Virus record (IMG/VR): IMGVR_UViG_3300044213_000107
Span: 1 to 64,000 of that record
Direction: 5' to 3' (one strand)
DNA length: 64,000 nt
The notes beneath the pieces are model-generated. The model was not told where the DNA came from and ran no database searches. It worked only from the letters and a program-made list of their open reading frames with translations. Of the stretch, positions 1-64,000 are shown in pieces. Numbering within the stretch: position 1 is the stretch's first letter; every line of letters begins with the position of its first letter. Position numbers and translations under genes: made by a program.

Positions 1-389
1 GACAATGCTTCACAACCCAATGCTGGTAGAATAGTTAGTTTGGCTAACTTGCGTCGTTCCATTTCTTTGTAGAACTCAAGTTCTGGGTCATCTTGGGCAA
101 CTAAGGTAGTATGGTCAAATTGATCTTCTAAAATCTTTTTAAGTTCTTTAAGACCGCCATAGTCTGCGGCCCAGTTGCGAACATCTAAATCGTTGGTACC
201 AAAGTAAAACTTCATACTGAACGAATAGCCATGATTTAAATTACAATGACTATCGGCACGCCATTGACGATAAGCACATGGAAATGCGTCGATGTATTCC
301 TTTGTGCTTGTATATTTGTATGATACGGGTCCGCGGTATGGAAGATTGTTTTCTAAGTGTGCGATCAGTTCAGATGCCGATGATTTCAT
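1..389 (-). CDS. queD: 6-carboxy-5,6,7,8-tetrahydropterin synthase (QueD/PTPS family), 3' end outside window
   Basis: Own translation from ATG at 389 with GGAG RBS: ...STKEYIDAFPCAYRQWRADSHCNLNHGYSFSMKFYF...DYGGLKELKKILEDQFDHTTLV; has the C-x3-H-G-Y and FDH motifs of QueD. Absent from the ORF track because truncated. Confidence 0.85.
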   Translation of the reverse strand, partial: MKSSASELIAHLENNLPYRGPVSYKYTSTKEYIDAFPCAYRQWRADSHCNLNHGYSFSMKFYFGTNDLDVRNWAADYGGLKELKKILEDQFDHTTLVAQDDPELEFYKEMERRKLAKLTILPALGCEAL

Positions 390-426
390 GCTGTTTCTCC
401 TATGTTAAATTTTAGCATAGGCGGCG

Positions 427-462
427 GAGTTTGTATACCGGGACGACGCTCTAAAGTCCGGT
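427..462 (-). ncRNA. preQ1-I-like riboswitch candidate in the queD leader
   Basis: ACCGG-ACUUUAGAGCGUCGUC-CCGGU-AUACAAA-CUC: 5-bp stem, loop ending in C, A-rich tail whose CUC can pair with loop GAG (H-type pseudoknot). Followed by a CCUAUG..CAUAGG hairpin (399-421) overlapping the queD RBS. Confidence 0.5.
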
Positions 463-472
463 TGTGGCTAAG

Positions 473-1021
473 TCAGCAATAACTATAGCCGGGCGTATTG
501 TTTCGCAACCGTTCCCTTAGTGTATCCTTGGATATTTTTAAGGCTTTCGCGGCGTAGTTAGCACATTCAAAAACGCCAATTGGTGTACTAACTTTTTTAG
601 CACGAGGGTTGTTACCTCCTGCTTTTTGTTTTTTATATAAATCAATAGTCTCGGGCCTATGGGTCTTACCATAAAAAGAGTTTTGTTCTTTGATCTTACC
701 CCAATTTGGATTATTTTCTTTTTTCATACCGGGACTTCCGGGCGCCTTGCCATCCTTGCCATTTTCGGGTCTTAAATTTGCCCACTCCTTAGACTCTACA
801 ATATTGTTTTTTTCTGAAAAATCTAAAGCAAATTCTTCACATAACTCTGGATCAGTAAACTCCCACACATTTATGGTGTCAATATCTTTGCCGTGAGTTT
901 TGAGATGACGCCTCCAATATTTTCCAGAACCTAGATAAACATATGGATCTTTTGTAACAGTCATACCAAAATATTTTAATCCTGTGATTTTATGTTGTTT
1001 AACATATAGATAAATTTTCAT
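473..1021 (-). mobile_element. Free-standing GIY-YIG (Seg-like) homing endonuclease with NUMOD3-type motif
   Basis: N-terminal IYLY..KITGLKYFG..YLGSG and E..WANL motifs; NSFYGKTH NUMOD3-like repeat; C-terminal HTH; own TAAATA promoter and AGGAG RBS. Confidence 0.85.
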
Positions 1022-1050
1022 AGATATCTCCTATGTTTATTTATCTAATT

Positions 1051-1077
1051 AGCGGGATGAATGCCGGAAAGGCCGCT
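1051..1077 (-). repeat. Diverged second copy of the queD leader stem-loop, upstream of the endonuclease
   Basis: AGCGG-CCUUUCCGGCAUUCAUC-CCGCU resembles ACCGG-ACUUUAGAGCGUCGUC-CCGGU with compensatory stem changes; both leaders end in AACATAGGAGA. Confidence 0.55.
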
Positions 1078-1088
1078 TGAAAAAATAT

Positions 1089-1424
1089 TTATCCTTCACG
1101 CTCATAGCGATCCATTGTTTCTTGCATGTTGTGCGATTCAACTTGATCCATGAACTTTAATAAGAACATGCTAGCAAGGGAGGCTGCCGAACCGGGGATT
1201 CTTAATAAGATATGACCTGTACCATCCTTCATATGATAACTGGGTTTGGCGCTGCCTAGTTGTACATGCCGAGTTTGTTGTTTACGTCCACGATGATCAT
1301 ACACTTCCGTAAGCCATGCATTTCCACCTTGTAGTACAAACCAATGACCTATGTCATCAGTGAGTTCTCGGACCGTGATGGTTATTTCATAATTAACTCG
1401 GCACCCTGGGGGCAATTGTATCAT
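1089..1424 (-). CDS. Hypothetical protein (start revised to MIQLPPG)
   Basis: ATGA overlap with upstream gene stop. Confidence 0.6.
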   Translation of the reverse strand: MIQLPPGCRVNYEITITVRELTDDIGHWFVLQGGNAWLTEVYDHRGRKQQTRHVQLGSAKPSYHMKDGTGHILLRIPGSAASLASMFLLKFMDQVESHNMQETMDRYEREG

Positions 1425-1876
1425 TGTGCACGAGCCTTTAGATATTCTTCGTGTTGTACCCAACCACTTTTTGTTAAGAAACCCCATTCTCTACGATGTG
1501 GGCCAGGTATAAACAGTGTCCATGTTTCTACTGTGGGATCTAGTTCGATACGATGATAACTGGTAGCACCACAGGTTCTAAAACTACCAGTACCACGCCA
1601 TGTGCAGGTTTCTGTTATTTTGTTGCCTTGGGCATCAAATACTGGCATCCATTCATAGTAGCCACCTTTTAAGATAACAGTGGCATAAGGCCAAGGATGA
1701 TCATGCACGTCATCGGGATCTGACTTAAGAAACTTATGCACAAATATATTAAAAGGGAACCAGGTGCGATCTTTAAGGAATACATAATATCTTTCTAAAT
1801 AGGGTTCATTATCAACCCTGTCCATAATAATACGTTTGCGGCCTAAGCGTTCAAGTAGAGTTAGAAATCGATTCAT
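1421..1876 (-). CDS. Cupin-fold protein
   Basis: HDHPW...ILKGGY.E and YHRIEL motifs; start revised to MNRF after AAGG RBS. Confidence 0.7.
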   Translation of the reverse strand: MNRFLTLLERLGRKRIIMDRVDNEPYLERYYVFLKDRTWFPFNIFVHKFLKSDPDDVHDHPWPYATVILKGGYYEWMPVFDAQGNKITETCTWRGTGSFRTCGATSYHRIELDPTVETWTLFIPGPHRREWGFLTKSGWVQHEEYLKARAQ

Positions 1877-2645
1877 TGCGTACCTTTTGGTTTGCTGTGT
1901 TGACTGCTTCAAAAAGACCCAATGTGGTATTGGTTTTTTGTAGTGTAGCAATTATAGCACATACATCCTTGGGAAAGCAAGCACCACCGTAGCCAAAAGC
2001 GCCATCTGGACCAGGAACCGCAAAATGACTGGAGCCCATGCGGGTATCATGTTGTAAAGCTGCCACAAAATCTGTCCAATTTGCTCCAACCGCTTGACTC
2101 AACTGGAAAAATTGATTCATGAACATTACTTTTGCAGCCAAAAAAGTATTCATAAAGTACTTGATCATGCTGGCGGTTGTAATGTCTGTTATTGTTAATG
2201 GAACCTTGGTGTTCATGGCACTGGCTTCAAACACATGCATAATATCCTGAGCTCCAGCATTTTGTCCAATAACAATAAATTCAGGATTAAGATAATCTTG
2301 TATTGCCCGACTTGCAACTAAAAACTCTGGTACATGATACACGTTTGGTTGTGGGTAATGTTGCCAAAATTCCGGTTCTGCAGTACTTTTGACAATAATA
2401 GGTCCTGTGTAATTTAACTCTAATAGACAATCTACTACTGATTCTACGATACTGGTATTACAAGATCCATCTGAGTTACTAGGTGTTGGTACGCATACAA
2501 AAATTACATCAGCGTTAATCAGATGTTCTATATCAACTCCGCCTGCGATTGCAGGATCGCAGAATAAAACACTGTGACTGGTTCCTAGATAACTGGCCTG
2601 TACTGCTTTTCCAACATAACCTAACCCAACTATGCCTATGTTCAT
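1851..2645 (-). CDS. ugd: UDP-glucose/GDP-mannose dehydrogenase family (short form)
   Basis: GLGYVG Rossmann motif, VCVPTP, KST, PEFL, KY..N.FLA.K, GYGGACFPKD. Confidence 0.9.
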   Translation of the reverse strand: MNIGIVGLGYVGKAVQASYLGTSHSVLFCDPAIAGGVDIEHLINADVIFVCVPTPSNSDGSCNTSIVESVVDCLLELNYTGPIIVKSTAEPEFWQHYPQPNVYHVPEFLVASRAIQDYLNPEFIVIGQNAGAQDIMHVFEASAMNTKVPLTITDITTASMIKYFMNTFLAAKVMFMNQFFQLSQAVGANWTDFVAALQHDTRMGSSHFAVPGPDGAFGYGGACFPKDVCAIIATLQKTNTTLGLFEAVNTANQKVRNESISNST

Positions 2646-2977
2646 TGCGGATCTTTCTTGGCAGGTTCTTCGATAAATCTTGGACTAGGTCCGATATTGC
2701 TAGAGATAGCCCCAAATGCTCGTTTGACTGCATAAAGTGGGAAACTCACAATAGCCAATGAAAAAATTAATATCAAGCCAACAATAGAAACTATGTTCAT
2801 AAATGCAGTAATTAACATTTCGAGCACAATATTCCAAAATCCTTTTATTCCCAATCTCATCAATTGATCGGAATCGTCGCCATCGTTAAAATGTCTGATA
2901 TGATCAATAAATTGATTTTTAGTTGTACCAACAGATCCTTTTAATACGTCTAGTAGTCCGCGATATAGTTTTAACAT
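2642..2977 (-). CDS. Hypothetical membrane protein
   Basis: Long hydrophobic stretch; ATGA coupling. Confidence 0.6.
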   Translation of the reverse strand: MLKLYRGLLDVLKGSVGTTKNQFIDHIRHFNDGDDSDQLMRLGIKGFWNIVLEMLITAFMNIVSIVGLILIFSLAIVSFPLYAVKRAFGAISSNIGPSPRFIEEPAKKDPQ

Positions 2978-2978
2978 T

Positions 2979-3266
2979 TTAGTACCTCAGTGTTTCCATG
3001 GTGATGATTTGCGCGATACGATGTGTGACATCGGGGTCGTCGGCTGGTATTACATGTAATTTTGCATTGTGACGATCGGCCTTGCGATCGTATTCGTTAA
3101 ACTCCAATATGGTGCCACCTGATGCATGGTAAACAGTGAACCGCATACCATCACTGTTAATTCTATCGTTGGCTATGGGTTTTGATGCAGCGATAACGCC
3201 ATTTGACTCAACATCGGCATAGCTGTTGACCCATCGACCGAATTTGTAAAGTAATCTTCTAATCAT
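2979..3266 (-). CDS. Hypothetical protein
   Basis: AAGGA RBS; tight packing. Confidence 0.6.
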   Translation of the reverse strand: MIRRLLYKFGRWVNSYADVESNGVIAASKPIANDRINSDGMRFTVYHASGGTILEFNEYDRKADRHNAKLHVIPADDPDVTHRIAQIITMETLRY

Positions 3267-3275
3267 AATGTTTCC

Positions 3276-4019
3276 TTAGCATGAATATTCTTGTTGCAGT
3301 TTTACGTTATCAAAAAACTCTTTTTTAGTTCCAGCATCGTCTTTAAATGCACCCTTGAGTACAGTAGTTTGCGTAAGACTGCTTTTGGCCATAATGCCAC
3401 GGTTCTCACAACATCCATGTGTCATTTGCATATAAACGCCTACGTCTGCGGCTCCTGTGGCACGTTGGATTTCCCGAGCAATTTCATTACAAAGTTCCTC
3501 CTGGAGAGTACCTCTTCGGGCACACCATTGTGCGATTCTTGAATATTTACTAAGTCCGATAAGTGTTTGTGCGGCAATAATACCAATATAAGCAACACCA
3601 ACCACAGGCTGGTGATGATGGCTGCAAACGCTACGCAACTCGCTGCGAACAACAAGCATGCCTTCGTAACGTTCCGACGAATCATTGGGAAATGCGGTTG
3701 GGTCTGGTCCTGGTTCATATCTTCCACTCATTATTTCTGTTATGTACATTTTAGCAAGACGTCTAGCAGTCCCTCGACTGCTAGGGTCAGTTTCACGATC
3801 AATAAGCAAACGATCAAGCACTAGCTCAAATGCTTCTGCGGCTTCGTTGATTAGACGTTCTTTATCGCCTTCTTTAAGATACTCGCTGATGTTGTCGTTG
3901 GCCCAAAAGCGTTTACCTTCACGGCGCATTTTAAAACGTAAATAATCGCCTAAATATGCTTCTTCGTATCCGCCATCTCCGGCCATGGCGTCTAATCCTG
4001 TTTCTGTTTTATCTGTCAA
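3276..4019 (-). CDS. folE: GTP cyclohydrolase I
   Basis: SVCSHHHQP, GLSKYSRI, LQEEL, HGCCENRG motifs; start revised to TTG at 4019 following GGAG RBS. Confidence 0.95.
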   Translation of the reverse strand: MTDKTETGLDAMAGDGGYEEAYLGDYLRFKMRREGKRFWANDNISEYLKEGDKERLINEAAEAFELVLDRLLIDRETDPSSRGTARRLAKMYITEIMSGRYEPGPDPTAFPNDSSERYEGMLVVRSELRSVCSHHHQPVVGVAYIGIIAAQTLIGLSKYSRIAQWCARRGTLQEELCNEIAREIQRATGAADVGVYMQMTHGCCENRGIMAKSSLTQTTVLKGAFKDDAGTKKEFFDNVKLQQEYSC

Positions 4020-4048
4020 TTTAATTCTCCGAGTTACTGACGTGGATG

Positions 4049-4648
4049 TCATTTTGTGATTGTAATTTGTCGCAAATCTGGGTAAGCAACAAATTGTGGT
4101 TCTGGATTTAGATCTTTAACTCCTTCGAGTAAAGCCAAACCTTGTTCTGCTTCTTCAATAGTAGGCTTGTAGTGATAACCAATTCTAAAAGTTTTCTGCG
4201 ACTCCCATGGACTAACAGTTAAATCTCTACCATCGTATCTCATTTGTAAGATAGCCTTATATGCTTCTGCATCATCTAATAGTATAGCACCACCACGACC
4301 TATGTGTAAAGGTTTTCCATGTCCAAAACTTACACATTGTATTTGTCCTGGTCTGTACATACCACGTTGCAACAATCTGGCACTATCCCAAATTCTAGTT
4401 TTTCTAAAATGATATTCACCCACCCATTGTTTTTCGTCTTTGGTTTCGTAATAAAATTTAATACCTAGTTTATGCATTAACATTGGAATACTTAGGTATG
4501 TAAAAGGTGTAAATGCACAAAATTCTACACGATCGTAGATAAAGCATAATTCAAGCGCATGCGTACAACAATCAGTCATGATTGCGTAAGGTGCTCCTGT
4601 GAATTCTGCTAATGCTTGTTCGAACTTTAATATTTTTTCAAAACTCAT
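4049..4648 (-). CDS. DegT/DnrJ/EryC1/StrS PLP-dependent aminotransferase-like (short, lacks C-terminal small domain)
   Basis: FEQALAEFTGAPYAI..DCCTHALEL, WDSA, SFGHGKPL..GRGGAI. Confidence 0.8.
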   Translation of the reverse strand: MSFEKILKFEQALAEFTGAPYAIMTDCCTHALELCFIYDRVEFCAFTPFTYLSIPMLMHKLGIKFYYETKDEKQWVGEYHFRKTRIWDSARLLQRGMYRPGQIQCVSFGHGKPLHIGRGGAILLDDAEAYKAILQMRYDGRDLTVSPWESQKTFRIGYHYKPTIEEAEQGLALLEGVKDLNPEPQFVAYPDLRQITITK

Positions 4649-5004
4649 TTTTGACTATCACCTTTGCTTATTCTATAGTTATCTTCCACCGAGTCGGGGG
4701 TACTAACTTCAATAACAGTACCGGCGTCAATGCAAACTAGTTGATGAGGTAGTCCGGGAGGATTATGCCAAACTGAACCCACAGCCAACTCTTGTTCGTG
4801 TAGTTCTGCGGTAGCGGTATCTATCCAACGTACAGTAAACCGACCGCTTTGTACATACCAAGTTTCATCTTTGGTTAAGTGAAAATGCATACTAAATCTA
4901 GCACCAGTATCAAAATTCATCATTTTTCCGCAGTAGAGATCATTGGTGGCCCATATAAATTCAGAGCCCCATCCTTTTTTTACTTGTCCTGTTAGTCTTG
5001 TCAT
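4645..5004 (-). CDS. Cupin, sugar-phosphate isomerase-like
   Basis: KGWGSE, SMHFH..KDETWYV, PHQL, EVST. Confidence 0.75.
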   Translation of the reverse strand: MTRLTGQVKKGWGSEFIWATNDLYCGKMMNFDTGARFSMHFHLTKDETWYVQSGRFTVRWIDTATAELHEQELAVGSVWHNPPGLPHQLVCIDAGTVIEVSTPDSVEDNYRISKGDSQK

Positions 5005-5972
5005 TTTTTTGTATACCATTTATATGCACTGTCAATGATGGTAGAAACATCACTGTATACGGGTTTCCACCCTAGCCCTGTGTTGGCTAAATCAGCATTG
5101 GCTATTAACTTTGCTGGGTCTCCTTCACGTGGTGGCCCTACATATGTTTCTAGACCATATTTCTCTTTAACGTAGTTGACTATTTCTAAATTGCTTATTC
5201 CCGAAGTTGTTCCAAGATTGACTCGATAAGCACCATTTTGCGGATAGTCATCTAGTAAAAAATTAGTGGCCGCAATATGTGCCCATGCTAGATCCCACAC
5301 GTGTATATAATCCCTTATGCATGTACCATCTGGTGTTGCATAATTTCCGCCGTTGATAGTAAACGGTTGTTTATTAATACTGGCTTCTAGAGCACGTGCA
5401 ATGATGTGTGTGGCACCAGGTTCTTGTCCGAGATCGAAGTGCTCGGGCTCGGCACCTGCGGCATTAAAATATCTAAAGGCAACACTATGGATGCCGTATG
5501 CGTGATTATAATCGTCGAGAATATATTCAATCATGGCCTTGGTGCGACCATAGGGACTAATAGGGTTTATTGCGGCCTTTTCGTCGATGGGCATCACTTC
5601 GGGTTCACCGTAAACACTAGCACTACTGCTAAACAGTATAACAGGTTTCTTGTCCATGGTTCGTATCATATTCAACATAGCAATGGTTTTTGCTACATTG
5701 TTATGATAGTATTCGCCAGGGTCCATGACACTGGGTCCTACTAAACTTGTGCCTGCACAATGCACAACAACATCAGGTTCTAGTGTATAGATTGTAGCAA
5801 GTCCTTCGGTACTGGCAAAGTCACCAATATGATAACCATCACAATCTTTTAGAGTATGATCTCGTTGAACACGATCAACGATTACAACACTGTCACCGTT
5901 TTGTTTAAATGCACGAGCTACATGACTACCAATGTAGCCACATCCACCTGTTACTACTATCTTACGTGTCAT
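5001..5972 (-). CDS. galE: UDP-glucose 4-epimerase
   Basis: TGGCGYIGSH, FSSSASVYG, YGRTK, RYFNAAGA, DGTCIRDYIHV. Confidence 0.93.
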   Translation of the reverse strand: MTRKIVVTGGCGYIGSHVARAFKQNGDSVVIVDRVQRDHTLKDCDGYHIGDFASTEGLATIYTLEPDVVVHCAGTSLVGPSVMDPGEYYHNNVAKTIAMLNMIRTMDKKPVILFSSSASVYGEPEVMPIDEKAAINPISPYGRTKAMIEYILDDYNHAYGIHSVAFRYFNAAGAEPEHFDLGQEPGATHIIARALEASINKQPFTINGGNYATPDGTCIRDYIHVWDLAWAHIAATNFLLDDYPQNGAYRVNLGTTSGISNLEIVNYVKEKYGLETYVGPPREGDPAKLIANADLANTGLGWKPVYSDVSTIIDSAYKWYTKK

Positions 5973-6148
5973 AGTTTTGTTTTTAATTCAGCGATTTCGT
6001 CTTTTAAACGAAGTTTTTCTTTTTTAAGTGCTACAATCTGCTCATGATTGCCGTATTGATTTTCTTCAGTGATAATCTTACGATCAAGTGCATCATGCTT
6101 TTCTTGTAGGTGCTTAATATGATTTTGAATCTTTTTTGGTGTGATCAT
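5969..6148 (-). CDS. YdcH/DUF465-like small coiled-coil protein (59 aa, below ORF-track cutoff)
   Basis: MITPKKIQNHIKHLQEKHDALDRKI...LKKEKLRLKDEIAELK. Confidence 0.75.
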   Translation of the reverse strand: MITPKKIQNHIKHLQEKHDALDRKIITEENQYGNHEQIVALKKEKLRLKDEIAELKTKL

Positions 6149-6152
6149 TGTA

Positions 6153-6344
6153 TCAACTATCGAGTTCCATTGTGTTCCATTCTCGGACTACAGCCAGCAT
6201 ATCATCTTCTGTATTGCAAAGAACTTTACAGTTTTTCCAATCGTTTTCGTCATCACGCCCGCCTACTTCGACCATAAAGCCGTTATCGTATCGGTTAATG
6301 GTGATAGTTTCGTTTACTTTTTCTAATTTGCTTAATTGTGCCAT
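6153..6344 (-). CDS. Hypothetical protein
   Basis: AGGAG RBS and CTAAATA upstream. Confidence 0.7.
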   Translation of the reverse strand: MAQLSKLEKVNETITINRYDNGFMVEVGGRDDENDWKNCKVLCNTEDDMLAVVREWNTMELDS

Positions 6345-6358
6345 TTTACTCTCCTTGA

Positions 6359-7549
6359 TTAATATTTAGATTCTAATGTGTGTCGACGATAGTCAATAGA
6401 CGTGCGCAACCATTGTTCTCCTGTGCCTTCTATAATATCACAGATGCGATCAATAGTTCCGTCAGTCCAATCACTGATCTGACCTTGATTGGGATGACGA
6501 TCATGTAATAGTGGCCATAACTTATTCATGGCATCAGCAATGCTCCAAGGTATATACAAACGCTCAGGATCATTTGAAAAAGTTTCGGGGAAACTGCGAT
6601 AAGCAGGGTAAAGGACATTACATCCCAAAGTGTCGGCTTCGGATACAGTATTGCTAACCCAATCTTGCAAAGCACAATTAAATAACACACGAGTATCGTT
6701 AAGAAGATTATAGTAGTCATTCTTTTCTAAATCCTCATAAATTGTTAATAGTCCACGTGCTTGTAGATCTCTAGTACGTGCCATGTAACTGTCGTTATTT
6801 GACTTTAGCTTACTACCTGAAAAAACTGCAAACTCCACAGGATAGTTGGGATATACTGCAGCCCAACGTTCAATCAAGTCCATAAAAAAGTCTGGTGACT
6901 TTTCTTGATCCCAACGTGCCGCAAAGCCTACACGCATTTTTCGTTCCATAAATGGCTTTAGTTCTCCAGACACACGACCACGCACTTCTGCTTTGCCAAA
7001 TGCTAGACCAGAGATGTTGTAGATTGGACAATCCCAACCAGCAACCTTCATATGCATGACCATTTCTTCGTTGGATGCTAGTACAGCACCACCTGAATCA
7101 CGAACTAGTTCGCAGACCATTTTCTCATACAAGCCCATCCACTTGCTCATACCCCAAACATGTACAAAATCATCTGGATCAATTGACTGAGCAAGGCAAC
7201 GAACATATATCCTAGGGCGCAGATGGTTAGGAACCTGATTGATAATGTAAGGAAGGCTTTCGATGCCGGGCTGAAACATGTCTTCAAAATATATAATATC
7301 ATCATGCGTGACTTCTCCGGCTTTCATCATACGCACAAGATTCATAAGTTGGCTCATACCAAAGTATGTGCGACCATGTGCGTCCAAGACCTGTCCGGTG
7401 ACAATTGCTTGATCATTACTAAGCGTATCACCGGGCACTAACAAGTAGTCAATGCCGCGACGCCGAAAGACTGCTTCATTCCAGTCTTGTAGTTGTAGAG
7501 TGTAACGAGCCTTGTATGGCTCTAACCCCATGTAATATAGTTTACGCAT
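6359..7549 (-). CDS. GT-B (family 1/4-like) glycosyltransferase
   Basis: Start revised to MRKLYYMGLE; FAARWDQEK, D-W-V-S-N-T-V-S-E-A..LGC..LYP (E-x7-E-like) motifs. Confidence 0.75.
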   Translation of the reverse strand: MRKLYYMGLEPYKARYTLQLQDWNEAVFRRRGIDYLLVPGDTLSNDQAIVTGQVLDAHGRTYFGMSQLMNLVRMMKAGEVTHDDIIYFEDMFQPGIESLPYIINQVPNHLRPRIYVRCLAQSIDPDDFVHVWGMSKWMGLYEKMVCELVRDSGGAVLASNEEMVMHMKVAGWDCPIYNISGLAFGKAEVRGRVSGELKPFMERKMRVGFAARWDQEKSPDFFMDLIERWAAVYPNYPVEFAVFSGSKLKSNNDSYMARTRDLQARGLLTIYEDLEKNDYYNLLNDTRVLFNCALQDWVSNTVSEADTLGCNVLYPAYRSFPETFSNDPERLYIPWSIADAMNKLWPLLHDRHPNQGQISDWTDGTIDRICDIIEGTGEQWLRTSIDYRRHTLESKY

Positions 7550-7550
7550 A

Positions 7551-7829
7551 TTAACGTGTCCGATAGCTGCGGTTGTAAGGTTGATTATTATTTCTTGATT
7601 GCCAAGGGCGCTGTTCTCTGGGTTCTTGTCCCCAATGATTACGAACATGTTTGCCCTGTAGATGACGAACCATGTCTCCATATGGACTACGTTCGTTGTA
7701 TAAGTGTCTTTCGTCAAATGTGTGACCAAAATCACAACAGAATTGTCGATAACGTTCCAAGTCTTCAAAGATATCCGAGACTTCAGGCTTCATACGTAGA
7801 TATTTGTTGAGCCATTCTGATTTTGCCAT
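7551..7829 (-). CDS. Hypothetical protein
   Basis: AAGGA RBS; fits between neighbours. Confidence 0.7.
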   Translation of the reverse strand: MAKSEWLNKYLRMKPEVSDIFEDLERYRQFCCDFGHTFDERHLYNERSPYGDMVRHLQGKHVRNHWGQEPREQRPWQSRNNNQPYNRSYRTR

Positions 7830-7841
7830 TTTTATTTTTCC

Positions 7842-8282
7842 TTAAATGGATACTAGTTGTGGGCGGTGAGTTTCATATTTAATGAGTGCGCCGTTCTCAC
7901 CATCTTCGGCTACCTCAATCCAAACTGTACGGCTTGGATATCTATCAGCGATTTGTAAGTATAAATCGTCTGCAATCATTTCACAACTCTTATAATCGAG
8001 TGCAAGAATATTATCTTTGTATAAGTTTTCTAACCATCTCTTGAACTGTATAAATTCAATATCGCGATCATTATGCACGACACTAATATAGACCCTAAAG
8101 TGGAAAATGTGACGATGCGGAGTGCCAAGAAAACTAACATCATATTCATCTCCAGTGGCTAGTGCGGGGTCAGTTGCGGCTGCCGGATAACAATGAATAC
8201 CTTCTTTTTGGAATGTCACTGAAATCATTCGATCAGCACGTTGCATGATCCTGTCTGCAGTATCTCTTTGTTCTTGATTCAT
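7842..8282 (-). CDS. QueD/PTPS-like T-fold protein
   Basis: GIH.YP, PHRHIFHF, RDIEF, SCEMIA, V.EDGENGA resemble the PTPS metal-binding and C-terminal motifs. Confidence 0.55.
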   Translation of the reverse strand: MNQEQRDTADRIMQRADRMISVTFQKEGIHCYPAAATDPALATGDEYDVSFLGTPHRHIFHFRVYISVVHNDRDIEFIQFKRWLENLYKDNILALDYKSCEMIADDLYLQIADRYPSRTVWIEVAEDGENGALIKYETHRPQLVSI

Positions 8283-8316
8283 AATTAAATGTTGAAGTTG
8301 TGTTGTATTTAGATTG

Positions 8317-8345
8317 ATTATACGACAAAGAAAAATTATTGTCTA
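8317..8345 (-). promoter_or_regulatory. sigma70-type promoter, with CTAAATA late element just downstream
   Basis: TAGACA-17bp-TATAAT. Confidence 0.7.
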
Positions 8346-9505
8346 GTTGCATAGATGTCCGAAAATACTTTTTTACTATCTAGATTCCGAGATAAATCAG
8401 TTTCCTCAAAAAATTTAAATATATCGTGATGTTCAATAACACCAGTCTTTAAAAAATCAATTAGTACCCGAACATTAGTACCAAATCGGTCTTCTCCAGC
8501 ATATCTTTCAGCAATTTCTATAGTATCTTTGATATATGTTTTTGGTAACATCCTCGGATCTAAATACGAAGGGTGGTGACCACCGTTAATATAGTTAACA
8601 TTTAAATTTTCTCTTGTAAATCCTAAAGAAAATAAGTAGTCAACAAAATTAAAAAAACTTTTTGTGTTTAAGGCTAGATATACCATATTAAATGCTATTT
8701 CTTGTGTTTTAGGTATATTATTTTTTAAAAATTTTAAATTAGTATCAAAAGTTGACCATACTCCGGGATATCTAATGTATTCATATCTCTCGTACATGTC
8801 TTCGGCACTAATTAACCACATTACATTCTTAAATTTTAATAACAGATTAAAAATTTTATTATTTTCAATCATTGAAAGATTTGTGTTAACTAATATTTTA
8901 CAATTAGGGTTAACTTCTAATAATCTTTCAAGAATTATTTCATTCTCTTTAATTAATAATGGTTCGCCGCCTGCCATATAAATTTTTTCTAATGTTGCAG
9001 CATTATCGCAAAAATACTGTATTAATTTAGAAATTGCAGCATCGTCGCTAACAGGGAATATCTTTTTTTCTGCAGCCCAAGTTGAGCTTAAATCCTCACT
9101 ACAATATACACATGCATAATTACACGTGTTTCTAAATCTTAAATCTGCGTATCTAAGCTCAAATTTATCAGGATTATCATAAATTGTTTTATCGAGATGC
9201 TTAAAAATGTTAAGCATAATATATCTTAAATAATTGTTGATATTTCCAGCATTATCTCCGATCGCAAGATTTTTTGGCGGATAACATCTACTGCACCCGT
9301 CGACTCGTTTGCCATCTAACATATTTTTACGTATACTGATGTTATAATCGCTGTTAATTATTTCTTCAATGGCATTATTTTTAATATTTCCAAGTCGATT
9401 TCTTGCAATACAACAAGTATCAGTAAGTCCATCTGGTTCTACGTATATGCTGGTCCATGGTAATGGACAAAAGGCATCATTGCCCCAATATTGATCTTCA
9501 GTCAT
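8336..9505 (-). CDS. Radical SAM protein with N-terminal Cys-rich (Twitch/SPASM-like) domain
   Basis: CNYACVYC, GGEPL, N-terminal CPLPW..CC..CSRC. Confidence 0.9.
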   Translation of the reverse strand: MTEDQYWGNDAFCPLPWTSIYVEPDGLTDTCCIARNRLGNIKNNAIEEIINSDYNISIRKNMLDGKRVDGCSRCYPPKNLAIGDNAGNINNYLRYIMLNIFKHLDKTIYDNPDKFELRYADLRFRNTCNYACVYCSEDLSSTWAAEKKIFPVSDDAAISKLIQYFCDNAATLEKIYMAGGEPLLIKENEIILERLLEVNPNCKILVNTNLSMIENNKIFNLLLKFKNVMWLISAEDMYERYEYIRYPGVWSTFDTNLKFLKNNIPKTQEIAFNMVYLALNTKSFFNFVDYLFSLGFTRENLNVNYINGGHHPSYLDPRMLPKTYIKDTIEIAERYAGEDRFGTNVRVLIDFLKTGVIEHHDIFKFFEETDLSRNLDSKKVFSDIYATRQ

Positions 9506-10017
9506 TATATTATTTTATCCTCACTGTATTTACTCCAATCGGTAAACGCAGATCTATTCATTAAACTATGTAGGCTATAACACCACACACCTGGATTAGT
9601 TGCTTGAAAATCTCGATCATCAAGTTTAAGTGTAGCATTATAACCAAATTTATTAATGTAAGGAAGCTTAACACTAATCATTGGAATAAAGTTATTATAC
9701 TCACATAAGGAACAATTAGTAAGTCCTTCGACTAGTGCAACATCAATATCCAAAGTACATAGATAACCTTTATTTAAAAAATACTTAATAGTTTCTTCCC
9801 ATACTGCCCAATCTGCTGTACCAGGCACCGTTGGAAAACTCATATTTGCACCAAAGAATATATGTTCAACAGGATCACTGCCGCAGGTTAAATGCACTGC
9901 AATATCATCTGTAGTTTGTACACCCACAACAAACATAGTATATTTTCCAAATGCAGGAGTATGTTCTACTTCTGTTCCATAGAAGAATTGTGTATTTTCG
10001 TGTCCTTCTCTATTCAT
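9505..10017 (-). CDS. Conserved-looking hypothetical protein directly downstream of the TGT-like gene
   Basis: F.G.EVEH.P, HIFFGAN, KLDD.DF..TNPGVW. Confidence 0.7.
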   Translation of the reverse strand: MNREGHENTQFFYGTEVEHTPAFGKYTMFVVGVQTTDDIAVHLTCGSDPVEHIFFGANMSFPTVPGTADWAVWEETIKYFLNKGYLCTLDIDVALVEGLTNCSLCEYNNFIPMISVKLPYINKFGYNATLKLDDRDFQATNPGVWCYSLHSLMNRSAFTDWSKYSEDKII

Positions 10018-10023
10018 ATAACA

Positions 10024-11595
10024 TTAACCTTGGGCGTGTTGTATTAATTCATTGGCTTTGCTACGACCATTAGTAGTCTTTTTACCTTTAAATCCTCTGG
10101 TGCCAATGATCTGATTCCAGTATCCTGCTGGACCAGAATATCTATGTGTATTGATAATTTCTATGCTGGCTTCACGAGAAGGTGCAGAAAATATACGTTC
10201 CACAATGTCTTCAAAATATTCATATAACCCACCATCGTGCCGCATCATAGCAGGATGCTCACCGGAGTCAAATCTACGATTTGCTTCTTGTACTGCAGTT
10301 ATATGTTGATATACATTATGTCCCATTAGCAACATATAACTAAAACTATCCCAAGATGTTTTGCCCCATTTGCCATTTTTATTTAGATCCGGCAACACAT
10401 CATACATTTCAGGGTCTTTAAAGTTATCCTCTGTTAGTACGACACCAGGCTTAGGAACTCCGGGTTTATAGATACAAATGTCTCGCATTGTTAACATATC
10501 GCTAACGGGAGATTCTTGCCAATTATCGTATACGCGGTCTGCTACTACCCCTTGGCTCCATTTACGAGTGTCTGAGGCGTATTTCTTGTTGTCGGCACTG
10601 GGAGCCATTCTATAACTCCATTTACCATCTTGTGGAAACACGTTTTCGAAGTAAACCTGTCCATTTGCTGTAGCGAGGAATGGGCTGGCACAATCAAAGG
10701 ATATAGTAAACGCCGGATTGGCATATTTTCTAACTGCCCTTTGAATCACGGTGAGTAGCACAGCCCATTCCAACTTTGACGTACCTAAGAAGTGCATCCA
10801 ATCATGTACACCTTCTTGCAACAAATTATCGTATTTTAAACTTATAATTCTTTTTAACACTAACTCAATATCGCACATGTTTTGTCCACCCATGGCCCAG
10901 CCATCAAAGTGTGTGTCCGGATAAACTGCAGGATCACAATAGTGTTTCATAGTCTGGTACCATTCTTCGGCACTGGCATGATTATCACCTTGCAGAACGT
11001 TTAAGATTTTAGTACCGCCATTATTTTTTCCACGGCGATGCTGCATAAAGTATTCATTGTTATACTTTGTTGCTGCTACAGCTTCTGGCAATGTTTTAAT
11101 CTTACATGCATCTGATGCTTTTTTATCATGAATAACCCAAGTTGGAATATCTAAGGTCATGCAGTAATCAGATATATTATCTAACCAATTAAAAACAGCT
11201 GCACGTTTAGCTTCGGCCTTGGGGCATCCTGAGCCGGCACGCCAATCACCTTCCCATAGTCCTTTAGCAATCTGGAATCCACCTGAATCACCTAGCATAA
11301 AAGTTCCGGGTTCGCGATTACGGATCATGTCTTCGCTCCAGTCTTGCTTGCTTAAATCCAAATTGGCATGCCCACCTGAATAAAGACTCCAACGGTAAGG
11401 AAAAAGACCTTTTGACGAATTAAGCCAGTTTAACTGTTCCATGTCTGTTAGGCCTTGCGGAAATCGAGCAGGGTCTACATAAGGATTTTGCGGATCTTGT
11501 CTTTGTTTTCCTATAAATGTAGCATAGAATCCACTGATAGCCGGGAGGTAAACGGCGTAGTCTTTTTGTTTTGCGGTTAAGTCATCTTGTGCCAT
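10024..11595 (-). CDS. Queuine tRNA-ribosyltransferase (TGT)-fold transglycosylase, DpdA-like candidate
   Basis: GDSGGFQ, MTLD, VLQG, GWAMGG, HFLG, SFD motifs in TGT order; start revised to MAQDD. Confidence 0.8.
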   Translation of the reverse strand: MAQDDLTAKQKDYAVYLPAISGFYATFIGKQRQDPQNPYVDPARFPQGLTDMEQLNWLNSSKGLFPYRWSLYSGGHANLDLSKQDWSEDMIRNREPGTFMLGDSGGFQIAKGLWEGDWRAGSGCPKAEAKRAAVFNWLDNISDYCMTLDIPTWVIHDKKASDACKIKTLPEAVAATKYNNEYFMQHRRGKNNGGTKILNVLQGDNHASAEEWYQTMKHYCDPAVYPDTHFDGWAMGGQNMCDIELVLKRIISLKYDNLLQEGVHDWMHFLGTSKLEWAVLLTVIQRAVRKYANPAFTISFDCASPFLATANGQVYFENVFPQDGKWSYRMAPSADNKKYASDTRKWSQGVVADRVYDNWQESPVSDMLTMRDICIYKPGVPKPGVVLTEDNFKDPEMYDVLPDLNKNGKWGKTSWDSFSYMLLMGHNVYQHITAVQEANRRFDSGEHPAMMRHDGGLYEYFEDIVERIFSAPSREASIEIINTHRYSGPAGYWNQIIGTRGFKGKKTTNGRSKANELIQHAQG

Positions 11596-12223
11596 AAAAT
11601 TCAACTTGTTCAATTAATTCGTAGTCTAATTGAAAATAATTTTTCAATTGCCGTTGATATTTAGAATTTTTTTCTAACTCTTGTTTAAAAATATTTTTAA
11701 TTCTTTGTCTTTCGGGACTGTTTTCACTTACATGCTGATAGTCGTATCTATGGTATCCATTTTCGCCTAGGTGTTTAGCAACAAACTCACCAAAGTTTTG
11801 TCTATAATTTTTGTCGCATAGAAAAAATGTAGCACGAGCAGTATCTATACCCGATATAAAGTTTACTTGACGTTCAGTATGGTCGTCAAATGCAATTCTA
11901 TCAAATACCAAATCAAAGAAACCACGACCTAAAAAAGCCAAGTCTATGTTTTTATGATATAAAGTAAAATATTCGCCAATGCCACTTAACCAACGATCAA
12001 CAGGATCTCGTAGAACTATTATGGCATGTTTATAAGGTGATACCATATCCAAGTGGTAGTTGTAAAACTCCCAGCCCCAGTCTTGCAAGTTTGGCTTGGT
12101 CCAGGAGCTGGCATTTTTAGGAATATGGATGTACATAAGGTCAGTGGTGGCGCTGGTCATGCATTCGCCATAACAATGACCTTTATGTTGCCATTGATTT
12201 AAAAAGTCTGCGTTGACAATCAC
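11582..12223 (-). CDS. Sulfotransferase-like protein
   Basis: HIPKNASSW (PAPS 5'-loop like) and LRDPVDRWLS; GTG start overlapping upstream stop. Confidence 0.65.
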   Translation of the reverse strand: MIVNADFLNQWQHKGHCYGECMTSATTDLMYIHIPKNASSWTKPNLQDWGWEFYNYHLDMVSPYKHAIIVLRDPVDRWLSGIGEYFTLYHKNIDLAFLGRGFFDLVFDRIAFDDHTERQVNFISGIDTARATFFLCDKNYRQNFGEFVAKHLGENGYHRYDYQHVSENSPERQRIKNIFKQELEKNSKYQRQLKNYFQLDYELIEQVEFYGTR

Positions 12224-12951
12224 TTGGTTTGTGCAGGAATAATATATGTGTATACACACAGACCTGAATCGACTTCAATCTCTGCAGCACCTTGATCGCT
12301 AAAGCGCATCTTTTTATCACCAGATAGTGCAAGAATATTCATAACAACTGCAACGGGCCAGTTCCATGATTTTGCAATAGTTCCAGCAACATTGCTTTCA
12401 AATGTAAAGTTGCCTGAATGGTTTGCAGGATCACCAAAGTAAAACTTTAAACTACCGTTTTCTGTTTTGGCTGTAAACGTAGTTTCTTCACTGTTTGCAC
12501 TTGCTTGCAAACGCAAACGCTGAATACCGTTTACGCTCGGCGTAAAGTCTACACCCCACTTAACCTGGGCCATGGTAAATGATTTTAGTTTATCATTTAC
12601 TACTTCTGCACTCATGTATCGGTAATCATTTTTAAAGTCACCGGCTTGATTTTCGAAATGAACTCCAACAGGAACATCTACCCCATCTTTATTTTGTAGA
12701 GTTGGAGTAATAGTTGCATTTTCTTTGTATTCTGGAATGTTAAGGATGGTAGTTAATTTTCCTAGATTAGGCATACCAAATGTACCAACAAACTCGGGCA
12801 CTGGATTGGCAAACTTTGCTTTTAAAATAACACTGCGATCTTCGGCAATAGCCGAAATCACAGTTTCAGTATCTGATCCAACAACTTTAACAAGGTCAAT
12901 ACAACCAAGGCGATGCGTATGCTCAACGATATCTAATAGATAATCTTTCAT
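12220..12951 (-). CDS. Probable DNA polymerase sliding clamp (gp45-like)
   Basis: Size, beta-rich two-domain pattern, C-terminal Y.YII.A, near the polymerase; clamp loader also in window. Confidence 0.6.
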   Translation of the reverse strand: MKDYLLDIVEHTHRLGCIDLVKVVGSDTETVISAIAEDRSVILKAKFANPVPEFVGTFGMPNLGKLTTILNIPEYKENATITPTLQNKDGVDVPVGVHFENQAGDFKNDYRYMSAEVVNDKLKSFTMAQVKWGVDFTPSVNGIQRLRLQASANSEETTFTAKTENGSLKFYFGDPANHSGNFTFESNVAGTIAKSWNWPVAVVMNILALSGDKKMRFSDQGAAEIEVDSGLCVYTYIIPAQTK

Positions 12952-12978
12952 TAAAACTCCTAATAATGTAATATGAAT

Positions 12979-13008
12979 AGTTTAACAGATTGTATTTAGA
13001 TCTGTCAA
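12979..13008 (-). promoter_or_regulatory. Nested sigma70 and late promoter inside an inverted repeat
   Basis: TTGACA-18bp-TAAACT containing CTAAATA; TTGACAGAT...ATCTGTTAA can pair. Confidence 0.55.
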
Positions 13009-13961
13009 ATGTTTCTGCGATTAATTGCACCCATTGCTTGGCTGGCTTTTACCGTTTTTAATTCGCCAGGGCGACGAATTTCCAACCAACTAACCGCAGG
13101 TTCTAGATCTTGACCGTGTATGATTTCAAAACCTAGTTGTTCGCACACAGGTACTAACATGCTTCTAGGCACATAACTCATGTAGTAGTTTTCTGCATAA
13201 GCAGCACCGGCGCTGATATCTCCATTATTAAATGTAAATATAAACACGCCACCTGGACGAAGTAGTTCGTATATTTGTACGAGATATTTTTGTATATTTT
13301 CTAAAGTTAGATAGTTAAAAAAGTTCCAGCTAAACACTAGATTAAATTGTTCTTTTGGCAGTCCTACAAGACGATATTCTTTAACACCATCTTCATCGGC
13401 GATTGTTTGTATTAGATACTTGCGTAAACGGTGTTGATATTCACCACTGAATTGACCAGCAGTAGTATCTAAAAATTCTTGATATATGTCGGTGATATAC
13501 AATGGATCTGCAGCAACTAATTGTTGGGTCCATTTACCATCTCGGCATCCAATTTCTAATGCTGGATATCGCCAATCTACCAATTGGTGTACACGATTTA
13601 GCAGTATTTGATCTGCTTCTTCACTGAGATGCAGACGTCTTACTTGACGTATATTATCAGGATTAGTATATTCTAACTCCTTTTGATAGTCGGGAGCAAA
13701 AAAATGTTGACTTTTATCTGCAATATCTTGATCAATTGCATTTGCAATTACATCCACAGTATCTAACGATGAATCTAATAGCTTAACTGTAGATTTATAT
13801 ACCTTTGACAGTTCTAATAACTTTTCTTTGTAAGGGTCGTCAATTTGAAACGCAAGATTTTCCATTCGATCTATAATGGAATTAAGCTCGTGTTCAGCTT
13901 TAGAAAAATCTGCAATAGATTCTAAACGTAATCGAAGAGCAACTAATTCATTGAGTTTCAT
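13005..13961 (-). CDS. Class I SAM-dependent methyltransferase with N-terminal coiled coil
   Basis: LEIGCRDG, FNLVFS, LLRPGG. Confidence 0.8.
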   Translation of the reverse strand: MKLNELVALRLRLESIADFSKAEHELNSIIDRMENLAFQIDDPYKEKLLELSKVYKSTVKLLDSSLDTVDVIANAIDQDIADKSQHFFAPDYQKELEYTNPDNIRQVRRLHLSEEADQILLNRVHQLVDWRYPALEIGCRDGKWTQQLVAADPLYITDIYQEFLDTTAGQFSGEYQHRLRKYLIQTIADEDGVKEYRLVGLPKEQFNLVFSWNFFNYLTLENIQKYLVQIYELLRPGGVFIFTFNNGDISAGAAYAENYYMSYVPRSMLVPVCEQLGFEIIHGQDLEPAVSWLEIRRPGELKTVKASQAMGAINRRNI

Positions 13962-13978
13962 ATAATACCGTTATCTAG

Positions 13979-13986
13979 TATTTATT
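13979..13986 (-). promoter_or_regulatory. T4-like late promoter (AATAAATA)
   Basis: Matches the TAAATA consensus found before many genes; overlaps polymerase stop codon. Confidence 0.55.
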
Positions 13987-16642
13987 CGAAGGTAAACAGT
14001 TGATCAAAAGTTGTTTTTATATCTGTGTGTCCGGGAATATCCCAATCAAGTACACCAAGTAAGTTTTCTACTTTTTGATTTACAATGCCCATTTCCATTA
14101 GATCATCATCAAATGGCAGCTCTTTAAACCAAGCAGGAATATGCGACTCGTCTGTGGGATAGCCAACTGATGTGTATCCTAGTGGATTATCTTTAAGTTT
14201 ACACACAATTGTTTTCATACCATCCACAATCTGCATACTATAGTTGTCGCCGTACATGCGGCGCAGATTATTCCAGTTCATTGCAGCACGCACGTGTCCA
14301 GGCATGTTGGCTTTGCCCAAACGCTGTTCTTCGGCAGTATATTTTGTTAGATTGTTTACACGCTTTGGAGTACCTTTTTCCCAAGCAGGTCTGTCAGCAA
14401 ATGCTATTTTAAATTCACGTACTTTATCATAGATCTGTTCCTTTTCGGCACCAGTCAAGACATCTAACAAGATTTCACTTAAGAATTCCTGCACAATCTT
14501 TGGAGTGTCTGACCGCTTTAGGTCCAAGCCCATGGCTTTTACTTTACCAGGCTTACCACTTTTGTCTTGACGATTGCCTTCTAGATCATAAATCAGCACT
14601 GCATAACGTTTCTTTTTAATAAACAAACTCTTACTTGCAACAAGTTCACGACCGCCTCGAATAATAGCACCCATTTCTCGGGGACAATGACAAGCACGTT
14701 CCATGAATGCCGGAAATGATTCATTTACACTATCAGCAATGGCATCATACATCTGTATGCAAACGTCTTTGTTCCACTCTAAGGTACCCGCTTCAACTTC
14801 CGTTTTAATTGCCGGCCATGCGGAGAAGTAGACAGAATCCGTGTCACCGTAGATGACAGCCTGGCCAACATGATCGTAAGTGCCCGTGATTGCTTCATTG
14901 ACGTGCGAGTCCATATGTTTTGCGATAATGCGGCCTGTAAGCGTTGTACTTTGCCCAATACGTTGATCAAAGAACCTGCACCCGGGGTTAAGGATAGCGC
15001 CGTATAAGGAGTTAAGGTTAATTTTTTTGACGAGTTGTCTTTTATCCCAGAACGCAATGTCTTCAGCAGTTTCTGCGGTCTTCTTTTTTGCTTGCATTTC
15101 TTTTCGTTCTGCATACCATCTCTCCAATAAACCTGGGATTATTCCCTTCATGTCATACTTAAAAATTGTTCCGTTGGCACTAAGTGTCCAAGGCTCTCGC
15201 CCTTCAAAGATTAATCGCCATACATCGGCGGCACTAAGCACATCACTGCCACCAGATTCCCAGTCTATGGTAATTTCTGTGCCGGCTTCTAAATTCATTA
15301 CTGCTTGGTATTCTAAACTACCAAACATGTTTTCCCAGGCATCGGCAAAACTTGCACCGGCGTCCATCTTTTCTTTAATATAGTGGTCAGTCATTACCGG
15401 GCGGAGTTGCCCAACGACTGTTTCTGGTCCCATGTTAAGGGCTCGAATAGCCGAGGGGTAGAGACTGTTGATGTCAATGGCGCCGACCCATTCGTGCATT
15501 CCTTTTTTGGGATAAGCAACATAGGCACCTGCGGCTTGCGTGTTTTCTTTGTCATCTCGGTTTTTCCTATTAGGTACAATCATACCACGTTGATGTGCTT
15601 CATTGATAATAGCTTGTTCTGTAACTGCAACTGCACCCATTGTAGTTGCTAACAGCACAGTATTATCATGTGCAATTTCGTTTGCAAGGTCGATAAAACG
15701 TAGTTTCTTATCAAACTTTGCAATCAACATGGTATCTTGTCGGTTATAGTCAATGAACTTAGGAAAGTCTCGATTATACAATTGATCAAGAGTGCCTTCG
15801 TAGGCAACTTTGCGTTCATCCAGTTCATATTCGCCGATAGCGTCTAGGCTATAACTGTGTCGTTCTTCATATGTGTATTTACGATATAACTGCATATAGT
15901 CCATATGAACACGACCTATTAGGTCAAAGGTTATATTTTCTGCACCAAACCGTTCAAAGGTACGTTGTTTTGGATATTGTCCCCATAAACACATTCTACG
16001 TGTGTCGTCTTTGCTTAACACACGAGTAATGCGCATTGTGGTATATGGAATATCAAAACCTTCTGAGTTCCATCCGCTTAAAATATCTGCATCGTCGATC
16101 AAGTCAAGGAAGGTGTTAAGCATATCCTCTTCACGTTCGAACAAAAAGCAGTTTTCAAATTTACTACAAATTTCTTCGGCGGATTCCCGGGAATAACTCT
16201 TCGGCGGTATAACCAGGGTGACTAATTTATCCATCCAGTCAAGGTACACAGAAATAGCAGTAATTGGATTAAACGGATCTTCAGGTTTAGAATACCCACG
16301 CTCGGGGTCAAAGTCGACCTCAATATCAAAAAACGCTGTATGTAATTTTGGTGAAGTAGCACCCAAGTAGTTGGTTTCTAAACAACGAAAGATAGGATTG
16401 ATGTCAGACTCCCACAAACGTGTACCCGACATTACTTTTAATTCTTTGTGATATTCTTTTGAATTTCTTGTGTTGAATCTTGACACAGGAGTGTCAAAGA
16501 TTGTTCTAAACTTACCGCGAGGATCATCATAGTAAAATATATAATCCGCCGGATATTCGCGATACTCTCTTTGGCCGTTTACACGTTCAACAACGTGAAT
16601 ACGATCCTTTTGACGATCATAGAGTGCATCAACATACGACAC
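13982..16642 (-). CDS. Family B DNA polymerase (gp43-like) with 3'-5' exonuclease
   Basis: FDIEV, GWNSEGFD, YNRQD; DINSLYPS, KINLNSLYG, YGDTDS, KKRY. Confidence 0.97.
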   Translation of the reverse strand: MSYVDALYDRQKDRIHVVERVNGQREYREYPADYIFYYDDPRGKFRTIFDTPVSRFNTRNSKEYHKELKVMSGTRLWESDINPIFRCLETNYLGATSPKLHTAFFDIEVDFDPERGYSKPEDPFNPITAISVYLDWMDKLVTLVIPPKSYSRESAEEICSKFENCFLFEREEDMLNTFLDLIDDADILSGWNSEGFDIPYTTMRITRVLSKDDTRRMCLWGQYPKQRTFERFGAENITFDLIGRVHMDYMQLYRKYTYEERHSYSLDAIGEYELDERKVAYEGTLDQLYNRDFPKFIDYNRQDTMLIAKFDKKLRFIDLANEIAHDNTVLLATTMGAVAVTEQAIINEAHQRGMIVPNRKNRDDKENTQAAGAYVAYPKKGMHEWVGAIDINSLYPSAIRALNMGPETVVGQLRPVMTDHYIKEKMDAGASFADAWENMFGSLEYQAVMNLEAGTEITIDWESGGSDVLSAADVWRLIFEGREPWTLSANGTIFKYDMKGIIPGLLERWYAERKEMQAKKKTAETAEDIAFWDKRQLVKKINLNSLYGAILNPGCRFFDQRIGQSTTLTGRIIAKHMDSHVNEAITGTYDHVGQAVIYGDTDSVYFSAWPAIKTEVEAGTLEWNKDVCIQMYDAIADSVNESFPAFMERACHCPREMGAIIRGGRELVASKSLFIKKKRYAVLIYDLEGNRQDKSGKPGKVKAMGLDLKRSDTPKIVQEFLSEILLDVLTGAEKEQIYDKVREFKIAFADRPAWEKGTPKRVNNLTKYTAEEQRLGKANMPGHVRAAMNWNNLRRMYGDNYSMQIVDGMKTIVCKLKDNPLGYTSVGYPTDESHIPAWFKELPFDDDLMEMGIVNQKVENLLGVLDWDIPGHTDIKTTFDQLFTFE

Positions 16643-16662
16643 TAAAATTACTCCTTTTGTTA

Positions 16663-17931
16663 TTAGTAATAGATACTATAAATTTTCTTAACATCTAAAT
16701 CTGGATGAAAGCGTTGTACTTGGTCTAAACAAAAATGTATTATAGCATAATCATCTGCAAATTTACTAGAGCGTGTTAGTTCTTTCATATAACTATGGGC
16801 AAATCTAATTTTTTCATAGTCTGATCCAGTGAAGTCGCAGTCTAAATTATCGGCAACTTGATCTGCGACTGATTGCGGAACGCTGGCAATACCAAAGTTA
16901 ATGTCTGCGTGCCAGACTAAATTTGGTTCAGCAATACTGAAACGATTTTTGGGATAACGCTTAACCAAGTACCGCCAGAAATCCATAACATGATGAAAGT
17001 TTAAACTTGTAAGTGTAGTAATTACATTTACCTTAACTGACTTACCTAGCAGTTGTTGTTCTAGTTGCCATGCCATGAGTAAATCAACATTAGATTCTAT
17101 GCTAGGCCAATCACTTGGTGTTCTTTGGATGTAGGCTATTTCGTCCATGCCATCTAGGCTTAGATTAAGTTCTATAGTTTGATATTTGCTCAGAGTATCA
17201 AGCAAGCGACGATTAATATTTGTACAGTTGGTACTGGGCCAAACTTTTATCTGTTGACTGTATCCTAGTTCTACTAGTCGTTCTAAAAAATCTATGTTTT
17301 CTTTAACCAGTGTGGGTTCGCCACCTGTGATAAACAAACTGCGAATACTGTTATAATGGTCTGCAAATACCCGTTCTAGTCCAATTGACACGGGCCAATC
17401 AAACACAGTATTAAAATCTGTGTCGTGATTAAGTGGTGGAATGATACCTGGAACAAATGTTAGTTCCTGTGGTGTGTCGACAAAGCGTTTAAAAAACTTA
17501 CCAAAGTTTGTGCTAAATGCAGGATTACACATTTTGCATGCAAGGTTGCAAAGATTCCCTGAACTAACTTGAAAGTCAAATGCTAACTTAGATAAGCGAC
17601 CATTATTTTCTTTGGCTTCTGTGATACGGTCTTGTATAGATTCAACGGGAATTCTATTTAATGTTTTAAGTCGTAGACTATTGCCGGCGGCAGCTTCTTG
17701 TTCCCAACACACACGACATGCTTCGGGCTTTTCTCCGACAATTAAACTTTGTCTAAGGCTTTGTAGCCGATCACTGTTCCAAGCTTCTGTTAGTGTGTGC
17801 GTTGCAATGTTGTAGACATCACCGTTGGCATCCGTGTGCTCGCCGCTTATTGCCGCACAACAATATTTTATTTCACCGTTGGGTTCGATGTCAGTGTGTG
17901 CAAACGGATAAGGACAAATCGTTGAACTCAT
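16663..17931 (-). CDS. Radical SAM protein (Twitch/SPASM-like)
   Basis: CNLACKMC, TGGEPT, SLDG; N-terminal CPYPF..CC..CRVC. Confidence 0.9.
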   Translation of the reverse strand: MSSTICPYPFAHTDIEPNGEIKYCCAAISGEHTDANGDVYNIATHTLTEAWNSDRLQSLRQSLIVGEKPEACRVCWEQEAAAGNSLRLKTLNRIPVESIQDRITEAKENNGRLSKLAFDFQVSSGNLCNLACKMCNPAFSTNFGKFFKRFVDTPQELTFVPGIIPPLNHDTDFNTVFDWPVSIGLERVFADHYNSIRSLFITGGEPTLVKENIDFLERLVELGYSQQIKVWPSTNCTNINRRLLDTLSKYQTIELNLSLDGMDEIAYIQRTPSDWPSIESNVDLLMAWQLEQQLLGKSVKVNVITTLTSLNFHHVMDFWRYLVKRYPKNRFSIAEPNLVWHADINFGIASVPQSVADQVADNLDCDFTGSDYEKIRFAHSYMKELTRSSKFADDYAIIHFCLDQVQRFHPDLDVKKIYSIYY

Positions 17932-18239
17932 TCTAATGCGTGTATGATTAATTTAATTAGGCCAACCATGTCAATGCAGAACAATAGCGCATAGTTAGCC
18001 AGCATGCCAAAACTGCCCCGAGTCCAGGCGGCCCAGGCATACACTAGAGTACTGGCTACCCATATGCAATACAATTGCAATAGTGGTGGATTAGGCAAGA
18101 ATATTGTCATGCCTAATGCACATCCTACGCTACCAAACCAACCTGCGATTTCTAAACAAAATCGCAGAGGCCACTCACGGTAGTCTCTGCGTGCCCAATC
18201 AAGAGTATTATTGTACCATGACGAAATGGTTTGTTTCAC
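17928..18239 (-). CDS. Small three-TM membrane protein
   Basis: Three hydrophobic segments. Confidence 0.65.
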   Translation of the reverse strand: MKQTISSWYNNTLDWARRDYREWPLRFCLEIAGWFGSVGCALGMTIFLPNPPLLQLYCIWVASTLVYAWAAWTRGSFGMLANYALLFCIDMVGLIKLIIHALE

Positions 18240-18496
18240 AGGGTTTTACCTACAGTTTCTAAAATAGTATTTAGATCTTCGTGATCCCTATTTGTCTCGC
18301 CAAGTTTGGCTTTGTGAGCAATACGAATTGCTTTTTTTAGCACAGCAGGCTTAACTTCTAACTCTTCGGCCACTGCTTTGATAGTGTCATTTAACCCTGC
18401 GGTAAGGTCTTCAACTTCACGCATTACCTGCATACCTTCGTTGATGATTTGAGTTAATTTTGCTTTTTGTTCACTTCCAAACATTAATGATGCCAT
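18236..18496 (-). CDS. T4 DsbA-like dsDNA-binding protein/transcriptional regulator
   Basis: KLTQIINEG...IKAVAEELEVKPAVLKKAIRIAHK pattern; 86 aa. Confidence 0.6.
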   Translation of the reverse strand: MASLMFGSEQKAKLTQIINEGMQVMREVEDLTAGLNDTIKAVAEELEVKPAVLKKAIRIAHKAKLGETNRDHEDLNTILETVGKTL

Positions 18497-18532
18497 ATAT
18501 TTCCTTTGTTTTTATGTTGAATAAATATTTTT

Positions 18533-19888
18533 ATGAATATCAATCACAATCAAGTTGCTGTCGTATTGTACGATAACATACTACCCCAATACAAGAGTGT
18601 TAGAGCAAACTTACACGATTTTACTGAATTTAAACTAAATGGTAAACAACAATTTACTATTTTTGAAACAGAAAATGTATCCGATACTTTAACTGAACTC
18701 ACCGATCGAGAATTTGATTGGGCAGTTGTTATTGCAATTGGTACATACCTGCAAGGACAACATACTGTATTTAATACTTTGGATTTTGTCACAAATGAAA
18801 ATAGTCCACTATGTTGTCATATTATAAACAAGAACAACTGTTTTTATATGGATAGCCAATATTTTGCCATAGATTTAAAAACATACAAACAATTAGGTTG
18901 TCCTAGATTCGAAGAAACTGATAACACACAAATTGAAATTCCTGACATTCTAAGAAGTACAGATAATGTACACGATGATTATACTCCGTGGTGGATCAAA
19001 CCCGGTAATGGAACAAAACAACAGTATTCGGGTATGGGCCACTTTGGAATTCAAGCGGTATCAACATATATAGATGCTGGATATCAAATTGTTAACATTC
19101 CGCAATCGGTTCGTAGTCAAAAGAATTATAGTTATCCAAATTGGAATTACAATGATCTAGTAAATTTAATTGCAGATCCCAAATATGCAGTTCCGGAAAA
19201 CACAGGATTATTTTGGTTTAATCGGGATCTGAAAGTATTAACAAATAGTTTGAATCATGGCTATTATGTTATAAACACAGAAACTTTTTCTCGCAGTCCA
19301 CGTTCGGATAAAACACCATTGGATGTATTCATTGGTGTGTGCGGAGGATTTAAACCTGCATGCATAGTAGGTAAAGATAATTTTAGTGAAGATACAAAAG
19401 TATATCTTTATGATATTAGTCAAGCTGCAATTGATTGGCAACGATATTTAAAAACAAATTGGGACGGCGACCTAGACAAATTTGAATCTACGTTCAATTC
19501 TTTTCAGTCACAAAACCCAACTTACATGCCATTGTATTATGCTCATGAACCAATGAAAATAAACATAGATTGGTTTTTACAATCAGCAAACTTATCCGCA
19601 GAAGAATTCACCGCTCGTTGGCAAAAATATTTAAAAATGCCAACGGAGTTTATAAATCTAAATTTATTAGACAATGATGCAGTTGATCAATTAATTGCAA
19701 TATCTAAGAATTGCTCAAAAGGTGCTTACATATGGACCAGTAATGCATTTTTTATGGATTATATAATGTTCTTTAAATCTCGTGCCTGGACAAATCAAAA
19801 ACAACAAGATTTTATCAATGAACTAACATCAAAGGCCACTAAAACTATAGTGTTGGAAAACTGTGGTCAATTGACATTTATCAAGTAG
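18533..19888 (+). CDS. Hypothetical protein (possible nucleotide-sugar or SAM-binding enzyme)
   Basis: 451-aa ORF, AATAAATA late promoter at 18520-18527. Confidence 0.7.
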   Translation: MNINHNQVAVVLYDNILPQYKSVRANLHDFTEFKLNGKQQFTIFETENVSDTLTELTDREFDWAVVIAIGTYLQGQHTVFNTLDFVTNENSPLCCHIINKNNCFYMDSQYFAIDLKTYKQLGCPRFEETDNTQIEIPDILRSTDNVHDDYTPWWIKPGNGTKQQYSGMGHFGIQAVSTYIDAGYQIVNIPQSVRSQKNYSYPNWNYNDLVNLIADPKYAVPENTGLFWFNRDLKVLTNSLNHGYYVINTETFSRSPRSDKTPLDVFIGVCGGFKPACIVGKDNFSEDTKVYLYDISQAAIDWQRYLKTNWDGDLDKFESTFNSFQSQNPTYMPLYYAHEPMKINIDWFLQSANLSAEEFTARWQKYLKMPTEFINLNLLDNDAVDQLIAISKNCSKGAYIWTSNAFFMDYIMFFKSRAWTNQKQQDFINELTSKATKTIVLENCGQLTFIK

Positions 19889-20549
19889 CGTGTATTAGTA
19901 TTACGTCTTTGTGATCAACGACGTTATATTTTCGCCAGTTACTACTTGCATGCACGTATGTGCGATCAAACATACCCAATGAACCTAATTCATAGTTGTA
20001 TATGCCATCTAGTTCTAGGTAATTACAGATAATGCGATTACCTAATACACAGTGGTCAACATCATCGGCATGGCTAAGCTCGGGCAATTGTTGACCTTGT
20101 TCTAATTGAGTATTAATTTCTAGCAGTCCTGCTATTAATTCTTCGTTTGTAAAAAATTCTTGTTTCCAAACTATAGTTTTAAAAATATTGTTGGTATTTT
20201 CATATAGTGGAATTATACAACTTTTACCTATTTGTTTAGCATTTCTGTCGCCAGGTTCGTCAACATGTATCGAATGTGGAAGAATTTGTCTTTGATAAGC
20301 AACATATAATTGCACATGTTGTTTCATTAGAGATCTAAATGTTTTTTCTATGATTTTAAATGCACGATCAGAATGATCTAATACAACTCTTAAATCTAAT
20401 ACATCTGTGTCTACATTGTAGATTTGTTTGGCTTTTTCTCTATCATATGGTCTACTAGTAACACGGTCTGTGGCGAACTTTTCTGCCATGTCAGATCTAA
20501 GCCATTCTATTTGTTCTAGCGTTAAAAAATTTTTAAAACTCTCAACCAT
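19881..20549 (-). CDS. 2OG-Fe(II) oxygenase-like protein
   Basis: H-V-D ... FDR.YVH.S metal-triad pattern. Confidence 0.55.
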   Translation of the reverse strand: MVESFKNFLTLEQIEWLRSDMAEKFATDRVTSRPYDREKAKQIYNVDTDVLDLRVVLDHSDRAFKIIEKTFRSLMKQHVQLYVAYQRQILPHSIHVDEPGDRNAKQIGKSCIIPLYENTNNIFKTIVWKQEFFTNEELIAGLLEINTQLEQGQQLPELSHADDVDHCVLGNRIICNYLELDGIYNYELGSLGMFDRTYVHASSNWRKYNVVDHKDVILIHAT

Positions 20550-21252
20550 TTTGCGCTTTCTTATAACTGTCTAATACTAGTCGGTTCCAATTGGGGTTTT
20601 TAGGTTCGCCGTGTACTATTATATGATACCGAGGGATATCACTATCGTTGTATACTGCATGTGTAATCCCATTGTCAAATAAAAATACACTACCGGTATT
20701 TTTAAATGGTAAACATCCGTCTGTGGTAACCATATTACAACCTTCAGGATGATTTAAACTTATATTAACGGCTGCATGCAAATGCCTTCTTTGATTGTCT
20801 CGATGTGGAGTGATATATCCTCCGGGTTCTAACAACATATATCGTAGTCTATGATATTTGGTGTAGGGAAAGATATTTTTAAAATAGTTTACTGTAACAG
20901 GACAACGATCTTGAATTTCTGTCCAGGTATAAGGTGCAGTATCCCAGGTCATTCCGTAACTTTCTGCACTACCAGTGTGTGTTGCACTTATTCCGTGAAC
21001 ACATAAACTATGCCAGCCTTGATGACTATTTTCGTCACCACGATGTTCAACGAACAGTTCTCTGAGATTTTTAGCCTCCTCTAGCATTTCTGTATATGGA
21101 GCATCGATTAATAATTCTAGCCATGGAGCCATTGATTTTGTATACACCCATTCTGTTTGTTCCCACCAATTGGCAATATCTTCGGGAATATGCGGATACG
21201 TGAATGTATTGTTTTTATTTTCGTCTACAAATTTTTGTGCGGCCGGGTGCAT
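20542..21252 (-). CDS. Aspartyl/asparaginyl beta-hydroxylase-like 2OG-Fe(II) oxygenase
   Basis: LRYMLLEPGGYITPHRD, FD...HAVYN.S..PRYHII; start revised to MHPAAQ after AAGGA. Confidence 0.85.
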   Translation of the reverse strand: MHPAAQKFVDENKNNTFTYPHIPEDIANWWEQTEWVYTKSMAPWLELLIDAPYTEMLEEAKNLRELFVEHRGDENSHQGWHSLCVHGISATHTGSAESYGMTWDTAPYTWTEIQDRCPVTVNYFKNIFPYTKYHRLRYMLLEPGGYITPHRDNQRRHLHAAVNISLNHPEGCNMVTTDGCLPFKNTGSVFLFDNGITHAVYNDSDIPRYHIIVHGEPKNPNWNRLVLDSYKKAQNG

Positions 21253-21265
21253 AGTTAAATCCTTG

Positions 21266-21360
21266 GTGCTCACTTTCGGGATGTTTGGGCACGACTCCTA
21301 CTAATCCCGGGCCAGCAGCCGGCCCACACCTCCGTTACGAATAACGGGTCCTAAGGGTGT
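21266..21360 (-). ncRNA. Structured GC-rich RNA candidate (multi-stem, possible pseudoknot), unassigned
   Basis: ACACC/GGUGU closing CCGUUA-UUCG-UAACGG; GGGCCGG-CUG-CUGGCCC; GGGAU...AUCCC; 3' GUGAGCA can pair with UGCU. Confidence 0.65.
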
Positions 21361-22502
21361 TTTAGTAGCTGATACGCTTCGGGAAATGTATCGGCAAAAT
21401 TCTCTTTACGTAGGGAATCATACCCATCGGTAACACGTTTAAATTCTTGTAATAACTCCGGCGAATTATCGACACCCATCTCAAGCTGTGGAATCAAATG
21501 TTTCACAGCAGTATTGGTTAATTTATTTTTAACAGCTTGTTTCATTGAATCAGGTGCTATACGCATATTTAAGTGCAATGGTCTATGCAGTATATTAAAT
21601 CCACATGTTATTCCACGTTGGTTAAAGTACTGCCATATATCACTGGCATAATATATATTTAACAAACTTACAGTAACACATACACTTAAAACAACATTTG
21701 GATTTTCTGCAGCTAACTGTTGATATTTTGATAAGTTAACTTCAATCTCTGACCATTTTGCAGGATAACGCATATACTCAAATTGTTTGCCAATGCCATC
21801 CATGCTAATACCTATATCAACACTACGAAACTTTTTAAAAATTTCATAGTAATCATCTCTCCATACGGTTCCGTTAGTGTTTATGTGTATATCTACCGTA
21901 TCGGCTAAAGGCAGTTGGCTTGCAGCAGCAAGTAGTGACCAAAGAGGTTCAATTAGCAACGGCTCGGCGCCGTACAGGTCATAATAAACTATATCTTGAG
22001 CCCATTGATTTAATGTAGCCCAGGTTGCACTATCATCGGCAAAACTTTGTTGCGCACCACGAAACTGTTCTAGATAAACGGGATACGATGTTTCATCCGC
22101 TTCCACATGATAGTAATCACGAATCCAACGACTGCTCGTATGAGGGTTACAGTGCCTACAAGCAAGGTTGCACAAATTACCGGGCTTGAGCATAATAACA
22201 CGAGGATGGTCCGTAGGTATAACATTGGCAAACTGTTCATTACTTAATAACCTTTTACTGCGCCTTCCGGCTGCTTCTTCGTCCCAGCAGTCTTGGCAGT
22301 TGTGATGTTGCTGATTTGATTTTAATGCACTGGCAATTTCTTGTCTTGTGGGACTCGCCCATGCGTCTTCTAGCGTATGTTGATCAAGTCGAATAAGTGA
22401 TTGATCGTGATGTTGAAACCAAACACGACTTTGATTACACATTGATGCATAGCCACCATTTTGTGTACTTAGTCCTAGATCGGCTAACACACAATAGGTC
22501 AT
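21351..22502 (-). CDS. Radical SAM protein (Twitch/SPASM-like)
   Basis: CNLACRHC, GAEPL, INTNG, SMDG; start revised to MTYC. Confidence 0.9.
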   Translation of the reverse strand: MTYCVLADLGLSTQNGGYASMCNQSRVWFQHHDQSLIRLDQHTLEDAWASPTRQEIASALKSNQQHHNCQDCWDEEAAGRRSKRLLSNEQFANVIPTDHPRVIMLKPGNLCNLACRHCNPHTSSRWIRDYYHVEADETSYPVYLEQFRGAQQSFADDSATWATLNQWAQDIVYYDLYGAEPLLIEPLWSLLAAASQLPLADTVDIHINTNGTVWRDDYYEIFKKFRSVDIGISMDGIGKQFEYMRYPAKWSEIEVNLSKYQQLAAENPNVVLSVCVTVSLLNIYYASDIWQYFNQRGITCGFNILHRPLHLNMRIAPDSMKQAVKNKLTNTAVKHLIPQLEMGVDNSPELLQEFKRVTDGYDSLRKENFADTFPEAYQLLKHP

Positions 22503-23635
22503 TGAAATTCGGGCCAAAGATCGGCAAATTTTAGTGGACTATCGGGCCAGTATGTGTGTTCTTGTTCTGCATGCCAATCGTATAAGGTTTGAGTTTCTGC
22601 ATCGGGATTGTTGGCCTTAACTAAATTAGCAGCTTGCTCTTTAAAAAATTCTGCGGACTGTGGATTATATTTGATACTTTTAATTAATTCTCGTGCAGAT
22701 TGTTGCATAAATTTGTTAGGCAAACTAAATGCACTCAATCTATGTGGATGTGTTAGTTCTGCCCAACGTATTGGTGGCAGTTGGTTGTCTGCAAAATATT
22801 CATGTATGCTGCTAATATCTAAACAATTATACACACTAAACTGACCAGTTACATTAACACTTTGATGTGGTGCAGCATCTTTTAATGTTTGTATGTTGTG
22901 CAGCATCAACTGCCAGTCTGCCCCATGCCGCACATATTCAAAACGATCTTCTATGGTTTCAAAACTTATATCCCAGGTAACATTGTCAAGCTCGGTTAGT
23001 CTACGAAATATTTTATTTTTTTCTAATGGAACACTAAGATTGGTTATTACATTTATGTGTACTGAATTGTCAATGACATCTAGTAGTAGTTCGTTTTCTT
23101 TTTGTAACAACGGCTCACCACCAAGTAGTCCTAGATTTTTAATTGTGCTGCGATGCTGAACAATATAATCCATTATGCCTTGGATGTCAGCATAGTCTGC
23201 ACGTTCAAGTGGGTGTCCTTTTAATTGAGCCCAAATACTGCTAGCTTCTGACCCACAGTATACACAACTTAAATTACAGGTATTTGACCAACGAATGTCG
23301 AGATTTTGTAGTGGTTGATCTTTTAAACTAACAATAGGTATAGTTCGACGTTCGGCAATATCGTTATACCATGTGCGTTCTGTTACAGGAGTGTGTCGTT
23401 CGCGATCAATGCAAATGCGGCAATTATCATGTTCTTGATTATTAACAATAGCTGTTTTAATTTCATCTAGTAGACTATTGTTAATTGCAGAATCTAAACT
23501 AACTTCTCGCAGATTTCCCAATTCTGTTTGGCCAGCACAACAGGTCTTATAAACACCCAACGGGTTTATATGTATATTTGTCCAAGGAGCATAGCAAAAG
23601 TTTGACCCAATATCCGGGGTTAAATTGATTGTCAT
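22499..23635 (-). CDS. Radical SAM protein (Twitch/SPASM-like)
   Basis: CNLSCVYC, GGEPL; CYAPW..CC..CRIC. Confidence 0.9.
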   Translation of the reverse strand: MTINLTPDIGSNFCYAPWTNIHINPLGVYKTCCAGQTELGNLREVSLDSAINNSLLDEIKTAIVNNQEHDNCRICIDRERHTPVTERTWYNDIAERRTIPIVSLKDQPLQNLDIRWSNTCNLSCVYCGSEASSIWAQLKGHPLERADYADIQGIMDYIVQHRSTIKNLGLLGGEPLLQKENELLLDVIDNSVHINVITNLSVPLEKNKIFRRLTELDNVTWDISFETIEDRFEYVRHGADWQLMLHNIQTLKDAAPHQSVNVTGQFSVYNCLDISSIHEYFADNQLPPIRWAELTHPHRLSAFSLPNKFMQQSARELIKSIKYNPQSAEFFKEQAANLVKANNPDAETQTLYDWHAEQEHTYWPDSPLKFADLWPEFQ

Positions 23636-23649
23636 TGTGTATTTAACTA

Positions 23650-24297
23650 TTATTTTAAAGCATGGGGCAATAAAGTATTCAGCCTTATCTGTATAGTCAG
23701 TAATAATTCATCATAATTTAATGGTTTAGGAGTCTGCATGTGAATACTAAGCCAATTTAACGGTATATCTTCATAAAATATTTCTTGGTCATATCTAATA
23801 GAATTACTTCTGGGATCTTGTAAAATGCTTTCAAGTATAGATTCATCTATAATAGACATGTCTATATCAATAGGAGAATTTTCAACATCAGCATATGCAT
23901 CACGCACTAATTTTTCTTCAGTAGTGTACCACCATATATTTCTTTTTTTAGCAATATACAAACTCTCTATTCTCTCTATTTCATTTTTTCTTTGTAATTT
24001 TATTATATATGCATCACTCATTATTTTTTCTAAAAGTGATCTTGGATATTTAACAGGTTTAGAATGAGTGTCAGGGTAGTCTATTAGATTATGATTTGGT
24101 GTTTTTAAAATATATTGATCGTTGTTTGCGGCAAAATCTAAGAAATCTAAAAATTCAGATGCATTGTGTTCAGGTTCTAAAAATAATCTAAGAGACGGAT
24201 ATAAAGAATGAAGATACGTTGCAAATACATTGCTGCCAGTTCTTGGTCGACAAGCAATGACTATTGGAAATTTGTTTATATTATTGAAGAAGTCCAT
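23650..24297 (-). CDS. Sulfotransferase-like (Stf0-type P-loop) protein
   Basis: PRTGSN, L.RKN....SL, IFYED; very AT-rich. Confidence 0.55.
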   Translation of the reverse strand: MDFFNNINKFPIVIACRPRTGSNVFATYLHSLYPSLRLFLEPEHNASEFLDFLDFAANNDQYILKTPNHNLIDYPDTHSKPVKYPRSLLEKIMSDAYIIKLQRKNEIERIESLYIAKKRNIWWYTTEEKLVRDAYADVENSPIDIDMSIIDESILESILQDPRSNSIRYDQEIFYEDIPLNWLSIHMQTPKPLNYDELLLTIQIRLNTLLPHALK

Positions 24298-24361
24298 ATG
24301 ATAGGTCTACAGATACTGCAGAAATAATTATAATGTATTTAATCTGTAATTTTTACAGACT

Positions 24362-26254
24362 TTACTTTTTTGTGTACTGCTTACGCAATAGTACCTTAAT
24401 AAGATTTTGAACCCTAGGATCAGTAGGTGGCAACATAGTCTTTTCAACGTGCCAATAACCTAGAGTTTTATCTTCCCAGCTGCCAAATTTGACAATTTTG
24501 TTGACTCCTGGGCCAAACTGTGCCTGTGCCATAGCACCCAGAGATTTGACAGAATCTGGTACAAAAGTCATGGTGTAGAATTTATTGACATTTTGACCAT
24601 CAAGTTTAGCTCGAAATTCTTGATTTTGTACTCGAGATACTATGCGAGTTTTGGCCTGAGCATCGCCGGCCTGTATCGAAGAAGCCGTCAACTTGATACC
24701 ATTGTTTTCCAAACCTGCTTTGGCCACTTTGTCAACATCAGATCGACCAGTATACACACTGGCCGTGATCATGGGCGCACCCTTGGTACGCACAAAATCC
24801 AGCACTCGTTCTATGGCAGTGTTTTTTTGTATTTGATCAGTATCAGGGCCTTGCATTAACTTAGCCAACTTGGACTGATACTCTTGACGATAAGCAGCAG
24901 GATCGCTGGCTATGATCATGGCACGCACAAAACGTCCTATCACATTGTACACACCCTGAAAGTCCTGTAGATAGTTGCCACCAGCATGTCTAAAACTAAT
25001 ATACTTGCCGTTGTTGCTGATACTACTGGTATGGCTGCCAGTGGCATTGTTGGCTATGCTCTGCAACATTTTCAAATCTGTATCTTTATTGACTGCGTTC
25101 TTTACCAGGTGTCCCTGCGCACTGCGGGCATAGTCATTGTGCTCGCGACCAAAGTATTTGAGCACATATTGGTCGCCCAGAAATACTGCCAATTTTAACA
25201 AATCCAGTTTCTGCGGAATACTGACATTGATGTGTAGGCCAGTGGTTTTGTTGGTATACAGTCCCTGTTGCTGAGCCAAGGCATAGAAATTCTTGACAGC
25301 ATCTATGGCTTCGGCCACCGGCAAGGGCGGACTCACTATTTCGGCACTGGCATCTTCGTCTTTGTCAGCAGTCAAACTGCCGTCGGGCTCGATGTACCAG
25401 TTTTTTAAATTTTTGTCTTCTTGATGATAGCTGTCAAACACAGTGACCTTGCGTCCCATGACAGACTGTATTATGGGTTTGAGTGCATCGGCCGCTTTTC
25501 TATAGAGTCGGTCATCGTCATCATCGTAGTCATCATCGGCGTAATCTTTGAGATTTAATTCTGCCCATACTGCCGAAGGAGAGTATTGAAAAAATCGGCT
25601 GGTGTGACGGTCTATACCCATGCTAGCACCAGTCAACCATGACAAAAATCCATTCCAGCTTGATGAGTCATCAACGGTACGAACTATCTCTGATCCTACA
25701 GCAAATATTTTTGATTTGTTGTAGTCTGCATACACATATCGACCAAACAGTCTTGCGAATCGCATCTGATCCTGTAGGCTGGTACTGTCAAAGGAAAAAT
25801 CAGGTTTGCTGTCGCGCATCAGCTTTAGAGCTTTTTTGGCACATTTTTCTTTTACATCATCAGGCAGCTTGTTGTAGAGTTCTATGATTTTTGGCAGGTG
25901 GCCCGAATACCAGACTTGATAAGCCTCATTAGCAGTACGGAATCCGCGATAGGGTCTTTTGAATTTGAACAAGGAGTCAAACCATTTGGTAGAAAGTACC
26001 ACACCGTTTTCAAAAGTTGAGCCAACGTTGTTGTCCCAAACATTGGCATAGTACATGGCATCATCTGCTTGCTTGGCAGTGATCGTGGCATCATCTGATG
26101 TTTTTTGAAATACAGCCGGGGGCACATGCACTTCAAATTCAAATCCGATTAATACACCAGCACCCTGCCCTTGCTCAATGGCGTTAGCAAAAGCACTAGG
26201 ATTCATTGGTGCTTCAACAACGCTGCGTGATTCAATGATGTCTTTTATATACAT
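24362..26254 (-). CDS. Putative amidoligase (COOH-NH2 ligase) with capsid-targeting-like N-terminus
   Basis: GFEFE, IEPDGSL, EIVSPP, TGLHINVS, ISFR..GG; N-terminus MYIKDIIES. Confidence 0.8.
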   Translation of the reverse strand: MYIKDIIESRSVVEAPMNPSAFANAIEQGQGAGVLIGFEFEVHVPPAVFQKTSDDATITAKQADDAMYYANVWDNNVGSTFENGVVLSTKWFDSLFKFKRPYRGFRTANEAYQVWYSGHLPKIIELYNKLPDDVKEKCAKKALKLMRDSKPDFSFDSTSLQDQMRFARLFGRYVYADYNKSKIFAVGSEIVRTVDDSSSWNGFLSWLTGASMGIDRHTSRFFQYSPSAVWAELNLKDYADDDYDDDDDRLYRKAADALKPIIQSVMGRKVTVFDSYHQEDKNLKNWYIEPDGSLTADKDEDASAEIVSPPLPVAEAIDAVKNFYALAQQQGLYTNKTTGLHINVSIPQKLDLLKLAVFLGDQYVLKYFGREHNDYARSAQGHLVKNAVNKDTDLKMLQSIANNATGSHTSSISNNGKYISFRHAGGNYLQDFQGVYNVIGRFVRAMIIASDPAAYRQEYQSKLAKLMQGPDTDQIQKNTAIERVLDFVRTKGAPMITASVYTGRSDVDKVAKAGLENNGIKLTASSIQAGDAQAKTRIVSRVQNQEFRAKLDGQNVNKFYTMTFVPDSVKSLGAMAQAQFGPGVNKIVKFGSWEDKTLGYWHVEKTMLPPTDPRVQNLIKVLLRKQYTKK

Positions 26255-26259
26255 ATCAA

Positions 26260-26267
26260 TATTTATC
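26260..26267 (-). promoter_or_regulatory. T4-like late promoter (GATAAATA)
   Basis: 5 bp upstream of the amidoligase ATG. Confidence 0.6.
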
Positions 26268-27795
26268 GTAAACTTAAAGCTTGATCTTGTTGGCTAGCAT
26301 ATGCTTTATGTAGTTTATCAATATAACCCAGGTTTCGTAATATTTTAAATGATAAGTTTTCTACGCCAAACTCGCCATGTTTGTCTAATCCCGATCTGCG
26401 CATTTGTTTTAACTTATATACAATTCGTATAATATCTTCGGGGTCGTTGGCTTGATTTACTGCAACATCTATTTGTTTCATTAGATCACGTGTTTTTGCA
26501 TTTATAGCACGATCATCAATTTGTGGGCGATCAAATTTGGGTTCCTTAATCCACTTTCCGTGTAATAAACTGTAAACACCGGCACTAACAGGAGGATTGT
26601 TAACATCCTCGACATACATTTCTACTTCATGTCCGTATATGGTAATATCATGTTCGGTATTCCAAATACGCTTTTTCGCAGAATAAAATTTTTCTGCTAG
26701 GTCATCACATTTTAAGTCTGCGTATTTGGTTACTACATGTACATCAAAATCACTGTATTTGGTATAGTTGTAGTTAGCCATACTTCCTGTTAATACTACA
26801 TCAATGACACGAAAATCTGGTATGTCTAAACTGTGTGTAAAAAATAGTGCAGTTTTTAATAACTGTAATTGCACCCGTGGATCAATGTCATTATCATGCC
26901 AGACCCGCGGATTTAATGCATCGTGGTAAGCAACATTGTTCTGTACATAACTTTCAGCAACAATAGGTTTATTTTTATAATATTCTGGAAAGCGTCGCCC
27001 AAACTCTCTCATGATAATGCCGGCAACTGCATTAGCTTCATTTTCTTGATCACTGCCAGTTTCGCCGTCACTGTAGTTTAAATTGCCTGTTTGATCCTGG
27101 CGAAAGTGTGTCAACTCATGGCCCATGGTTCTTACAATGTCTAACGGATGACGATTCGCAATACCAAGAACCATTTCACTTTGATCTGCATCATAATAAC
27201 CGAATGTTGGTTGTCCACCTTGTGGCGGTATTTCTCGAACTAGCTTTATTCGAGGTACATGTGTAATACCAATTATCTCTGCGGCCATTGGCAAAAAGTC
27301 CTGCATCATAGCGATAAAATCGTCGTCGCTGGTTTCAAGAAACTCATTGGCAATAGACTGACAAATTTTTCTAATTTTAGGATTAGACGTTTCAACTTCG
27401 GCAAACTGTCGTTGCTCTCCGTGCTGTGTTGGATCCTTATATCCGCAGTAGACTTTTTTAACTGTGCTTTGATTTATTAAATCTGTACAACTTGATTGAT
27501 ATCTATCATCCATGTCTTGATTGCATGGACTTAGTGTTGTGACAATGATACTACCTTCGGGTATATCACCATACTTGTTTTGATAGTTGTCAATTGCTAC
27601 TCTTTCGGCATGCACACGTTGACCATCTGGTCCTGGAGAATTCACACCAACTGCAATACGATGGTCGGGATCTAATACACAGGCTGCAACTAATCCAAAG
27701 TCTTGTTGGCTTTTTTGTCCATTGATGACTGCCTGGCAAAGTTCAATCAATACCGAGTCTAAATGCTGATAGTTACTGACTTCATTGTCTTTCAT
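26263..27795 (-). CDS. Three-domain fusion: Zn-deaminase + HExxH metallopeptidase-like + pol-beta-type nucleotidyltransferase
   Basis: HAE..TLSPC..C; HELTH..E.EANA; LTGS..DFDVH..E.YVE; start revised to MKDNE (ATGA-type coupling). Confidence 0.8.
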   Translation of the reverse strand: MKDNEVSNYQHLDSVLIELCQAVINGQKSQQDFGLVAACVLDPDHRIAVGVNSPGPDGQRVHAERVAIDNYQNKYGDIPEGSIIVTTLSPCNQDMDDRYQSSCTDLINQSTVKKVYCGYKDPTQHGEQRQFAEVETSNPKIRKICQSIANEFLETSDDDFIAMMQDFLPMAAEIIGITHVPRIKLVREIPPQGGQPTFGYYDADQSEMVLGIANRHPLDIVRTMGHELTHFRQDQTGNLNYSDGETGSDQENEANAVAGIIMREFGRRFPEYYKNKPIVAESYVQNNVAYHDALNPRVWHDNDIDPRVQLQLLKTALFFTHSLDIPDFRVIDVVLTGSMANYNYTKYSDFDVHVVTKYADLKCDDLAEKFYSAKKRIWNTEHDITIYGHEVEMYVEDVNNPPVSAGVYSLLHGKWIKEPKFDRPQIDDRAINAKTRDLMKQIDVAVNQANDPEDIIRIVYKLKQMRRSGLDKHGEFGVENLSFKILRNLGYIDKLHKAYASQQDQALSLR

Positions 27796-28226
27796 CTTAG
27801 GCTTGACTTTAACATCCACCCGTGTTTTTCATGTGCATCCATGCGTTCAGCAAGGAAGTTACTAAATCCATGTTTGCCTTCGGCTTCGGCTAAATCATAG
27901 ACTATTTTAAACATACCAATGGCTTTTTGATTGTCTTCAATAAGTTGATGTACCATGGCCATCTGTGGCGGTATTTCTGTTTCATCTTCGATTTGTGTTA
28001 GTACACTAAATCTAGTGTAGCTGGCCGGCACAAATGCTCCTAGACTGCGAATCTTTTCTGCAAAGTCGTCAATCGCATCATAAACTTCTTCGTAGATTTT
28101 ACCAAAAAGACCGTGATACTCATAGAAGTCAGCACCAGTTACATTCCAGTGATAGTTGTGTGCTTTTAGATAAAAGCTGAATTCTGTGGCAAATGCTATT
28201 TTTGCTGCTTTTTGTAGTTCATCCAT
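27792..28226 (-). CDS. dps: Dps/ferritin-like DNA-protection protein
   Basis: HNYHWNVTG..F...H, D..AEKIR.LG, HEKHGWML. Confidence 0.92.
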   Translation of the reverse strand: MDELQKAAKIAFATEFSFYLKAHNYHWNVTGADFYEYHGLFGKIYEEVYDAIDDFAEKIRSLGAFVPASYTRFSVLTQIEDETEIPPQMAMVHQLIEDNQKAIGMFKIVYDLAEAEGKHGFSNFLAERMDAHEKHGWMLKSSLR

Positions 28227-28228
28227 TG

Positions 28229-31207
28229 TTATACCTCATATCCTGCTTGACGCATTTCTAACAACATACTATCAAGTAAGGAATCATAATCTTCTTTAAT
28301 GTGTCCACCTACAGGACTGGTGCTGTCTACTGCCACCGGCATGTTGCTGTCTTCTGTTTGTCGAGCAGGTCTGCAATCAAGTATAGTAGCATTATGTCGT
28401 TCTGCCCAATCACGTGCGGCAGATTCACTGCTAAACACTCGTGTTGCTAATACACGTTGATCTCTACGATTATACACATAATAACGACATTCTACTGCGG
28501 TGTTTTCGGCCAAATGCCATGCCGCTTGGTCCGCATCATGATCTGGTCTTACTGCTTTATTTTTTTGTACTTCGGCAGCACCTAGTCCTAGTTTGGCTCG
28601 ACGCTTTTTTTCTGCCATTTGTGTTTCGTAGTCTTTTATGCCGTGATAAACTTCACCGTGTGGTGGTTGCAAAGGACGATCCTTTGACACTAGATTTTTA
28701 ACATCAGAGTAGTTTATTTTTGGTTTCTTTTTAGGACTTTGAAATCCGAAGATACTTTCTTGTTCAATGTCTTCGTGCCATTGATTGTTGCTGCCGGCCC
28801 AAGCATCTCCTTGATCGCTATGCCATTGGTTGTCAGCGCCTGTCCATGCATCTTCGTCTACACTTTGCTCACGAATAAAATCGTCATCGCCGTAGTGTAA
28901 TTCCCAAGGCTCAATAAAATCATCGTCATCACGTTGTCTTGGTGCTATACCAGTGCCATGACATACTCTGCAACTGGTATTATCAGTAAGTCCTTCGCCA
29001 GTGCCACGACATGTATAACACTCGTTATCAGCATCTTCTGGGCCTTCGGACACTTTTGCTACTGGTGGTTTTTGCTTGGCTATCTCTAATTCATTTGTTG
29101 TAACAACTTTAAATTGTGCGCCGCCACCGCGTGCCAATAGTGTTTTAATTTTATCTGCGGAACCATAGTTATCACCGGCAACTACAACAGTTCCATCGGG
29201 TTGGATTTGTTTTATAACTCTAGTAACAAAAGCATGATCTGTATTAGGATACTGTTTTTGCACTGCCGCTAGTCCACGTTGCAATGCTTGTGAGGCTTGT
29301 TGCATTTGTGGAGTTTGCTGACTATCTTCCGCCACACCTTGCTTACCTCCATGGACGGCATTTAATAATAATTGGTATAGTGCTTTTTTAGCAAGATCAA
29401 ATGATGGGAATACTTGTTTGTTTTTTGTACTTCTGTTTACGTAAATTTTGTATACATTACCTTGTTTTACTAAACGATATTCGTTTCCATTTATTGTTTT
29501 AAGGAATAATAACTTAATATGTGCGGATGGATCATCTGATATTGTAAACTCACCTTCCGCCAATTGTTTACCGGTCAAAGTTATAGTTTTATCCGGATTC
29601 ATTCTAATAATTCTGTCGTTTAATAAACTTGTATAAACATGACGTTGTGCAGGTGTAATACCATTTCTATCTATCTTAAAAGGCAGATTATGATTTTCTG
29701 CTGTTTCAATGGCCTTTATTAATAATATTTTACCATGTCCCAACCCTCTGACGTCGGAATGTATCATGGCATCATTCTCTACATCATTTGTTTCAGGGAA
29801 ATATTGATAGGCAAAAAATCCTGCTTCTCTACCGTCTACGGCCAGTTCAACTTCAAATGATGTTTCGTAGTTATCTCTTGAGAATATGTTAAAAGATGGT
29901 TGTGATTGTTCTGAGCCTTCCGCCACACCTTCTTTGTATGTAACAGGATCAGTTTGTTTTAAAAATTCGTCAGGATCAAAATCTTTTACACTATAGGATT
30001 CGATATAGTCTTTATAATTTGATAATTTTTTAATTATCTCGGGGGAATTGTTAATCCACATAGCACGAGGAACATCTAATACAGTATATTGTCCTTCTGA
30101 CATTAATTTTATATTGTTATAATGTTCAGGAATCCCTGGCATAAATGTAGTAAAATATTTTAATAAACTCATTAGTGATGTATAATTTTTATACAAAGGA
30201 TCTGTTTTGGAAGTAGTAGACATTGACACCGCGGTTGCAATAGCAGGCATTATTGGACCATTTGGGGCAATAACCTCATCGATTAATTGCTGACGCAAAT
30301 TCTCTTTAATTTTTGCATCTTCAGAATTAGTAGTATTTTGATTACTAGTATTATTTTTTGACGGGTTCACTGTAGATTTTTGTGATGCCGGTTCCGTAGG
30401 ATTGATATTATTTTGCCATGAACTTCTAGTATTTTTTTGTTGAAAATTATCTTTTGATTGAACATATTTTTTAATGTAATCGTATACGGCCTCTGCTCCA
30501 GAAAATGCTGCAGTCGCTATTCCTATACTTGCTAAATCGATACCTACTTTCTTTAAAAAATTTCTACGATTGTTATTAGGTGACTGGTTGGGTTGTGCTT
30601 TAGGCGGCTCTTGCGAAGCACGCTCTGCATTCACTGCGTCCAATATTTCTTTTTCGGTAATGTTGTACTTACGCATCAATGCCGATAATTGTCTTTTCAA
30701 TAAATCTGTTTCGTGCTGAGGTTTATTATGACTATTTTGTATTTCTTTATATAATTGAATACAACTATTTAACGCCCCATCTCTTGTACCAGCCTCCGCT
30801 ACACCTTGTAAACTCTTGCGAATAGCAGCAGAAGTTTTATCAATCTGCTTACCAGTGGCCCGCATTACATTGCCCATACGGTCTGTGGCTTGGCGGTGCT
30901 TGCCAGCAGCAGCAAGTTCGTCTGCAGACTTTCGAGCCTTTTGTTTATAACTAGACAATGTGTCTGAACTTAGTTCGTCAACTATTTCATCTTGGCTTTC
31001 ATCTGCAGGTCTTGTATAAACTTGTTGTACATTTTTTGGATCTTTATCAAGGATTACATTCGGCAATGGTGCATTTTTATCTTTTGCAAAATGCTGGCGC
31101 ATGTCTGCAACGCTAGGTGTTGGTTTAGGTGCAGGTTTTTTAGCAGGCTGAAAATGAAAAATTCCTTCTACAGATTTTTCTTTTTCAAATAAATCGCTGA
31201 TAAACAT
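28229..31207 (-). CDS. 992-aa modular polyprotein, putative internal head protein (includes a GNAT module, DnaJ-type Zn finger, Tat-like segment)
   Basis: MFISDLFE N-terminus; modules joined by QGVAEA/EGVAEG/QLAEG/QGVAED/KVSEG; RGLGHGK acetyl-CoA motif; CYTCRGTG/CRVCHGTG. Confidence 0.7.
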   Translation of the reverse strand: MFISDLFEKEKSVEGIFHFQPAKKPAPKPTPSVADMRQHFAKDKNAPLPNVILDKDPKNVQQVYTRPADESQDEIVDELSSDTLSSYKQKARKSADELAAAGKHRQATDRMGNVMRATGKQIDKTSAAIRKSLQGVAEAGTRDGALNSCIQLYKEIQNSHNKPQHETDLLKRQLSALMRKYNITEKEILDAVNAERASQEPPKAQPNQSPNNNRRNFLKKVGIDLASIGIATAAFSGAEAVYDYIKKYVQSKDNFQQKNTRSSWQNNINPTEPASQKSTVNPSKNNTSNQNTTNSEDAKIKENLRQQLIDEVIAPNGPIMPAIATAVSMSTTSKTDPLYKNYTSLMSLLKYFTTFMPGIPEHYNNIKLMSEGQYTVLDVPRAMWINNSPEIIKKLSNYKDYIESYSVKDFDPDEFLKQTDPVTYKEGVAEGSEQSQPSFNIFSRDNYETSFEVELAVDGREAGFFAYQYFPETNDVENDAMIHSDVRGLGHGKILLIKAIETAENHNLPFKIDRNGITPAQRHVYTSLLNDRIIRMNPDKTITLTGKQLAEGEFTISDDPSAHIKLLFLKTINGNEYRLVKQGNVYKIYVNRSTKNKQVFPSFDLAKKALYQLLLNAVHGGKQGVAEDSQQTPQMQQASQALQRGLAAVQKQYPNTDHAFVTRVIKQIQPDGTVVVAGDNYGSADKIKTLLARGGGAQFKVVTTNELEIAKQKPPVAKVSEGPEDADNECYTCRGTGEGLTDNTSCRVCHGTGIAPRQRDDDDFIEPWELHYGDDDFIREQSVDEDAWTGADNQWHSDQGDAWAGSNNQWHEDIEQESIFGFQSPKKKPKINYSDVKNLVSKDRPLQPPHGEVYHGIKDYETQMAEKKRRAKLGLGAAEVQKNKAVRPDHDADQAAWHLAENTAVECRYYVYNRRDQRVLATRVFSSESAARDWAERHNATILDCRPARQTEDSNMPVAVDSTSPVGGHIKEDYDSLLDSMLLEMRQAGYEV
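29326..29340 (-). repeat. GVAE repeat copy 1 (AAGGTGTGGCGGAAG)
   Basis: Exact 15-bp match to copies 2, 4 and 5. Confidence 0.9.
29913..29932 (-). repeat. GVAE repeat copy 2 (GAAGGTGTGGCGGAAGGCTC)
   Basis: 20 bp identical to 32790-32809. Confidence 0.9.
30792..30808 (-). repeat. GVAE repeat copy 3, degenerate (CAAGGTGTAGCGGAGGC)
   Basis: Near match encoding QGVAEA. Confidence 0.75.
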
Positions 31208-32631
31208 TATTTCATTGCTCCTGCAGATTTAACCAAGTTTGCTAATTGTTGTCCTTGGGGACCTTGTAAAATTTTACCTAGTGCTGGCGCCATTTTACTT
31301 ATAGCAGCTTGATCAGCGGTGCTCATAGGTGCACCTGTTTCGGCTTTTTGTAATGCTGGTCCAGTTTTAGCTGGATCTACATCAACACCGGCAGTTTTTA
31401 GAACGCCAAGATTCTTTTGTTGTAATGCTTGTTGTTGTTGTAGTTTTGCAGCATCTTGAGGTTTGTTTGCACCACCAGCGGTTGTTTGTGCCATGGTTGT
31501 TTGTGCAGTGGGTGTGAGATCTTCTGCCATATCCTCATCCATGCTGCCTTTTAATAACCCTGCTTTTTCCATAGCTGCCGACGATTCGGGCCCTAACTTT
31601 TGTACACCACTAGCAACACCTTTAGCATTGATGGCAATATATGGAGCAGGTGTCCTTACCATTCCGTTGTTAGACACAATGTATGTGTTGTTTTGTGTAT
31701 CCAATACCGCTTTAACTGTTTGTCCAGCAAAAGGTACAGTAGTTAAAGTAAATCCATTGCCTAGATCTTGTTGTGCATGTGCACCTAGCGCACCCAATGC
31801 CATGGCCCCGCCAACAACTGCATCTTTCCAGCCTTCCGCCACACCTTCATTAGGCACACAGTTGTTTACACGCACACCACCTTTGATCTTTGTACCTTCT
31901 TTGTGCTTACCAGTCCAGCACTTGGGATCTAGGCGTGTTTTAATTTCGTTTACAGCTGCACCTGTGGGTACAGCACTTTCGCAATTCCACTTGCGTAGTG
32001 CTTTATTGATACGGCTATTTGGATCTCTCTTGGTCTTGGCTCCAGTACGATGTTTCTTCATACCTTTCATACGAGCACAAAAACTCTTACGACGCTTTGA
32101 GGCCTTTGAGCCTTTCTTTAACTTGCTGGGTTTGGTTGTGACTGCAGTTTGTAGTTTGCTACCAGGATGACTACGACGATAACTTGCTACACCTTTTTTA
32201 TTCAAGCCGCCATTTTTATTCTTACCTGATGACTTTTGCCAGGCTTCTGCTTCGGCTAATAATTCTTCATCATCACAGTCATCGAAATCTTCCCAGATTA
32301 GATCTGCGTCAACACCATTTTGTTCAGCAATTGACTCAATCATTTCTTCAATAATGTCAAACTGCGAATTTAACAATTGTTCTTCTACTAGTAGATCCGC
32401 CTGAAACTGTTGCCAAGCTTCACTGATTTCCCGATGAACATTTCGTTCTTTGCTGGTACGATCAAGTTCTGGTAGTACACTTTCGGCGGCACCAACAAGG
32501 CGACCTTTGAACGGATGTTGCTTACCACCAGTCTTGGCTTTTTCAGTTCCACGCACTTGATCGCCGGGTTTTTGTCCTACCGCTTGTCCGGCGAACTTAT
32601 CCATTGATTCTAATAGTTTACGCATGTCCAT
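31207..32631 (-). CDS. Modular polyprotein, putative internal head protein (basic AW..GKN..GGLN module, CW.G...NCV module, signal-peptide-like module)
   Basis: MDMRKLLES start; junctions LLAE, VNE, EGVAEG, MDEDMAED. Confidence 0.7.
   Translation of the reverse strand: MDMRKLLESMDKFAGQAVGQKPGDQVRGTEKAKTGGKQHPFKGRLVGAAESVLPELDRTSKERNVHREISEAWQQFQADLLVEEQLLNSQFDIIEEMIESIAEQNGVDADLIWEDFDDCDDEELLAEAEAWQKSSGKNKNGGLNKKGVASYRRSHPGSKLQTAVTTKPSKLKKGSKASKRRKSFCARMKGMKKHRTGAKTKRDPNSRINKALRKWNCESAVPTGAAVNEIKTRLDPKCWTGKHKEGTKIKGGVRVNNCVPNEGVAEGWKDAVVGGAMALGALGAHAQQDLGNGFTLTTVPFAGQTVKAVLDTQNNTYIVSNNGMVRTPAPYIAINAKGVASGVQKLGPESSAAMEKAGLLKGSMDEDMAEDLTPTAQTTMAQTTAGGANKPQDAAKLQQQQALQQKNLGVLKTAGVDVDPAKTGPALQKAETGAPMSTADQAAISKMAPALGKILQGPQGQQLANLVKSAGAMK
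31831..31848 (-). repeat. GVAE repeat copy 4 (GAAGGTGTGGCGGAAGGC)
   Basis: 18-bp exact match to copies 2 and 5. Confidence 0.9.
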
Positions 32632-32632
32632 A

Positions 32633-33130
32633 TTAATATACACCTTTTCCTACTTGCACCACCTGAGGTCTACGAATAACATTGCTGATCTTTTTTGGTT
32701 TTCCAGTTGGTGGTTTTCCACCTAATTCACCGACCACCGCACCAATGCTGGCTGCACCAGTTGCACCACCAGTTGCATCTTCTTTTAAGGAGCCTTCCGC
32801 CACACCTTCCTCTAACACAGCCGTTAATTGTTGTTGAGCTGACTCCATAGCAAACTCGGGCATGCCTTCGGCTTCTTGGCTTAATTGATCATACTCTAAA
32901 TATTCACGCACAGTTTTTAAATAGTCTGCAGCAATGCTGATCTTTTCACTGACCCATCCATCGAGCCCGTCTAGTTCTGATACTCGTTTTAATAGTTTGT
33001 GCAATTCAATTGCATCTTTTGCAGCGTGATAACATTCTTCACGAGCCATTTGTACTTCGTGGTCTTTGTGCATAGCATGTGCATCATCGCCGATAAATTC
33101 ATTTTCTACGATAAAATCTGTGGTTTTCAT
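32633..33130 (-). CDS. Putative internal head protein
   Basis: MKTTDFIVE closely resembles the T4 capsid-targeting sequence MKTYQEFIAE; contains EEGVAEG. Confidence 0.7.
   Translation of the reverse strand: MKTTDFIVENEFIGDDAHAMHKDHEVQMAREECYHAAKDAIELHKLLKRVSELDGLDGWVSEKISIAADYLKTVREYLEYDQLSQEAEGMPEFAMESAQQQLTAVLEEGVAEGSLKEDATGGATGAASIGAVVGELGGKPPTGKPKKISNVIRRPQVVQVGKGVY
32790..32809 (-). repeat. GVAE repeat copy 5 (GAAGGTGTGGCGGAAGGCTC)
   Basis: 20 bp identical to 29913-29932. Confidence 0.9.
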
Positions 33131-33152
33131 GGTAATTATCCTGGGTATAGTG

Positions 33153-33159
33153 TATTTAG
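33153..33159 (-). promoter_or_regulatory. Late promoter (CTAAATA) for the internal-protein block
   Basis: TAAATA consensus. Confidence 0.55.
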
Positions 33160-33426
33160 TTAGCCGATATTGAACACAGTATCTGAACTTTGACCGTTAA
33201 CCTGTACATTTCTTACACTAAATGTGCCGTTAGCATCGAGTGCTTCTAGTCTTACTGCATGTGTTCCGGGGTCAAGATTACAAATAACTGTTTCTTGCAG
33301 ATATATTTCTGCTGGCGGAAATCTAAAAGTTCTTTCGGTGATTAAATCACGATCAACATAAATCCTGTATGCCGGAGCAGCATCTGCGTAATCACAATAG
33401 ATATCTGCAGAGATCTTAACTTCCAT
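33160..33426 (-). CDS. Hypothetical beta-rich protein
   Basis: ORF track; weak similarity to 34524-34994 (P.Y/F.I.V, L..G...L). Confidence 0.65.
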   Translation of the reverse strand: MEVKISADIYCDYADAAPAYRIYVDRDLITERTFRFPPAEIYLQETVICNLDPGTHAVRLEALDANGTFSVRNVQVNGQSSDTVFNIG

Positions 33427-34492
33427 GTTGTGCTCGCAGTTGTTTTAGTTGATGTTGCAACTTACCTAATGTTTCTACTAAACGAAATGCACGAGCATTT
33501 TTCATTGGTGTATCTGGGTGCACATCCCGGGTTAGGCTCATGCTATAACGTGGGTCTCGCGCCATTTTAGCATTGCTGGCGACAACACCAACTCCGGCTG
33601 CTTCATTAACTGACAAATCTTTTATTAACTTTGATAATTGTTTTATCTGTTGCGCAACACGTTCTAGTTTTTCTTCGGTGCTGTGTTCTTCTTGTTCAAC
33701 ATGATCAACATCACGTTCTTCTTTGTCCAACACATACATCGCTAGTGCTTGATCGTCGGTTTTTGCTATTGGATACATAACACGTGCACGTCTGACTAAA
33801 AGATCAACTTTGGTGTTAGAATGCTCGTGGCTTTCGGCAACTGCTTTAGGTATTTTATCTAGAATTAACCCAATTTCTGGATCTGCACGACCATACAATT
33901 GTTTAATGTATTCTAATCTTGCAGTAGGATCATCCCGTACCATGTTCCAGAGATTCCTGCAGTCTGTACCATGGCTAGCATCGTATGTTTTGCCACCGAT
34001 TACTAAACTGGCCTTTACTTCAGGAACAATAATAACATAGCCATGTTGGTCAGCAGTAGTGGCTTCTTTGATGTTTTTCCAGGTTTTGAAGTAAGTTTCG
34101 TCACCGGCACGTATGCTTTTTGCAGGATTGTCTCGTTTATAAACAGCATCGGGTTGGAGTCTATCTGCATCTGGCGCCCCAACTGCAGTGATAAAAATAG
34201 TATTGGTTTTATCTATGCTGTCTGGTAATGCGTACACATTACTGGTTTCTACAACACGATCCTGCGGAACGCCGGCGGCAGTCATTAGTTGTATTTTATC
34301 GCTAAAATTAAAAGGACTTTTAGCGCCATCAGTTTTGTTGCTGGTTAAAATATACACCGCATCACGGCCAAATTTAGCCTGCAGTTGTTGAAAAACCGCA
34401 GCATGTCCACGGTGAAAAGGTTGAAAGCGGCCAGGATAAGTTACTACTATTCTGGGACCGCTTTCTTTTATAAACATTTCAGCAATAAACAT
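33416..34492 (-). CDS. Cytidylyltransferase-like (HxGH) protein with capsid-targeting-like N-terminus
   Basis: YPGRFQPFHRGH, SPFNFSDK; MFIAEMFIKE N-terminus; VAE/VNE junctions in C-terminal part. Confidence 0.8.
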   Translation of the reverse strand: MFIAEMFIKESGPRIVVTYPGRFQPFHRGHAAVFQQLQAKFGRDAVYILTSNKTDGAKSPFNFSDKIQLMTAAGVPQDRVVETSNVYALPDSIDKTNTIFITAVGAPDADRLQPDAVYKRDNPAKSIRAGDETYFKTWKNIKEATTADQHGYVIIVPEVKASLVIGGKTYDASHGTDCRNLWNMVRDDPTARLEYIKQLYGRADPEIGLILDKIPKAVAESHEHSNTKVDLLVRRARVMYPIAKTDDQALAMYVLDKEERDVDHVEQEEHSTEEKLERVAQQIKQLSKLIKDLSVNEAAGVGVVASNAKMARDPRYSMSLTRDVHPDTPMKNARAFRLVETLGKLQHQLKQLRAQHGS

Positions 34493-34523
34493 AAAAAATC
34501 TCGCCTATTGCTGTATTTAGCAG

Positions 34524-34994
34524 TTACATATTTTCCAGTAACCAGATGTAAAATGGACTTTCAAACGCAATCTTATATGCGCCATTCCACCCTAGATTAA
34601 CACATTCACGCATTGTTGTAATAGTTTTGCCGTTGTTGACTACTGGTGTATCTAATACATATTCACTGGCTTTGTGTCGTAAGTTACCAATATCAATATC
34701 GTCAATTATAATGCTTTCTATGTTTAGTAACATATCTTGCAAAATAGTCCATGTGCCATCTGCATCTGTTTCTGTTACAGTATCGCCATCGGCTTTGTTT
34801 AGCAAAACAACAGCAAGCACCGCAGGACCTTCAGGTAAATCAACAGAAAATTCATGTGTTTCTACTGATCCCGACTCGCCCGATATAGTAGTCCTTACAT
34901 ATTCAGTGTCATTTACCCGAATAGCAAATTCTGGTCGTTTTGACCAGTATGTGCCCGAAACGCCAATTTTAAAATTTAATGCTTCTGTGGTCAT
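34524..34994 (-). CDS. Hypothetical protein
   Basis: ORF track; ATGA coupling. Confidence 0.7.
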   Translation of the reverse strand: MTTEALNFKIGVSGTYWSKRPEFAIRVNDTEYVRTTISGESGSVETHEFSVDLPEGPAVLAVVLLNKADGDTVTETDADGTWTILQDMLLNIESIIIDDIDIGNLRHKASEYVLDTPVVNNGKTITTMRECVNLGWNGAYKIAFESPFYIWLLENM

Positions 34995-35893
34995 GCTGCT
35001 GGAGCCTTGTCGGTTTTTGCAGCCATTTTCATAGCATCACTTAATGCCTGTGGAACTGCTAGTTCTTTGTTGTCTAGTTCTAGTCCTTGTCCAACTGGTT
35101 GTCCAAACTGTGGCATTTTGCTTAAATCACCAGCAAACTCGTAATGTCCAATGTGATTTAACAATACTTTACCGTGCGCCCAAATCTCTCCGCCAATCTT
35201 AGACCAGCGACGGCAAAATAACCAGTCTTCGCTTAGATAATGTCCACGTTCATCAATGTTGCAATCAAAAATTGCATACATCATTGGCTCGTATTGTTTA
35301 CCTAAGCCAACATCGTCGACATATTTTGACTCAGGATGTTCCTGAATCAAACGCTCATAAACACCACGCTTAAACATTAAGAAACCAGTGCCCATTGTGT
35401 CTACAGTAAAGATATCACCTTGTACTTTTGTCTGTTGATTTAAGTTAATAACATAGTTAACCGGCAATGCTTTTTTAGGATACAATCCGCCAATAACATC
35501 TTTATCGCAGGCCATCATTTGCAAAATACTTTCTGGTTGGAAACGAATATCTGCATCAATAAACATAAAGTGAGTTGCTTGTTTATTGGTCATCATTTTA
35601 GCCATTAGATTATTACGTGCTCGTTGTACTAAAGATTCGTTTACCATAGTATCAAGCGACCAGTTAAGTCCTGCTTGCTGAGCCAATAAAATAAAACGTA
35701 AAAAACTAGTCATTGTCGGCTCAGATACCATGCCACCATAGCATGGAATACCAATGTGCAAATGACATTTTGTAAAATCAAACGGCACACCTTGTTGTGG
35801 TGTAGCTGATTGTTGAGCTTGACGTGCGGCAGCAGCTTTGATCATTTCTACTGCGCTTTTTTGATTAACAGGGGTTGGAGTTTTCTTACTCAT
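34991..35893 (-). CDS. GT-A fold glycosyltransferase-like protein
   Basis: IPCYGG, RARN, FIDADI (DxD), GTGFL, LSEDWLFC. Confidence 0.8.
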   Translation of the reverse strand: MSKKTPTPVNQKSAVEMIKAAAARQAQQSATPQQGVPFDFTKCHLHIGIPCYGGMVSEPTMTSFLRFILLAQQAGLNWSLDTMVNESLVQRARNNLMAKMMTNKQATHFMFIDADIRFQPESILQMMACDKDVIGGLYPKKALPVNYVINLNQQTKVQGDIFTVDTMGTGFLMFKRGVYERLIQEHPESKYVDDVGLGKQYEPMMYAIFDCNIDERGHYLSEDWLFCRRWSKIGGEIWAHGKVLLNHIGHYEFAGDLSKMPQFGQPVGQGLELDNKELAVPQALSDAMKMAAKTDKAPAA

Positions 35894-35910
35894 TTGGGTC
35901 TTTCTTTAGG

Positions 35911-36087
35911 TTATGCTTTGCTTATTTCTACAACGACACCTTCGCCGAGCAATTCTTGTGCTACATCTTCTAATGCAGCCAATGTTGTTGCGCTAACAAG
36001 ATCACTGTCAGTTATAGTACCATTTGGATCATTTTTTTGTAGTTTACTTACTGTGATAACAATCACTTCTTCTTGAATACGTGCCAT
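35911..36087 (-). CDS. Small hypothetical protein (58 aa, not in ORF track)
   Basis: AGGAG RBS, AATAAATA promoter; MARIQEEVIVITVSKL...GVVVEISKA. Confidence 0.7.
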   Translation of the reverse strand: MARIQEEVIVITVSKLQKNDPNGTITDSDLVSATTLAALEDVAQELLGEGVVVEISKA

Positions 36088-36114
36088 GTTGGCTCCTTGA
36101 TAATATACTACTAT

Positions 36115-36831
36115 TTATTCAGGCCTATGCACCAGTTCATGAATTTTTCTCACAAACCCGGGACTAATAATAGACAAAAAAGTAGCTATCTTTTCATCGT
36201 TGGCATAAAAAAATGCGCCATAAAGATAATTAAAAATTTGAAATTGGCGTATGGTGCCTGCACTTAGTTTAACATCATCTTGTGAATTTAAATAGTTAAA
36301 AATCGATGATCTTACATCATCGGGATAATATCCATCTCTGATCATGAATTTAAATTTATACTCAGGTTTTTGTTTTCTAATAATTTTGTCGCTACTGAGT
36401 ATTTCTAAATCTTCGTTGTCTTTGGGCCATGTTACACTTTGGATTTTTGACTGTAGAGATTCGTTCATGGCAACAGCAACCTCTCGCAATACCTCTTGGT
36501 CTTCGGTATAAATCTGCACATAAGGATCTTCAATACGAATTTTTATTTTTGATCCAAACGAATCTTTAATGTCTCGAAGATTTTGTAGATCTGCAGAGGA
36601 AAATAAGTCAACATTTCTACGTGGACGCCAACTACCACCAAAATTATAATGCCGAATATTAAAAATCATAGCATCTAACTCGGCGGATATATTGCCAGTC
36701 CTAGCATCTGTTACTACACGACTGCCGTGCACTACTAGTTCCATGCGACAATAAAAACGATTGTAGTATCGTTTTTTTGTAAATAGGTAGTTAATGTTTT
36801 TATTGATCTTGCGCCAAAACGATGAAGCCAT
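36115..36831 (-). CDS. Hypothetical protein (start uncertain)
   Basis: ORF track. Confidence 0.6.
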   Translation of the reverse strand: MASSFWRKINKNINYLFTKKRYYNRFYCRMELVVHGSRVVTDARTGNISAELDAMIFNIRHYNFGGSWRPRRNVDLFSSADLQNLRDIKDSFGSKIKIRIEDPYVQIYTEDQEVLREVAVAMNESLQSKIQSVTWPKDNEDLEILSSDKIIRKQKPEYKFKFMIRDGYYPDDVRSSIFNYLNSQDDVKLSAGTIRQFQIFNYLYGAFFYANDEKIATFLSIISPGFVRKIHELVHRPE

Positions 36832-39088
36832 CGGTGTCTACTCCTGGTGCTGATTCAGATGCCGAAAAGCCAACAACATCAAATTCAATTTTATTATCTC
36901 TATAGTCAACACTGATTATACTGCCATTTACAACATTATCAAAAAGAATCTTTTTACTTAGTGGCACTTTAATTAAGTCTGTGATCTTGCGTTGTACAGG
37001 TCTTGCACCCATCTTAGGATCAAAACTTTCTTTTACTATATACTCGACTGCGGATTCAGTAAGTCTAATTTTTATATCTTTTTCAGACAACAGTTCGTTA
37101 AGTTCTACAATAAACTTAGCAACAATTTTCCTCATGCTTAGATCTGTTAGTCGGTTAAACTTAACAATACCATCTAGCCTATTGCGAAACTCTGGTTTAA
37201 AGAAGTTTTTAACAGCCTTGTCATCCTCGCCTGACTTTTGTAAATCTCTACCAAAGCCAATTGAGTTTTTGTCATTGTCTGCGGCACCTAGATTGCTGGT
37301 TAAAATAACAACAGTATTTCTACAATCAGCTTTCTTACCATTACTGCTAGTTACTACACCTTCGTCCATAAGACTTAACAATAAATTGCTAACATCTGGA
37401 TGTGCTTTTTCAATTTCATCAAACAAAATAATGCTATTGGGATTCTGTTCAATGTCTCTGATCAACATACCACCACCTAAATTACCATCATCGTAGCCTA
37501 CATATCCCGGGGGAGCACCGATTAGTTTAGCAACGGTGTGTTTTTCTTGATATTCGCTCATATCATATCTCAGCAGTTTCATCCCAAGATTTTCTGCTAG
37601 TAGTTTAGCAAGTTCTGTTTTGCCTGTTCCGGTCGGGCCCAGGAATAAAAACGACCCAATTGGTTTATTAATAGATTTAAGTCCGGCCTTGCTGATATAA
37701 ATTTTTTCTAATACATTATCAACTGCTTCGTTTTGGCCAAACAAACGATCTTTAATGTTGTGTTCAAGACTAGAAATATTTTTAACACCGTCTGCACTGC
37801 CCATGATTTGATCAACGGGAATTTTTGTTGATTTACTTATTGCTTCAATAACATGTCCACGCAATACTGTAAAATCTGTTTGACGTATTTTTAATCTTGC
37901 AGCACAGGTATCGATTAAATCAATTGCTTTGTCTGGTAGTTTTTTATCTGCTTGATATCTTACACTTAGATCAACTGCGGCATCAATTGCTTCATCGGAG
38001 ATTTTACCAATGTGAAATTCTTCAAATTTATCACGAAGTCCACGCAAAATATCTTTGGCAACTTTTGGTGTTGGCTCGTCAATAGTAACACGTTGGAAAC
38101 GACGCATCAACGCACGATCTTTATCGAAACTTTGATTGTATTCTTCCCAGGTAGTACTTGCAATAACCTTGATCCTACCTTTTGTTAGTGCTGGTTTGAT
38201 CATATTTGCAAAATCTACACTACTGCCACTACTACCACTGCCAGCACCTTGCATTTGATGTGCTTCGTCAATAAACAAAATACATTTGCCTTTGGCATTA
38301 AGTGATGCCAACACTACTTGTAGTTTTTCTTCAAACTCGCCGCGATATTTACTGCCTGCTAATAAACTGCCAATATCAAGATTATAAACAGTATAGTCTT
38401 TTAGATATTCGGGTACATTTTTGTTAATAATGTTTAACGCCAGGCCTTCGGCAATAGCAGTTTTGCCTACACCAGGATCTCCGACCATTAGAATGTTACT
38501 CTTATTGCGCTTTGCTAAAATTTCTGTAATTTCTTGCAGTTCAGTTTCTCGGCCAATAACAGGATCAATACCACCTTCTTGGGCAACAATATTTAGATTG
38601 TCACAATAGTGTTCTAGAATTTCATCAACTTTACCTGCTGTCACTTTGTTTTTCCCACCAAGATGATCGTATGTTTTATTAAAATGCTCAACTAGTCCTG
38701 CACGATCTAACCCGTACTTGACCATAAAATAATGTGTATAACTATTTTTTTCTGCATGCATGCTCAAAAATAAATCCATGATGGTGATATCACTGCGGGC
38801 ACTAAACAATACTTGAGTTACTGCACGATTAAACACACGTTCTAGTGTATGTGTTTTCTTTGGTTCAACTTCTTCTCGAACCAAATAAGTTTGATTTAAC
38901 AAATATGTATGTACATCAAGAATTAATCCTTCGATGTCGGCACCATAGTTCCGAAGAAACTTGTTAAATGTTTCATATTTTAACATACTTAAAAATAAAT
39001 GCTCGAGCGTTACATACTCGTGTTTGTAGCCTTTGGCGATAGCACTAGATTCAGCAATGATGTGTTCAATTTCGGGAGTTGTGTTCAT
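36800..39088 (-). CDS. clpA: ATP-dependent Clp protease ATP-binding subunit ClpA
   Basis: HEYVTLEHL N-domain, GDPGVGKT, FIDEAH, LPDKAIDL, GPTGTGKT, FDEIEKAHP; no ClpB middle domain. Confidence 0.93.
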   Translation of the reverse strand: MNTTPEIEHIIAESSAIAKGYKHEYVTLEHLFLSMLKYETFNKFLRNYGADIEGLILDVHTYLLNQTYLVREEVEPKKTHTLERVFNRAVTQVLFSARSDITIMDLFLSMHAEKNSYTHYFMVKYGLDRAGLVEHFNKTYDHLGGKNKVTAGKVDEILEHYCDNLNIVAQEGGIDPVIGRETELQEITEILAKRNKSNILMVGDPGVGKTAIAEGLALNIINKNVPEYLKDYTVYNLDIGSLLAGSKYRGEFEEKLQVVLASLNAKGKCILFIDEAHQMQGAGSGSSGSSVDFANMIKPALTKGRIKVIASTTWEEYNQSFDKDRALMRRFQRVTIDEPTPKVAKDILRGLRDKFEEFHIGKISDEAIDAAVDLSVRYQADKKLPDKAIDLIDTCAARLKIRQTDFTVLRGHVIEAISKSTKIPVDQIMGSADGVKNISSLEHNIKDRLFGQNEAVDNVLEKIYISKAGLKSINKPIGSFLFLGPTGTGKTELAKLLAENLGMKLLRYDMSEYQEKHTVAKLIGAPPGYVGYDDGNLGGGMLIRDIEQNPNSIILFDEIEKAHPDVSNLLLSLMDEGVVTSSNGKKADCRNTVVILTSNLGAADNDKNSIGFGRDLQKSGEDDKAVKNFFKPEFRNRLDGIVKFNRLTDLSMRKIVAKFIVELNELLSEKDIKIRLTESAVEYIVKESFDPKMGARPVQRKITDLIKVPLSKKILFDNVVNGSIISVDYRDNKIEFDVVGFSASESAPGVDTDGFIVLAQDQ

Positions 39089-39098
39089 TATAAAATAT

Positions 39099-39950
39099 TT
39101 ATTTGGTTGTTAGATTTCTAATAGTGTCTAGTTGGTCTGGCGTTAAGTCGGTTGGAACTACGATGTTCACTAATAACATTAAATTTCCTCGGTGATTTTG
39201 ATTTAGTGCATATAATCCTTGTTGTGATAATCTTAATTTTGTACCATGTTGCGTACCAGGTGGAATAGTAAATTCGAACATTTTACCATCAATACCTTGC
39301 ACAACTGTTGCAGTACCAATTATAGCATCTAAACAGTTTATGTCAACAGGTTTGACTAAATCTAAATGATCGATAGCATATTCGGTTTGTGGCATTACTA
39401 CAATTACTACATATAAATCACCACGCGGTAAACTTTCGAAAAAATTATCTCCTAGGCCGGGATATTTTATGGTGCTACCAGAATGTACACCTCTCGGGAT
39501 TTGAACTTCAACTGCTTGTCTTTGTCCATTTGTTGTTTGGACACTTACTGTTTTTGTTTGTTGGGTTAATGTACTTGCTAGATCGATTGCAACTTCAACT
39601 CGTAGATCTTTGTTTTTACGGGGTTGCCTAAATGCTGCAAATGGATCACTGCCACCAAAGTTAAAATTAAAATTTCTAAATAACTCGTCCATTCCCGGGG
39701 GCATGCCATTCATTTCTTGGCCATTTACAGTAAAGCGAACTCCGCCAAAATTACCTTGACGTTCAGCGTTGTATTGTGCTCTGCGATTGTCGTCGCTTAA
39801 GGTATCATAGGCCGTTTGAATGCGTTGAAATGTAGCGGTATCTCCACCTTTATCTGGATGGTGTTGACTTGCTAGTTTTCTATAGGCTCGTTTAATTTCG
39901 TCGGGACCGGCTGATTCTGCTACGCCCAACGTTTCGTAGTGATTTTCCAT
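39099..39950 (-). CDS. DnaJ/CbpA-class chaperone
   Basis: HPD J-domain, G/F region, C-terminal GDLYV; no Zn finger. Confidence 0.92.
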   Translation of the reverse strand: MENHYETLGVAESAGPDEIKRAYRKLASQHHPDKGGDTATFQRIQTAYDTLSDDNRRAQYNAERQGNFGGVRFTVNGQEMNGMPPGMDELFRNFNFNFGGSDPFAAFRQPRKNKDLRVEVAIDLASTLTQQTKTVSVQTTNGQRQAVEVQIPRGVHSGSTIKYPGLGDNFFESLPRGDLYVVIVVMPQTEYAIDHLDLVKPVDINCLDAIIGTATVVQGIDGKMFEFTIPPGTQHGTKLRLSQQGLYALNQNHRGNLMLLVNIVVPTDLTPDQLDTIRNLTTK

Positions 39951-39952
39951 TC

Positions 39953-40005
39953 AATAAAAAGCAACTAAAGTAGCTATTATACTACTTATAGTTGCTGGTT
40001 GTCTA
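39953..40005 (-). terminator. Intrinsic-terminator-like hairpin with an embedded sigma70 promoter
   Basis: GCAACTATAAGTAG-TATAATAG-CTACTTTAGTTGC-TTTTTATT; TAGACA-18bp-TATAAT. Confidence 0.6.
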
Positions 40006-40013
40006 TCTGCTAA

Positions 40014-40196
40014 TTACTTTTTAGCAGGTGCGTCAGGAATCGGTGTTGCTTCTGCTTTTTTGTGATGTTTAACCTCGGGCTTGTCTTCGGCTTTTTTAGC
40101 CGGAGCAGCTTTGGGTGTTTCGGCTTTTTTGGGTGTTTCGGCTGCTACCGCAACTCCCAATGACACCGCTAATAAAATTGCTAATAGATTTTTCAT
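40014..40196 (-). CDS. Small secreted Lys/Ala/Pro-rich protein
   Basis: Signal peptide MKNLLAILLAVSLGVAVA; AETPK repeats. Confidence 0.65.
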   Translation of the reverse strand: MKNLLAILLAVSLGVAVAAETPKKAETPKAAPAKKAEDKPEVKHHKKAEATPIPDAPAKK

Positions 40197-40205
40197 TTTG
40201 ATTCC

Positions 40206-40925
40206 TTATAAAATTGGATCTTGTGTTGTAGGAACAACCTTCTGTCCCTTACTATTTAACGCCGGAGCAGTAGAACCTGTTGACGCCGATGGATCAGTTA
40301 TGGAACTGGTTTGTCCAAATCCTGATGATGCTGATGTTGTAGCTGTTGTAGATGTGCTTCCAAACCCACCTCCGCCAAAACTACTTGTTGTTGATGCGGG
40401 CGTTGAACCAAAACCTGAACTGGAAGAGCCGAAGCCTCCTGCCGCAGGTGTGCCAAATGCTGAAGCCCCGCTCGATGATGAACCGAATCCGCCACTGCTT
40501 GATCCTCCGAAACCACCAGACATTCCGCCGCCAAAGCCGCCACCCATTACTGGTTGGTTGCTTACATTAACACTACCTTGTCCTGGTGGAACATAAGTTG
40601 TGCCAGCACCTTGTGGAAACTGCATTGTGGGTCCTGCAGCACCACCTAATTTTTCCTGTGTTCTTCCGTATGCACTAATACCAATAACAGCACCCATGGC
40701 AATATGGAACAAACCTGCACCTTGTAATGTTAGTGGTTGCCATTGGCTACCTACATTACCGTGACTTATCATTTGTAGTAAACTCCATAACACCGGAAAT
40801 CCTACAAAATCCATAGTACATACTAACATGTACATCCAACCCATCATTGGACGCCATTTACTATTCATCCAATCTTCTTTTTTTATTTCACTTTCGCTTG
40901 GTTTGTATTCTTGCTCGTCTGCCAT
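40206..40925 (-). CDS. 3TM holin-like protein (GTA-holin type) with Gly/Ser/FG-repeat tail
   Basis: WRPMMGW, G..AYGRT.EK; located in lysis module. Confidence 0.7.
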   Translation of the reverse strand: MADEQEYKPSESEIKKEDWMNSKWRPMMGWMYMLVCTMDFVGFPVLWSLLQMISHGNVGSQWQPLTLQGAGLFHIAMGAVIGISAYGRTQEKLGGAAGPTMQFPQGAGTTYVPPGQGSVNVSNQPVMGGGFGGGMSGGFGGSSSGGFGSSSSGASAFGTPAAGGFGSSSSGFGSTPASTTSSFGGGGFGSTSTTATTSASSGFGQTSSITDPSASTGSTAPALNSKGQKVVPTTQDPIL

Positions 40926-41015
40926 TATAGCTCCTAATCGATTATATTGTTATTTATGTATTTTTGGACATAATGTGCTATGTATATGTTTTGCAAAGGA
41001 AATTTAAATATTAAA

Positions 41016-41159
41016 ATGAGCGATAAACTAAGTTTTGCAGATTGGCTATTAGAATTACCTGTAAAAGTCTTCCTATGGGGACTTATGGGTGTTTTATTTG
41101 GTTTTTGGCTAATCGCTATGTTAGTTGTGATTTGTTTTGTTTATATTACTAATCACTAG
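41016..41159 (+). CDS. Small divergently oriented membrane protein (47 aa)
   Basis: MSDKLSFADWLLELPVKVFLWGLMGVLFGFWLIAMLVVICFVYITNH; TTAAATA just upstream. Confidence 0.45.
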   Translation: MSDKLSFADWLLELPVKVFLWGLMGVLFGFWLIAMLVVICFVYITNH

Positions 41160-41943
41160 CCATTTCTCGTTCTTGTCGTTCTTGTTGTGCTCGCCACCAC
41201 TCTAATTTTTCACGATGTCTTTGTGCTTTAGCCTCGGGCTCTAATTCAGGCCAGCGTGTTTTTCTATCGTATGTAACATAAGACATCAATAACACAAAAG
41301 TAACAGCAACTATAATCATAAATCCAGCATAAGACAATTCTGTTACATATGTTTTTAGACGTTCGCGGCGACGTCGTGCAGCACGTTCTTCTTGTTGCAT
41401 TTTACGGGCAATAAGAATTTTTTGTTCTTTGCCCATTGACTCCATCATTTCCGACACATCAGTAAACAATGCACCCAATTCGGCCGGGGCATTATAAATC
41501 ATCATTTCACGAATTTCTTTCGTCATTGCTTCTAACTTCTTTTTCATTAGAACACGTTGTAGTGCACGTTTAGCAAGACTAGCGTCTCCAGAATAAACTT
41601 GTGTTCGACTAACACGTTCTTCTTCTTCAAGAACCGCCAAGCACTTGTTCATGTTGTCAAGGTAATCGCCTAATTGGTTACCAATTTCTGTGTAGATGTC
41701 ATCAGTTTCGCCGGCTTTTTTGTTTAATTCGATAACACGATTTTTTTCTTCAATGAATTGGTTGCGTTGCGCAGTCGTAGGTGGATTCTCAGGCGGATGC
41801 GACTTATGAAATTGATCGTCAAGATCTTTAAGTACAGCCTTAACGTCCCCGGCGGCACCCTTTATATCTTTATAAAGTTGGCAACCTTTCTTGATCGCTG
41901 AAACTGCCCCGTTGGCCAGGGCAAATAGTGTAAACGGATCCAC
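41149..41943 (-). CDS. Coiled-coil membrane protein
   Basis: MDPFTLFALA start, single C-terminal TM, AGGAG RBS. Confidence 0.7.
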   Translation of the reverse strand: MDPFTLFALANGAVSAIKKGCQLYKDIKGAAGDVKAVLKDLDDQFHKSHPPENPPTTAQRNQFIEEKNRVIELNKKAGETDDIYTEIGNQLGDYLDNMNKCLAVLEEEERVSRTQVYSGDASLAKRALQRVLMKKKLEAMTKEIREMMIYNAPAELGALFTDVSEMMESMGKEQKILIARKMQQEERAARRRRERLKTYVTELSYAGFMIIVAVTFVLLMSYVTYDRKTRWPELEPEAKAQRHREKLEWWRAQQERQEREMASD

Positions 41944-41955
41944 ACTCCTGGTCCT

Positions 41956-42546
41956 TTAGAACCAGAGGAATACACCTTGTGCTGAAAGTAATAGTCCTAA
42001 TCCTGCGACAAAGAAACTGCCCCAGAACATCTCCATACTTACTGCTAAGATGCTTGCGGATAGAACTACAATTGATAATTGATATAAAGTGCTAGCAAAT
42101 CCAATCCATGGACTTTGCTTTTTAGCATAATCGCGATCTGCTTCAAGTTTTTTGGCCTTTGCCATTAATTCAACTTTGCCTTCGCCTGTTTTTGGGTCGC
42201 TTTCGTAACGAGCGATCTTAGCGTTTAACTGCTCAATTTTCTTTTCGTCTTTGCGAACAATAGCATCATCTAGGCTTTGCTCGGCTAACATTTGCTTGAT
42301 ACTTTTAGCTTCGTAAAAACTCCAAACATCATTTGCTGCAATTGTGTTGTTAAGGGTAATACTACTTAACTTACCTCCGTACCATGAATTGACTGCTAGA
42401 ATAAGTGCAAACACACTAATAACCATACCGGCTTTGTCTTTTAATTTTGCTTCACGTTCACTTCTTGACCCAACAGGTGGTTGTACTGCATTTGGATCTT
42501 TCGGTTTTTTGTTTATTAAATTTAGTACCGAATCAAATAATGCCAT
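41956..42546 (-). CDS. DUF4337-like membrane protein
   Basis: ANDVWSFYEAKSIK, Q.SIVVLSASIL; start revised to MALF after AGGAG. Confidence 0.7.
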   Translation of the reverse strand: MALFDSVLNLINKKPKDPNAVQPPVGSRSEREAKLKDKAGMVISVFALILAVNSWYGGKLSSITLNNTIAANDVWSFYEAKSIKQMLAEQSLDDAIVRKDEKKIEQLNAKIARYESDPKTGEGKVELMAKAKKLEADRDYAKKQSPWIGFASTLYQLSIVVLSASILAVSMEMFWGSFFVAGLGLLLSAQGVFLWF

Positions 42547-42571
42547 TTTATGCTCCTTTTTTTTATTTTTA

Positions 42572-42820
42572 TTATACTGCACCTGAAAGTGCTACTAACG
42601 CATTTAACACTCCATTTATTTTTTCTTTTAGTGCTAAATCTTGTACCGCTGCATTAATATTTTTACTACGAACTAGGTCATTGAGTAGATCTATGTATTC
42701 AGCATTGGTAACATCTCCTCGATCAAACATGCCTTTAATCTGTTCAGCTTGATCGGCCAAGTCCATTAGGAATGGATCACCACTATCTCGCATTGCATGT
42801 AAATCTGTTTCTACGCTCAT
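42572..42820 (-). CDS. Hypothetical protein
   Basis: ORF track. Confidence 0.65.
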   Translation of the reverse strand: MSVETDLHAMRDSGDPFLMDLADQAEQIKGMFDRGDVTNAEYIDLLNDLVRSKNINAAVQDLALKEKINGVLNALVALSGAV

Positions 42821-43218
42821 TTTGGTTTCCTCCCAACAACATTTTGTACAAGAACTGCATTTTTCTCTAAACTACCAAATTTAATTGTGCAGTACGGAGT
42901 ACTGACATTTGGAGTATTGTGATAATGATCACTAAAATTTTTTGCTATTTCAACAAACTCTTTACTAAGTCTTATAACTTCATCGTTGTGAGGAATATAC
43001 TCGGCATAGTTTCTGAATTCCATAGCAGTATGATAAACATCATCTACGGCAACTATAGCTTCAGGTGTACCACATTTTGCAGCACCAAAGTTTGCTTTTG
43101 TACGAATATCATTTATAAGTTTATATTCGTTGTTGTCAAATCGTGCCATAAAGTAAGCATCATACAAAGCACAACCATTTAGTAATAATATAGATGCTAG
43201 TATTATAATCTTTTTCAT
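42817..43218 (-). CDS. Lipoprotein
   Basis: Lipobox LLNGC. Confidence 0.75.
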   Translation of the reverse strand: MKKIIILASILLLNGCALYDAYFMARFDNNEYKLINDIRTKANFGAAKCGTPEAIVAVDDVYHTAMEFRNYAEYIPHNDEVIRLSKEFVEIAKNFSDHYHNTPNVSTPYCTIKFGSLEKNAVLVQNVVGRKPK

Positions 43219-43481
43219 TTGATGCTTTCAAAAATTTTACGTTGACTATCATACCACTCCAACCATCCATCGACTCTTATTTTACAATCATGATATTGTG
43301 TGTAGTTGTCAACTACTACATCTGATACAATACTAATCTTATCAGTATCTTCAGGAATAGTTTTCAAGTCAGGACAAGTTTGTGATAAACTTTCTGGAAT
43401 TTGTGGAAATTTTACAGTAACAGGAACAGTAGTAGAACATCCACTTAATATAACGGCTAATGCAATTATTGATCGTTTCAT
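43215..43481 (-). CDS. o-spanin (Rz1-like) lipoprotein
   Basis: Lipobox LSGC, Pro-rich segment, two further Cys, follows i-spanin. Confidence 0.75.
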   Translation of the reverse strand: MKRSIIALAVILSGCSTTVPVTVKFPQIPESLSQTCPDLKTIPEDTDKISIVSDVVVDNYTQYHDCKIRVDGWLEWYDSQRKIFESIK

Positions 43482-43927
43482 TTACTATCCTTTGATGCTG
43501 TTGCTGCTTTATTTAACGATTTTACTATTTCTGGGTCCACTTTGCATTCAGCATCGGCCTTTGCTGCAATTTCTCGTATGCGTTCTTTCACTACAACCTG
43601 TACATCGTGAACAACTTTAGTTTTAGTTTGTATTTTATTATCTATAGTTACATTTGCAGTTTTACTTTTTTCTTCTGCAACTGCTACTTTGGCCTGCATG
43701 TCTTCTACACGTTTACGCCATGTCATTTCTGTATCGTAGCTGCCGTAAAAATATGCGCCTACTATAGTAAGAACTGTAGCTATAATACGCACAGGTTCTC
43801 TGTATGGACGAGTAGCAGGCCAGAAGTTCATTAATAATCCACCAAGATATAACCCTATACCAGTACATAATGTGCCAAATACAGCCAATTGTAAAATACT
43901 ATCAGGAATAAAACTTAAAATCCACAT
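43478..43927 (-). CDS. i-spanin (Rz-like)
   Basis: N-terminal TMs, coiled coil, C-terminal Cys. Confidence 0.7.
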   Translation of the reverse strand: MWILSFIPDSILQLAVFGTLCTGIGLYLGGLLMNFWPATRPYREPVRIIATVLTIVGAYFYGSYDTEMTWRKRVEDMQAKVAVAEEKSKTANVTIDNKIQTKTKVVHDVQVVVKERIREIAAKADAECKVDPEIVKSLNKAATASKDSK

Positions 43928-43928
43928 A

Positions 43929-45164
43929 TTAAACCTCTAAAAATGGGAACAGTTCTTTCCAGTTTGTTCCACGACGTCGATCTAATTCATCAAAATATGT
44001 TACAAATCTTTTTATTTGAAATTCGTCCCTTTGTTTATTTTCTATAGTTTTAAATAACCCTAGATAATGATCATAATATGCAAGATTATTATTTTTCATA
44101 AAATCTATAATATTTTCAAAATCTTTACGCCAAAAATCTCCGCCCCATATTCCGAGATCTAAAAATGTTTTACAGGGATCTGTGTTAAGTTGAAATTTAA
44201 AATAATGTGGTTTAATATTCCATTGTAGTGCTTTTTCTAACAATGGAACTGTTTCTTTAATAGTAGTAGCAACTAAAGTTTGATTTAACCCAATATCAAT
44301 ATCTACGTTATGATTTAAACAATATTCGATATTACGTTCAAACACGGTTAAGTCTAATCCAAATCTAGTGAATTCGCTCATTGGTCCCCAACCATCAATA
44401 CTTCCTGTAATATGTGGTTTACCTAATAAACCACGTTCAGTAAGATTTGCCAATCGATCTATTTGTTTTTCAAATATTTTTTCTTTTACCATTAGATTAC
44501 TGATAATATTTAAAATTAAATCTGGGCTTGGGTGCTCTTCAAAAAAATCAAATAAAAGATCAATTTCTTTTTCTAAAAATGGTTCTCCACCTAATAAATG
44601 CAATCTTTTTAATGCTTTATGATTATTACCAAGCCAGATAAAAAATTCATCTACATATTGTTCTCTATTAGGCAATTCTGGTTCGTAGTCATTTATCAAG
44701 ATGTCTAATTTTTTATTATAATAGTGACCAAATTTTTGATTTTCTTTTTGAATGCTCGAACTTAACATAGGATCACAGTAAACACACTTTAAATTGCATG
44801 TGTTGTTAACAAATATTTCTACTAATCGCGGTGTAACCGATAATGCAACAGGATTAGTTTCAAATTCTGGCGGAGTCCAATCATCATGGTCTTTGCCTAG
44901 ATGTATCAATCTATCACTGGTTCCCCCGGCTGCTTCTACATCTCTGCAATATTCGCATCCATGCCCTGGCCATTGTCCGTTTAACATTAATGTTCTTTGC
45001 CGTATTTTTTCCGGTGTGTTATTAAAATTTTGAAAATCTTCAATAGGAACAGAGTGTAATTCTACTCTATGACAGTTCGCAGTCTTTCCGTTTGTTAGCC
45101 ATAGTGTGCTCCAGGTCCACTTGTTCAAACACGCGGCTTCATTTCGAATTGGAAATTTTGTCAT
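43929..45164 (-). CDS. Radical SAM protein
   Basis: CNLKCVYC, GGEPF, SIDGWG. Confidence 0.9.
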   Translation of the reverse strand: MTKFPIRNEAACLNKWTWSTLWLTNGKTANCHRVELHSVPIEDFQNFNNTPEKIRQRTLMLNGQWPGHGCEYCRDVEAAGGTSDRLIHLGKDHDDWTPPEFETNPVALSVTPRLVEIFVNNTCNLKCVYCDPMLSSSIQKENQKFGHYYNKKLDILINDYEPELPNREQYVDEFFIWLGNNHKALKRLHLLGGEPFLEKEIDLLFDFFEEHPSPDLILNIISNLMVKEKIFEKQIDRLANLTERGLLGKPHITGSIDGWGPMSEFTRFGLDLTVFERNIEYCLNHNVDIDIGLNQTLVATTIKETVPLLEKALQWNIKPHYFKFQLNTDPCKTFLDLGIWGGDFWRKDFENIIDFMKNNNLAYYDHYLGLFKTIENKQRDEFQIKRFVTYFDELDRRRGTNWKELFPFLEV

Positions 45165-45799
45165 TAGGCACCTAGTACTTGAAGAGCATGTTGGTAATGG
45201 CTTTGACGTTCGGCAAGTCCTAGTGTACCGCCGTTGATTTTTTTAGTTAAGGTTAATACGTCACCTTGGTCTGCCCAACGATTTAAATTATTTGTTTCCC
45301 AGAACCAACAGGCACTTTGAATGCATCCTTCGAAGGTGCATAAAAATTCTGTTATTTCTTCTAGCGGAGTATCGATACTTTCGGCAAAACGTTTATAGTT
45401 GCTTTTACCAGTGAGCTGAATCAATCCACGACCACAAAATCTAAAACCATCGCCTGATGATTCAGGTCCGTTGCCCATGCGATTTGCATATATTCTGTTG
45501 GCAATTGCTTCTTGATTATGTGCAAATTGTTGTGCTTCGGTTAGACCACCAGGAAAATACTTACCAAATATTTTAATTAAACTTTCTGCACGATAGTTTA
45601 AATTTTCTTTAATTGCTTTAAAGCCATTGCTTTCGTGTGCGCATTGACTTACAAATGCCGCAACACGCAATGGTGTGTTAATATCATAGTCGGGTAATAT
45701 CTTGCAAAACCCTTCAAACCAGTGATCAATGTACGGATTTCCTGGTACCATTTGATTAAGTTGATCTTGTGTAAAATTAAATGTAAAACTGTCAGCCAT
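45164..45799 (-). CDS. Glycoside hydrolase family 19 endolysin
   Basis: AF.SQCAHES, ENLNY, GRGLIQLTGKSNY, INGG..GL..R. Confidence 0.92.
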   Translation of the reverse strand: MADSFTFNFTQDQLNQMVPGNPYIDHWFEGFCKILPDYDINTPLRVAAFVSQCAHESNGFKAIKENLNYRAESLIKIFGKYFPGGLTEAQQFAHNQEAIANRIYANRMGNGPESSGDGFRFCGRGLIQLTGKSNYKRFAESIDTPLEEITEFLCTFEGCIQSACWFWETNNLNRWADQGDVLTLTKKINGGTLGLAERQSHYQHALQVLGA

Positions 45800-45819
45800 C
45801 TTGAATGCTCCTTTTATTT

Positions 45820-46383
45820 TTATATTATTCCTGCTAGTGTCCTTAAACTTTCTGTATAATCGTTTTTAGGTGCTTTTGTTTTAACTTCGACACCTGCAGC
45901 ATTACGAAGTTTATCTAGGTCTTCTTTTCCGTAACGACGATCATAGTCCTCTGGCGTCAATGGTAATAAACTAGCAAATGTTTCTTCAGACAAATCGTGA
46001 TCTTTAGTGTTGCTGCGATAACGCACACGCCAATCAGTTAATTTTTGTTCAGTGAGATTCATGATGTCTTCCATCATCTCCATAATCCTTGATGGTAAAT
46101 CTCTATTGCGTTCTATTTCTACAAACACAATGTAATCGCCGTCATCCATTTCGCCCGAACTGGTGTCTGCATCTAGGACCCAATCATAGCCTTTTTCGCA
46201 GAAGTTTACTAAATCTAATGCTGGGTCTTTGCCACGCACTTTGAAACTAACAACTGCAACATCTTTGTCTTCGCCTAGCTTGCTTTTAAATTCATCAAGA
46301 TGCATTTCGGTATGCACTAAACGTTTAAGGTCGCCTTGCTCAAGGCCTTCGTATAGATTAGATTGTTGGTTGTTGAGTTGCAT
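45820..46383 (-). CDS. Hypothetical protein (possibly virion-associated)
   Basis: ORF track; C-terminal LR.LAGI. Confidence 0.7.
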   Translation of the reverse strand: MQLNNQQSNLYEGLEQGDLKRLVHTEMHLDEFKSKLGEDKDVAVVSFKVRGKDPALDLVNFCEKGYDWVLDADTSSGEMDDGDYIVFVEIERNRDLPSRIMEMMEDIMNLTEQKLTDWRVRYRSNTKDHDLSEETFASLLPLTPEDYDRRYGKEDLDKLRNAAGVEVKTKAPKNDYTESLRTLAGII

Positions 46384-46942
46384 TATTACCTGCTCCTGCG
46401 TCTACGGCGGCTGTGCCCTGGGGATTTAACGGTGCAGCTCCACCTTGTTTATACATATTATCGTCTTGGCCTGTTTCGTAACTTTGTTCAATGTCTTCCA
46501 TGTCAATAGTTCCAGATTCTAGTTCCAAACTACCTTGATGTATTTCTTGCATAAGTTTTTTGGGCATGACAACTTTTACTAGCCATATAGGTGCATGTGC
46601 CATTTTAGGCACTTTTGTTCCTGGTTTAAAATCAGATGGGTTTTTTACTTTAACTGGGTATGCAATGTGATCATGCGCATAAGAAACTTCACATCCATAA
46701 TCAACTAAACGTTCTGCACCACGTGGATCAGGCATTTTTTTGTAGGGCCACATAAAAGTACAAGTAACAAAGTACTTTTCGTACACAGGACCTTCTACTA
46801 ATTCACCACTTTTCCAGTTAGAAAATGTGTAAATATCCAATTCGTCAATGACACGTTCAAAATCTAACAAACTGTTTACTGCACTGTCAGTCATGTAAAC
46901 AGATTTTGTATTTTCTATTACGTCTTTAATATCGTGAGCCAT
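46358..46942 (-). CDS. Hypothetical protein
   Basis: ORF track. Confidence 0.7.
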   Translation of the reverse strand: MAHDIKDVIENTKSVYMTDSAVNSLLDFERVIDELDIYTFSNWKSGELVEGPVYEKYFVTCTFMWPYKKMPDPRGAERLVDYGCEVSYAHDHIAYPVKVKNPSDFKPGTKVPKMAHAPIWLVKVVMPKKLMQEIHQGSLELESGTIDMEDIEQSYETGQDDNMYKQGGAAPLNPQGTAAVDAGAGNNATQQPTI

Positions 46943-46945
46943 CTT

Positions 46946-47578
46946 TTATTCCGCTTTTTTATTATTTAGCCCACTTACTCTTCTTACAAGACTATCTAAC
47001 GGTTGGTCAACTGCTGCATGAAAATATTTTGCATTTGGATCTGTTTTTAGTATTTCTTCTATAACTGCAGAGTCTTCGCCAACAGGAAAATCTAAAAGTT
47101 TTGATAAACTACGCACATAATGTTCACGATATAGATATAACAATTCTGTGCTTAAAAATACAGGGTTAAATGACATTAAGTAATCAAGATGTTTTTTAAA
47201 TCTTGGATAGCTGTGGTTATCTCTTACTCGCAGTTGTTGATGTTGTAAAACTGTTTGGTCACGTCCTATGATCGCTAGTTTAACCTTATAGCCAATGTTA
47301 ATCGCAGATTTTATAAATTCTTGATATTTAGGTTCTTGTGTTTGCCCATAATAAGCGTAAGGACAACTAATGCTAGTCACAGCATATTCGTTAAATGTTA
47401 CAGAATCTAATAGAAAAGGATAGTTCCAGGCTTCAGCAAAAGGTTCTTGGTCATGCGCTACCCAATATTCTTTGTTTAGTGCCGACCAGGAAAATACCGC
47501 TGGATGTTGTGCAAATATTTTACTGAACAGGTGATTACCGGACCCTTGTGGCCCGGTAATAATTAACAAAGTTTTCAT
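46946..47578 (-). CDS. Sulfotransferase-like P-loop protein
   Basis: TGPQGSGNH, IIGRD, LSTE. Confidence 0.55.
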   Translation of the reverse strand: MKTLLIITGPQGSGNHLFSKIFAQHPAVFSWSALNKEYWVAHDQEPFAEAWNYPFLLDSVTFNEYAVTSISCPYAYYGQTQEPKYQEFIKSAINIGYKVKLAIIGRDQTVLQHQQLRVRDNHSYPRFKKHLDYLMSFNPVFLSTELLYLYREHYVRSLSKLLDFPVGEDSAVIEEILKTDPNAKYFHAAVDQPLDSLVRRVSGLNNKKAE

Positions 47579-48246
47579 ACTGCTAATGATGTAGAGTTTT
47601 TAAGTCTAGTTAAAAACTTTCTAGTGTCGGGGGTTTTAACCCCAGTTAATTGAAAAGTTGCCCGTGGACGATGACCGGCATTTGCAGTACTGTGCGGAAC
47701 GTTCGCCCAATCAAATGTTGTTACATCACCCGCACGCCACCCAGAGTACATGTAGTTTCCATAACTCCAAAAGTGACCTTGTTCCCAATCAGTCAGCGCA
47801 ATAAACACACGCAAGACTTTGCCGGGATCTTCAGGATTCCATTTGTATAATTTGTCGATGTGCAGATTCCAAACTTCTCCGGGCATCTGAACATGAATAC
47901 GATTCATACAATCATCTAAGGCAAAAGCATCACTAATACGTTGCAGTGATTCTGGGATAGTCCAGTTTAAGTGAGTGATAACATAGTCTTTGCCATAGCC
48001 GGTCTGCTCTAGATCGTATTCTTCTTTGGCAAGTTCTTCGCTAGGTGCTTGAACATCTTGACCTTTGTAACCTCGTGTTGCCCATGTTGCCGGCCTACTG
48101 TTTACTAATATATCCTGTAAATCACTGGCCCAAGTTGGTTTTAAGTGACCTAAGGTTGTTACACCATCATATCGCGGATCTATTTTAAAGTTGTCAAAGT
48201 GATACTCACTGCGTGCTCGGCTTTCTTCCCAGTTGCTGGTTGTCAT
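47575..48246 (-). CDS. 2OG-Fe(II) oxygenase-like protein
   Basis: Q.PG...LHID, PHSTAN.G..PR. Confidence 0.7.
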   Translation of the reverse strand: MTTSNWEESRARSEYHFDNFKIDPRYDGVTTLGHLKPTWASDLQDILVNSRPATWATRGYKGQDVQAPSEELAKEEYDLEQTGYGKDYVITHLNWTIPESLQRISDAFALDDCMNRIHVQMPGEVWNLHIDKLYKWNPEDPGKVLRVFIALTDWEQGHFWSYGNYMYSGWRAGDVTTFDWANVPHSTANAGHRPRATFQLTGVKTPDTRKFLTRLKNSTSLAV

Positions 48247-48875
48247 AATAATACCCTTACTTCTATGTCGTGTTCGATGTAACTTTGTTGATATTCTGCT
48301 GGTGGCAGTTCTAGATCCAGTATCTTTGCTAGTCCAACATTAGAATAAACTCTATGTGGTTTCATTCTTTCCATAGCATCTTGTATAGCAGAATTTTGTC
48401 GTTTAATCAACTTGGCCATGTGTTTAAAATCTTTAAAGTATTCATGGTAGTCTGGGTATGTAATATCAAAGTGACCACACTTTACCCACCATCCTAGACA
48501 AGCATCGTCGCCACGACGAACAAGAACAACAGGGGTATCGGGAAACATTTTACGCAGTAACGGAATATGTTCGCTAAAGATATGACTTTTGATGATACGA
48601 TATGCCAGGTTATTGGGTCCAGAAGTAAAGGGAGCATTGAATATTTCCTCTAATTGTTCTCTTGTTAGACTTTCTAAGTCCTCGGGTAAATTACACTCCA
48701 TGCCAGGATCAAAGTAAGCACCGAGATGCATTAGTTGCCGTGTACCACTTGCATCGTGATAGTAAGTCCACGCATCACGGTAATCACTACTATCAACACT
48801 AGGACTATAGTAAATGTTTTTAACAACGCTGCTCCACTTTGAGCCAGGAGCACCTGCTACGAAAATATACTTCAT
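48243..48875 (-). CDS. Sulfotransferase-like P-loop protein
   Basis: FVAGAPGSKWS, IKSH, VLVRR. Confidence 0.55.
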   Translation of the reverse strand: MKYIFVAGAPGSKWSSVVKNIYYSPSVDSSDYRDAWTYYHDASGTRQLMHLGAYFDPGMECNLPEDLESLTREQLEEIFNAPFTSGPNNLAYRIIKSHIFSEHIPLLRKMFPDTPVVLVRRGDDACLGWWVKCGHFDITYPDYHEYFKDFKHMAKLIKRQNSAIQDAMERMKPHRVYSNVGLAKILDLELPPAEYQQSYIEHDIEVRVLL

Positions 48876-49850
48876 TTATTCCTTTGACAAGTCAAGTTTA
48901 TTTAACACTGGCAGGAATGTGGCACGCAGTTCTTCCATGTGCCTGTGCAACCCTGCAGGAGTTAATTCACTTTCTTCGTAGAATACAACATTTGCTCTAC
49001 GCCATTCTTTGTATTCTTCACTACGCACAGCATCACCAAAAGTTTTAACATACCAATCTACAACATCTTTGGCGGTGTTTACTGGTAACTCAATGGACCA
49101 AGCGGCATAAACATTGATACCTGGTGCTACTGTACTCAACATAGCAACATCTGGATACTGCGGCATTTTGTGTGTGCCAGTGAATCCAATGATTTTAACC
49201 TTACCTGCTTCTACTAACGGTCTAGCAACTGCAATTGGCATGATACCAAACTCTGTGCCAGTGATTCCATCATATTGCGCTACACTTTGTACTGCTGGTG
49301 CAGGACCGTTAAACTTAATTGGTTTAATCAAATCTCTGTTGCCGTGTCCGCGATCCATTAGGTACTCAAATGCTGTTCTATGAGCCCCGCCGCCCACTGC
49401 TACATTGATTGGTTTAGTGGTTGTGCTGATTAGTCGTACAAAGTCTTGCGGAGTATTTACGGTACTCTTTGGCCATGCTACAAGTGTTAGCGGACTTTTG
49501 CCAATGGTCATAACATCAATGAAACTATCCCACTGAAACCGTTTAATATTCTTTTCCCATACATCATTTGTAACATAGGAACTCATGTGACTGGGTAAGT
49601 TTAATGTGTAGCCATCTGGTGCGGCATCTAAGAACTTATTATTAGCAATAACCGAATCTGCACCAGGAATGTTCTGGACAACATATGTAAAGTTTGGATG
49701 TGTGTGTTGCACAATCTCTGCTAATTTTCTAAATGCTATTTCATTACCTGCCCCGGGTGTATTGCCTACATATACTGTAACTGGCTTAGTGGGTTCCCAT
49801 GCAAATGCTAAAATAGGTAATAGTAATAATAGGGCTAATAATTTTTTCAT
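48876..49850 (-). CDS. Bug/TctC tripartite tricarboxylate transporter substrate-binding protein
   Basis: Signal peptide, W.P.KPV.V.VG..PG, V.N.PGA, PDGYTL, PDV. Confidence 0.85.
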   Translation of the reverse strand: MKKLLALLLLLPILAFAWEPTKPVTVYVGNTPGAGNEIAFRKLAEIVQHTHPNFTYVVQNIPGADSVIANNKFLDAAPDGYTLNLPSHMSSYVTNDVWEKNIKRFQWDSFIDVMTIGKSPLTLVAWPKSTVNTPQDFVRLISTTTKPINVAVGGGAHRTAFEYLMDRGHGNRDLIKPIKFNGPAPAVQSVAQYDGITGTEFGIMPIAVARPLVEAGKVKIIGFTGTHKMPQYPDVAMLSTVAPGINVYAAWSIELPVNTAKDVVDWYVKTFGDAVRSEEYKEWRRANVVFYEESELTPAGLHRHMEELRATFLPVLNKLDLSKE

Positions 49851-49920
49851 GTGTGTTCCTTTGTTTAAATACTTATAGAAAATTCAACTAAGATGTAAAA
49901 TTTTTTACATAAAGCAAAAA

Positions 49921-49928
49921 TATTTATA
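49921..49928 (-). promoter_or_regulatory. T4-type late promoter TATAAATA for the TctC operon
   Basis: Exact T4 late consensus; opposite-strand TTAAATA at 49865-49871 could drive the methylase. Confidence 0.6.
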
Positions 49929-50653
49929 TGAATACTAAAATTTTTAAACTAATCACAGAAAATTTGCAAACTGCATTTAATTTACCTAAATATCAAAATA
50001 TTGTCATTGATGCTAACACACAAGTAGATCAACTTCCATGGACTCCTGCTCGTTATCGCAAGTTCAAAGGCGCAGTAGAAGCAGAATTGCACTTACCTTG
50101 TGACTATGTTGGCGCATTGGGCAACATTGTTGCTGATCTGAGCGAACGCTATACACATAGATTTTTTGCTGAAATTTGGAAACCCAGAACTGGCGATTAT
50201 GATTACACTGGTTGGGCGTTAGTAGATGAAATTAATAAACAGAATCCTCAAGCGGTGCTTGACGTTGGCTGTGGATATCATCCTTTTAAAGGACGTATCA
50301 ACAATCTAGTAGGTATTGATCCTTATAATAACTGCGCCGACTTTGAAGTTGATATCTTAGACTACCGAGTCAAACAAAAATATGATCACATTTTAGCACT
50401 AGGATCAATTAACTTTAACAGCCAAGATGAAATTGAAGCACGTTTCAGTCATTGCGTAGACTTGCTTGCAGATAGAGGTAAGTTTTATCTACGTGCTAAT
50501 CCAGGTATTCCACATAAGACTGGTCCGTATGTGGATATTTTTCCGTGGACTTTTGAAATCGTAAACAAGTTTGCTGAAAAGTACGATCTTAAATTATTAG
50601 AATTCAAACGGGACGGCAACGAACGTTTGTATTTTTCCTATCAAAAATTTTGA
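49928..50653 (+). CDS. Class I SAM-dependent methyltransferase
   Basis: VLDVGCG, VGIDP, YDHILALGS. Confidence 0.85.
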   Translation: MNTKIFKLITENLQTAFNLPKYQNIVIDANTQVDQLPWTPARYRKFKGAVEAELHLPCDYVGALGNIVADLSERYTHRFFAEIWKPRTGDYDYTGWALVDEINKQNPQAVLDVGCGYHPFKGRINNLVGIDPYNNCADFEVDILDYRVKQKYDHILALGSINFNSQDEIEARFSHCVDLLADRGKFYLRANPGIPHKTGPYVDIFPWTFEIVNKFAEKYDLKLLEFKRDGNERLYFSYQKF

Positions 50654-51879
50654 TCCAGCCAAGGGAATAATTCGCGCCAGTTAGTTCCACGGCGGCGATC
50701 CATTTCATCTAAATATACCCGTAGTTGATGAATACGATTAAGATCTCTGGGATGATTAGCAATTTTCATTTTAATGCCTAACATATGTTCTTTGTGTCCG
50801 CGTTGCCTAAATGTGTCGTCGGGCATTAAAGCAAGTATCCGATCAAAATCTTCGTCAAATACCCCAGCACCAAACACTTCGGGGTTTAGCAAATTTGGAT
50901 CAGTTACATTCATAAAACTGTGATGAATTTCGTGTTGCTCTTGCCACACATTCATTCTTTCTATTAGATCTGGTAATGTTTTGATAGTTAAACTACTAAT
51001 GGCGTGATTAATAGCCAACATAGCCCAGTCTTGTTTTAATAAATAATTCCAGTTTTTTTGCCAATCATCTAAATTTAGTCCCCAACGTGCGTATTCCTGT
51101 TGTGGGCCCCAGGCATCTAAACTGGCAGTTATCTGTAATCGTTTAATTTTATTGTTATCTATTAGATTATGAAAGCGATCAATAATTTCTACAAACTTTG
51201 CATACGGTACTTTTAAATTACTAACAATATTAAACGCTAGATCCGGATTTGGATGAGCATCCCAAAAATCTATACTTTGTTCTAGTTCGGGCTGAAAAAA
51301 TGGCTCTCCGCCCAGCACATGATAAAAATGTAGTTTACGACCGTGTTCTTCTAACCAGCGCCAAAGACCTGCAACCATTTCATCATAATGCGGTGCAGGC
51401 TCCCAGGAGCCTTCGATTCTTACACCATCCTTTTCAAATCGGCCAAACCGACGATTTTCTTCTTCCCATTTACTGCTAAACCACGGGCCGCAGTATAAAC
51501 AGCTCATGTTGCAGACATTGTTAAAATACACCTCCAGTAGTCTCGGTGTAATTTCTGTAGAAGTTATATCACCTTGTTCAACTTCGTCGGGAATCATCTC
51601 TTCAGCAAACATCAGTTGCATTTTGCGATCGCTGGTTCCACCTGCGGCTTCGATATCTCTACAGTATTCGCACCCGTTGCCAGGCCACTCACCTTGCAAC
51701 ATTTTGGCTCTCGCAGCCATCTTGGCGTCAGTATTGTGAAATCTATGAATAGTATCTTTGTTTATAGGATCTTGGTCTACACGATGGCAACTACTTGTAG
51801 TACCACGGCTTAAGAATACTGTGCTCCAAGACCATTTTAATACACAAGCAGTATCGGTTTTGATTGGAAATGTTTTCAT
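50641..51879 (-). CDS. Radical SAM protein (close paralog of 43929-45164)
   Basis: CNMSCLYC, GGEPF; shared FPI...AC..KW.WST, CHRV, WPG.GCEYCRD.EAAGGTSDR. Confidence 0.9.
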   Translation of the reverse strand: MKTFPIKTDTACVLKWSWSTVFLSRGTTSSCHRVDQDPINKDTIHRFHNTDAKMAARAKMLQGEWPGNGCEYCRDIEAAGGTSDRKMQLMFAEEMIPDEVEQGDITSTEITPRLLEVYFNNVCNMSCLYCGPWFSSKWEEENRRFGRFEKDGVRIEGSWEPAPHYDEMVAGLWRWLEEHGRKLHFYHVLGGEPFFQPELEQSIDFWDAHPNPDLAFNIVSNLKVPYAKFVEIIDRFHNLIDNNKIKRLQITASLDAWGPQQEYARWGLNLDDWQKNWNYLLKQDWAMLAINHAISSLTIKTLPDLIERMNVWQEQHEIHHSFMNVTDPNLLNPEVFGAGVFDEDFDRILALMPDDTFRQRGHKEHMLGIKMKIANHPRDLNRIHQLRVYLDEMDRRRGTNWRELFPWLDQNF

Positions 51880-52042
51880 TTTATTTTGAGGCTAGCCTAA
51901 TATTTAGTTTTTAGTTTTGTGTAATATAGCATATGTTTGTCAGAGAAAGCAACCATCTAAATACATTGTGGGCTTAATAAAACAAGTCCGAAAGGGCAGG
52001 GTTATGCGAGACCACATATTTGAGACAGAAAAGGAGTACCAC

Positions 52043-52792
52043 TTGTCCAAACAGCGTAGAAATCGATCAGCTGCATTACCTGCAGCACAAGCAACAAATT
52101 TTAACAATAACACAATAGACTTTAATTCATATGCAAAATCACGAAGACCAATTAATCTAATACCCAAAACACTAAAACAAGAAACTTATATCGATTTACT
52201 AACTGACCCAGAAAAAATAATTGTATTTGCCACAGGCCCAGCTGGAACTGGAAAAACCATGCTAGCAGTATTGGCTGCGTTAAAAGCATATAGAGAAGGC
52301 GAATGCAGCAAGATTGTTATTACACGCCCTGCAGTTGGCGTCGATGACGAAAAACACGGATTCCTCCCCGGCGACTTAAATGCTAAAATGGAACCTTGGA
52401 CTAGACCTATAATAGACTACATGCAAGAATATTATAGACCAGTTGAAATCACCCGAATGCTAGAAGAACAACACCTTGAGATATCTCCACTAGCATTCAT
52501 GCGCGGACGGACATTTAAAAACTCGTGGATTATTGCAGATGAAATGCAAAACGCGACTCCAAGCCAAATGAAAATGCTGTTAACACGTATAGGTGAAGGT
52601 TCTAAAATTGTAGTCACCGGAGACACACAACAGGCCGACAGAAAAGCTGCCGACAACGGTCTGTTGGATTTTAAACGACTAGTAGACGGTTACCAAGACA
52701 GCAAGTATGTTAATGGTGTCGAGTTTACTGGTCGTGATATACAAAGACATCCAGCAGTATCGGAGATCCTAAAGATATATAAAGAAATCTAA
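52043..52792 (+). CDS. phoH: PhoH-like ATPase
   Basis: GPAGTGKT, GFLPG, MRGRT, DEMQN, GD..Q.D, RHP; start revised to TTG after AAGGAG. Confidence 0.93.
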   Translation: MSKQRRNRSAALPAAQATNFNNNTIDFNSYAKSRRPINLIPKTLKQETYIDLLTDPEKIIVFATGPAGTGKTMLAVLAALKAYREGECSKIVITRPAVGVDDEKHGFLPGDLNAKMEPWTRPIIDYMQEYYRPVEITRMLEEQHLEISPLAFMRGRTFKNSWIIADEMQNATPSQMKMLLTRIGEGSKIVVTGDTQQADRKAADNGLLDFKRLVDGYQDSKYVNGVEFTGRDIQRHPAVSEILKIYKEI

Positions 52793-52801
52793 AATTTCAA
52801 C

Positions 52802-52809
52802 TATAAATA
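52802..52809 (+). promoter_or_regulatory. T4-type late promoter TATAAATA
   Basis: Exact consensus 4 bp before ATG of 52814 gene. Confidence 0.7.
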
Positions 52810-52813
52810 CTTA

Positions 52814-53869
52814 ATGATCAAATACAAAGATATAAGAAGTATTCAATTTGAAATTTCTACTAGATGTAATGCGGTATGCCCGATGTGTCCGAGGAACGCA
52901 TCGGGTTATCAAACTGACACAGGATTTCCTTTAACAGAACTAACATTAACTGACGTAAAAAAGATTTTGCCAATTGAGTTCATACTGCAGTTAAATCATA
53001 TACTGTTTAATGGTAATTTTGGAGATTTTATCGCCGCACGTGATGCTTTAGAAATTGTCAGATATATAACTGAATCAAACAAAAATTTATCAATAATGAT
53101 AAACACCAATGGATCAGCAAGATCAACAAAATGGTGGCAAGAACTTGGAAGTTTAAAAAATATACAAGTGGGATTTGATTTAGATGGCCTAAAAGATACT
53201 CACCATTTGTATAGAAGAAATACCAATTGGGACACAATTATAAAAAATGCTCAGGCATTTATGTCTGCTGGTGGTCATGCAATATGGAGGTTTATACATT
53301 TTAAACATAACGAACATCAAATAGATGACTGTAAAAAATTAGCAAAAGAACTAGGATTTGCACGCTTTGATATATTGTACGGTGGGAGAACTGATTCTCC
53401 TGTGTACAATATAAAAACAGGCAAGTATGAATATACCATTGGTATAGAAATGGCCGATATACCAAAAACTGCGTTAGATCATCAATTACATAAATTTAAT
53501 TATAGATCACCAGAGAAAAGAATAGAATTTTATAAAACAGTTAAAGTATCAGAATCTATTGATTGCCTTGCTAAAAAACAAAAAGAAATATATATTACTG
53601 CCACAGGTGATGTGTATCCGTGCTGTTATTTTGGGCACTATCCAACTATACCTGAATATAAACAATATTGGCAAATGGATAATTTTGCTATTACACCATT
53701 AATAAAAAACAATAATGCATTAGAATATGGAATAGAAGAAGCAATTAAATGGTTTAATTCTGTTGAAGAATCGTGGAGTAAACAATCTTATCTAGAAGGA
53801 AGATTGTATAAATGTGATGAGTTCTGCGGAGTGAACTCGGTGATTGATACTAAACGTCATCGGTTATAA
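52814..53869 (+). CDS. Radical SAM protein with C-terminal SPASM/Twitch
   Basis: CNAVCPMC, NTNG, DGL, C...I...G.V.PCC. Confidence 0.9.
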   Translation: MIKYKDIRSIQFEISTRCNAVCPMCPRNASGYQTDTGFPLTELTLTDVKKILPIEFILQLNHILFNGNFGDFIAARDALEIVRYITESNKNLSIMINTNGSARSTKWWQELGSLKNIQVGFDLDGLKDTHHLYRRNTNWDTIIKNAQAFMSAGGHAIWRFIHFKHNEHQIDDCKKLAKELGFARFDILYGGRTDSPVYNIKTGKYEYTIGIEMADIPKTALDHQLHKFNYRSPEKRIEFYKTVKVSESIDCLAKKQKEIYITATGDVYPCCYFGHYPTIPEYKQYWQMDNFAITPLIKNNNALEYGIEEAIKWFNSVEESWSKQSYLEGRLYKCDEFCGVNSVIDTKRHRL

Positions 53870-54440
53870 TATTAAAAACATCACGCCAATTTTTAACTGT
53901 GGTAATACTATCGTGATAATGATGCATATTGTGACCATGTTCCATTAACAGTGCTCGCAATCCTAAGTTATATCCTACTAGGGCATTTTCGGGTTTGTCT
54001 TCGATCCACCAACATCCTGTATCGCGATATGGTTCAAGTGCGTTATCTTTGTTGGCACCAGTTTCCAAACACACTACTCGAGAAAATGCAGTTTTGCCAA
54101 ATAGTTTTGCTAGATTCATTTCACGTAGCTTCACAGCGTTTGGATCAGTACTTAAACTTGTGATGCAATGGAATGTATATCCGTATTCCTCATGTAAGCG
54201 TTTAACATAATACATAGCATCACGCAACGGGGGCAAAAACCCAATGGCAGCAGATTCGTTAAAGATTTTAATTAACTTTCGCCCTTGCTCGTAATCAATG
54301 CCATATCGTTCTCCGATATCATAATTAAATTCACCACCGGGTACTCGTGTAAATCCGTGTTGTTCCATCCATACTGCGAAAGCATATTCCCAGTTTAACA
54401 ACACACCATCTGCATCAACTAAAATTACTGAATCTTTCAT
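53850..54440 (-). CDS. HAD-family 5'(3')-deoxyribonucleotidase-like
   Basis: DADGVL, ITS, IEDK. Confidence 0.8.
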   Translation of the reverse strand: MKDSVILVDADGVLLNWEYAFAVWMEQHGFTRVPGGEFNYDIGERYGIDYEQGRKLIKIFNESAAIGFLPPLRDAMYYVKRLHEEYGYTFHCITSLSTDPNAVKLREMNLAKLFGKTAFSRVVCLETGANKDNALEPYRDTGCWWIEDKPENALVGYNLGLRALLMEHGHNMHHYHDSITTVKNWRDVFNIITDDV

Positions 54441-54457
54441 TAATTTATAATTCCTTT

Positions 54458-54865
54458 TTAAAAAAACTCTAATGCATTTTCTAATTGATCTAGAGGAACA
54501 CCGTGCACTTGATATCCTTCGACTAACATATCTAAATAACCTTGAGACGGTAACCGATCACTGTTTCCTGGATTCATATAGTATGCGATTGCAGAAACTA
54601 TTTGGCCTTGGTGTTCGACTTGAAATTCTTTTCTAGCGTAATAAAAAGGATACCCTTCTAAAGCGTCTAAACTTTTTAGATGTTGGTCGTTAATATCCCA
54701 TAACACACCATCTGTGTCCGCACCATCACATTCTACAATGTCAGCATGTTGTGCAAATCTAAAATAACAATTTAATAAACGTGCAGCACCAAGACTAACA
54801 GCACCCGGGCATCTGTACGACATTTCGTTGATATTTGTATTCATTCCGTACGCAAAATATAACAT
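54458..54865 (-). CDS. Gamma-glutamylcyclotransferase family
   Basis: YFAYGMN, GVLW, LD.LEGYP. Confidence 0.88.
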   Translation of the reverse strand: MLYFAYGMNTNINEMSYRCPGAVSLGAARLLNCYFRFAQHADIVECDGADTDGVLWDINDQHLKSLDALEGYPFYYARKEFQVEHQGQIVSAIAYYMNPGNSDRLPSQGYLDMLVEGYQVHGVPLDQLENALEFF

Positions 54866-55515
54866 TAAGCAGCCTTTACAAAATTAAGTTGAGTGACTCG
54901 TGCGTTGTTGCGATATGAGTCGTTTATGTGACTTTTAACTTTACCAGTAAGATTAAATTCTCCGGCTGTAAGTGATTCATGGTTAGTTAAAAAACTTAAT
55001 AAGTTGCCATTCTCGTCGTGGCCACTTACTGCCCATCTTTCAAATTTTCTAATCCAACGACATTCTATTACTGAAAACTTACACGCAATTTTTTCTTTGG
55101 GTTTTCCGATGTGCTTACTGCTAGAAATATATTGATAAGTTTCTTCTTGTGCAGATTCTCGTAGTTTTATATCTAAAACAACTTTTGGTAACCATACTGC
55201 TATTCCAAATTCACGGGTGTCTAACATTGGTTTATTGATTGCAGAATGTACTGTTCTAGCAAAACTGTTAACTGGTTTACTTGTTAACTCGCCCATTGTT
55301 ACCGCATGGCCAAGGTGTTGTATTAGTTTTTCTGCGTTGTCTAGTTGCTCGGTGGTTAGTTCAACAGGATTGGTTGCGTGATCAAAAAGATAAGTTTTAT
55401 TTGGTATATAAGTTATATCATTTTCAACAAACCTGTCTCGGACTATTCGATCTCGGTTTTTTGTGTAAGCTATAACTGCAACAGCAACTGCTTCGACGGT
55501 TTTAATCTTAGACAT
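54865..55515 (-). CDS. Hypothetical early protein with C-terminal OB-fold-like region
   Basis: GKVK.H...TQLN.VK; sigma70 promoter upstream. Confidence 0.65.
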   Translation of the reverse strand: MSKIKTVEAVAVAVIAYTKNRDRIVRDRFVENDITYIPNKTYLFDHATNPVELTTEQLDNAEKLIQHLGHAVTMGELTSKPVNSFARTVHSAINKPMLDTREFGIAVWLPKVVLDIKLRESAQEETYQYISSSKHIGKPKEKIACKFSVIECRWIRKFERWAVSGHDENGNLLSFLTNHESLTAGEFNLTGKVKSHINDSYRNNARVTQLNFVKAA

Positions 55516-55536
55516 AATATATCCTGTTAAAAATAT

Positions 55537-55565
55537 ATTATACTATATAAACGGCATTTTGTCTA
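55537..55565 (-). promoter_or_regulatory. sigma70-type early promoter
   Basis: TAGACA-17bp-TATAAT. Confidence 0.75.
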
Positions 55566-55570
55566 CCAAT

Positions 55571-55813
55571 TTACTTGTTACTGTAGATTCTTTGTGTAAG
55601 TGCTTGAATATAATCCGTTTGTCTATTGAGTTTACTGCGTAATTCTGTGATTTCGTTTTGTAGTCTAAAAACAACATGTTGTAAATCTGCAACAGACTGC
55701 ATTTGTTCACGCAATCGAACTTCGTGCGTCATTAGATTAGGTCGTGGGGGAGCATTTGGGTCTACTGCACGTTTTTTCTTTGGACGCATAGCACGAAGCA
55801 TTTTTGGGTTCAT
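55571..55813 (-). CDS. Hypothetical coiled-coil protein
   Basis: ORF track. Confidence 0.6.
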   Translation of the reverse strand: MNPKMLRAMRPKKKRAVDPNAPPRPNLMTHEVRLREQMQSVADLQHVVFRLQNEITELRSKLNRQTDYIQALTQRIYSNK

Positions 55814-56130
55814 AATAGATATTTATCGTTAGGCCCACTAGGAAATTTAACACACACAGTATCAGTTTCTTCTAAAAATTCTAGTTGTCCAATATCCCCG
55901 GGCTCTAGTATACATATATCCCCGGCTTCAAAAATAACACCATTAACCAGCATTCGGCCACGAGTGACTAATTGTATTTCGGTTACTATTTTGTGTAGGT
56001 GTGTGGGACTGTGGCCACGTGCATTGGTTTGCCAATTTACTTCAAACTCTTTTGTACGGTAAACGGCTTCATCAAAATCCCCAATGAACCATCCACGTGC
56101 ACCGGCATCACTCAGTCGTTTCTTTTGCAT
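55810..56130 (-). CDS. Cupin-fold protein
   Basis: GWFIGDF, H.HK...E, GDI..L.PG. Confidence 0.7.
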   Translation of the reverse strand: MQKKRLSDAGARGWFIGDFDEAVYRTKEFEVNWQTNARGHSPTHLHKIVTEIQLVTRGRMLVNGVIFEAGDICILEPGDIGQLEFLEETDTVCVKFPSGPNDKYLL

Positions 56131-56485
56131 TTTCTGTTGCTGATTTTTCTTTAGGCAGGAATTGTGCTAGGTATTCGGGGTCAAGTTCTTGCATGACTTT
56201 AACTACATACTGAGGATATCCTTCTAGAAAATACTTAAACAAGTGATCAAAATCACTGTTTTGTTTTGTTATATCGTATCTATTGGTGACCACAGTTTTT
56301 TTGTTTAGATTTAAGATTACTGCGGCATAGATTTGATCTTTTGGAGACAATCCTCTAGTGAATTCCACACGTTCATCATATTGATGGTTAGCAGGATCAC
56401 TCATGTAACCTTTTTGTGAGGTCATTTTAGGATCTCGTGGTTTAACAACATAAAATGCCAGTAGGTGTAGGTCTTTGATTTTCAT
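56108..56485 (-). CDS. Hypothetical protein
   Basis: ORF track. Confidence 0.65.
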   Translation of the reverse strand: MKIKDLHLLAFYVVKPRDPKMTSQKGYMSDPANHQYDERVEFTRGLSPKDQIYAAVILNLNKKTVVTNRYDITKQNSDFDHLFKYFLEGYPQYVVKVMQELDPEYLAQFLPKEKSATENAKETTE

Positions 56486-57402
56486 TATAGTCTTGAGAGT
56501 TCGATTAGTGTTGACGAAAGATTGATTTCGGGATCGGCAATCATACTATGATTTACCAATCCTTGCTTGATGATAATAACAGCATCATCTTGTTTTTCTT
56601 GGGTGTCGCCCCAGAGTTCTAGGTTGTTGTATAACCAAGTAAATACTTCTTCCATTTCTTCGGGCCGAGCTTGACTGCAAATAAGTTGGCGTGCTTCTAT
56701 TAGTCTACGTTGTTTAAATAAATCAACTGCAGCTAGTTTATAGTCTGCAGTCCCAGAATCTGTTTCGCTGGGAGGTGCCAATTGTCCGCCCTTACTATTT
56801 GGTTGTAAAAGTTGCAGACATTTACGGAGATCTGGGTATGTGGCTTTTACATAACTGTCTAAGGTATCTAGATCAAACTCAACGCCTTCGGTTACTAATA
56901 CTGTGGCAGCACGGGCAGTAAATTCTGTTTGATCAGATTTATCAATTTGTAATTCTACACAACGACTTTTTAAAGGAGTAATAATCCTGTGTGCAAAATT
57001 ACAGGTAAAAATAAACCTAGCTTGACTTTGATATGTTTCCATTAGGCCACGCATAATTGCCTGTGCGTTTGGACTTAGATAATCTGCCTCGTCTAGCAAT
57101 ACAACTTTGAAACTGCCAAACGGCATAGTCTGCACAAAGCCTTCGACCTTGCCTTTAATAAAGTCAACACCATTGTCTCGACTTGCGTTAATATGCAAAA
57201 AGTCATAGCCGTCAATTTTTAATTCATTAACCAATACTTTGGCCAATGTTGTTTTACCAGTACCTGCACCGCCGTATAACAACAAATGCGGAATACTGCC
57301 CTCGGCAATCCATGTTTTTATTTGATCTTCAGTTTTCGGATTAGTGAATACATATTCACCGACTGTTTTGGGCCTATACTTTTCCGTCCAAAGTTCTATC
57401 AT
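56485..57402 (-). CDS. Clamp loader AAA+ subunit (gp44/RFC-like)
   Basis: WTEKYRP, GGAGTGKT, INAS, LDEAD, SRC. Confidence 0.93.
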   Translation of the reverse strand: MIELWTEKYRPKTVGEYVFTNPKTEDQIKTWIAEGSIPHLLLYGGAGTGKTTLAKVLVNELKIDGYDFLHINASRDNGVDFIKGKVEGFVQTMPFGSFKVVLLDEADYLSPNAQAIMRGLMETYQSQARFIFTCNFAHRIITPLKSRCVELQIDKSDQTEFTARAATVLVTEGVEFDLDTLDSYVKATYPDLRKCLQLLQPNSKGGQLAPPSETDSGTADYKLAAVDLFKQRRLIEARQLICSQARPEEMEEVFTWLYNNLELWGDTQEKQDDAVIIIKQGLVNHSMIADPEINLSSTLIELSRL

Positions 57403-57749
57403 TCGTATCTCGATCCTGGTTGGCCTGACTCATTGCTGTTAGTACAGGCTAGGTTGTGGTCTGTGGCATGCGGACATCTTTTATTGCCGCATTCGGGACA
57501 AACAATAAATGTGTAAGCGGTCACGGGCAATCCGTTGTTGCCTACTTTATCTTTGTTACAATTATAACACCAGCACTGCATTTTTGCTTGACTATTTTTG
57601 CCAATTGCAGCAAATGCTTCATCCTCAAGCAGTTGGTCTTCGACTTCACGAGGAGTCTTTTTGCCAAAAATCTTCTCCCAGTTGGCCGCAAATTCTTCCT
57701 GACTTACAGAGAAAGGTCTGGCACTGGATCCTTTTCCACCGTCACCCAT
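57399..57749 (-). CDS. Hypothetical Cys-rich (Zn-binding) protein
   Basis: CWCYNC, CPECGNKRCPHA.DH..AC. Confidence 0.65.
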   Translation of the reverse strand: MGDGGKGSSARPFSVSQEEFAANWEKIFGKKTPREVEDQLLEDEAFAAIGKNSQAKMQCWCYNCNKDKVGNNGLPVTAYTFIVCPECGNKRCPHATDHNLACTNSNESGQPGSRYE

Positions 57750-57761
57750 GGCGATCTCCTA

Positions 57762-58181
57762 TTATTCGTATTGTGTGCGTTCTTTGCGCTCTGCGTGTAC
57801 AGCAGTGCTGATTGTTTCGAAATCTGGCTCATCGTCTTGAATACCAATAACGCATTCGGGATCTACCCTGCGTAAGGTTAAGTCTTCACCATTGATTCTA
57901 ACTTCTATACCACGACTCCAACGCCCGTGTTCGACTAGTATCCATTGTCCGACAGCAATATCTTCCTGTTCCGGGCCAACATGTGTTACCTTACCCCAAC
58001 GTGGACGAATACCGTCGGTCTTTTTATCATCGCCCAACAGTATAATTCCACTGTTTAGTGTGCGTTGGCTAAACTGCATGTCGGTGACAATTACATGATC
58101 CTTGATTGCACGTATACCTGCGACTTCGTTGGTAAATTTGAATTTGTTGCTTGCTTGAAATAATTGTTCGTCTTTTGCCAT
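57762..58181 (-). CDS. GroES-like co-chaperonin
   Basis: D.VIV, SGIIL, G.V..VGP, VG..IL. Confidence 0.8.
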   Translation of the reverse strand: MAKDEQLFQASNKFKFTNEVAGIRAIKDHVIVTDMQFSQRTLNSGIILLGDDKKTDGIRPRWGKVTHVGPEQEDIAVGQWILVEHGRWSRGIEVRINGEDLTLRRVDPECVIGIQDDEPDFETISTAVHAERKERTQYE

Positions 58182-58190
58182 TGTTGTCTC

Positions 58191-58652
58191 TTAGATACGT
58201 TGTGGGCCCCGAGCCTTGGCCTGTTGTTTTGGAGTTTTCATTAACTCTTGCGTTACTGTCTGTGGTTTACTTGCAACTGCTGCTGCTAGCGTTCCACGCA
58301 TCGATGGAGTTGCAGATTCAAGTGCCGAAGGTGGTGGCTCTGCCGATGTTGGCACAGGTACAGTCTGAGGCACAGGTGGGTCAACCCACTCATCTTCTAA
58401 TGCTTGATTGTTTGTTGTGTTTGTCACCATAGTATCCTCCTGTATAGTAGGTTGCGTAATAGTTGGAGTATTTAACGCATAGTATTCGGACATTATCTGT
58501 TCTTTGGTTTTAACGACCCGTCCGCCGTGACCTAATTCATCGCCGCGAGCATTTACTTTCATGTTGCCAACTGCAATTGTACTTTCATTGCTGGCCATGA
58601 TTGTATCTAAATTGATTGCTTTTCCCATAGCGGTCTTATAAGTTCTCGCCAT
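58191..58652 (-). CDS. Hypothetical protein
   Basis: AGGAG RBS; GATAAATA promoter at 58672-58679. Confidence 0.7.
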   Translation of the reverse strand: MARTYKTAMGKAINLDTIMASNESTIAVGNMKVNARGDELGHGGRVVKTKEQIMSEYYALNTPTITQPTIQEDTMVTNTTNNQALEDEWVDPPVPQTVPVPTSAEPPPSALESATPSMRGTLAAAVASKPQTVTQELMKTPKQQAKARGPQRI

Positions 58653-58674
58653 ATTTTTCTCCTTGATAGGGTAT

Positions 58675-59193
58675 TTATCGTAAAAATTCTTCTATGTTTA
58701 AATCATAGTATATACTGTTGATTTTATGTACACCAATAAGATATAAACAATAACTTGCTACGCTAGAGCCTCTTCCTACACCCCAGACTACCGAATTTGC
58801 TCGCATAGTGTCCACAAAATATTTTAAGTATCTAAGTAAATCAAATAGATCACGTTCTTGATACAATAGTAGTTCCTTGCCAACACGTTGCAATTCTTCT
58901 TGTTGTTTGCATTGATCTAACAACCATTTGGCTATGTCTAATTTCTTATATTCATCGGGCATGTGCCAACAACTTTGTTGAGTCCGGTGAAATGTATCAA
59001 CATCATAATCTGGCGGTAACTGATGATATTCCTGAACTTTTGGGAAATCACTGTAGGTTAGTCGCACGCTGGTATTATACCGATCCCAATCTTCTACTAA
59101 AAATTTAGACAGGTCTAACTCAGGATCTTGGTAAAGTAGATCACAAAGTTCCTGAGTTGTTGTATACGTTTGACCAAGGTGATCGTGCTTCAT
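58675..59193 (-). CDS. DNA polymerase III alpha (DnaE)-like fragment
   Basis: RV..EL, VWGVGRGSSVAS..LYLIGV..IN.I.YDL..E.FLR. Confidence 0.8.
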   Translation of the reverse strand: MKHDHLGQTYTTTQELCDLLYQDPELDLSKFLVEDWDRYNTSVRLTYSDFPKVQEYHQLPPDYDVDTFHRTQQSCWHMPDEYKKLDIAKWLLDQCKQQEELQRVGKELLLYQERDLFDLLRYLKYFVDTMRANSVVWGVGRGSSVASYCLYLIGVHKINSIYYDLNIEEFLR

Positions 59194-59438
59194 CCGATAT
59201 CGTAAGACCCGCCTGAGTCCTTGTCTTTCTTTACTTTTTCCATCATGTCCGACATAATCTTTTCTTGCCTACGTGCAATTTCGGACTGGTAGCTAGAAAT
59301 CATCATTTGCAATTGTGGCACAGCACTACTAGGACCAGATTGATATGCTTGACCTAGTCGCTTCATTAGATCATTGTACTTCTTATACAAATCTTCTTGA
59401 CTAACTTCTGATAAATCTGGTGCTAGTGGGTGGAACAT
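59190..59438 (-). CDS. Hypothetical protein
   Basis: ORF track. Confidence 0.65.
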   Translation of the reverse strand: MFHPLAPDLSEVSQEDLYKKYNDLMKRLGQAYQSGPSSAVPQLQMMISSYQSEIARRQEKIMSDMMEKVKKDKDSGGSYDIG

Positions 59439-59845
59439 TATAAGTCTCCTGCTTGACGATTCTCACTATAGTATGCGTCGAATTCTCCGCCGGGATAACG
59501 AGTTTTTAATTTATTTACATTCTCGGCAATAACCTCGTTAGGGTCTAGGTTCAAAGCTCGACAAGCATTGATCCAGTACCACATGATATCACCTAACTCA
59601 CGCTTCATGTGAAATAAATTTTCTTCATTAACTGGTTTGCCTTGAAAGAAAATTTTCTTAGGTATCTCAGTAAATTCCCCAGCCTCGGCCGCAAGCCCAA
59701 GACAAGCAGTTAATAACAATGCAGGATTTACTGTGGTGTTGGTGTTAACATCCTCTAACCGTTCGATCATTACATCTGTAAAATTAGATTCTTTACTTGT
59801 TACTTCACGGACAAAATCTGTGTATTTGTTTAAATCAATTTGCAT
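59438..59845 (-). CDS. MazG-like NTP pyrophosphohydrolase
   Basis: GLAAEAGE..E..KK, ELGDIMWY, N..KL..RYP. Confidence 0.88.
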   Translation of the reverse strand: MQIDLNKYTDFVREVTSKESNFTDVMIERLEDVNTNTTVNPALLLTACLGLAAEAGEFTEIPKKIFFQGKPVNEENLFHMKRELGDIMWYWINACRALNLDPNEVIAENVNKLKTRYPGGEFDAYYSENRQAGDL

Positions 59846-59853
59846 AAAAGGCA

Positions 59854-59897
59854 ACTCCTAATAGTCTAAGTATACACTTTCAACTATTAGGAGTCAA
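59854..59897 (-). promoter_or_regulatory. sigma70 promoter embedded in a 12-bp inverted repeat whose downstream arm holds the mazG RBS
   Basis: TTGACT-17bp-TATACT; arms ACTCCTAATAGT (59883-59894) and ACTATTAGGAGT (59854-59865). Confidence 0.75.
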
Positions 59898-59914
59898 TGA
59901 TTTAGATTAAACTT

Positions 59915-60823
59915 TTAGCTCTTTAACCAAACGTTTGCGGCAAGGTCGTAAGTGAGTTTTACGGTTACATTACCTGAACTAAATGCAGAATTAGCAACCC
60001 ATTTAACTGGTACATTAATTGGAGAATGTACATAAAATGTAGTCACTGGCGCTAAACTAGTTATGCGCATTTCTCGTCCATTTTCTGGATTAGTGGGTAA
60101 GTTAAACCATATATTCGAAACTGTTGCGCTGTTGACGCTATCGACAATAAATGCATTATAATTTAAGTTGCCTTGGATACTAGTTCCGGTGGCTTGATTT
60201 GCTAGATAGATATGATACGGATTTACACCAGGATCCAACGAAGTCGCTAGATCAACGATCCAAAAGTTAGTTCCGTCTACGGTGATAAACTCAAACAAGT
60301 AATCACCGGTTCTCACAGACGACGGAGTGAATACCGGTACACCACCAGAAATTTGCATACCTTCGATATTAGTAACATCACCAATTGCTACAGTACTTGG
60401 CAAAGTCAGTGTGTACCCAGGGTTTGTTGCATTGACCCATAACTTAATGCTGCTTTTTCCAGCAGTTGGAAAGTTAATAAAGTTTATAGTAGTTGGACCA
60501 CTTAGCGTAATCTTTTGGAAATTACCATATTGAAAGTCAATAGTATAACTTCCAGTTTGTGTTCCATTGTCCTGGAAACTTTCGCTCCAACTAGTTAATG
60601 TTGGGTTTACAACTGCATTACCTGCAAAGTTATTGTTTAGTGTTGTATTTAATAAAGCAGATTTAAGAACTGCTTTGTTTTGAATATCTTCAATTTCTGC
60701 TTTAACATAAGCAAAATTATTGCGAATGTTTGTAAAATTAGTACGGAAACCTTCGCTGTCATTGTCTTGACCGGCTACTGGATATGCTCCGTTGATAATA
60801 TTTGGGTTAACTTGTGATGTCAT
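59915..60823 (-). CDS. Virion structural protein (baseplate/tail-fibre associated)
   Basis: YPVAGQDNDSEGFRTNF N-terminus, coiled coil then Asn/Thr-rich beta region. Confidence 0.65.
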   Translation of the reverse strand: MTSQVNPNIINGAYPVAGQDNDSEGFRTNFTNIRNNFAYVKAEIEDIQNKAVLKSALLNTTLNNNFAGNAVVNPTLTSWSESFQDNGTQTGSYTIDFQYGNFQKITLSGPTTINFINFPTAGKSSIKLWVNATNPGYTLTLPSTVAIGDVTNIEGMQISGGVPVFTPSSVRTGDYLFEFITVDGTNFWIVDLATSLDPGVNPYHIYLANQATGTSIQGNLNYNAFIVDSVNSATVSNIWFNLPTNPENGREMRITSLAPVTTFYVHSPINVPVKWVANSAFSSGNVTVKLTYDLAANVWLKS

Positions 60824-63800
60824 TATCTAAAAACTCCGATTTGTGGAAACTTAATATATTTATCCAATGCGCCTGGTGCTGCATAACTATCTCTGTGGCT
60901 GATAAATTTAGTGCCATTACCATCAAAAGTTGTTTTAGCAGCAACCTTGGCAACAACAATACTATACGCAGGAACTGTGCGTGTTTCACCTAAGCTTATG
61001 TCATAGAATAATGTTGTCTGTGGATAGTTAACGCCACTTTGTACAATAACCTGCTGACCTACGATTATTTCTTGCACAAAAGTTAATGTAACAACTTGGT
61101 CAATCCCGGTTCCGGTAAAATCAATTCTCCAGACACCTGCTTGTTGATTAACAGCGTTAGCTCCCGACAATTTATCTAGATATCCAGGAACAGTGTTGGT
61201 TTGGCTATATTCAACTGCATCAAAATTATTACTATCAAAAGGATCACGATAATTGTTCCAGCCGTTGTTTCCACCATAGGTCAATTCAAAATTTTCCTGC
61301 TGGGCAAATATTAATGTTTGTCCAGGGAAGAATGAACTTTGGCCGTCAATCCGTAGATTTTTTCTAAGCTCCGATACTAATCGGCCGTTGATGTTTTCAA
61401 AGCTTTCAGTGACTGCATAGTTAACTGTTGCAGACCCTGATATTTCTATTTTGGCACCTGTAACCGCTGTTATATTTGCATTAACAGTTATGGCTGTTCC
61501 ATTAACTGCGATTACTGTAGTACCATCTGGTATTGATGAATTTGTATCTACACTTGTAACCGACCAACCGTAGCCAATGTTTAAACTTGTTGTTATATTA
61601 AATGTAGTGGTTCCGCCAGTGCCAACAACCGAATTAGTAATATAATCTGTAAATGTATCTAGTGCAGCATCTTTAAGTAAGTTATCAAATGTGGTTTGAC
61701 TTCCAAGACTAAATGTTGTGGCAGCTATTACTACATTGGTTGTGGCATTTGCTTTATTATAAAATGAATTTGTTGCTAGATTGTAATTTGTTGATAAACC
61801 ATTATCCCATTGATATCTATCTGCTACAAAGTTAATTTCATTAAATGTTACATTTTTATTTTTTAATCGATAAGCAATTAAATTACCAGCACCTGGCACA
61901 ACATAGGCCAATACAACCGCTCGTGTTAATCCTAAAATTTTTCCATTTGTCTGTGGACTAGTCATCCATCCAGGCAATGCTCCTCGATTTGTATATCCAA
62001 TACTTTCCAATCTAGTCTGCATATTCGGAAAACTATTTGGATAAAATGCATTGTAAGAATTAAGGCCATACAGGTACGGGTTATTCTTCATAAAGATTTC
62101 TAATCCCGGTCCCATGTCGTTTATGCTTTGATCGTCTATAACATTAACATAAACAACTTCGTATTTTACATTAAAGTTAGCATCAACAGCTCGTGCTACA
62201 TTTATATCTCCAAAGTTGATTCGTTTGTTATAATGATTTTTTTGTATAGCATCGATAAATGTTGCAGCAGTACTAGGATGCAATCCTGCTAAAAATAAAA
62301 ACTTAATTTCTTTTGCAATACCAAACCAAGGATCATCTGGACGATATATTAACTCTCTAGGGAAAATATCATTGTCTGTAACAATATTTTGAAATTGTTG
62401 ACGTTGGTCAGCAGTAGTTAGTGCTTTTAAATAAACATTTTCGTAAGGACCCAGATTGTAATTTTGTACTGTTAAGGTAAAATTATTTGTAGTAGATATT
62501 GCACCATCTGCGGTAACCGCCTGCACGCCAAATCGATATGTGTTATCAAATGTAGTCGCACCACCATCTATTGTGGTACTTTGAGAATTGGAAACAACTG
62601 TTACTGTATACTGATTGCCGTTGGTGTTGCTTATTACTAATTCTGTACCTTGAGCCACAAAAATACTTGGACTAACAACAATAATGTCATTGACTTGATC
62701 AATAGCAATAATAGTACATCCAGATGCAACACCAGGGCCAGTGACCGACATGCCATTAGATAAATTTAAAACAGAACTTACTGTAATTTTTGCCGAAGTA
62801 CTGTCTAAACTGAAGTATTCAAAACTAGCACGACCAACAAGTCTTCCCGAAGGTAATAGTTTTATGCCATTAGGTAATCTTGCGTAAGGTTCATCAATTA
62901 ATGAATAAACTAAATTAGTTTCGCCATTACTGCGTACTGCACTCACTGATAATTCACTAACTGCACCATTTTGTATAGTTCCAATGTTGGCAGGAGAAGT
63001 CCATGTAACTATATCGTTGGCATTCTTGAAAACCGTGATTGAAAAATTCTTTGGCAAACTGCTATAATTTTTATTATATGTAATAGGTTGGTTAGGAGTT
63101 ATATGTACAGGACTGTTTACTTCGATTACTTCGTATTGACTGGTATTTAAAATGTCATTTTTATAAAATGCAATAGCATTAACTGGGGGAGTAATACCAG
63201 TTAGTAAATCGCCCACTGACAAATTACTAGGAATTCTAGAAACTAAAATGTTTGCATTTGAAGTAGTAATATTTGCGGTAATAAAACTATATTCTACAGT
63301 TTTGCTAGCAACTACACTAAAGTCATAAGATTTTTGTGTTTCAGTTTGACTTGGTAGTATCCCAGTTAACCAACCTGTGTTAGGATTGATGCTTACATTG
63401 GCAGGTAAACTCTGGAGTCCTTGGTCAAATTTATAAACTACACCATTTGTATCTGTATAGTCAAATGGTATTTGGTCAAACCCGTAGACATCCTGCACCA
63501 ATAATTCCCATGTTAGTGGATAACCTTCGATGTCATATCCTTGGAACTTATATGCAAAATTGCTATTCTGTACTAGATTTGGTATTGCGGCAGGATTACT
63601 TGTAATAATCGGTACATAAACATTGTCGGTATCAACTGGTATGTAGGTGTTATTGACATTTGTTAGATTATTATCAGCACTAAATCTTGCCTTGCTAATA
63701 ATCCATATTTTTACATCTTTGGTTGTGTAGTTGTTGCCATCAAATAACTGTACAGTAAAATTAAAATATTTGTCTACGCTCAATTGAACTGGGTCGTACT

Positions 63801-64000
63801 GTGTTATATCGCTAAGATTTGTGTCAAACCCATCACTGTTAATTGTGCTTGCTATTGGATCTGCATACCCAGATAATACCCCATCTGAACTAAGACTTAG
63901 CCCCGGCGGTAGTTCTCCTGCGGCCACAGACCAAACTAATACAGCGTTTGAGTTTGTCTGACTGCTGTTAAATTTATATTCAATATAAGTGCCGTCAAAA
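60823..64000 (-). CDS. Large baseplate wedge/tail structural protein with Ig-like repeats; 5' end outside window
   Basis: G.LPPGLSL...G.LSG repeats, TTFD motifs, KYIKFP end; frame stays open from 63927 to the window edge. Confidence 0.75.
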   Translation of the reverse strand, partial: FDGTYIEYKFNSSQTNSNAVLVWSVAAGELPPGLSLSSDGVLSGYADPIASTINSDGFDTNLSDITQYDPVQLSVDKYFNFTVQLFDGNNYTTKDVKIWIISKARFSADNNLTNVNNTYIPVDTDNVYVPIITSNPAAIPNLVQNSNFAYKFQGYDIEGYPLTWELLVQDVYGFDQIPFDYTDTNGVVYKFDQGLQSLPANVSINPNTGWLTGILPSQTETQKSYDFSVVASKTVEYSFITANITTSNANILVSRIPSNLSVGDLLTGITPPVNAIAFYKNDILNTSQYEVIEVNSPVHITPNQPITYNKNYSSLPKNFSITVFKNANDIVTWTSPANIGTIQNGAVSELSVSAVRSNGETNLVYSLIDEPYARLPNGIKLLPSGRLVGRASFEYFSLDSTSAKITVSSVLNLSNGMSVTGPGVASGCTIIAIDQVNDIIVVSPSIFVAQGTELVISNTNGNQYTVTVVSNSQSTTIDGGATTFDNTYRFGVQAVTADGAISTTNNFTLTVQNYNLGPYENVYLKALTTADQRQQFQNIVTDNDIFPRELIYRPDDPWFGIAKEIKFLFLAGLHPSTAATFIDAIQKNHYNKRINFGDINVARAVDANFNVKYEVVYVNVIDDQSINDMGPGLEIFMKNNPYLYGLNSYNAFYPNSFPNMQTRLESIGYTNRGALPGWMTSPQTNGKILGLTRAVVLAYVVPGAGNLIAYRLKNKNVTFNEINFVADRYQWDNGLSTNYNLATNSFYNKANATTNVVIAATTFSLGSQTTFDNLLKDAALDTFTDYITNSVVGTGGTTTFNITTSLNIGYGWSVTSVDTNSSIPDGTTVIAVNGTAITVNANITAVTGAKIEISGSATVNYAVTESFENINGRLVSELRKNLRIDGQSSFFPGQTLIFAQQENFELTYGGNNGWNNYRDPFDSNNFDAVEYSQTNTVPGYLDKLSGANAVNQQAGVWRIDFTGTGIDQVVTLTFVQEIIVGQQVIVQSGVNYPQTTLFYDISLGETRTVPAYSIVVAKVAAKTTFDGNGTKFISHRDSYAAPGALDKYIKFPQIGVFR

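Follow-up and report, generated by a model that had tools for sequence, protein, structure and literature searches.

The question raised by this locus is why a DNA repeat of up to 20 bases should recur, almost unchanged and always in the same reading frame, within three abutting genes of a phage. The window, i.e., the whole 64-kb stretch of DNA that was analysed, is the first part of a 260.7-kb contig of a T4-type phage, which encodes a T4-type DNA polymerase and also a UvsW-like helicase. In a preliminary description, the repeat had been regarded both as a recombination site and as the code for a protease cut site, joining the cassettes of an integron-like array. No earlier description of this linker was found in the literature.

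Genes of the Locus

The three linker genes and their neighbours, all of them encoded on the minus strand, are the following:

33416–34492, minus: neighbour gene; same type of leader (MFIAEMFIKE), cytidylyltransferase-like domain
32633–33130, minus: gene 1, 165 aa; leader MKTTDFIVE at 33104–33130, Gly/Ala-rich tail after the linker
31207–32643, minus: gene 2, 478 aa (474 aa with start at 32631 in the IMG call), its start overlapping the gene 1 stop
28229–31207, minus: gene 3, 992 aa; four modules behind the leader MFISDLFEKE, its start overlapping the gene 2 stop
30794–31207, minus: module 1 of gene 3, upstream of a degenerate linker
29918–30793, minus: module 2 of gene 3, AT-rich, with a twin-arginine-like stretch
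29327–29917, minus: module 3 of gene 3, AT-rich, with a weak GNAT match
28232–29326, minus: module 4 of gene 3, CxxC zinc-ribbon-like by a weak match
27792–28226, minus: Dps/ferritin-like gene flanking the variable locus; conserved, with homologues in 45 related loci
26263–27819, minus: three-domain protein with a deaminase, an HExxH stretch and a nucleotidyltransferase
24362–26254, minus: neighbour gene; same type of leader (MYIKDIIES), amidoligase domain

The 112-aa module of gene 1 recurs in the polyproteins of other phages at first, middle and last positions. Gene 2 comprises a very basic DUF6321 domain (aa 140–219) and, beyond the linker, a 208-aa module unrelated to it. The gene at 33416–34492 is likely a single-module member of the same locus. 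Most modules of linker ORFs are without family assignment; a GNAT match was obtained in L070, and a ParB-like motif was recognised by eye in two cassettes. A domain search of the three linker genes found no zincin-like metallopeptidase domain.

Linker Copies

The 15-mer AAGGTGTGGCGGAAG occurs four times exactly in the window, in each case on the minus, i.e., coding strand (29326–29340, 29917–29931, 31833–31847, and 32794–32808), while dinucleotide-preserving shuffles give a chance expectation of 0.00 matches. Allowing up to three mismatches, the sole additional copy in the region is GGTGTAGCGGAG at 30793–30807, which deviates at two positions. The preliminary description had listed these four sites together with a degenerate copy (given as 30792) and a half-site (29553); it had written the motif in coding sense, but had left unstated that the genes lie on the minus strand. 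In the order of transcription, the copies are:

32790–32809, minus: linker copy 1, LEEGVAEGS, in the 165-aa gene; canonical core GGTGTGGCGGAA at 32795–32806
31831–31848, minus: linker copy 2, NEGVAEGW, in the 478-aa gene; core at 31834–31845
30791–30808, minus: degenerate linker, LQGVAEAG, at the joint of modules 1 and 2 of the 992-aa gene
29913–29932, minus: linker copy 3, KEGVAEGS, at the joint of modules 2 and 3 of the 992-aa gene
29552–29563, minus: half-site TTG GCG GAA GGT (L-A-E-G) within module 3 of the 992-aa gene
29326–29340, minus: linker copy 4, KQGVAEDS, at the joint of modules 3 and 4 of the 992-aa gene

Every copy in the window is in frame and reads x(E/Q)GVAE(G/D/A) across the three abutting genes. 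The linker peptide is (K/E)(Q/E)GVAE(G), and its coding DNA of 17–20 bases is near-invariant (a-A-g-CAA GGT GTG GCG GAA GGc). Copies 1 and 3 are identical over 20 bases, 19 of which are shared by copy 2; the latter is preceded by a small Cys-containing unit and followed by a hydrophobic Gly/Ala-rich stretch. The half-site has GGCGGAAGG in common with the linker and matches the pattern hydrophobic-x-Glu. The only other in-ORF GVAE of the window is contained in a DnaJ-like gene at 39915, where the codons differ (GGC GTA GCA GAA). Counted over 166.7 kb of the contig, the 12-base core occurs six times versus about 0.02 expected, and all six occurrences are in frame as GVAE; the two outside the locus of the window are held by a second multi-module gene at contig positions 90928–92562.

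The base composition changes at two of the linkers. The GC content falls from 0.40 to 0.33 at the degenerate linker and rises from 0.335 to 0.43 at linker copy 4. Both AT-rich modules of the window (29930–30793 and 29339–29917; GC 0.33) are bounded by linker copies, while the neighbouring modules have a GC content of 0.40–0.465 and the window one of 0.384. The AT-richness of the segments between the copies, observed in the preliminary description, is thereby borne out.

Conservation of the Linker at the DNA Level

For the comparison with other phages, 78 related loci were collected by homology to DUF6321, independently of the linker motif. In these loci, exactly GGTGTGGCGGAA (GGT GTG GCG GAA) encodes 113 of 143 GVAE peptides and, when unique ORFs are counted, 88 of 113, whereas 0.48% would be expected from the codon usage of these ORFs. 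Within the rest of the window, GTG makes up 14% of the Val codons and GCG 6.7% of the Ala codons; the GTG-GCG pair is indeed kept against the codon preference seen there. A sequence logo of 253 unique contexts confines the conservation to about −6 to +14, with unrelated flanks, and in 89 homologous cassette pairs identical codons are found at 86.6% of the conserved residues in the motif versus 59.2% elsewhere. The N-terminal leader served as an internal control: its peptide is conserved, but its third codon positions vary freely. The linker is conserved at the DNA level, beyond what selection on the peptide explains, as the preliminary description had held.

Of the 182 viral instances of the 15-mer, 177 fall within long ORFs in the frame that encodes GVAE; in cellular genomes, the 15-mer is present only as single scattered matches, never in arrays. 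The phages carrying linker genes are uncultured T4-type freshwater phages, and the linker architecture was seen in independent samples and contigs.

Exchange of Modules at the Linker

The linker marks the boundaries between modules. Linker ORFs hold two to eight modules with up to seven motif copies per ORF, and in an AlphaFold model of four cassettes the confidence falls at all three linkers. This agrees with the position at domain boundaries given in the preliminary description.

Cassette shuffling at the linker is supported, since module orders differ and since blocks of nucleotide similarity start and end on the motif. Different orders were found in L133, L167, L178, L152, and L154; the modules of L133, for example, run c2-c22-c23-c6-c3-c7-c24-c0, those of L167 c2-c7-c22-c6-c3-c25-c0. 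The ends of internal blastn blocks lie within 10 bases of a motif in 18.7% of cases versus 3.2% at random, i.e., about six-fold more often. L133 and L167 have in common a 98% identical block with a motif at each end; L144 and L109 differ by a replaced cassette between two motifs, the flanks being 100% and 97% identical; and L144 and L145 are 99.6% identical from a motif through the end of the gene. The comparison of breakpoints in relatives that had been proposed in the preliminary description has, thus, been run, and gain, loss and re-ordering fall on the motif. In L056, L026, and L090, the capsid proteins are 91–100% identical, yet the cassettes differ after a common first module. Altogether, 168 of 182 informative joints have other neighbours elsewhere; there is no difference between joints with silent-variant motifs (31/33) and those with canonical ones (137/149), so that this test, which was saturated, lends no direct support to a need for identical DNA in exchange. 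Twenty bases are short for efficient homologous recombination, and selection for functional chimeras alone would leave breakpoints at domain linkers.

Leaders, Head Genes, and Predicted Cleavage

In phage T4, the prohead protease gp21 cleaves after L/I-x-E, and a ten-residue leader directs proteins into the head (PMC9026906). The V-A-E of the linker follows the general pattern hydrophobic-x-Glu, but has Val at P3 where T4 has Leu/Ile; degenerate linkers retain hydrophobic-small-Glu-Gly/Ala (AVAEG, LMAEG, GVTEA, LAEG). T4 ipII and ipIII (NC_000866) have a common ten-residue leader ending in I-A-E, which is resembled by the leader of gene 1 and less well by those of the 992-aa and 478-aa genes. 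In the related loci, T4-like leaders are present on 126 unique ORFs and are carried by 39.5% of GVAE genes versus 15.3% of others (p = 3e-5), with a loose pattern that is also present in 15% of other gene families.

In L056, L026, and L090, motif genes adjoin T4-like portal, protease, scaffold, and major capsid genes, and the major capsid protein begins with invariant L-x-E-G sites; a gp21 homologue stands beside motif genes in L056, at 4794–5420, and in L026 (phmmer versus T4 gp21, E 1e-17 to 6e-19). In L127 and L109, the motif genes are located among sheath, tube, head-closure, and terminase genes. Neither a gp21-type protease nor a major capsid gene was found in positions 1–166,694 of the 260.7-kb contig; proteolysis could also proceed through the Clp system that the phage encodes or through the M78-like HExxH domain.

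For three internal cassettes, homologues exist as genes of their own, where a leader takes the place of the upstream linker. Twin-arginine signals function at the N-terminus only. One such signal begins eight residues past the linker at residue 988 of a 1488-aa protein, and the same signal is found directly after the leader in a stand-alone gene. Taken from these sequence features, it is plausible that the linker is the cut site of a T4-type prohead protease, and the predicted packaging and injection of the cassette products is plausible, too.

Proposed Explanation and Alternatives

On balance, the three genes probably belong to a hypervariable locus for capsid-targeted strings of modules, in which the linker is crossover point and prohead-protease cut site at once. 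The phage would be an uncultured T4-type jumbo phage and the modules independently folding cassettes joined by the linker. During mixed infection, the short identical linker would serve as a crossover for homology-guided exchange by the recombination and replication machinery of the phage, so that modules could be swapped, inserted or lost without a break of the frame; modules flanked by intact linkers would spread preferentially and, as a consequence, the linker DNA would stay uniform. The N-terminal leader would carry the precursor into the prohead core, where a T4-type prohead protease would recognise V-A-E before G and cut after Glu, thereby removing the leader, cutting every linker and freeing the modules inside the capsid. 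The freed modules would then be delivered along with the DNA.

We regard as possible, though doubtful, a more far-reaching version, according to which the 20-base linker is both a recombination signal and a head-protease site with which T4-type phages build, re-order and trade strings of capsid-delivered effectors, some of them with export signals, and in which exchange is perhaps stimulated, e.g., by neighbouring GIY-YIG endonucleases. If so, the export signals of some cassettes would carry these further within the host, and exchange might be an active process and not a passive by-product of homology.

A different enzyme might cut the same linker. The M78-like HExxH domain of the protein at 26263–27819 or a host protease could act in the cytoplasm, before or after delivery, with the linker still being a recombination joint as well. 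The HExxH stretch matches Peptidase_M78 weakly (E 0.002) and also a putative metallopeptidase family, the protein has homologues in 60 related loci, and metallopeptidase domains have been predicted to process polyvalent proteins (PMC5512222); the missing gp21 homologue in the first 166,694 positions of the contig points in the same direction. However, the peptidase matches fall below the Pfam thresholds, the pattern of leader and linker, with hydrophobic-x-Glu and then a small residue, is that of T4-type proteases (PMC9026906, PMC10052503), and several motif genes are found in head clusters adjoining a gp21 homologue, which makes this option rather unlikely. We give a similarly small chance to a linker that is not cut at all, but serves as a flexible spacer between the domains of “polyvalent” proteins that act intact, its DNA being conserved only as a recombination joint. 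Multi-domain proteins of about 1000–1500 aa are common in phages, and module shuffling and DNA conservation can be explained without cleavage; moreover, some polyvalent proteins are transferred at full length (PMC5512222). An invariant G-V-A-E peptide is, however, unnecessary in a spacer, even degenerate copies preserve the hydrophobic-small-Glu-Gly/Ala pattern, internal twin-arginine signals right after the linker need a new N-terminus to make sense, and the same cassettes also exist as separate genes with leaders.

Still less probable is a separate DNA or mRNA signal, i.e., the site of action of a site-specific nuclease or recombinase (e.g., a GIY-YIG endonuclease), a translational pause or a regulatory site, with the peptide being secondary. 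Silent positions are fixed on otherwise rare codons, and GIY-YIG endonuclease genes directly adjoin a motif gene in five loci, but such genes occur in only 19 of about 198 loci, and the motif is essentially confined to one reading frame within ORFs. It lacks conserved flanking sequence or a hairpin, an integrase-like family is absent among the Pfam-annotated genes, and a pause signal has no need of one exact 12-mer. Chance, recent tandem duplication or an assembly artefact, as conceivable for a short motif in potentially chimeric metagenome assemblies, is effectively refuted by the shuffles, in which no matches are expected, by the exact core in 113 of 143 cases, by the 253 unique contexts with unrelated flanks, and by the same architecture in independent samples and contigs. 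In addition, assembler k-mers are typically longer than a 20-base repeat.

Comparison with Known Systems

The integron-like array of the preliminary description is not supported in the mechanistic sense. Ordered, exchangeable cassettes bounded by a repeated site are a feature of integron arrays, too; unlike integron cassettes, which are separate genes, mostly without a promoter, those described here are in-frame parts of one protein, and exchange is probably by homology. No integrase or recombinase family was found in the Pfam/PHROG matches of the genes at 24–35 kb or in the called genes at contig positions 50–167 kb. An attC-like hairpin is absent, conservation extending over about 20 bases without a partner arm, and in three of the four 60-base contexts folding was no stronger than in shuffled sequences (z +0.37 to +0.59). 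With no integrase among these genes, no hairpin-forming site and cassettes that are pieces of one ORF, an integron mechanism was rejected. Ordinary homology-guided exchange at a short identical linker is the simpler reading, and T4-type phages offer direct precedents for it.

The nearest parallels are the T4 internal proteins, with their variable genes, and the T-even adhesins, which recombine at conserved motifs. As in T4 IPI, IPII, IPIII, and Alt, a short leader ending in hydrophobic-x-Glu is present in a T4-type phage (PMC9026906, PMC3012670), gene content is highly variable between related phages, and basic DNA-associated proteins occur together with enzymes, delivery with the DNA being only predicted here. 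The T4 internal proteins are encoded by single-module genes with own leaders, in contrast to the many modules per ORF and the DNA-conserved internal linker of the present locus. Short conserved coding motifs that separate hypervariable segments are also known from T-even phages, in the glycine-rich motifs of gp38 and in gp37, and exchanges in or near them yield chimeric proteins, as stated in PMC3157838 with reference to Tetart et al. (1996, 1998). These motifs, however, form the structural core of one domain in fixed order, while here independent domains change in order and number and the linker also resembles a protease site; there is no sequence relationship to gp38 and the likeness is in mechanism only.

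PeSL cassettes (promoter plus stem-loop) of hyperplastic regions in T4-type phages contain short conserved repeats serving as sites of homologous recombination (PMC2839356, PMC4122927). Their repeats likewise flank variable units and allow insertion, deletion and replacement, but are intergenic and consist of an early promoter and a hairpin, whereas the linker is coding, in frame, and devoid of both. In the polymorphic toxins CdiA and Rhs, the joint before a variable C-terminal domain carries a short conserved peptide motif; the DNA coding for it supplies homology for the swapping of stored cassettes, and the Rhs joint is also a cleavage site. These toxins have one variable tip per protein, belong to bacterial secretion systems and are unrelated in sequence, as opposed to strings of up to eight modules and a phage capsid.

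Cleavage at comparable sites is known from the ejection and inner-body proteins of the phiKZ-like giant phages SPN3US and 201phi2-1. A gp21-related protease of these phages cuts many of the head proteins behind the Glu of A-x-E or S/A-x-E, some of them at several sites and, in SPN3US, with a preference for Val at P4 (PMC10052503, PMC9026906). Those sites are not repeated, DNA-conserved linkers, and the fragments are mostly propeptides and not cassettes. Polyvalent proteins (Iyer et al. 2017) combine two to fifteen conflict-type domains per polypeptide, for which co-delivery with DNA and proteolytic release are predicted, recombinational variability is suggested, and built-in metallopeptidase domains are proposed as the processor (PMC5512222); the main text of that paper is without the word “linker”, so that no linker repeat is reported there. 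The present ORFs are similar in bringing together several unrelated conflict-type domains; the domain types met with here, i.e., GNAT, deaminase, nucleotidyltransferase, and, by eye, a ParB-like motif, are broadly of the polyvalent sort.

The Linker and Its Host Genes

A conserved linker (17–20 bases, read in frame as (K/E)(Q/E)GVAE(G)) is shared by three abutting genes, the stops of which overlap the starts of the next:

32633–33130, minus strand: 165-aa gene with an in-frame repeat copy
31207–32643, minus strand: 478-aa gene with an in-frame repeat copy and a DUF6321 domain
28229–31207, minus strand: 992-aa multi-module gene with in-frame repeat copies

The 15-mer AAGGTGTGGCGGAAG is found exactly four times on the minus strand of the window (29326, 29917, 31833, and 32794), as compared to 0.00 matches in shuffled window sequence. 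A fifth copy, at 30793, has two mismatches, a half-site reading TTG GCG GAA GGT is present at 29552–29563, and 20 bases are common to the copies at 29913–29932 and 32790–32809. All copies are in frame, and the encoded peptide is x(E/Q)GVAE(G/D/A). The codons used are rare, since GTG accounts for 14% of the Val codons and GCG for 6.7% of the Ala codons in the rest of the window. Two repeat-bounded modules (29930–30793 and 29339–29917) have a GC content of 0.33, in contrast to 0.40–0.465 in neighbouring modules. A preliminary description of this DNA had reported the copies, their common frame and the half-site, the use of GTG-GCG against the genomic codon preference, and AT-richer segments between the copies; these observations hold, and the description was accurate overall, although it left the minus-strand location of the genes unsaid.

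Just upstream of the linker in the 478-aa gene, a Cys-containing unit of ~35 residues (31846–31950; KCW..G....GTK.KGG..V.NCVP) was noted, which, across many loci, is found again right before the linker of many proteins that are otherwise unrelated. This linker copy is also flanked by a local inverted repeat (31810–31869; AACAACTG ... CAGTTGTT; fold z = −2.5), which is absent from the other linker copies.

Conservation of the Linker as DNA

The 15-mer matches more than 120 viral contigs, with 35 of these loci containing two to five copies inside a few hundred bases. An unbiased sample is provided by 78 loci that were retrieved through the DUF6321 protein domain. Their long ORFs contain 143 GVAE peptides, 113 of which are encoded exactly by the 12-base core GGTGTGGCGGAA (88 of 113 in unique ORFs), whereas a frequency of 0.48% is predicted from codon usage outside the motif in these ORFs; the earlier proposal of conservation at the DNA level is, thus, substantiated. 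Across 253 unique contexts, the logo shows conservation from about −6 to +14 (a-A-g-CAA GGT GTG GCG GAA GGc) and random sequence further out. In 89 homologous cassette pairs (55–92% nucleotide identity), i.e., pairs of the protein segments between linkers, the codons of conserved residues are identical in 87% of cases within the motif vs. 59% overall. The N-terminal leaders of motif genes, serving as a control, are conserved as peptides, with free third codon positions.

Confinement to a single frame is strict. Of 182 viral 15-mer instances, 177 are located in long ORFs in the GVAE frame, and all six copies of the 12-base core at contig positions 1–166,694 are read as GVAE. In cellular genomes, a 17-mer of the linker gives single scattered matches in GC-rich organisms and no arrays. 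Selection on the peptide cannot explain the fixed rare codons, nor can a protein-independent signal in the nucleic acid account for the one-frame confinement; a Chi-like or uptake signal was ruled out, as the motif is restricted to one reading frame of few genes. In its silent-site conservation, the linker offers a clear example of coding sequence selected above the protein level.

Modular Architecture and Shuffling

Cutting 188 unique motif-bearing ORFs after every GVAE yielded 554 segments with a median length of 135 residues, many of them of 45–80 residues, from ORFs with up to seven linkers. Upon clustering (cluster names c0, c2, etc.), the same modules were found to recur in differing orders among related viral loci.

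Module order in the polyproteins of four related viral loci
L133: c2, c22, c23, c6, c3, c7, c24, c0
L167: c2, c7, c22, c6, c3, c25, c0
L178: ..., c3, c7, c0
L152: c2, c55, c56, c0

Breakpoints of nucleotide similarity fall on the repeat: 18.7% of the internal blastn block ends are within 10 bases of a motif, compared with 3.2% of random positions. Individual pairs of loci are explicit in this regard. Between L133 and L167, a 98.3% identical block begins 5 bases ahead of one motif and ends 1 base past the motif two cassettes downstream, and the blocks covering c22 (92.8%) and c7 (92.3%) are each bounded by motifs on both sides while occupying different array positions. L144 and L109 share flanks of 97% and 100% identity, with the intervening cassette replaced exactly between two motifs, and L144 and L145 are 99.6% identical from the motif through the gene end, with unrelated sequence upstream. 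At 168 of 182 informative joints, a different neighbour is present in some other ORF; likewise, the window modules occur elsewhere with other partners. The comparison of breakpoints that had been suggested as a check of cassette shuffling, therefore, favours cassette exchange, with good support for both the repeat and the shuffling.

When four consecutive L133 cassettes were modelled with AlphaFold, compact, confident units resulted, and confidence fell at residues 56–64, 131–145, and 194–213, which are the three linkers; the model of window segment 29168–30070, with a mean pLDDT of 34.6, was uninformative. Pfam and PHROG searches of the cassettes mostly returned no family.

The Linker as a Candidate Head-Protease Site

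The T4 head protease gp21 cleaves after Glu in L/I-x-E, and T4 internal protein III carries, in its first ten residues, a signal that sends proteins to the prohead and is removed afterwards; the related giant-phage proteases recognize A-x-E or S/A-x-E, that of SPN3US favouring Val at P4 (PMC9026906, PMC10052503). Judged by its sequence, the linker, with V-A-E followed by G, fits this class of sites. Degenerate copies retain the pattern hydrophobic-small-Glu-Gly/Ala (LAEG in the window; AVAEG, LMAEG, and GVTEA in loci L056 and L090). In addition, the leader of the 165-aa gene, MKTTDFIVE, resembles the leader common to ipII and ipIII in the T4 record. Starts of the form M-[RK]-x-x-[DEQN]-[FILM]-[FILVT]-x-E are present in 126 unique ORFs of the loci and are commoner in GVAE genes (39.5% vs. 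15.3%). For three internal cassettes, homologues exist as stand-alone genes; there, a leader replaces the upstream linker.

By position, some of these genes belong to head or tail clusters. In L056, L026, and L090, a T4-like block made up of the portal, protease, scaffold, and major capsid genes is followed by a GVAE gene, and the N-terminus of this capsid family contains invariant ...LLE-(S/G) and AL(L/M)E-G sites; in L127 and L109, motif genes are found among sheath, tube, head-closure, and terminase genes. The post-capsid position is not general: 80 loci possess a related capsid gene, and the region behind it varies, but a GVAE gene is present there in one sub-lineage only. The stretch downstream of the T4-like major capsid gene (80–100% identity) in L204–L281 (80 loci) differs in gene content between almost all contigs, with homing endonucleases and long repeat-like proteins among its products.

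A twin-arginine signal peptide is functional solely at a free N-terminus. In L144 (7046–7489) and L098 (10039–10473), such a signal begins 8 residues past a linker—in L144 at residue 988 of 1488—and in L034 (3861–4493), it is located directly behind a capsid-targeting-like leader on a GH19-like lysozyme. Module 2 of the 992-aa window protein contains an RRNFLKK... stretch at about 30560–30470. The adjacency of these signals to linkers or leaders suggests delivered proteins that may subsequently be exported by the host.

Cleavage at the linker and delivery of the products, as predicted from these features, are plausible. Alternative routes of proteolysis are an M78-like HExxH domain encoded by the neighbouring gene (26263–27819), for which the match is sub-threshold, or the Clp system that the phage itself encodes. 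No gp21-type protease was detected at contig positions 1–166,694, which speaks against the head protease; along the contig to 166.7 kb, neither a capsid gene nor a protease gene was found. The site class of the linker, the T4-like leaders and the head-gene context in related loci point to the head protease.

Proposed Homology-Guided Exchange at the Linker

The simplest account of the uniformity of the linker DNA is that the linker itself provides the homology used in exchange. Modules with intact linkers on both sides would move between co-infecting phages, and the linker would stay uniform because the modules flanked by intact copies are those that move. Canonical and silently mutated linkers do not differ in their frequency as variable joints (137 of 149 vs. 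31 of 33), with the test being saturated. A length of 20 bases is short for efficient homologous recombination. T4-type phages offer two precedents: exchange at conserved in-frame motifs of the adhesins gp38 and gp37 (PMC3157838), and exchange at the PeSL repeats on either side of variable ORFs (PMC2839356, PMC4122927).

A dedicated recombination enzyme is not indicated. GIY-YIG endonuclease genes are present in 19 loci in all, which led to their rejection as obligatory partner; in five loci, they lie within 100 bases of a GVAE gene (L056:7870–8592, L026:3241–3984, L090:1959–2678, L091:3261–3647, and L197:6649–7383). An amidoligase, found in seven loci only, was rejected as partner as well. 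No integrase families were seen among the annotated genes at 24–35 kb or the called genes at contig positions 50–167 kb, and an attC-like hairpin at the linker was rejected, none being found by folding or in the logo flanks.

Relation to Known Systems

Lacking a visible integrase family and a hairpin site, the locus fails every defining test of an integron, and the integron-like reading initially put forward is not sustained. It resembles the T4 internal-protein system in its leader, its predicted packaging and head-protease processing, and its variable content, and the T-even adhesins in motif-guided recombination; its architecture is shared with the polyvalent proteins that Iyer et al. described (PMC5512222). 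In the searchable literature, no prior description of the peptide or of such a polyprotein or internal-protein linker was found. A dedicated, DNA-conserved linker joining up to eight exchangeable modules in one capsid-targeted precursor was found neither in that literature nor in deposited phage genomes.

Proteins that phages deliver together with the DNA disarm host defences. To the question of how this arsenal is quickly renewed, the locus suggests one answer: linker DNA would guide in-frame exchange, and the encoded peptide would allow separation of the products by the head protease. If true, a coding, in-frame recombination signal would join the known means of phage mosaicism; hundreds of small modules, many of 45–80 residues and findable by simple motif search, would become candidate delivered effectors or anti-defence proteins; and a natural design for loading several cargo proteins into T4-type capsids would be at hand.

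Host Phage and Genomic Setting

The window covers the initial 64 kb of the 260,723-base IMG/VR contig 3300044213_000107. The DNA polymerase of the contig is T4-type, with the jumbo phages Phosso (52% identity) and Atu_ph07 (49%) as closest deposited relatives, and a UvsW-like helicase, a clamp loader, a DnaB-type helicase, and a ribonucleotide reductase are encoded further along. A near-identity DNA search of 50,697 deposited phage genomes gave no match, nor did the 992-aa gene and the L133 polyprotein as protein queries; these multi-module genes are present in none of these genomes. For the 478-aa and 165-aa genes, deposited matches, from T4-like cyanophages and pelagiphages, are weak or arise only via DUF6321, a small, basic domain in the 478-aa gene that is known elsewhere in these phage groups.

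Conserved neighbours bracket the variable genes, with homologues of the deaminase-nucleotidyltransferase gene in 60 loci, of a Dps-like gene in 45, and of a ClpA-like gene in 28, counts that take in loci found solely through the 15-mer. Such an arrangement is typical of a hyperplastic region set in a conserved T4-type backbone. The contig carries a second multi-module gene:

contig 90928–92562 (L283:7473–9107): leader MRIKEIILES and two canonical linkers

It adjoins a leader-bearing 296-aa gene (L283:9107–9997); a second amidoligase (738 aa) and a GNAT gene are nearby.

Several further features of the contig were noted. The gene at 26263–27819, with homologues in 60 loci, combines a cytidine/dCMP deaminase domain, an HExxH stretch with a weak Peptidase_M78 match, and a nucleotidyltransferase. 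A near-complete phage Clp system is formed by a ClpA-like ATPase and a DnaJ-like protein in the window (36800–39088 and 39099–39950) together with ClpP, ClpX, and ClpS, accompanied by HSP20 and a ribosomal protein S21 gene, beyond it (contig stretches L284:7505–8095 and L286:2711–5058). Four adjacent ORFs of 81–83 residues without family match, possibly tandem paralogues, are situated in a 10-kb stretch of small ORFans (L203:725–1708; contig about 78.4–79.4 kb). Unusually for a phage, the window encodes at least six radical-SAM genes (8336–9505, 16663–17931, 21351–22502, 43929–45164, 50641–51879, and 52814–53869), with additional ones on the contig beyond it.

What the first reader, a model, noticed from the sequence alone, without database searches (positions are those of the whole stretch)
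31774..31833. Cryptic signal peptide exposed by cleavage at the GVAE repeat
Seen: immediately after EGVAE comes GWKDAVVGGAMALGALGAHA-QQ, i.e. a short charged n-region, hydrophobic h-region and AxA site, but internal in a 470-aa protein. Inference: capsid proteolysis unmasks an export or membrane-insertion signal so the ejected module reaches the inner membrane or periplasm (ejection channel, superinfection exclusion).
Basis: partly seen in the sequence, partly recalled or inferred. Interest (0 to 1): 0.6.

Follow-up and report, generated by a model that had tools for sequence, protein, structure and literature searches.

The report
Hidden export signal in phage polyprotein
In an uncultured jumbo phage, a signal-peptide-like stretch sits directly behind a conserved GVAE cutting site inside a modular protein, and the same slot in related phages holds textbook Tat export signals. 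Cutting therefore probably exposes an address label that sends a pre-made phage protein to the host envelope, though this is untested.

Summary
Window 31774-31833 (minus strand) encodes a 20-residue stretch with W-K-D, an uncharged Gly/Ala-rich core and A-H-A. It follows EGVAE directly, inside a 474/478-aa protein.

The record is a 261-kb jumbo-phage contig related to PA5oct, and it encodes a T4 gp21-type (S77) prohead protease. GVAE fits that enzyme's L/I-x-E rule. It is expected 1.5 times in the proteome, but 7 copies lie in just four genes.

The strongest support is comparative:
- The downstream 85-aa domain recurs in many metagenomic phage proteins.
- In about 15 of them, the slot between a GVAE-type site and the domain holds a canonical twin-arginine signal. 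Four pass TIGR01409 at internal positions.
- The window's version lacks the arginine pair. It recurs after such sites in seven other sequences, ahead of different cargo, and is conserved as protein while its codons drift.

The architecture argues for cleavage that exposes an export signal. Cleavage, packaging and export are all untested, and this copy is a weak, non-Tat signal.

One side finding: the GVAE linker is conserved at the nucleotide level in more than 120 viral contigs and marks where modules are swapped.

The parts
31207..32643 (-). Modular polyprotein gene (478 aa from GTG; likelier 474 aa from ATG 32631). Order: leader, DUF6321 module, GVAE site, signal-like peptide, domain A, DMAE site, C-terminal domain B.
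32608..32631 (-). N-terminal leader MDMRKLLE with an L-L-E site. The leader is conserved at the start of another polyprotein (L129). Candidate capsid-targeting propeptide.
   Evidence: T4 rule from PMC9026906
31987..32226 (-). DUF6321 (PF19846) module, aa 140-219. It is the only part with relatives in cultured cyanophages and pelagiphages.
31834..31845 (-). GVAE, the predicted prohead-protease site (cut after Glu270). The DNA is the invariant GGTGTGGCGGAA followed by GGC.
31774..31833 (-). The finding: a 20-aa signal-peptide-like stretch (aa 271-290) with a W-K-D n-region, a Gly/Ala-rich uncharged core and an A-H-A c-region. It lacks the twin arginine ('GWK type').
31552..31773 (-). Domain A (aa 291-364). 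It starts QQDLGNGF. The model shows six strands plus one helix (pLDDT 76). No known fold or family matched. This is the cargo of the signal.
31522..31533 (-). DMAE (aa 371-374), a degenerate cleavage motif. The closest homologues have GVAE, GIAE or KVAE at this position, ahead of the same DLTPTA continuation.
31210..31521 (-). Domain B (aa 375-478), helical. In all 31 homologues it lies at the extreme C-terminus. Function unknown; it may be a scaffold- or capsid-binding tail.
28229..31207 (-). Neighbouring 992-aa polyprotein with three GVAE sites (30794-30805, 29918-29929, 29327-29338), a CTS-like start, a GNAT-like module and a DnaJ-type zinc-finger module.
30488..30577 (-). Internal Tat-like motif in the 992-aa protein (RRNFLKK, uncharged core, A-E-A; aa 212-240). 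The nearest upstream hydrophobic-x-Glu site is 28 residues away.
   Evidence: (TIGR02811 E = 0.016, below cut-off)
32633..33130 (-). 165-aa protein with a T4-CTS-like start (MKTTDFIVE) and one GVAE site (32795-32806), followed by a Gly/Ala/Thr-rich tail.
33416..34492 (-). 358-aa cytidylyltransferase-like protein with a CTS-like start (MFIAEMFIKE) and an AVAE site. Candidate capsid-packaged enzyme.

Best explanation
The gene encodes a polyprotein of independent modules joined by QGVAE|G-type linkers. Inferred mechanism:
1. The precursor is taken into the prohead through its leader, as T4 internal proteins are.
2. The phage's gp21-type (S77) protease cuts after the Glu of each linker.
3. The cut at Glu270 turns residues 271-290 into an N-terminal signal peptide, attached to an 85-aa beta-rich domain.
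4. After ejection into the next host, the signal directs that domain to the inner membrane or periplasm, where signal peptidase can cut after A-H-A.

In relatives the route would be Tat. For this copy, which lacks the arginine pair, it would be Sec-like or simple membrane insertion.

Shown: the sequence architecture, its recurrence, and the protease gene. Inferred: packaging, cleavage, ejection and export.
For: 1. An S77 protease, a scaffold-like gene and a T4-type major capsid gene lie in the same record. T4 gp21 cuts after L/I-x-E, and 10-residue N-terminal targeting peptides load ejected proteins (PMC9026906).
2. GVAE clusters 7-fold in four genes against 1.5 expected genome-wide. Degenerate sites keep [VIM]-[AS]-E while their codons change.
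3. CTS-like N-termini occur in 18 of 325 ORFs, against 6.5 +/- 2.5 in shuffles. One related ORF starts MRATEFIIEGVAE.
4. Homologues of domain A carry RRGFL(K/R)G signals between the GVAE-type site and the domain. Of 22 genuine RR motifs, 21 lie 2-4 residues after a hydrophobic-x-Glu site. Four reach the TIGR01409 cut-off at internal positions.
5. The GWK-type peptide recurs right after such sites in L112, L117, L081, L023, L054, P0055 and P0062, ahead of different cargo. Between contigs, 4-10 of its 21 codons differ synonymously, so it is conserved as protein.
6. The A-x-A site lies 2-7 residues before the conserved start of domain A. Homologues without a signal have the domain directly after a CTS-like leader.
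7. Uncharged runs in these polyproteins start within 12 residues of a [VIM][AS]E site in 8 of 33 cases, against 8% expected.
Against: - No experiment or proteome exists for this clade.
- The window copy has no TIGR01409 or Pfam Tat hit. Its n-region has net charge 0, and its core is Gly/Ala-rich with low hydrophobicity.
- P3 is Val rather than the Leu/Ile of T4.
- Only about 2% of GVAE sites are followed by a hydrophobic run, so this is a property of particular modules and not of the site.
- S77 was found in only 6 of 11 large GVAE-bearing contigs. It is absent from one that CheckV rates 99% complete.
- The nucleotide-level conservation of the linker shows that something other than protease recognition also constrains it.
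- The host is unknown, so Tat/Sec competence is assumed.
Confidence: 0.4

Rival explanations
1. The Gly/Ala-rich stretch is a small-xxx-small (glycine-zipper-like) membrane helix. It anchors or oligomerises the module in the inner membrane, for example as part of an ejection conduit, rather than acting as a cleavable export signal.
For: The core has an A-xxx-G-xxx-A spacing. Its sequence is unusually well conserved for a signal peptide (W-K-[DN]-V-V-A-G-x-A-M-x-L-G-A-L-G) across contigs with different cargo. The twin arginine is absent.
Against: There were no Pfam Gly-zipper hits. Homologous slots hold canonical cleavable Tat signals with A-x-A.
Confidence: 0.15
2. The polyprotein is cut in the cytoplasm of the producing cell, by the phage protease outside the capsid or by another protease. 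The signal-bearing module is then exported in that same cell, for example for exclusion or lysis control, and is never packaged.
For: Internal signals need cleavage, but nothing shows where that happens. The genes lie more than 220 kb from the head module on this contig. A Clp/Lon-like ATP-dependent protease and a DnaJ gene lie 4-7 kb away.
Against: In T4, gp21 acts on proteins already built into the prohead core (PMC9026906). CTS-like leaders are enriched and sit on these very genes. Some relatives have a CTS-like leader directly in front of a Tat signal (L022, L053).
Confidence: 0.15
3. The signal-like stretch is a relic of a captured secreted-protein gene that was fused into the polyprotein, and it no longer functions.
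For: Modules are shuffled freely at the linkers, so a host-derived signal-plus-domain cassette could have been swept in. This copy has lost, or never had, the arginine pair.
Against: Signal features (RR motif, core length, A-x-A, position) are kept in homologues whose domain A is 34-47% identical to the window's. The GWK peptide stays conserved while its codons drift, and it is attached to several unrelated cargos.
Confidence: 0.1
4. GVAE is not a protease site. It is only the translation of a nucleotide-level element (a recombination linker or RNA motif), and the protein stays intact with the hydrophobic stretch buried or acting as a flexible spacer.
For: The DNA is GGTGTGGCGGAA in 216 of 256 sites, although GTG and GCG are rare codons. 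All 6 sites were identical in a sample found by protein similarity alone. Module combinations change exactly at the motif.
Against: Degenerate sites change nucleotides but keep [VIM]-[AS]-Glu. The motif also closes short N-terminal leaders. Internal Tat signals at residue 94-714 of long proteins would make no sense without cleavage.
Confidence: 0.1

Closest known systems
T4 internal proteins (IPI, IPII, IPIII, Alt) with capsid-targeting sequences, processed by gp21
   Same: An S77 protease gene is present. Sites are hydrophobic-x-Glu. N-terminal leaders of about 10 residues resemble the T4 CTS. Cargo is variable and includes enzymes (GNAT-like, nucleotidyltransferase-like), as expected of ejected host-takeover proteins.
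   Different: These are long polyproteins of many modules rather than single small proteins. The extended site is QGVAE|G with Val at P3 and is fixed at the DNA level. Some modules begin with export signals, which is not described for T4 internal proteins.
Ejection and inner-body proteins of phiKZ-like phages (e.g. SPN3US), cut at several sites by the prohead protease
   Same: Large phages package many proteins that are cleaved at short x-x-Glu motifs and ejected (abstracts of PMC5694885, PMC10052503, PMC7411985).
   Different: The phage lineage differs (the capsid protein here is 68% identical to that of PA5oct and Vibrio phage 2.275.O). Neither signal peptides behind sites nor conserved linker DNA has been reported for those phages.
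Bacterial twin-arginine (Tat) signal peptides (TIGR01409)
   Same: Homologues carry S/D-R-R-G-F-L-K/R-G, a Gly/Ala-rich core and A-x-A, and pass the curated cut-off. The window copy shares the weakly hydrophobic core and the A-x-A site.
   Different: They lie inside precursors, up to residue 714, directly behind a protease motif and not at a translated N-terminus. The window copy lacks the arginine pair.
PeSL cassettes that mediate modular shuffling between genes in T4-type phages (Arbiol et al. 2010; recalled from memory, not checked here)
   Same: Short conserved DNA elements flank exchangeable units in hyperplastic regions.
   Different: Here the element is in frame, inside genes, only about 18 nt long, and also encodes a putative cleavage site.
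Viral polyproteins of eukaryotic RNA viruses, cut at short consensus sites
   Same: One ORF, many products, a fixed short cleavage consensus, and new termini that gain function after cutting.
   Different: This is a DNA phage with a capsid-confined protease and accessory cargo modules.

Membership tests
Sec-type cleavable signal peptide | Positively charged n-region | tested here: inconclusive
   G-W-K-D has net charge 0, or +1 only with the new amino terminus. Sister copies have K-N, K-S-K or K-Q-K.
Sec-type cleavable signal peptide | Uncharged hydrophobic core of 7-15 residues | tested here: met
   Fourteen uncharged residues with a Kyte-Doolittle mean of 2.0 over 11. The core is Gly/Ala-rich and so only weakly hydrophobic.
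Sec-type cleavable signal peptide | Small residues at -3 and -1 (A-x-A) | tested here: met
   A-H-A precedes Q-Q. The conserved domain starts 2 residues later.
Sec-type cleavable signal peptide | Located at the N-terminus of the translocated chain | not testable with these tools
   It is internal in the precursor (aa 271-290) and becomes N-terminal only if GVAE is cut.
Sec-type cleavable signal peptide | Positive score from a trained predictor, or export in a reporter fusion | not tested
   No SignalP or TatP was available, and no experiment was done.
Tat signal peptide (TIGR01409) | S/T-R-R-x-F-L-K motif and a model score above 16.7 bits | tested here: not met
   The window protein has no hit. 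Homologues P0039, P0016, P0046 and P0052 score 23.8, 20.0, 17.7 and 17.0 bits.
Substrate of a T4 gp21-type prohead protease | Cognate S77 protease in the genome | tested here: met
   PF03420 scores 86.9 bits at G000 259614-260063. It is also present in 5 of 10 other large GVAE-bearing contigs.
Substrate of a T4 gp21-type prohead protease | L/I-x-E cleavage motif | tested here: inconclusive
   V-A-E has Val at P3. Variants have I or M. The leader has L-L-E.
Substrate of a T4 gp21-type prohead protease | N-terminal capsid-targeting peptide | tested here: inconclusive
   The leader MDMRKLLE is conserved in another polyprotein. The closest resemblance to the T4 CTS is in the neighbouring genes, not in this one.
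Substrate of a T4 gp21-type prohead protease | Observed cleavage and presence in virions | not testable with these tools
   There is no isolate and no proteome. The cultured relatives PA5oct and Vibrio phage 2.275.O lack the motif.
Glycine-zipper membrane peptides (Pfam Gly-zipper families) | Match to a Gly-zipper profile | tested here: not met
   No such family was found at E <= 0.1 in the Pfam scan.

The most novel reading that the evidence does not exclude
A widespread clade of uncultured jumbo phages keeps arrays of capsid-loaded, injected effector modules as polyproteins. The in-frame 18-nt linkers (consensus CAAGGTGTGGCGGAAGGC) would do two jobs: encode the prohead-protease site, and act as DNA-level junctions that let modules be swapped as cassettes. 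A subset of modules would carry Tat or Sec-like signals exposed only by that cleavage, so pre-made phage proteins would be handed to the next host's own export machinery and reach its periplasm within moments of infection.
Probability: 0.3. Interest if true: 0.85.

Novelty: new variant of a known kind. Interest (0 to 1): 0.7.

Why it matters
Phage proteins that travel in the capsid and are injected with the DNA are known to act in the cytoplasm. If cleavage-exposed Tat or Sec signals are real, phages can also place ready-made proteins in the periplasm or inner membrane of a newly infected cell before any phage gene is expressed.

That would be a new delivery route. It bears on superinfection exclusion, envelope remodelling and counter-defence. 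It would also be an unusual natural case of a Tat signal activated by proteolysis.

The linker's nucleotide-level conservation offers a concrete handle on how phages shuffle protein modules. The linker-plus-signal cassette could also serve as a tool for delivering cargo to the envelope by phage.

Tried and rejected
- **Fold of domain A.** Foldseek against the PDB gave a best E of 0.54. VIA-align wide gave a best Z of 5.2, polo-box-like, within background. The ESM Atlas gave TM <= 0.43 by shape and nothing usable by features. No function could be assigned.
- **Domain B.** The model has low confidence (pLDDT 59) and was not searched.
- **Cultured phages.** tblastn with aa 271-478 found nothing at E <= 0.1. 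The whole protein matches only through DUF6321. PA5oct and Vibrio phage 2.275.O have no GGNGTNGCNGARGG.
- **Literature.** Searches for GVAE-type strings, DUF6321, prohead-protease motifs in jumbo phages, and Tat signals in virion proteins found nothing on this system.
- **Rfam.** Only a chance sub-threshold hit at 28000-34600.
- **Bacterial genomes.** Scanning 185,579 species' genomes with the 18-mer gave 56 loci. All but one are single hits, mostly in high-GC actinomycetes, and are chance-like. The one 3-copy hit is a short contig of a 994-contig 'Bacteroidetes' MAG, so no host could be named.
- **Phage tRNAs.** The 25 tRNAs do not single out the linker's rare codons.
- **General enrichment.** A hydrophobic run follows GVAE in 2.2% of sites against 1.1% in any window, which is weak. 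The signal belongs to particular modules.
- **S77 in G002.** The protease was not found by profile or by protein query in the 343-kb contig G002.

Full report
**What is there.** The window is the first 64 kb of a 260,723-bp linear IMG/VR virus record (CheckV 74% complete, GC 38.5%). The finding lies in a minus-strand gene at 31207-32643, which is 478 aa from GTG. A homologous polyprotein begins with the same MDM(K/R)KL leader, so ATG 32631 (474 aa) is the likelier start. Residues 267-270 are GVAE (31834-31845). Residues 271-290 (31774-31833) read G-W-K-D, then 14 uncharged Ala/Val/Gly/Met/Leu residues, then H-A, followed by Q-Q. This is the most hydrophobic stretch of the protein, but only moderately so.

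**What kind of phage.** The record encodes a Peptidase_S77 (T4 gp21-type) prohead protease, followed by a scaffold-like gene and a major capsid gene. The capsid protein is 68-69% identical to those of Vibrio phage 2.275.O, Sinorhizobium phage Phosso and Pseudomonas phage PA5oct. Twenty-five tRNA genes are present. This is an uncultured jumbo myovirus of the PA5oct-like group.

**GVAE as a site.**
- About 1.5 GVAE are expected in the whole proteome. Eight occur in ORFs. Seven lie in four genes: the 992-aa, 478-aa and 165-aa genes that sit side by side in the window, and a 544-aa gene at G000 90928-92562. The eighth is in a DnaJ J-domain with different codons and looks like chance.
- T4 gp21 cuts after L/I-x-E, and 10-residue N-terminal capsid-targeting sequences load proteins that are later ejected (PMC9026906). 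V-A-E is close to that rule.
- Degenerate versions in this and related proteins (SVAE, DMAE, DVSE, SIAE, GVSE, AVAE) keep [VIM]-[AS]-E.
- N-termini resembling the T4 targeting peptide are enriched in the record: 18 of 325 ORFs against 6.5 +/- 2.5 in shuffles. They sit on the neighbouring 165-aa and 358-aa genes and on the 544-aa gene. One related ORF begins MRATEFIIEGVAE, a short leader closed by the motif itself.
- All of this fits packaged, protease-processed internal proteins, but it remains inference.

**Relatives of the stretch.** A full HMMER search with aa 271-478 against 1.84 billion representatives gave 74 hits and split the region into two units.
- Domain A is about 85 aa and starts at QDLGNGF.
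- Domain B is about 100 aa and lies at the extreme C-terminus in every hit.
- Between the two, the window protein has DMAE, where its closest relatives have GVAE, GIAE or KVAE. Domain B is therefore a separate module.

In about 15 domain-A homologues, the slot between a GVAE-type site and the domain holds a textbook twin-arginine signal: 4-8 residues, then RRGFL(K/R)G, a Gly/Ala-rich core and A-x-A.
- TIGR01409 passes its curated cut-off at these internal positions in P0039, P0016, P0046 and P0052.
- Across all polyprotein sequences in hand, 21 of 22 genuine RR motifs lie 2-4 residues after a hydrophobic-x-Glu site. They precede at least five kinds of cargo.
- In two loci (L022, L053) the Tat signal sits directly behind a CTS-like N-terminal leader.
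- A Tat signal at residue 94 to 714 of a long protein has no use unless the chain is cut just before it. The architecture is therefore itself evidence for cleavage.
- Other homologues have domain A straight after a CTS-like leader with no signal, so the signal is an optional add-on.

**The window's version.**
- It has no arginine pair and no TIGR01409 hit.
- It is nevertheless not a one-off. The same GWK-type peptide follows a cleavage motif in L112, L117, L081, L023, L054, P0055 and P0062, ahead of different downstream sequences.
- Between contigs, 4-10 of its 21 codons differ synonymously while most residues are kept. It is therefore maintained as a peptide.
- Its length (20 aa), its A-x-A site and the 2-residue gap to domain A fit a Sec-type cleavable signal. 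Its net-neutral n-region and weak core do not make it a strong one.
- A small-xxx-small membrane helix is the main alternative reading.

**How general.** Only about 2% of GVAE sites are followed by an uncharged run, against 1.1% of arbitrary windows. However, 8 of 33 such runs in these proteins start within 12 residues of a [VIM][AS]E site, against 8% expected. Signals belong to particular modules and are placed at module starts.

**Side finding: the linker is conserved as DNA.**
- In the record, 6 of 7 sites are GGTGTGGCGGAA, five of them followed by GGC. Yet GTG makes up 13% of Val codons and GCG 7% of Ala codons.
- In those ORFs, 216 of 256 GVAE sites use the identical 12-mer.
- In two loci found by protein similarity alone, all 6 sites use it.
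- The neighbouring signal codons drift freely, so recent common descent does not explain the identity.
- Module combinations switch exactly at the motif. For example, the DUF6321 module ending NNCVP is followed by five different modules.
- My working guess is that the linker also serves as a recombination junction. No tool result tests this.

**What could not be settled.**
- Domain A has a confident small beta-sheet-plus-helix model but no fold match. Domain B is helical and poorly modelled.
- No cultured phage carries these modules or the motif, and no paper in the library mentions them.
- No host could be named.
- S77 was found in 6 of 11 large motif-bearing contigs and not in one rated 99% complete.

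**Verdict.** The best reading (confidence about 0.4) is a capsid-processed polyprotein in which cleavage at GVAE exposes a signal-like N-terminus on a small cargo domain. Relatives use true Tat signals in the same slot. Cleavage, packaging and export all await experiment.

Noticed in passing
window 29327-29338, 29918-29929, 30794-30805, 31834-31845, 32795-32806 (minus); G000 91453-91464, 91732-91743: The GVAE linker is conserved at the nucleotide level (GGTGTGGCGGAA, usually followed by GGC) despite using rare codons. The same in-frame element occurs in more than 120 viral contigs and marks the points where modules are exchanged. The cause is unexplained; a recombination junction is my guess.
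   Followed up: partly
window 30488-30577 (minus), in the 992-aa gene: Internal Tat-like motif (RRNFLKK, uncharged core, A-E-A) about 85 residues after a GVAE site and 28 after an I-T-E site. It is below the cut-offs of the Tat models.
   Followed up: partly
window 33416-34492 (minus): A cytidylyltransferase-like enzyme (PF01467) starts with a T4-CTS-like peptide and has an AVAE site. It may be a capsid-packaged enzyme, as Alt is in T4.
   Followed up: no
window 28229-31207 (minus), aa 444-508 and 727-757; G000 90928-92562: The polyproteins contain GNAT-acetyltransferase-like modules (weak Pfam hits) and a DnaJ-type CxxCxGxG zinc-finger module between GVAE sites.
   Followed up: no
G000 111824-112744 (plus; locus L124): A 306-aa protein with a canonical N-terminal Tat signal, a LysM-like segment and a GH19/lysozyme-like motif (the last two by my reading, not scanned). 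Possibly a Tat-exported endolysin or envelope enzyme.
   Followed up: no
window 31210-31521 (minus) and the C-termini of P0002-P0075: Domain B lies at the extreme C-terminus of every polyprotein that has it (31 of 31). This suggests a role tied to the chain end, such as scaffold or capsid binding.
   Followed up: partly
window 32633-32794 (minus); L128, L091, L010, L065, L079: A second recurrent Gly/Ser/Thr/Ala-rich motif (T-L-E-S then S-G-G-x-T-x-A-G-S-V-A-S-V-S-x-P-x-G-G) occurs near polyprotein N-termini. The tail of the 165-aa window protein resembles it.
   Followed up: no
window 27792-28226 (minus); L128 2179-2628: A ferritin/Dps-like gene lies next to the polyprotein genes in the window and in two unrelated contigs, so the neighbourhood is conserved.
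   Followed up: no
window 36800-39950 (minus): A 762-aa Clp/Lon-like ATP-dependent protease (phrog_4871, E = 5.5e-240) and a DnaJ-like gene lie 4-7 kb from the polyprotein genes.
   Followed up: no
window 21351-23635 (minus): Two adjacent radical-SAM genes, followed by an amidoligase-like gene and a dCMP-deaminase-like gene. This may be a nucleotide or DNA modification cluster.
   Followed up: no
window 31463-32170 (plus): A 235-aa antisense ORF overlaps the finding. It looks like a by-product of the Gly/Ala-rich coding strand and not a gene.
   Followed up: no
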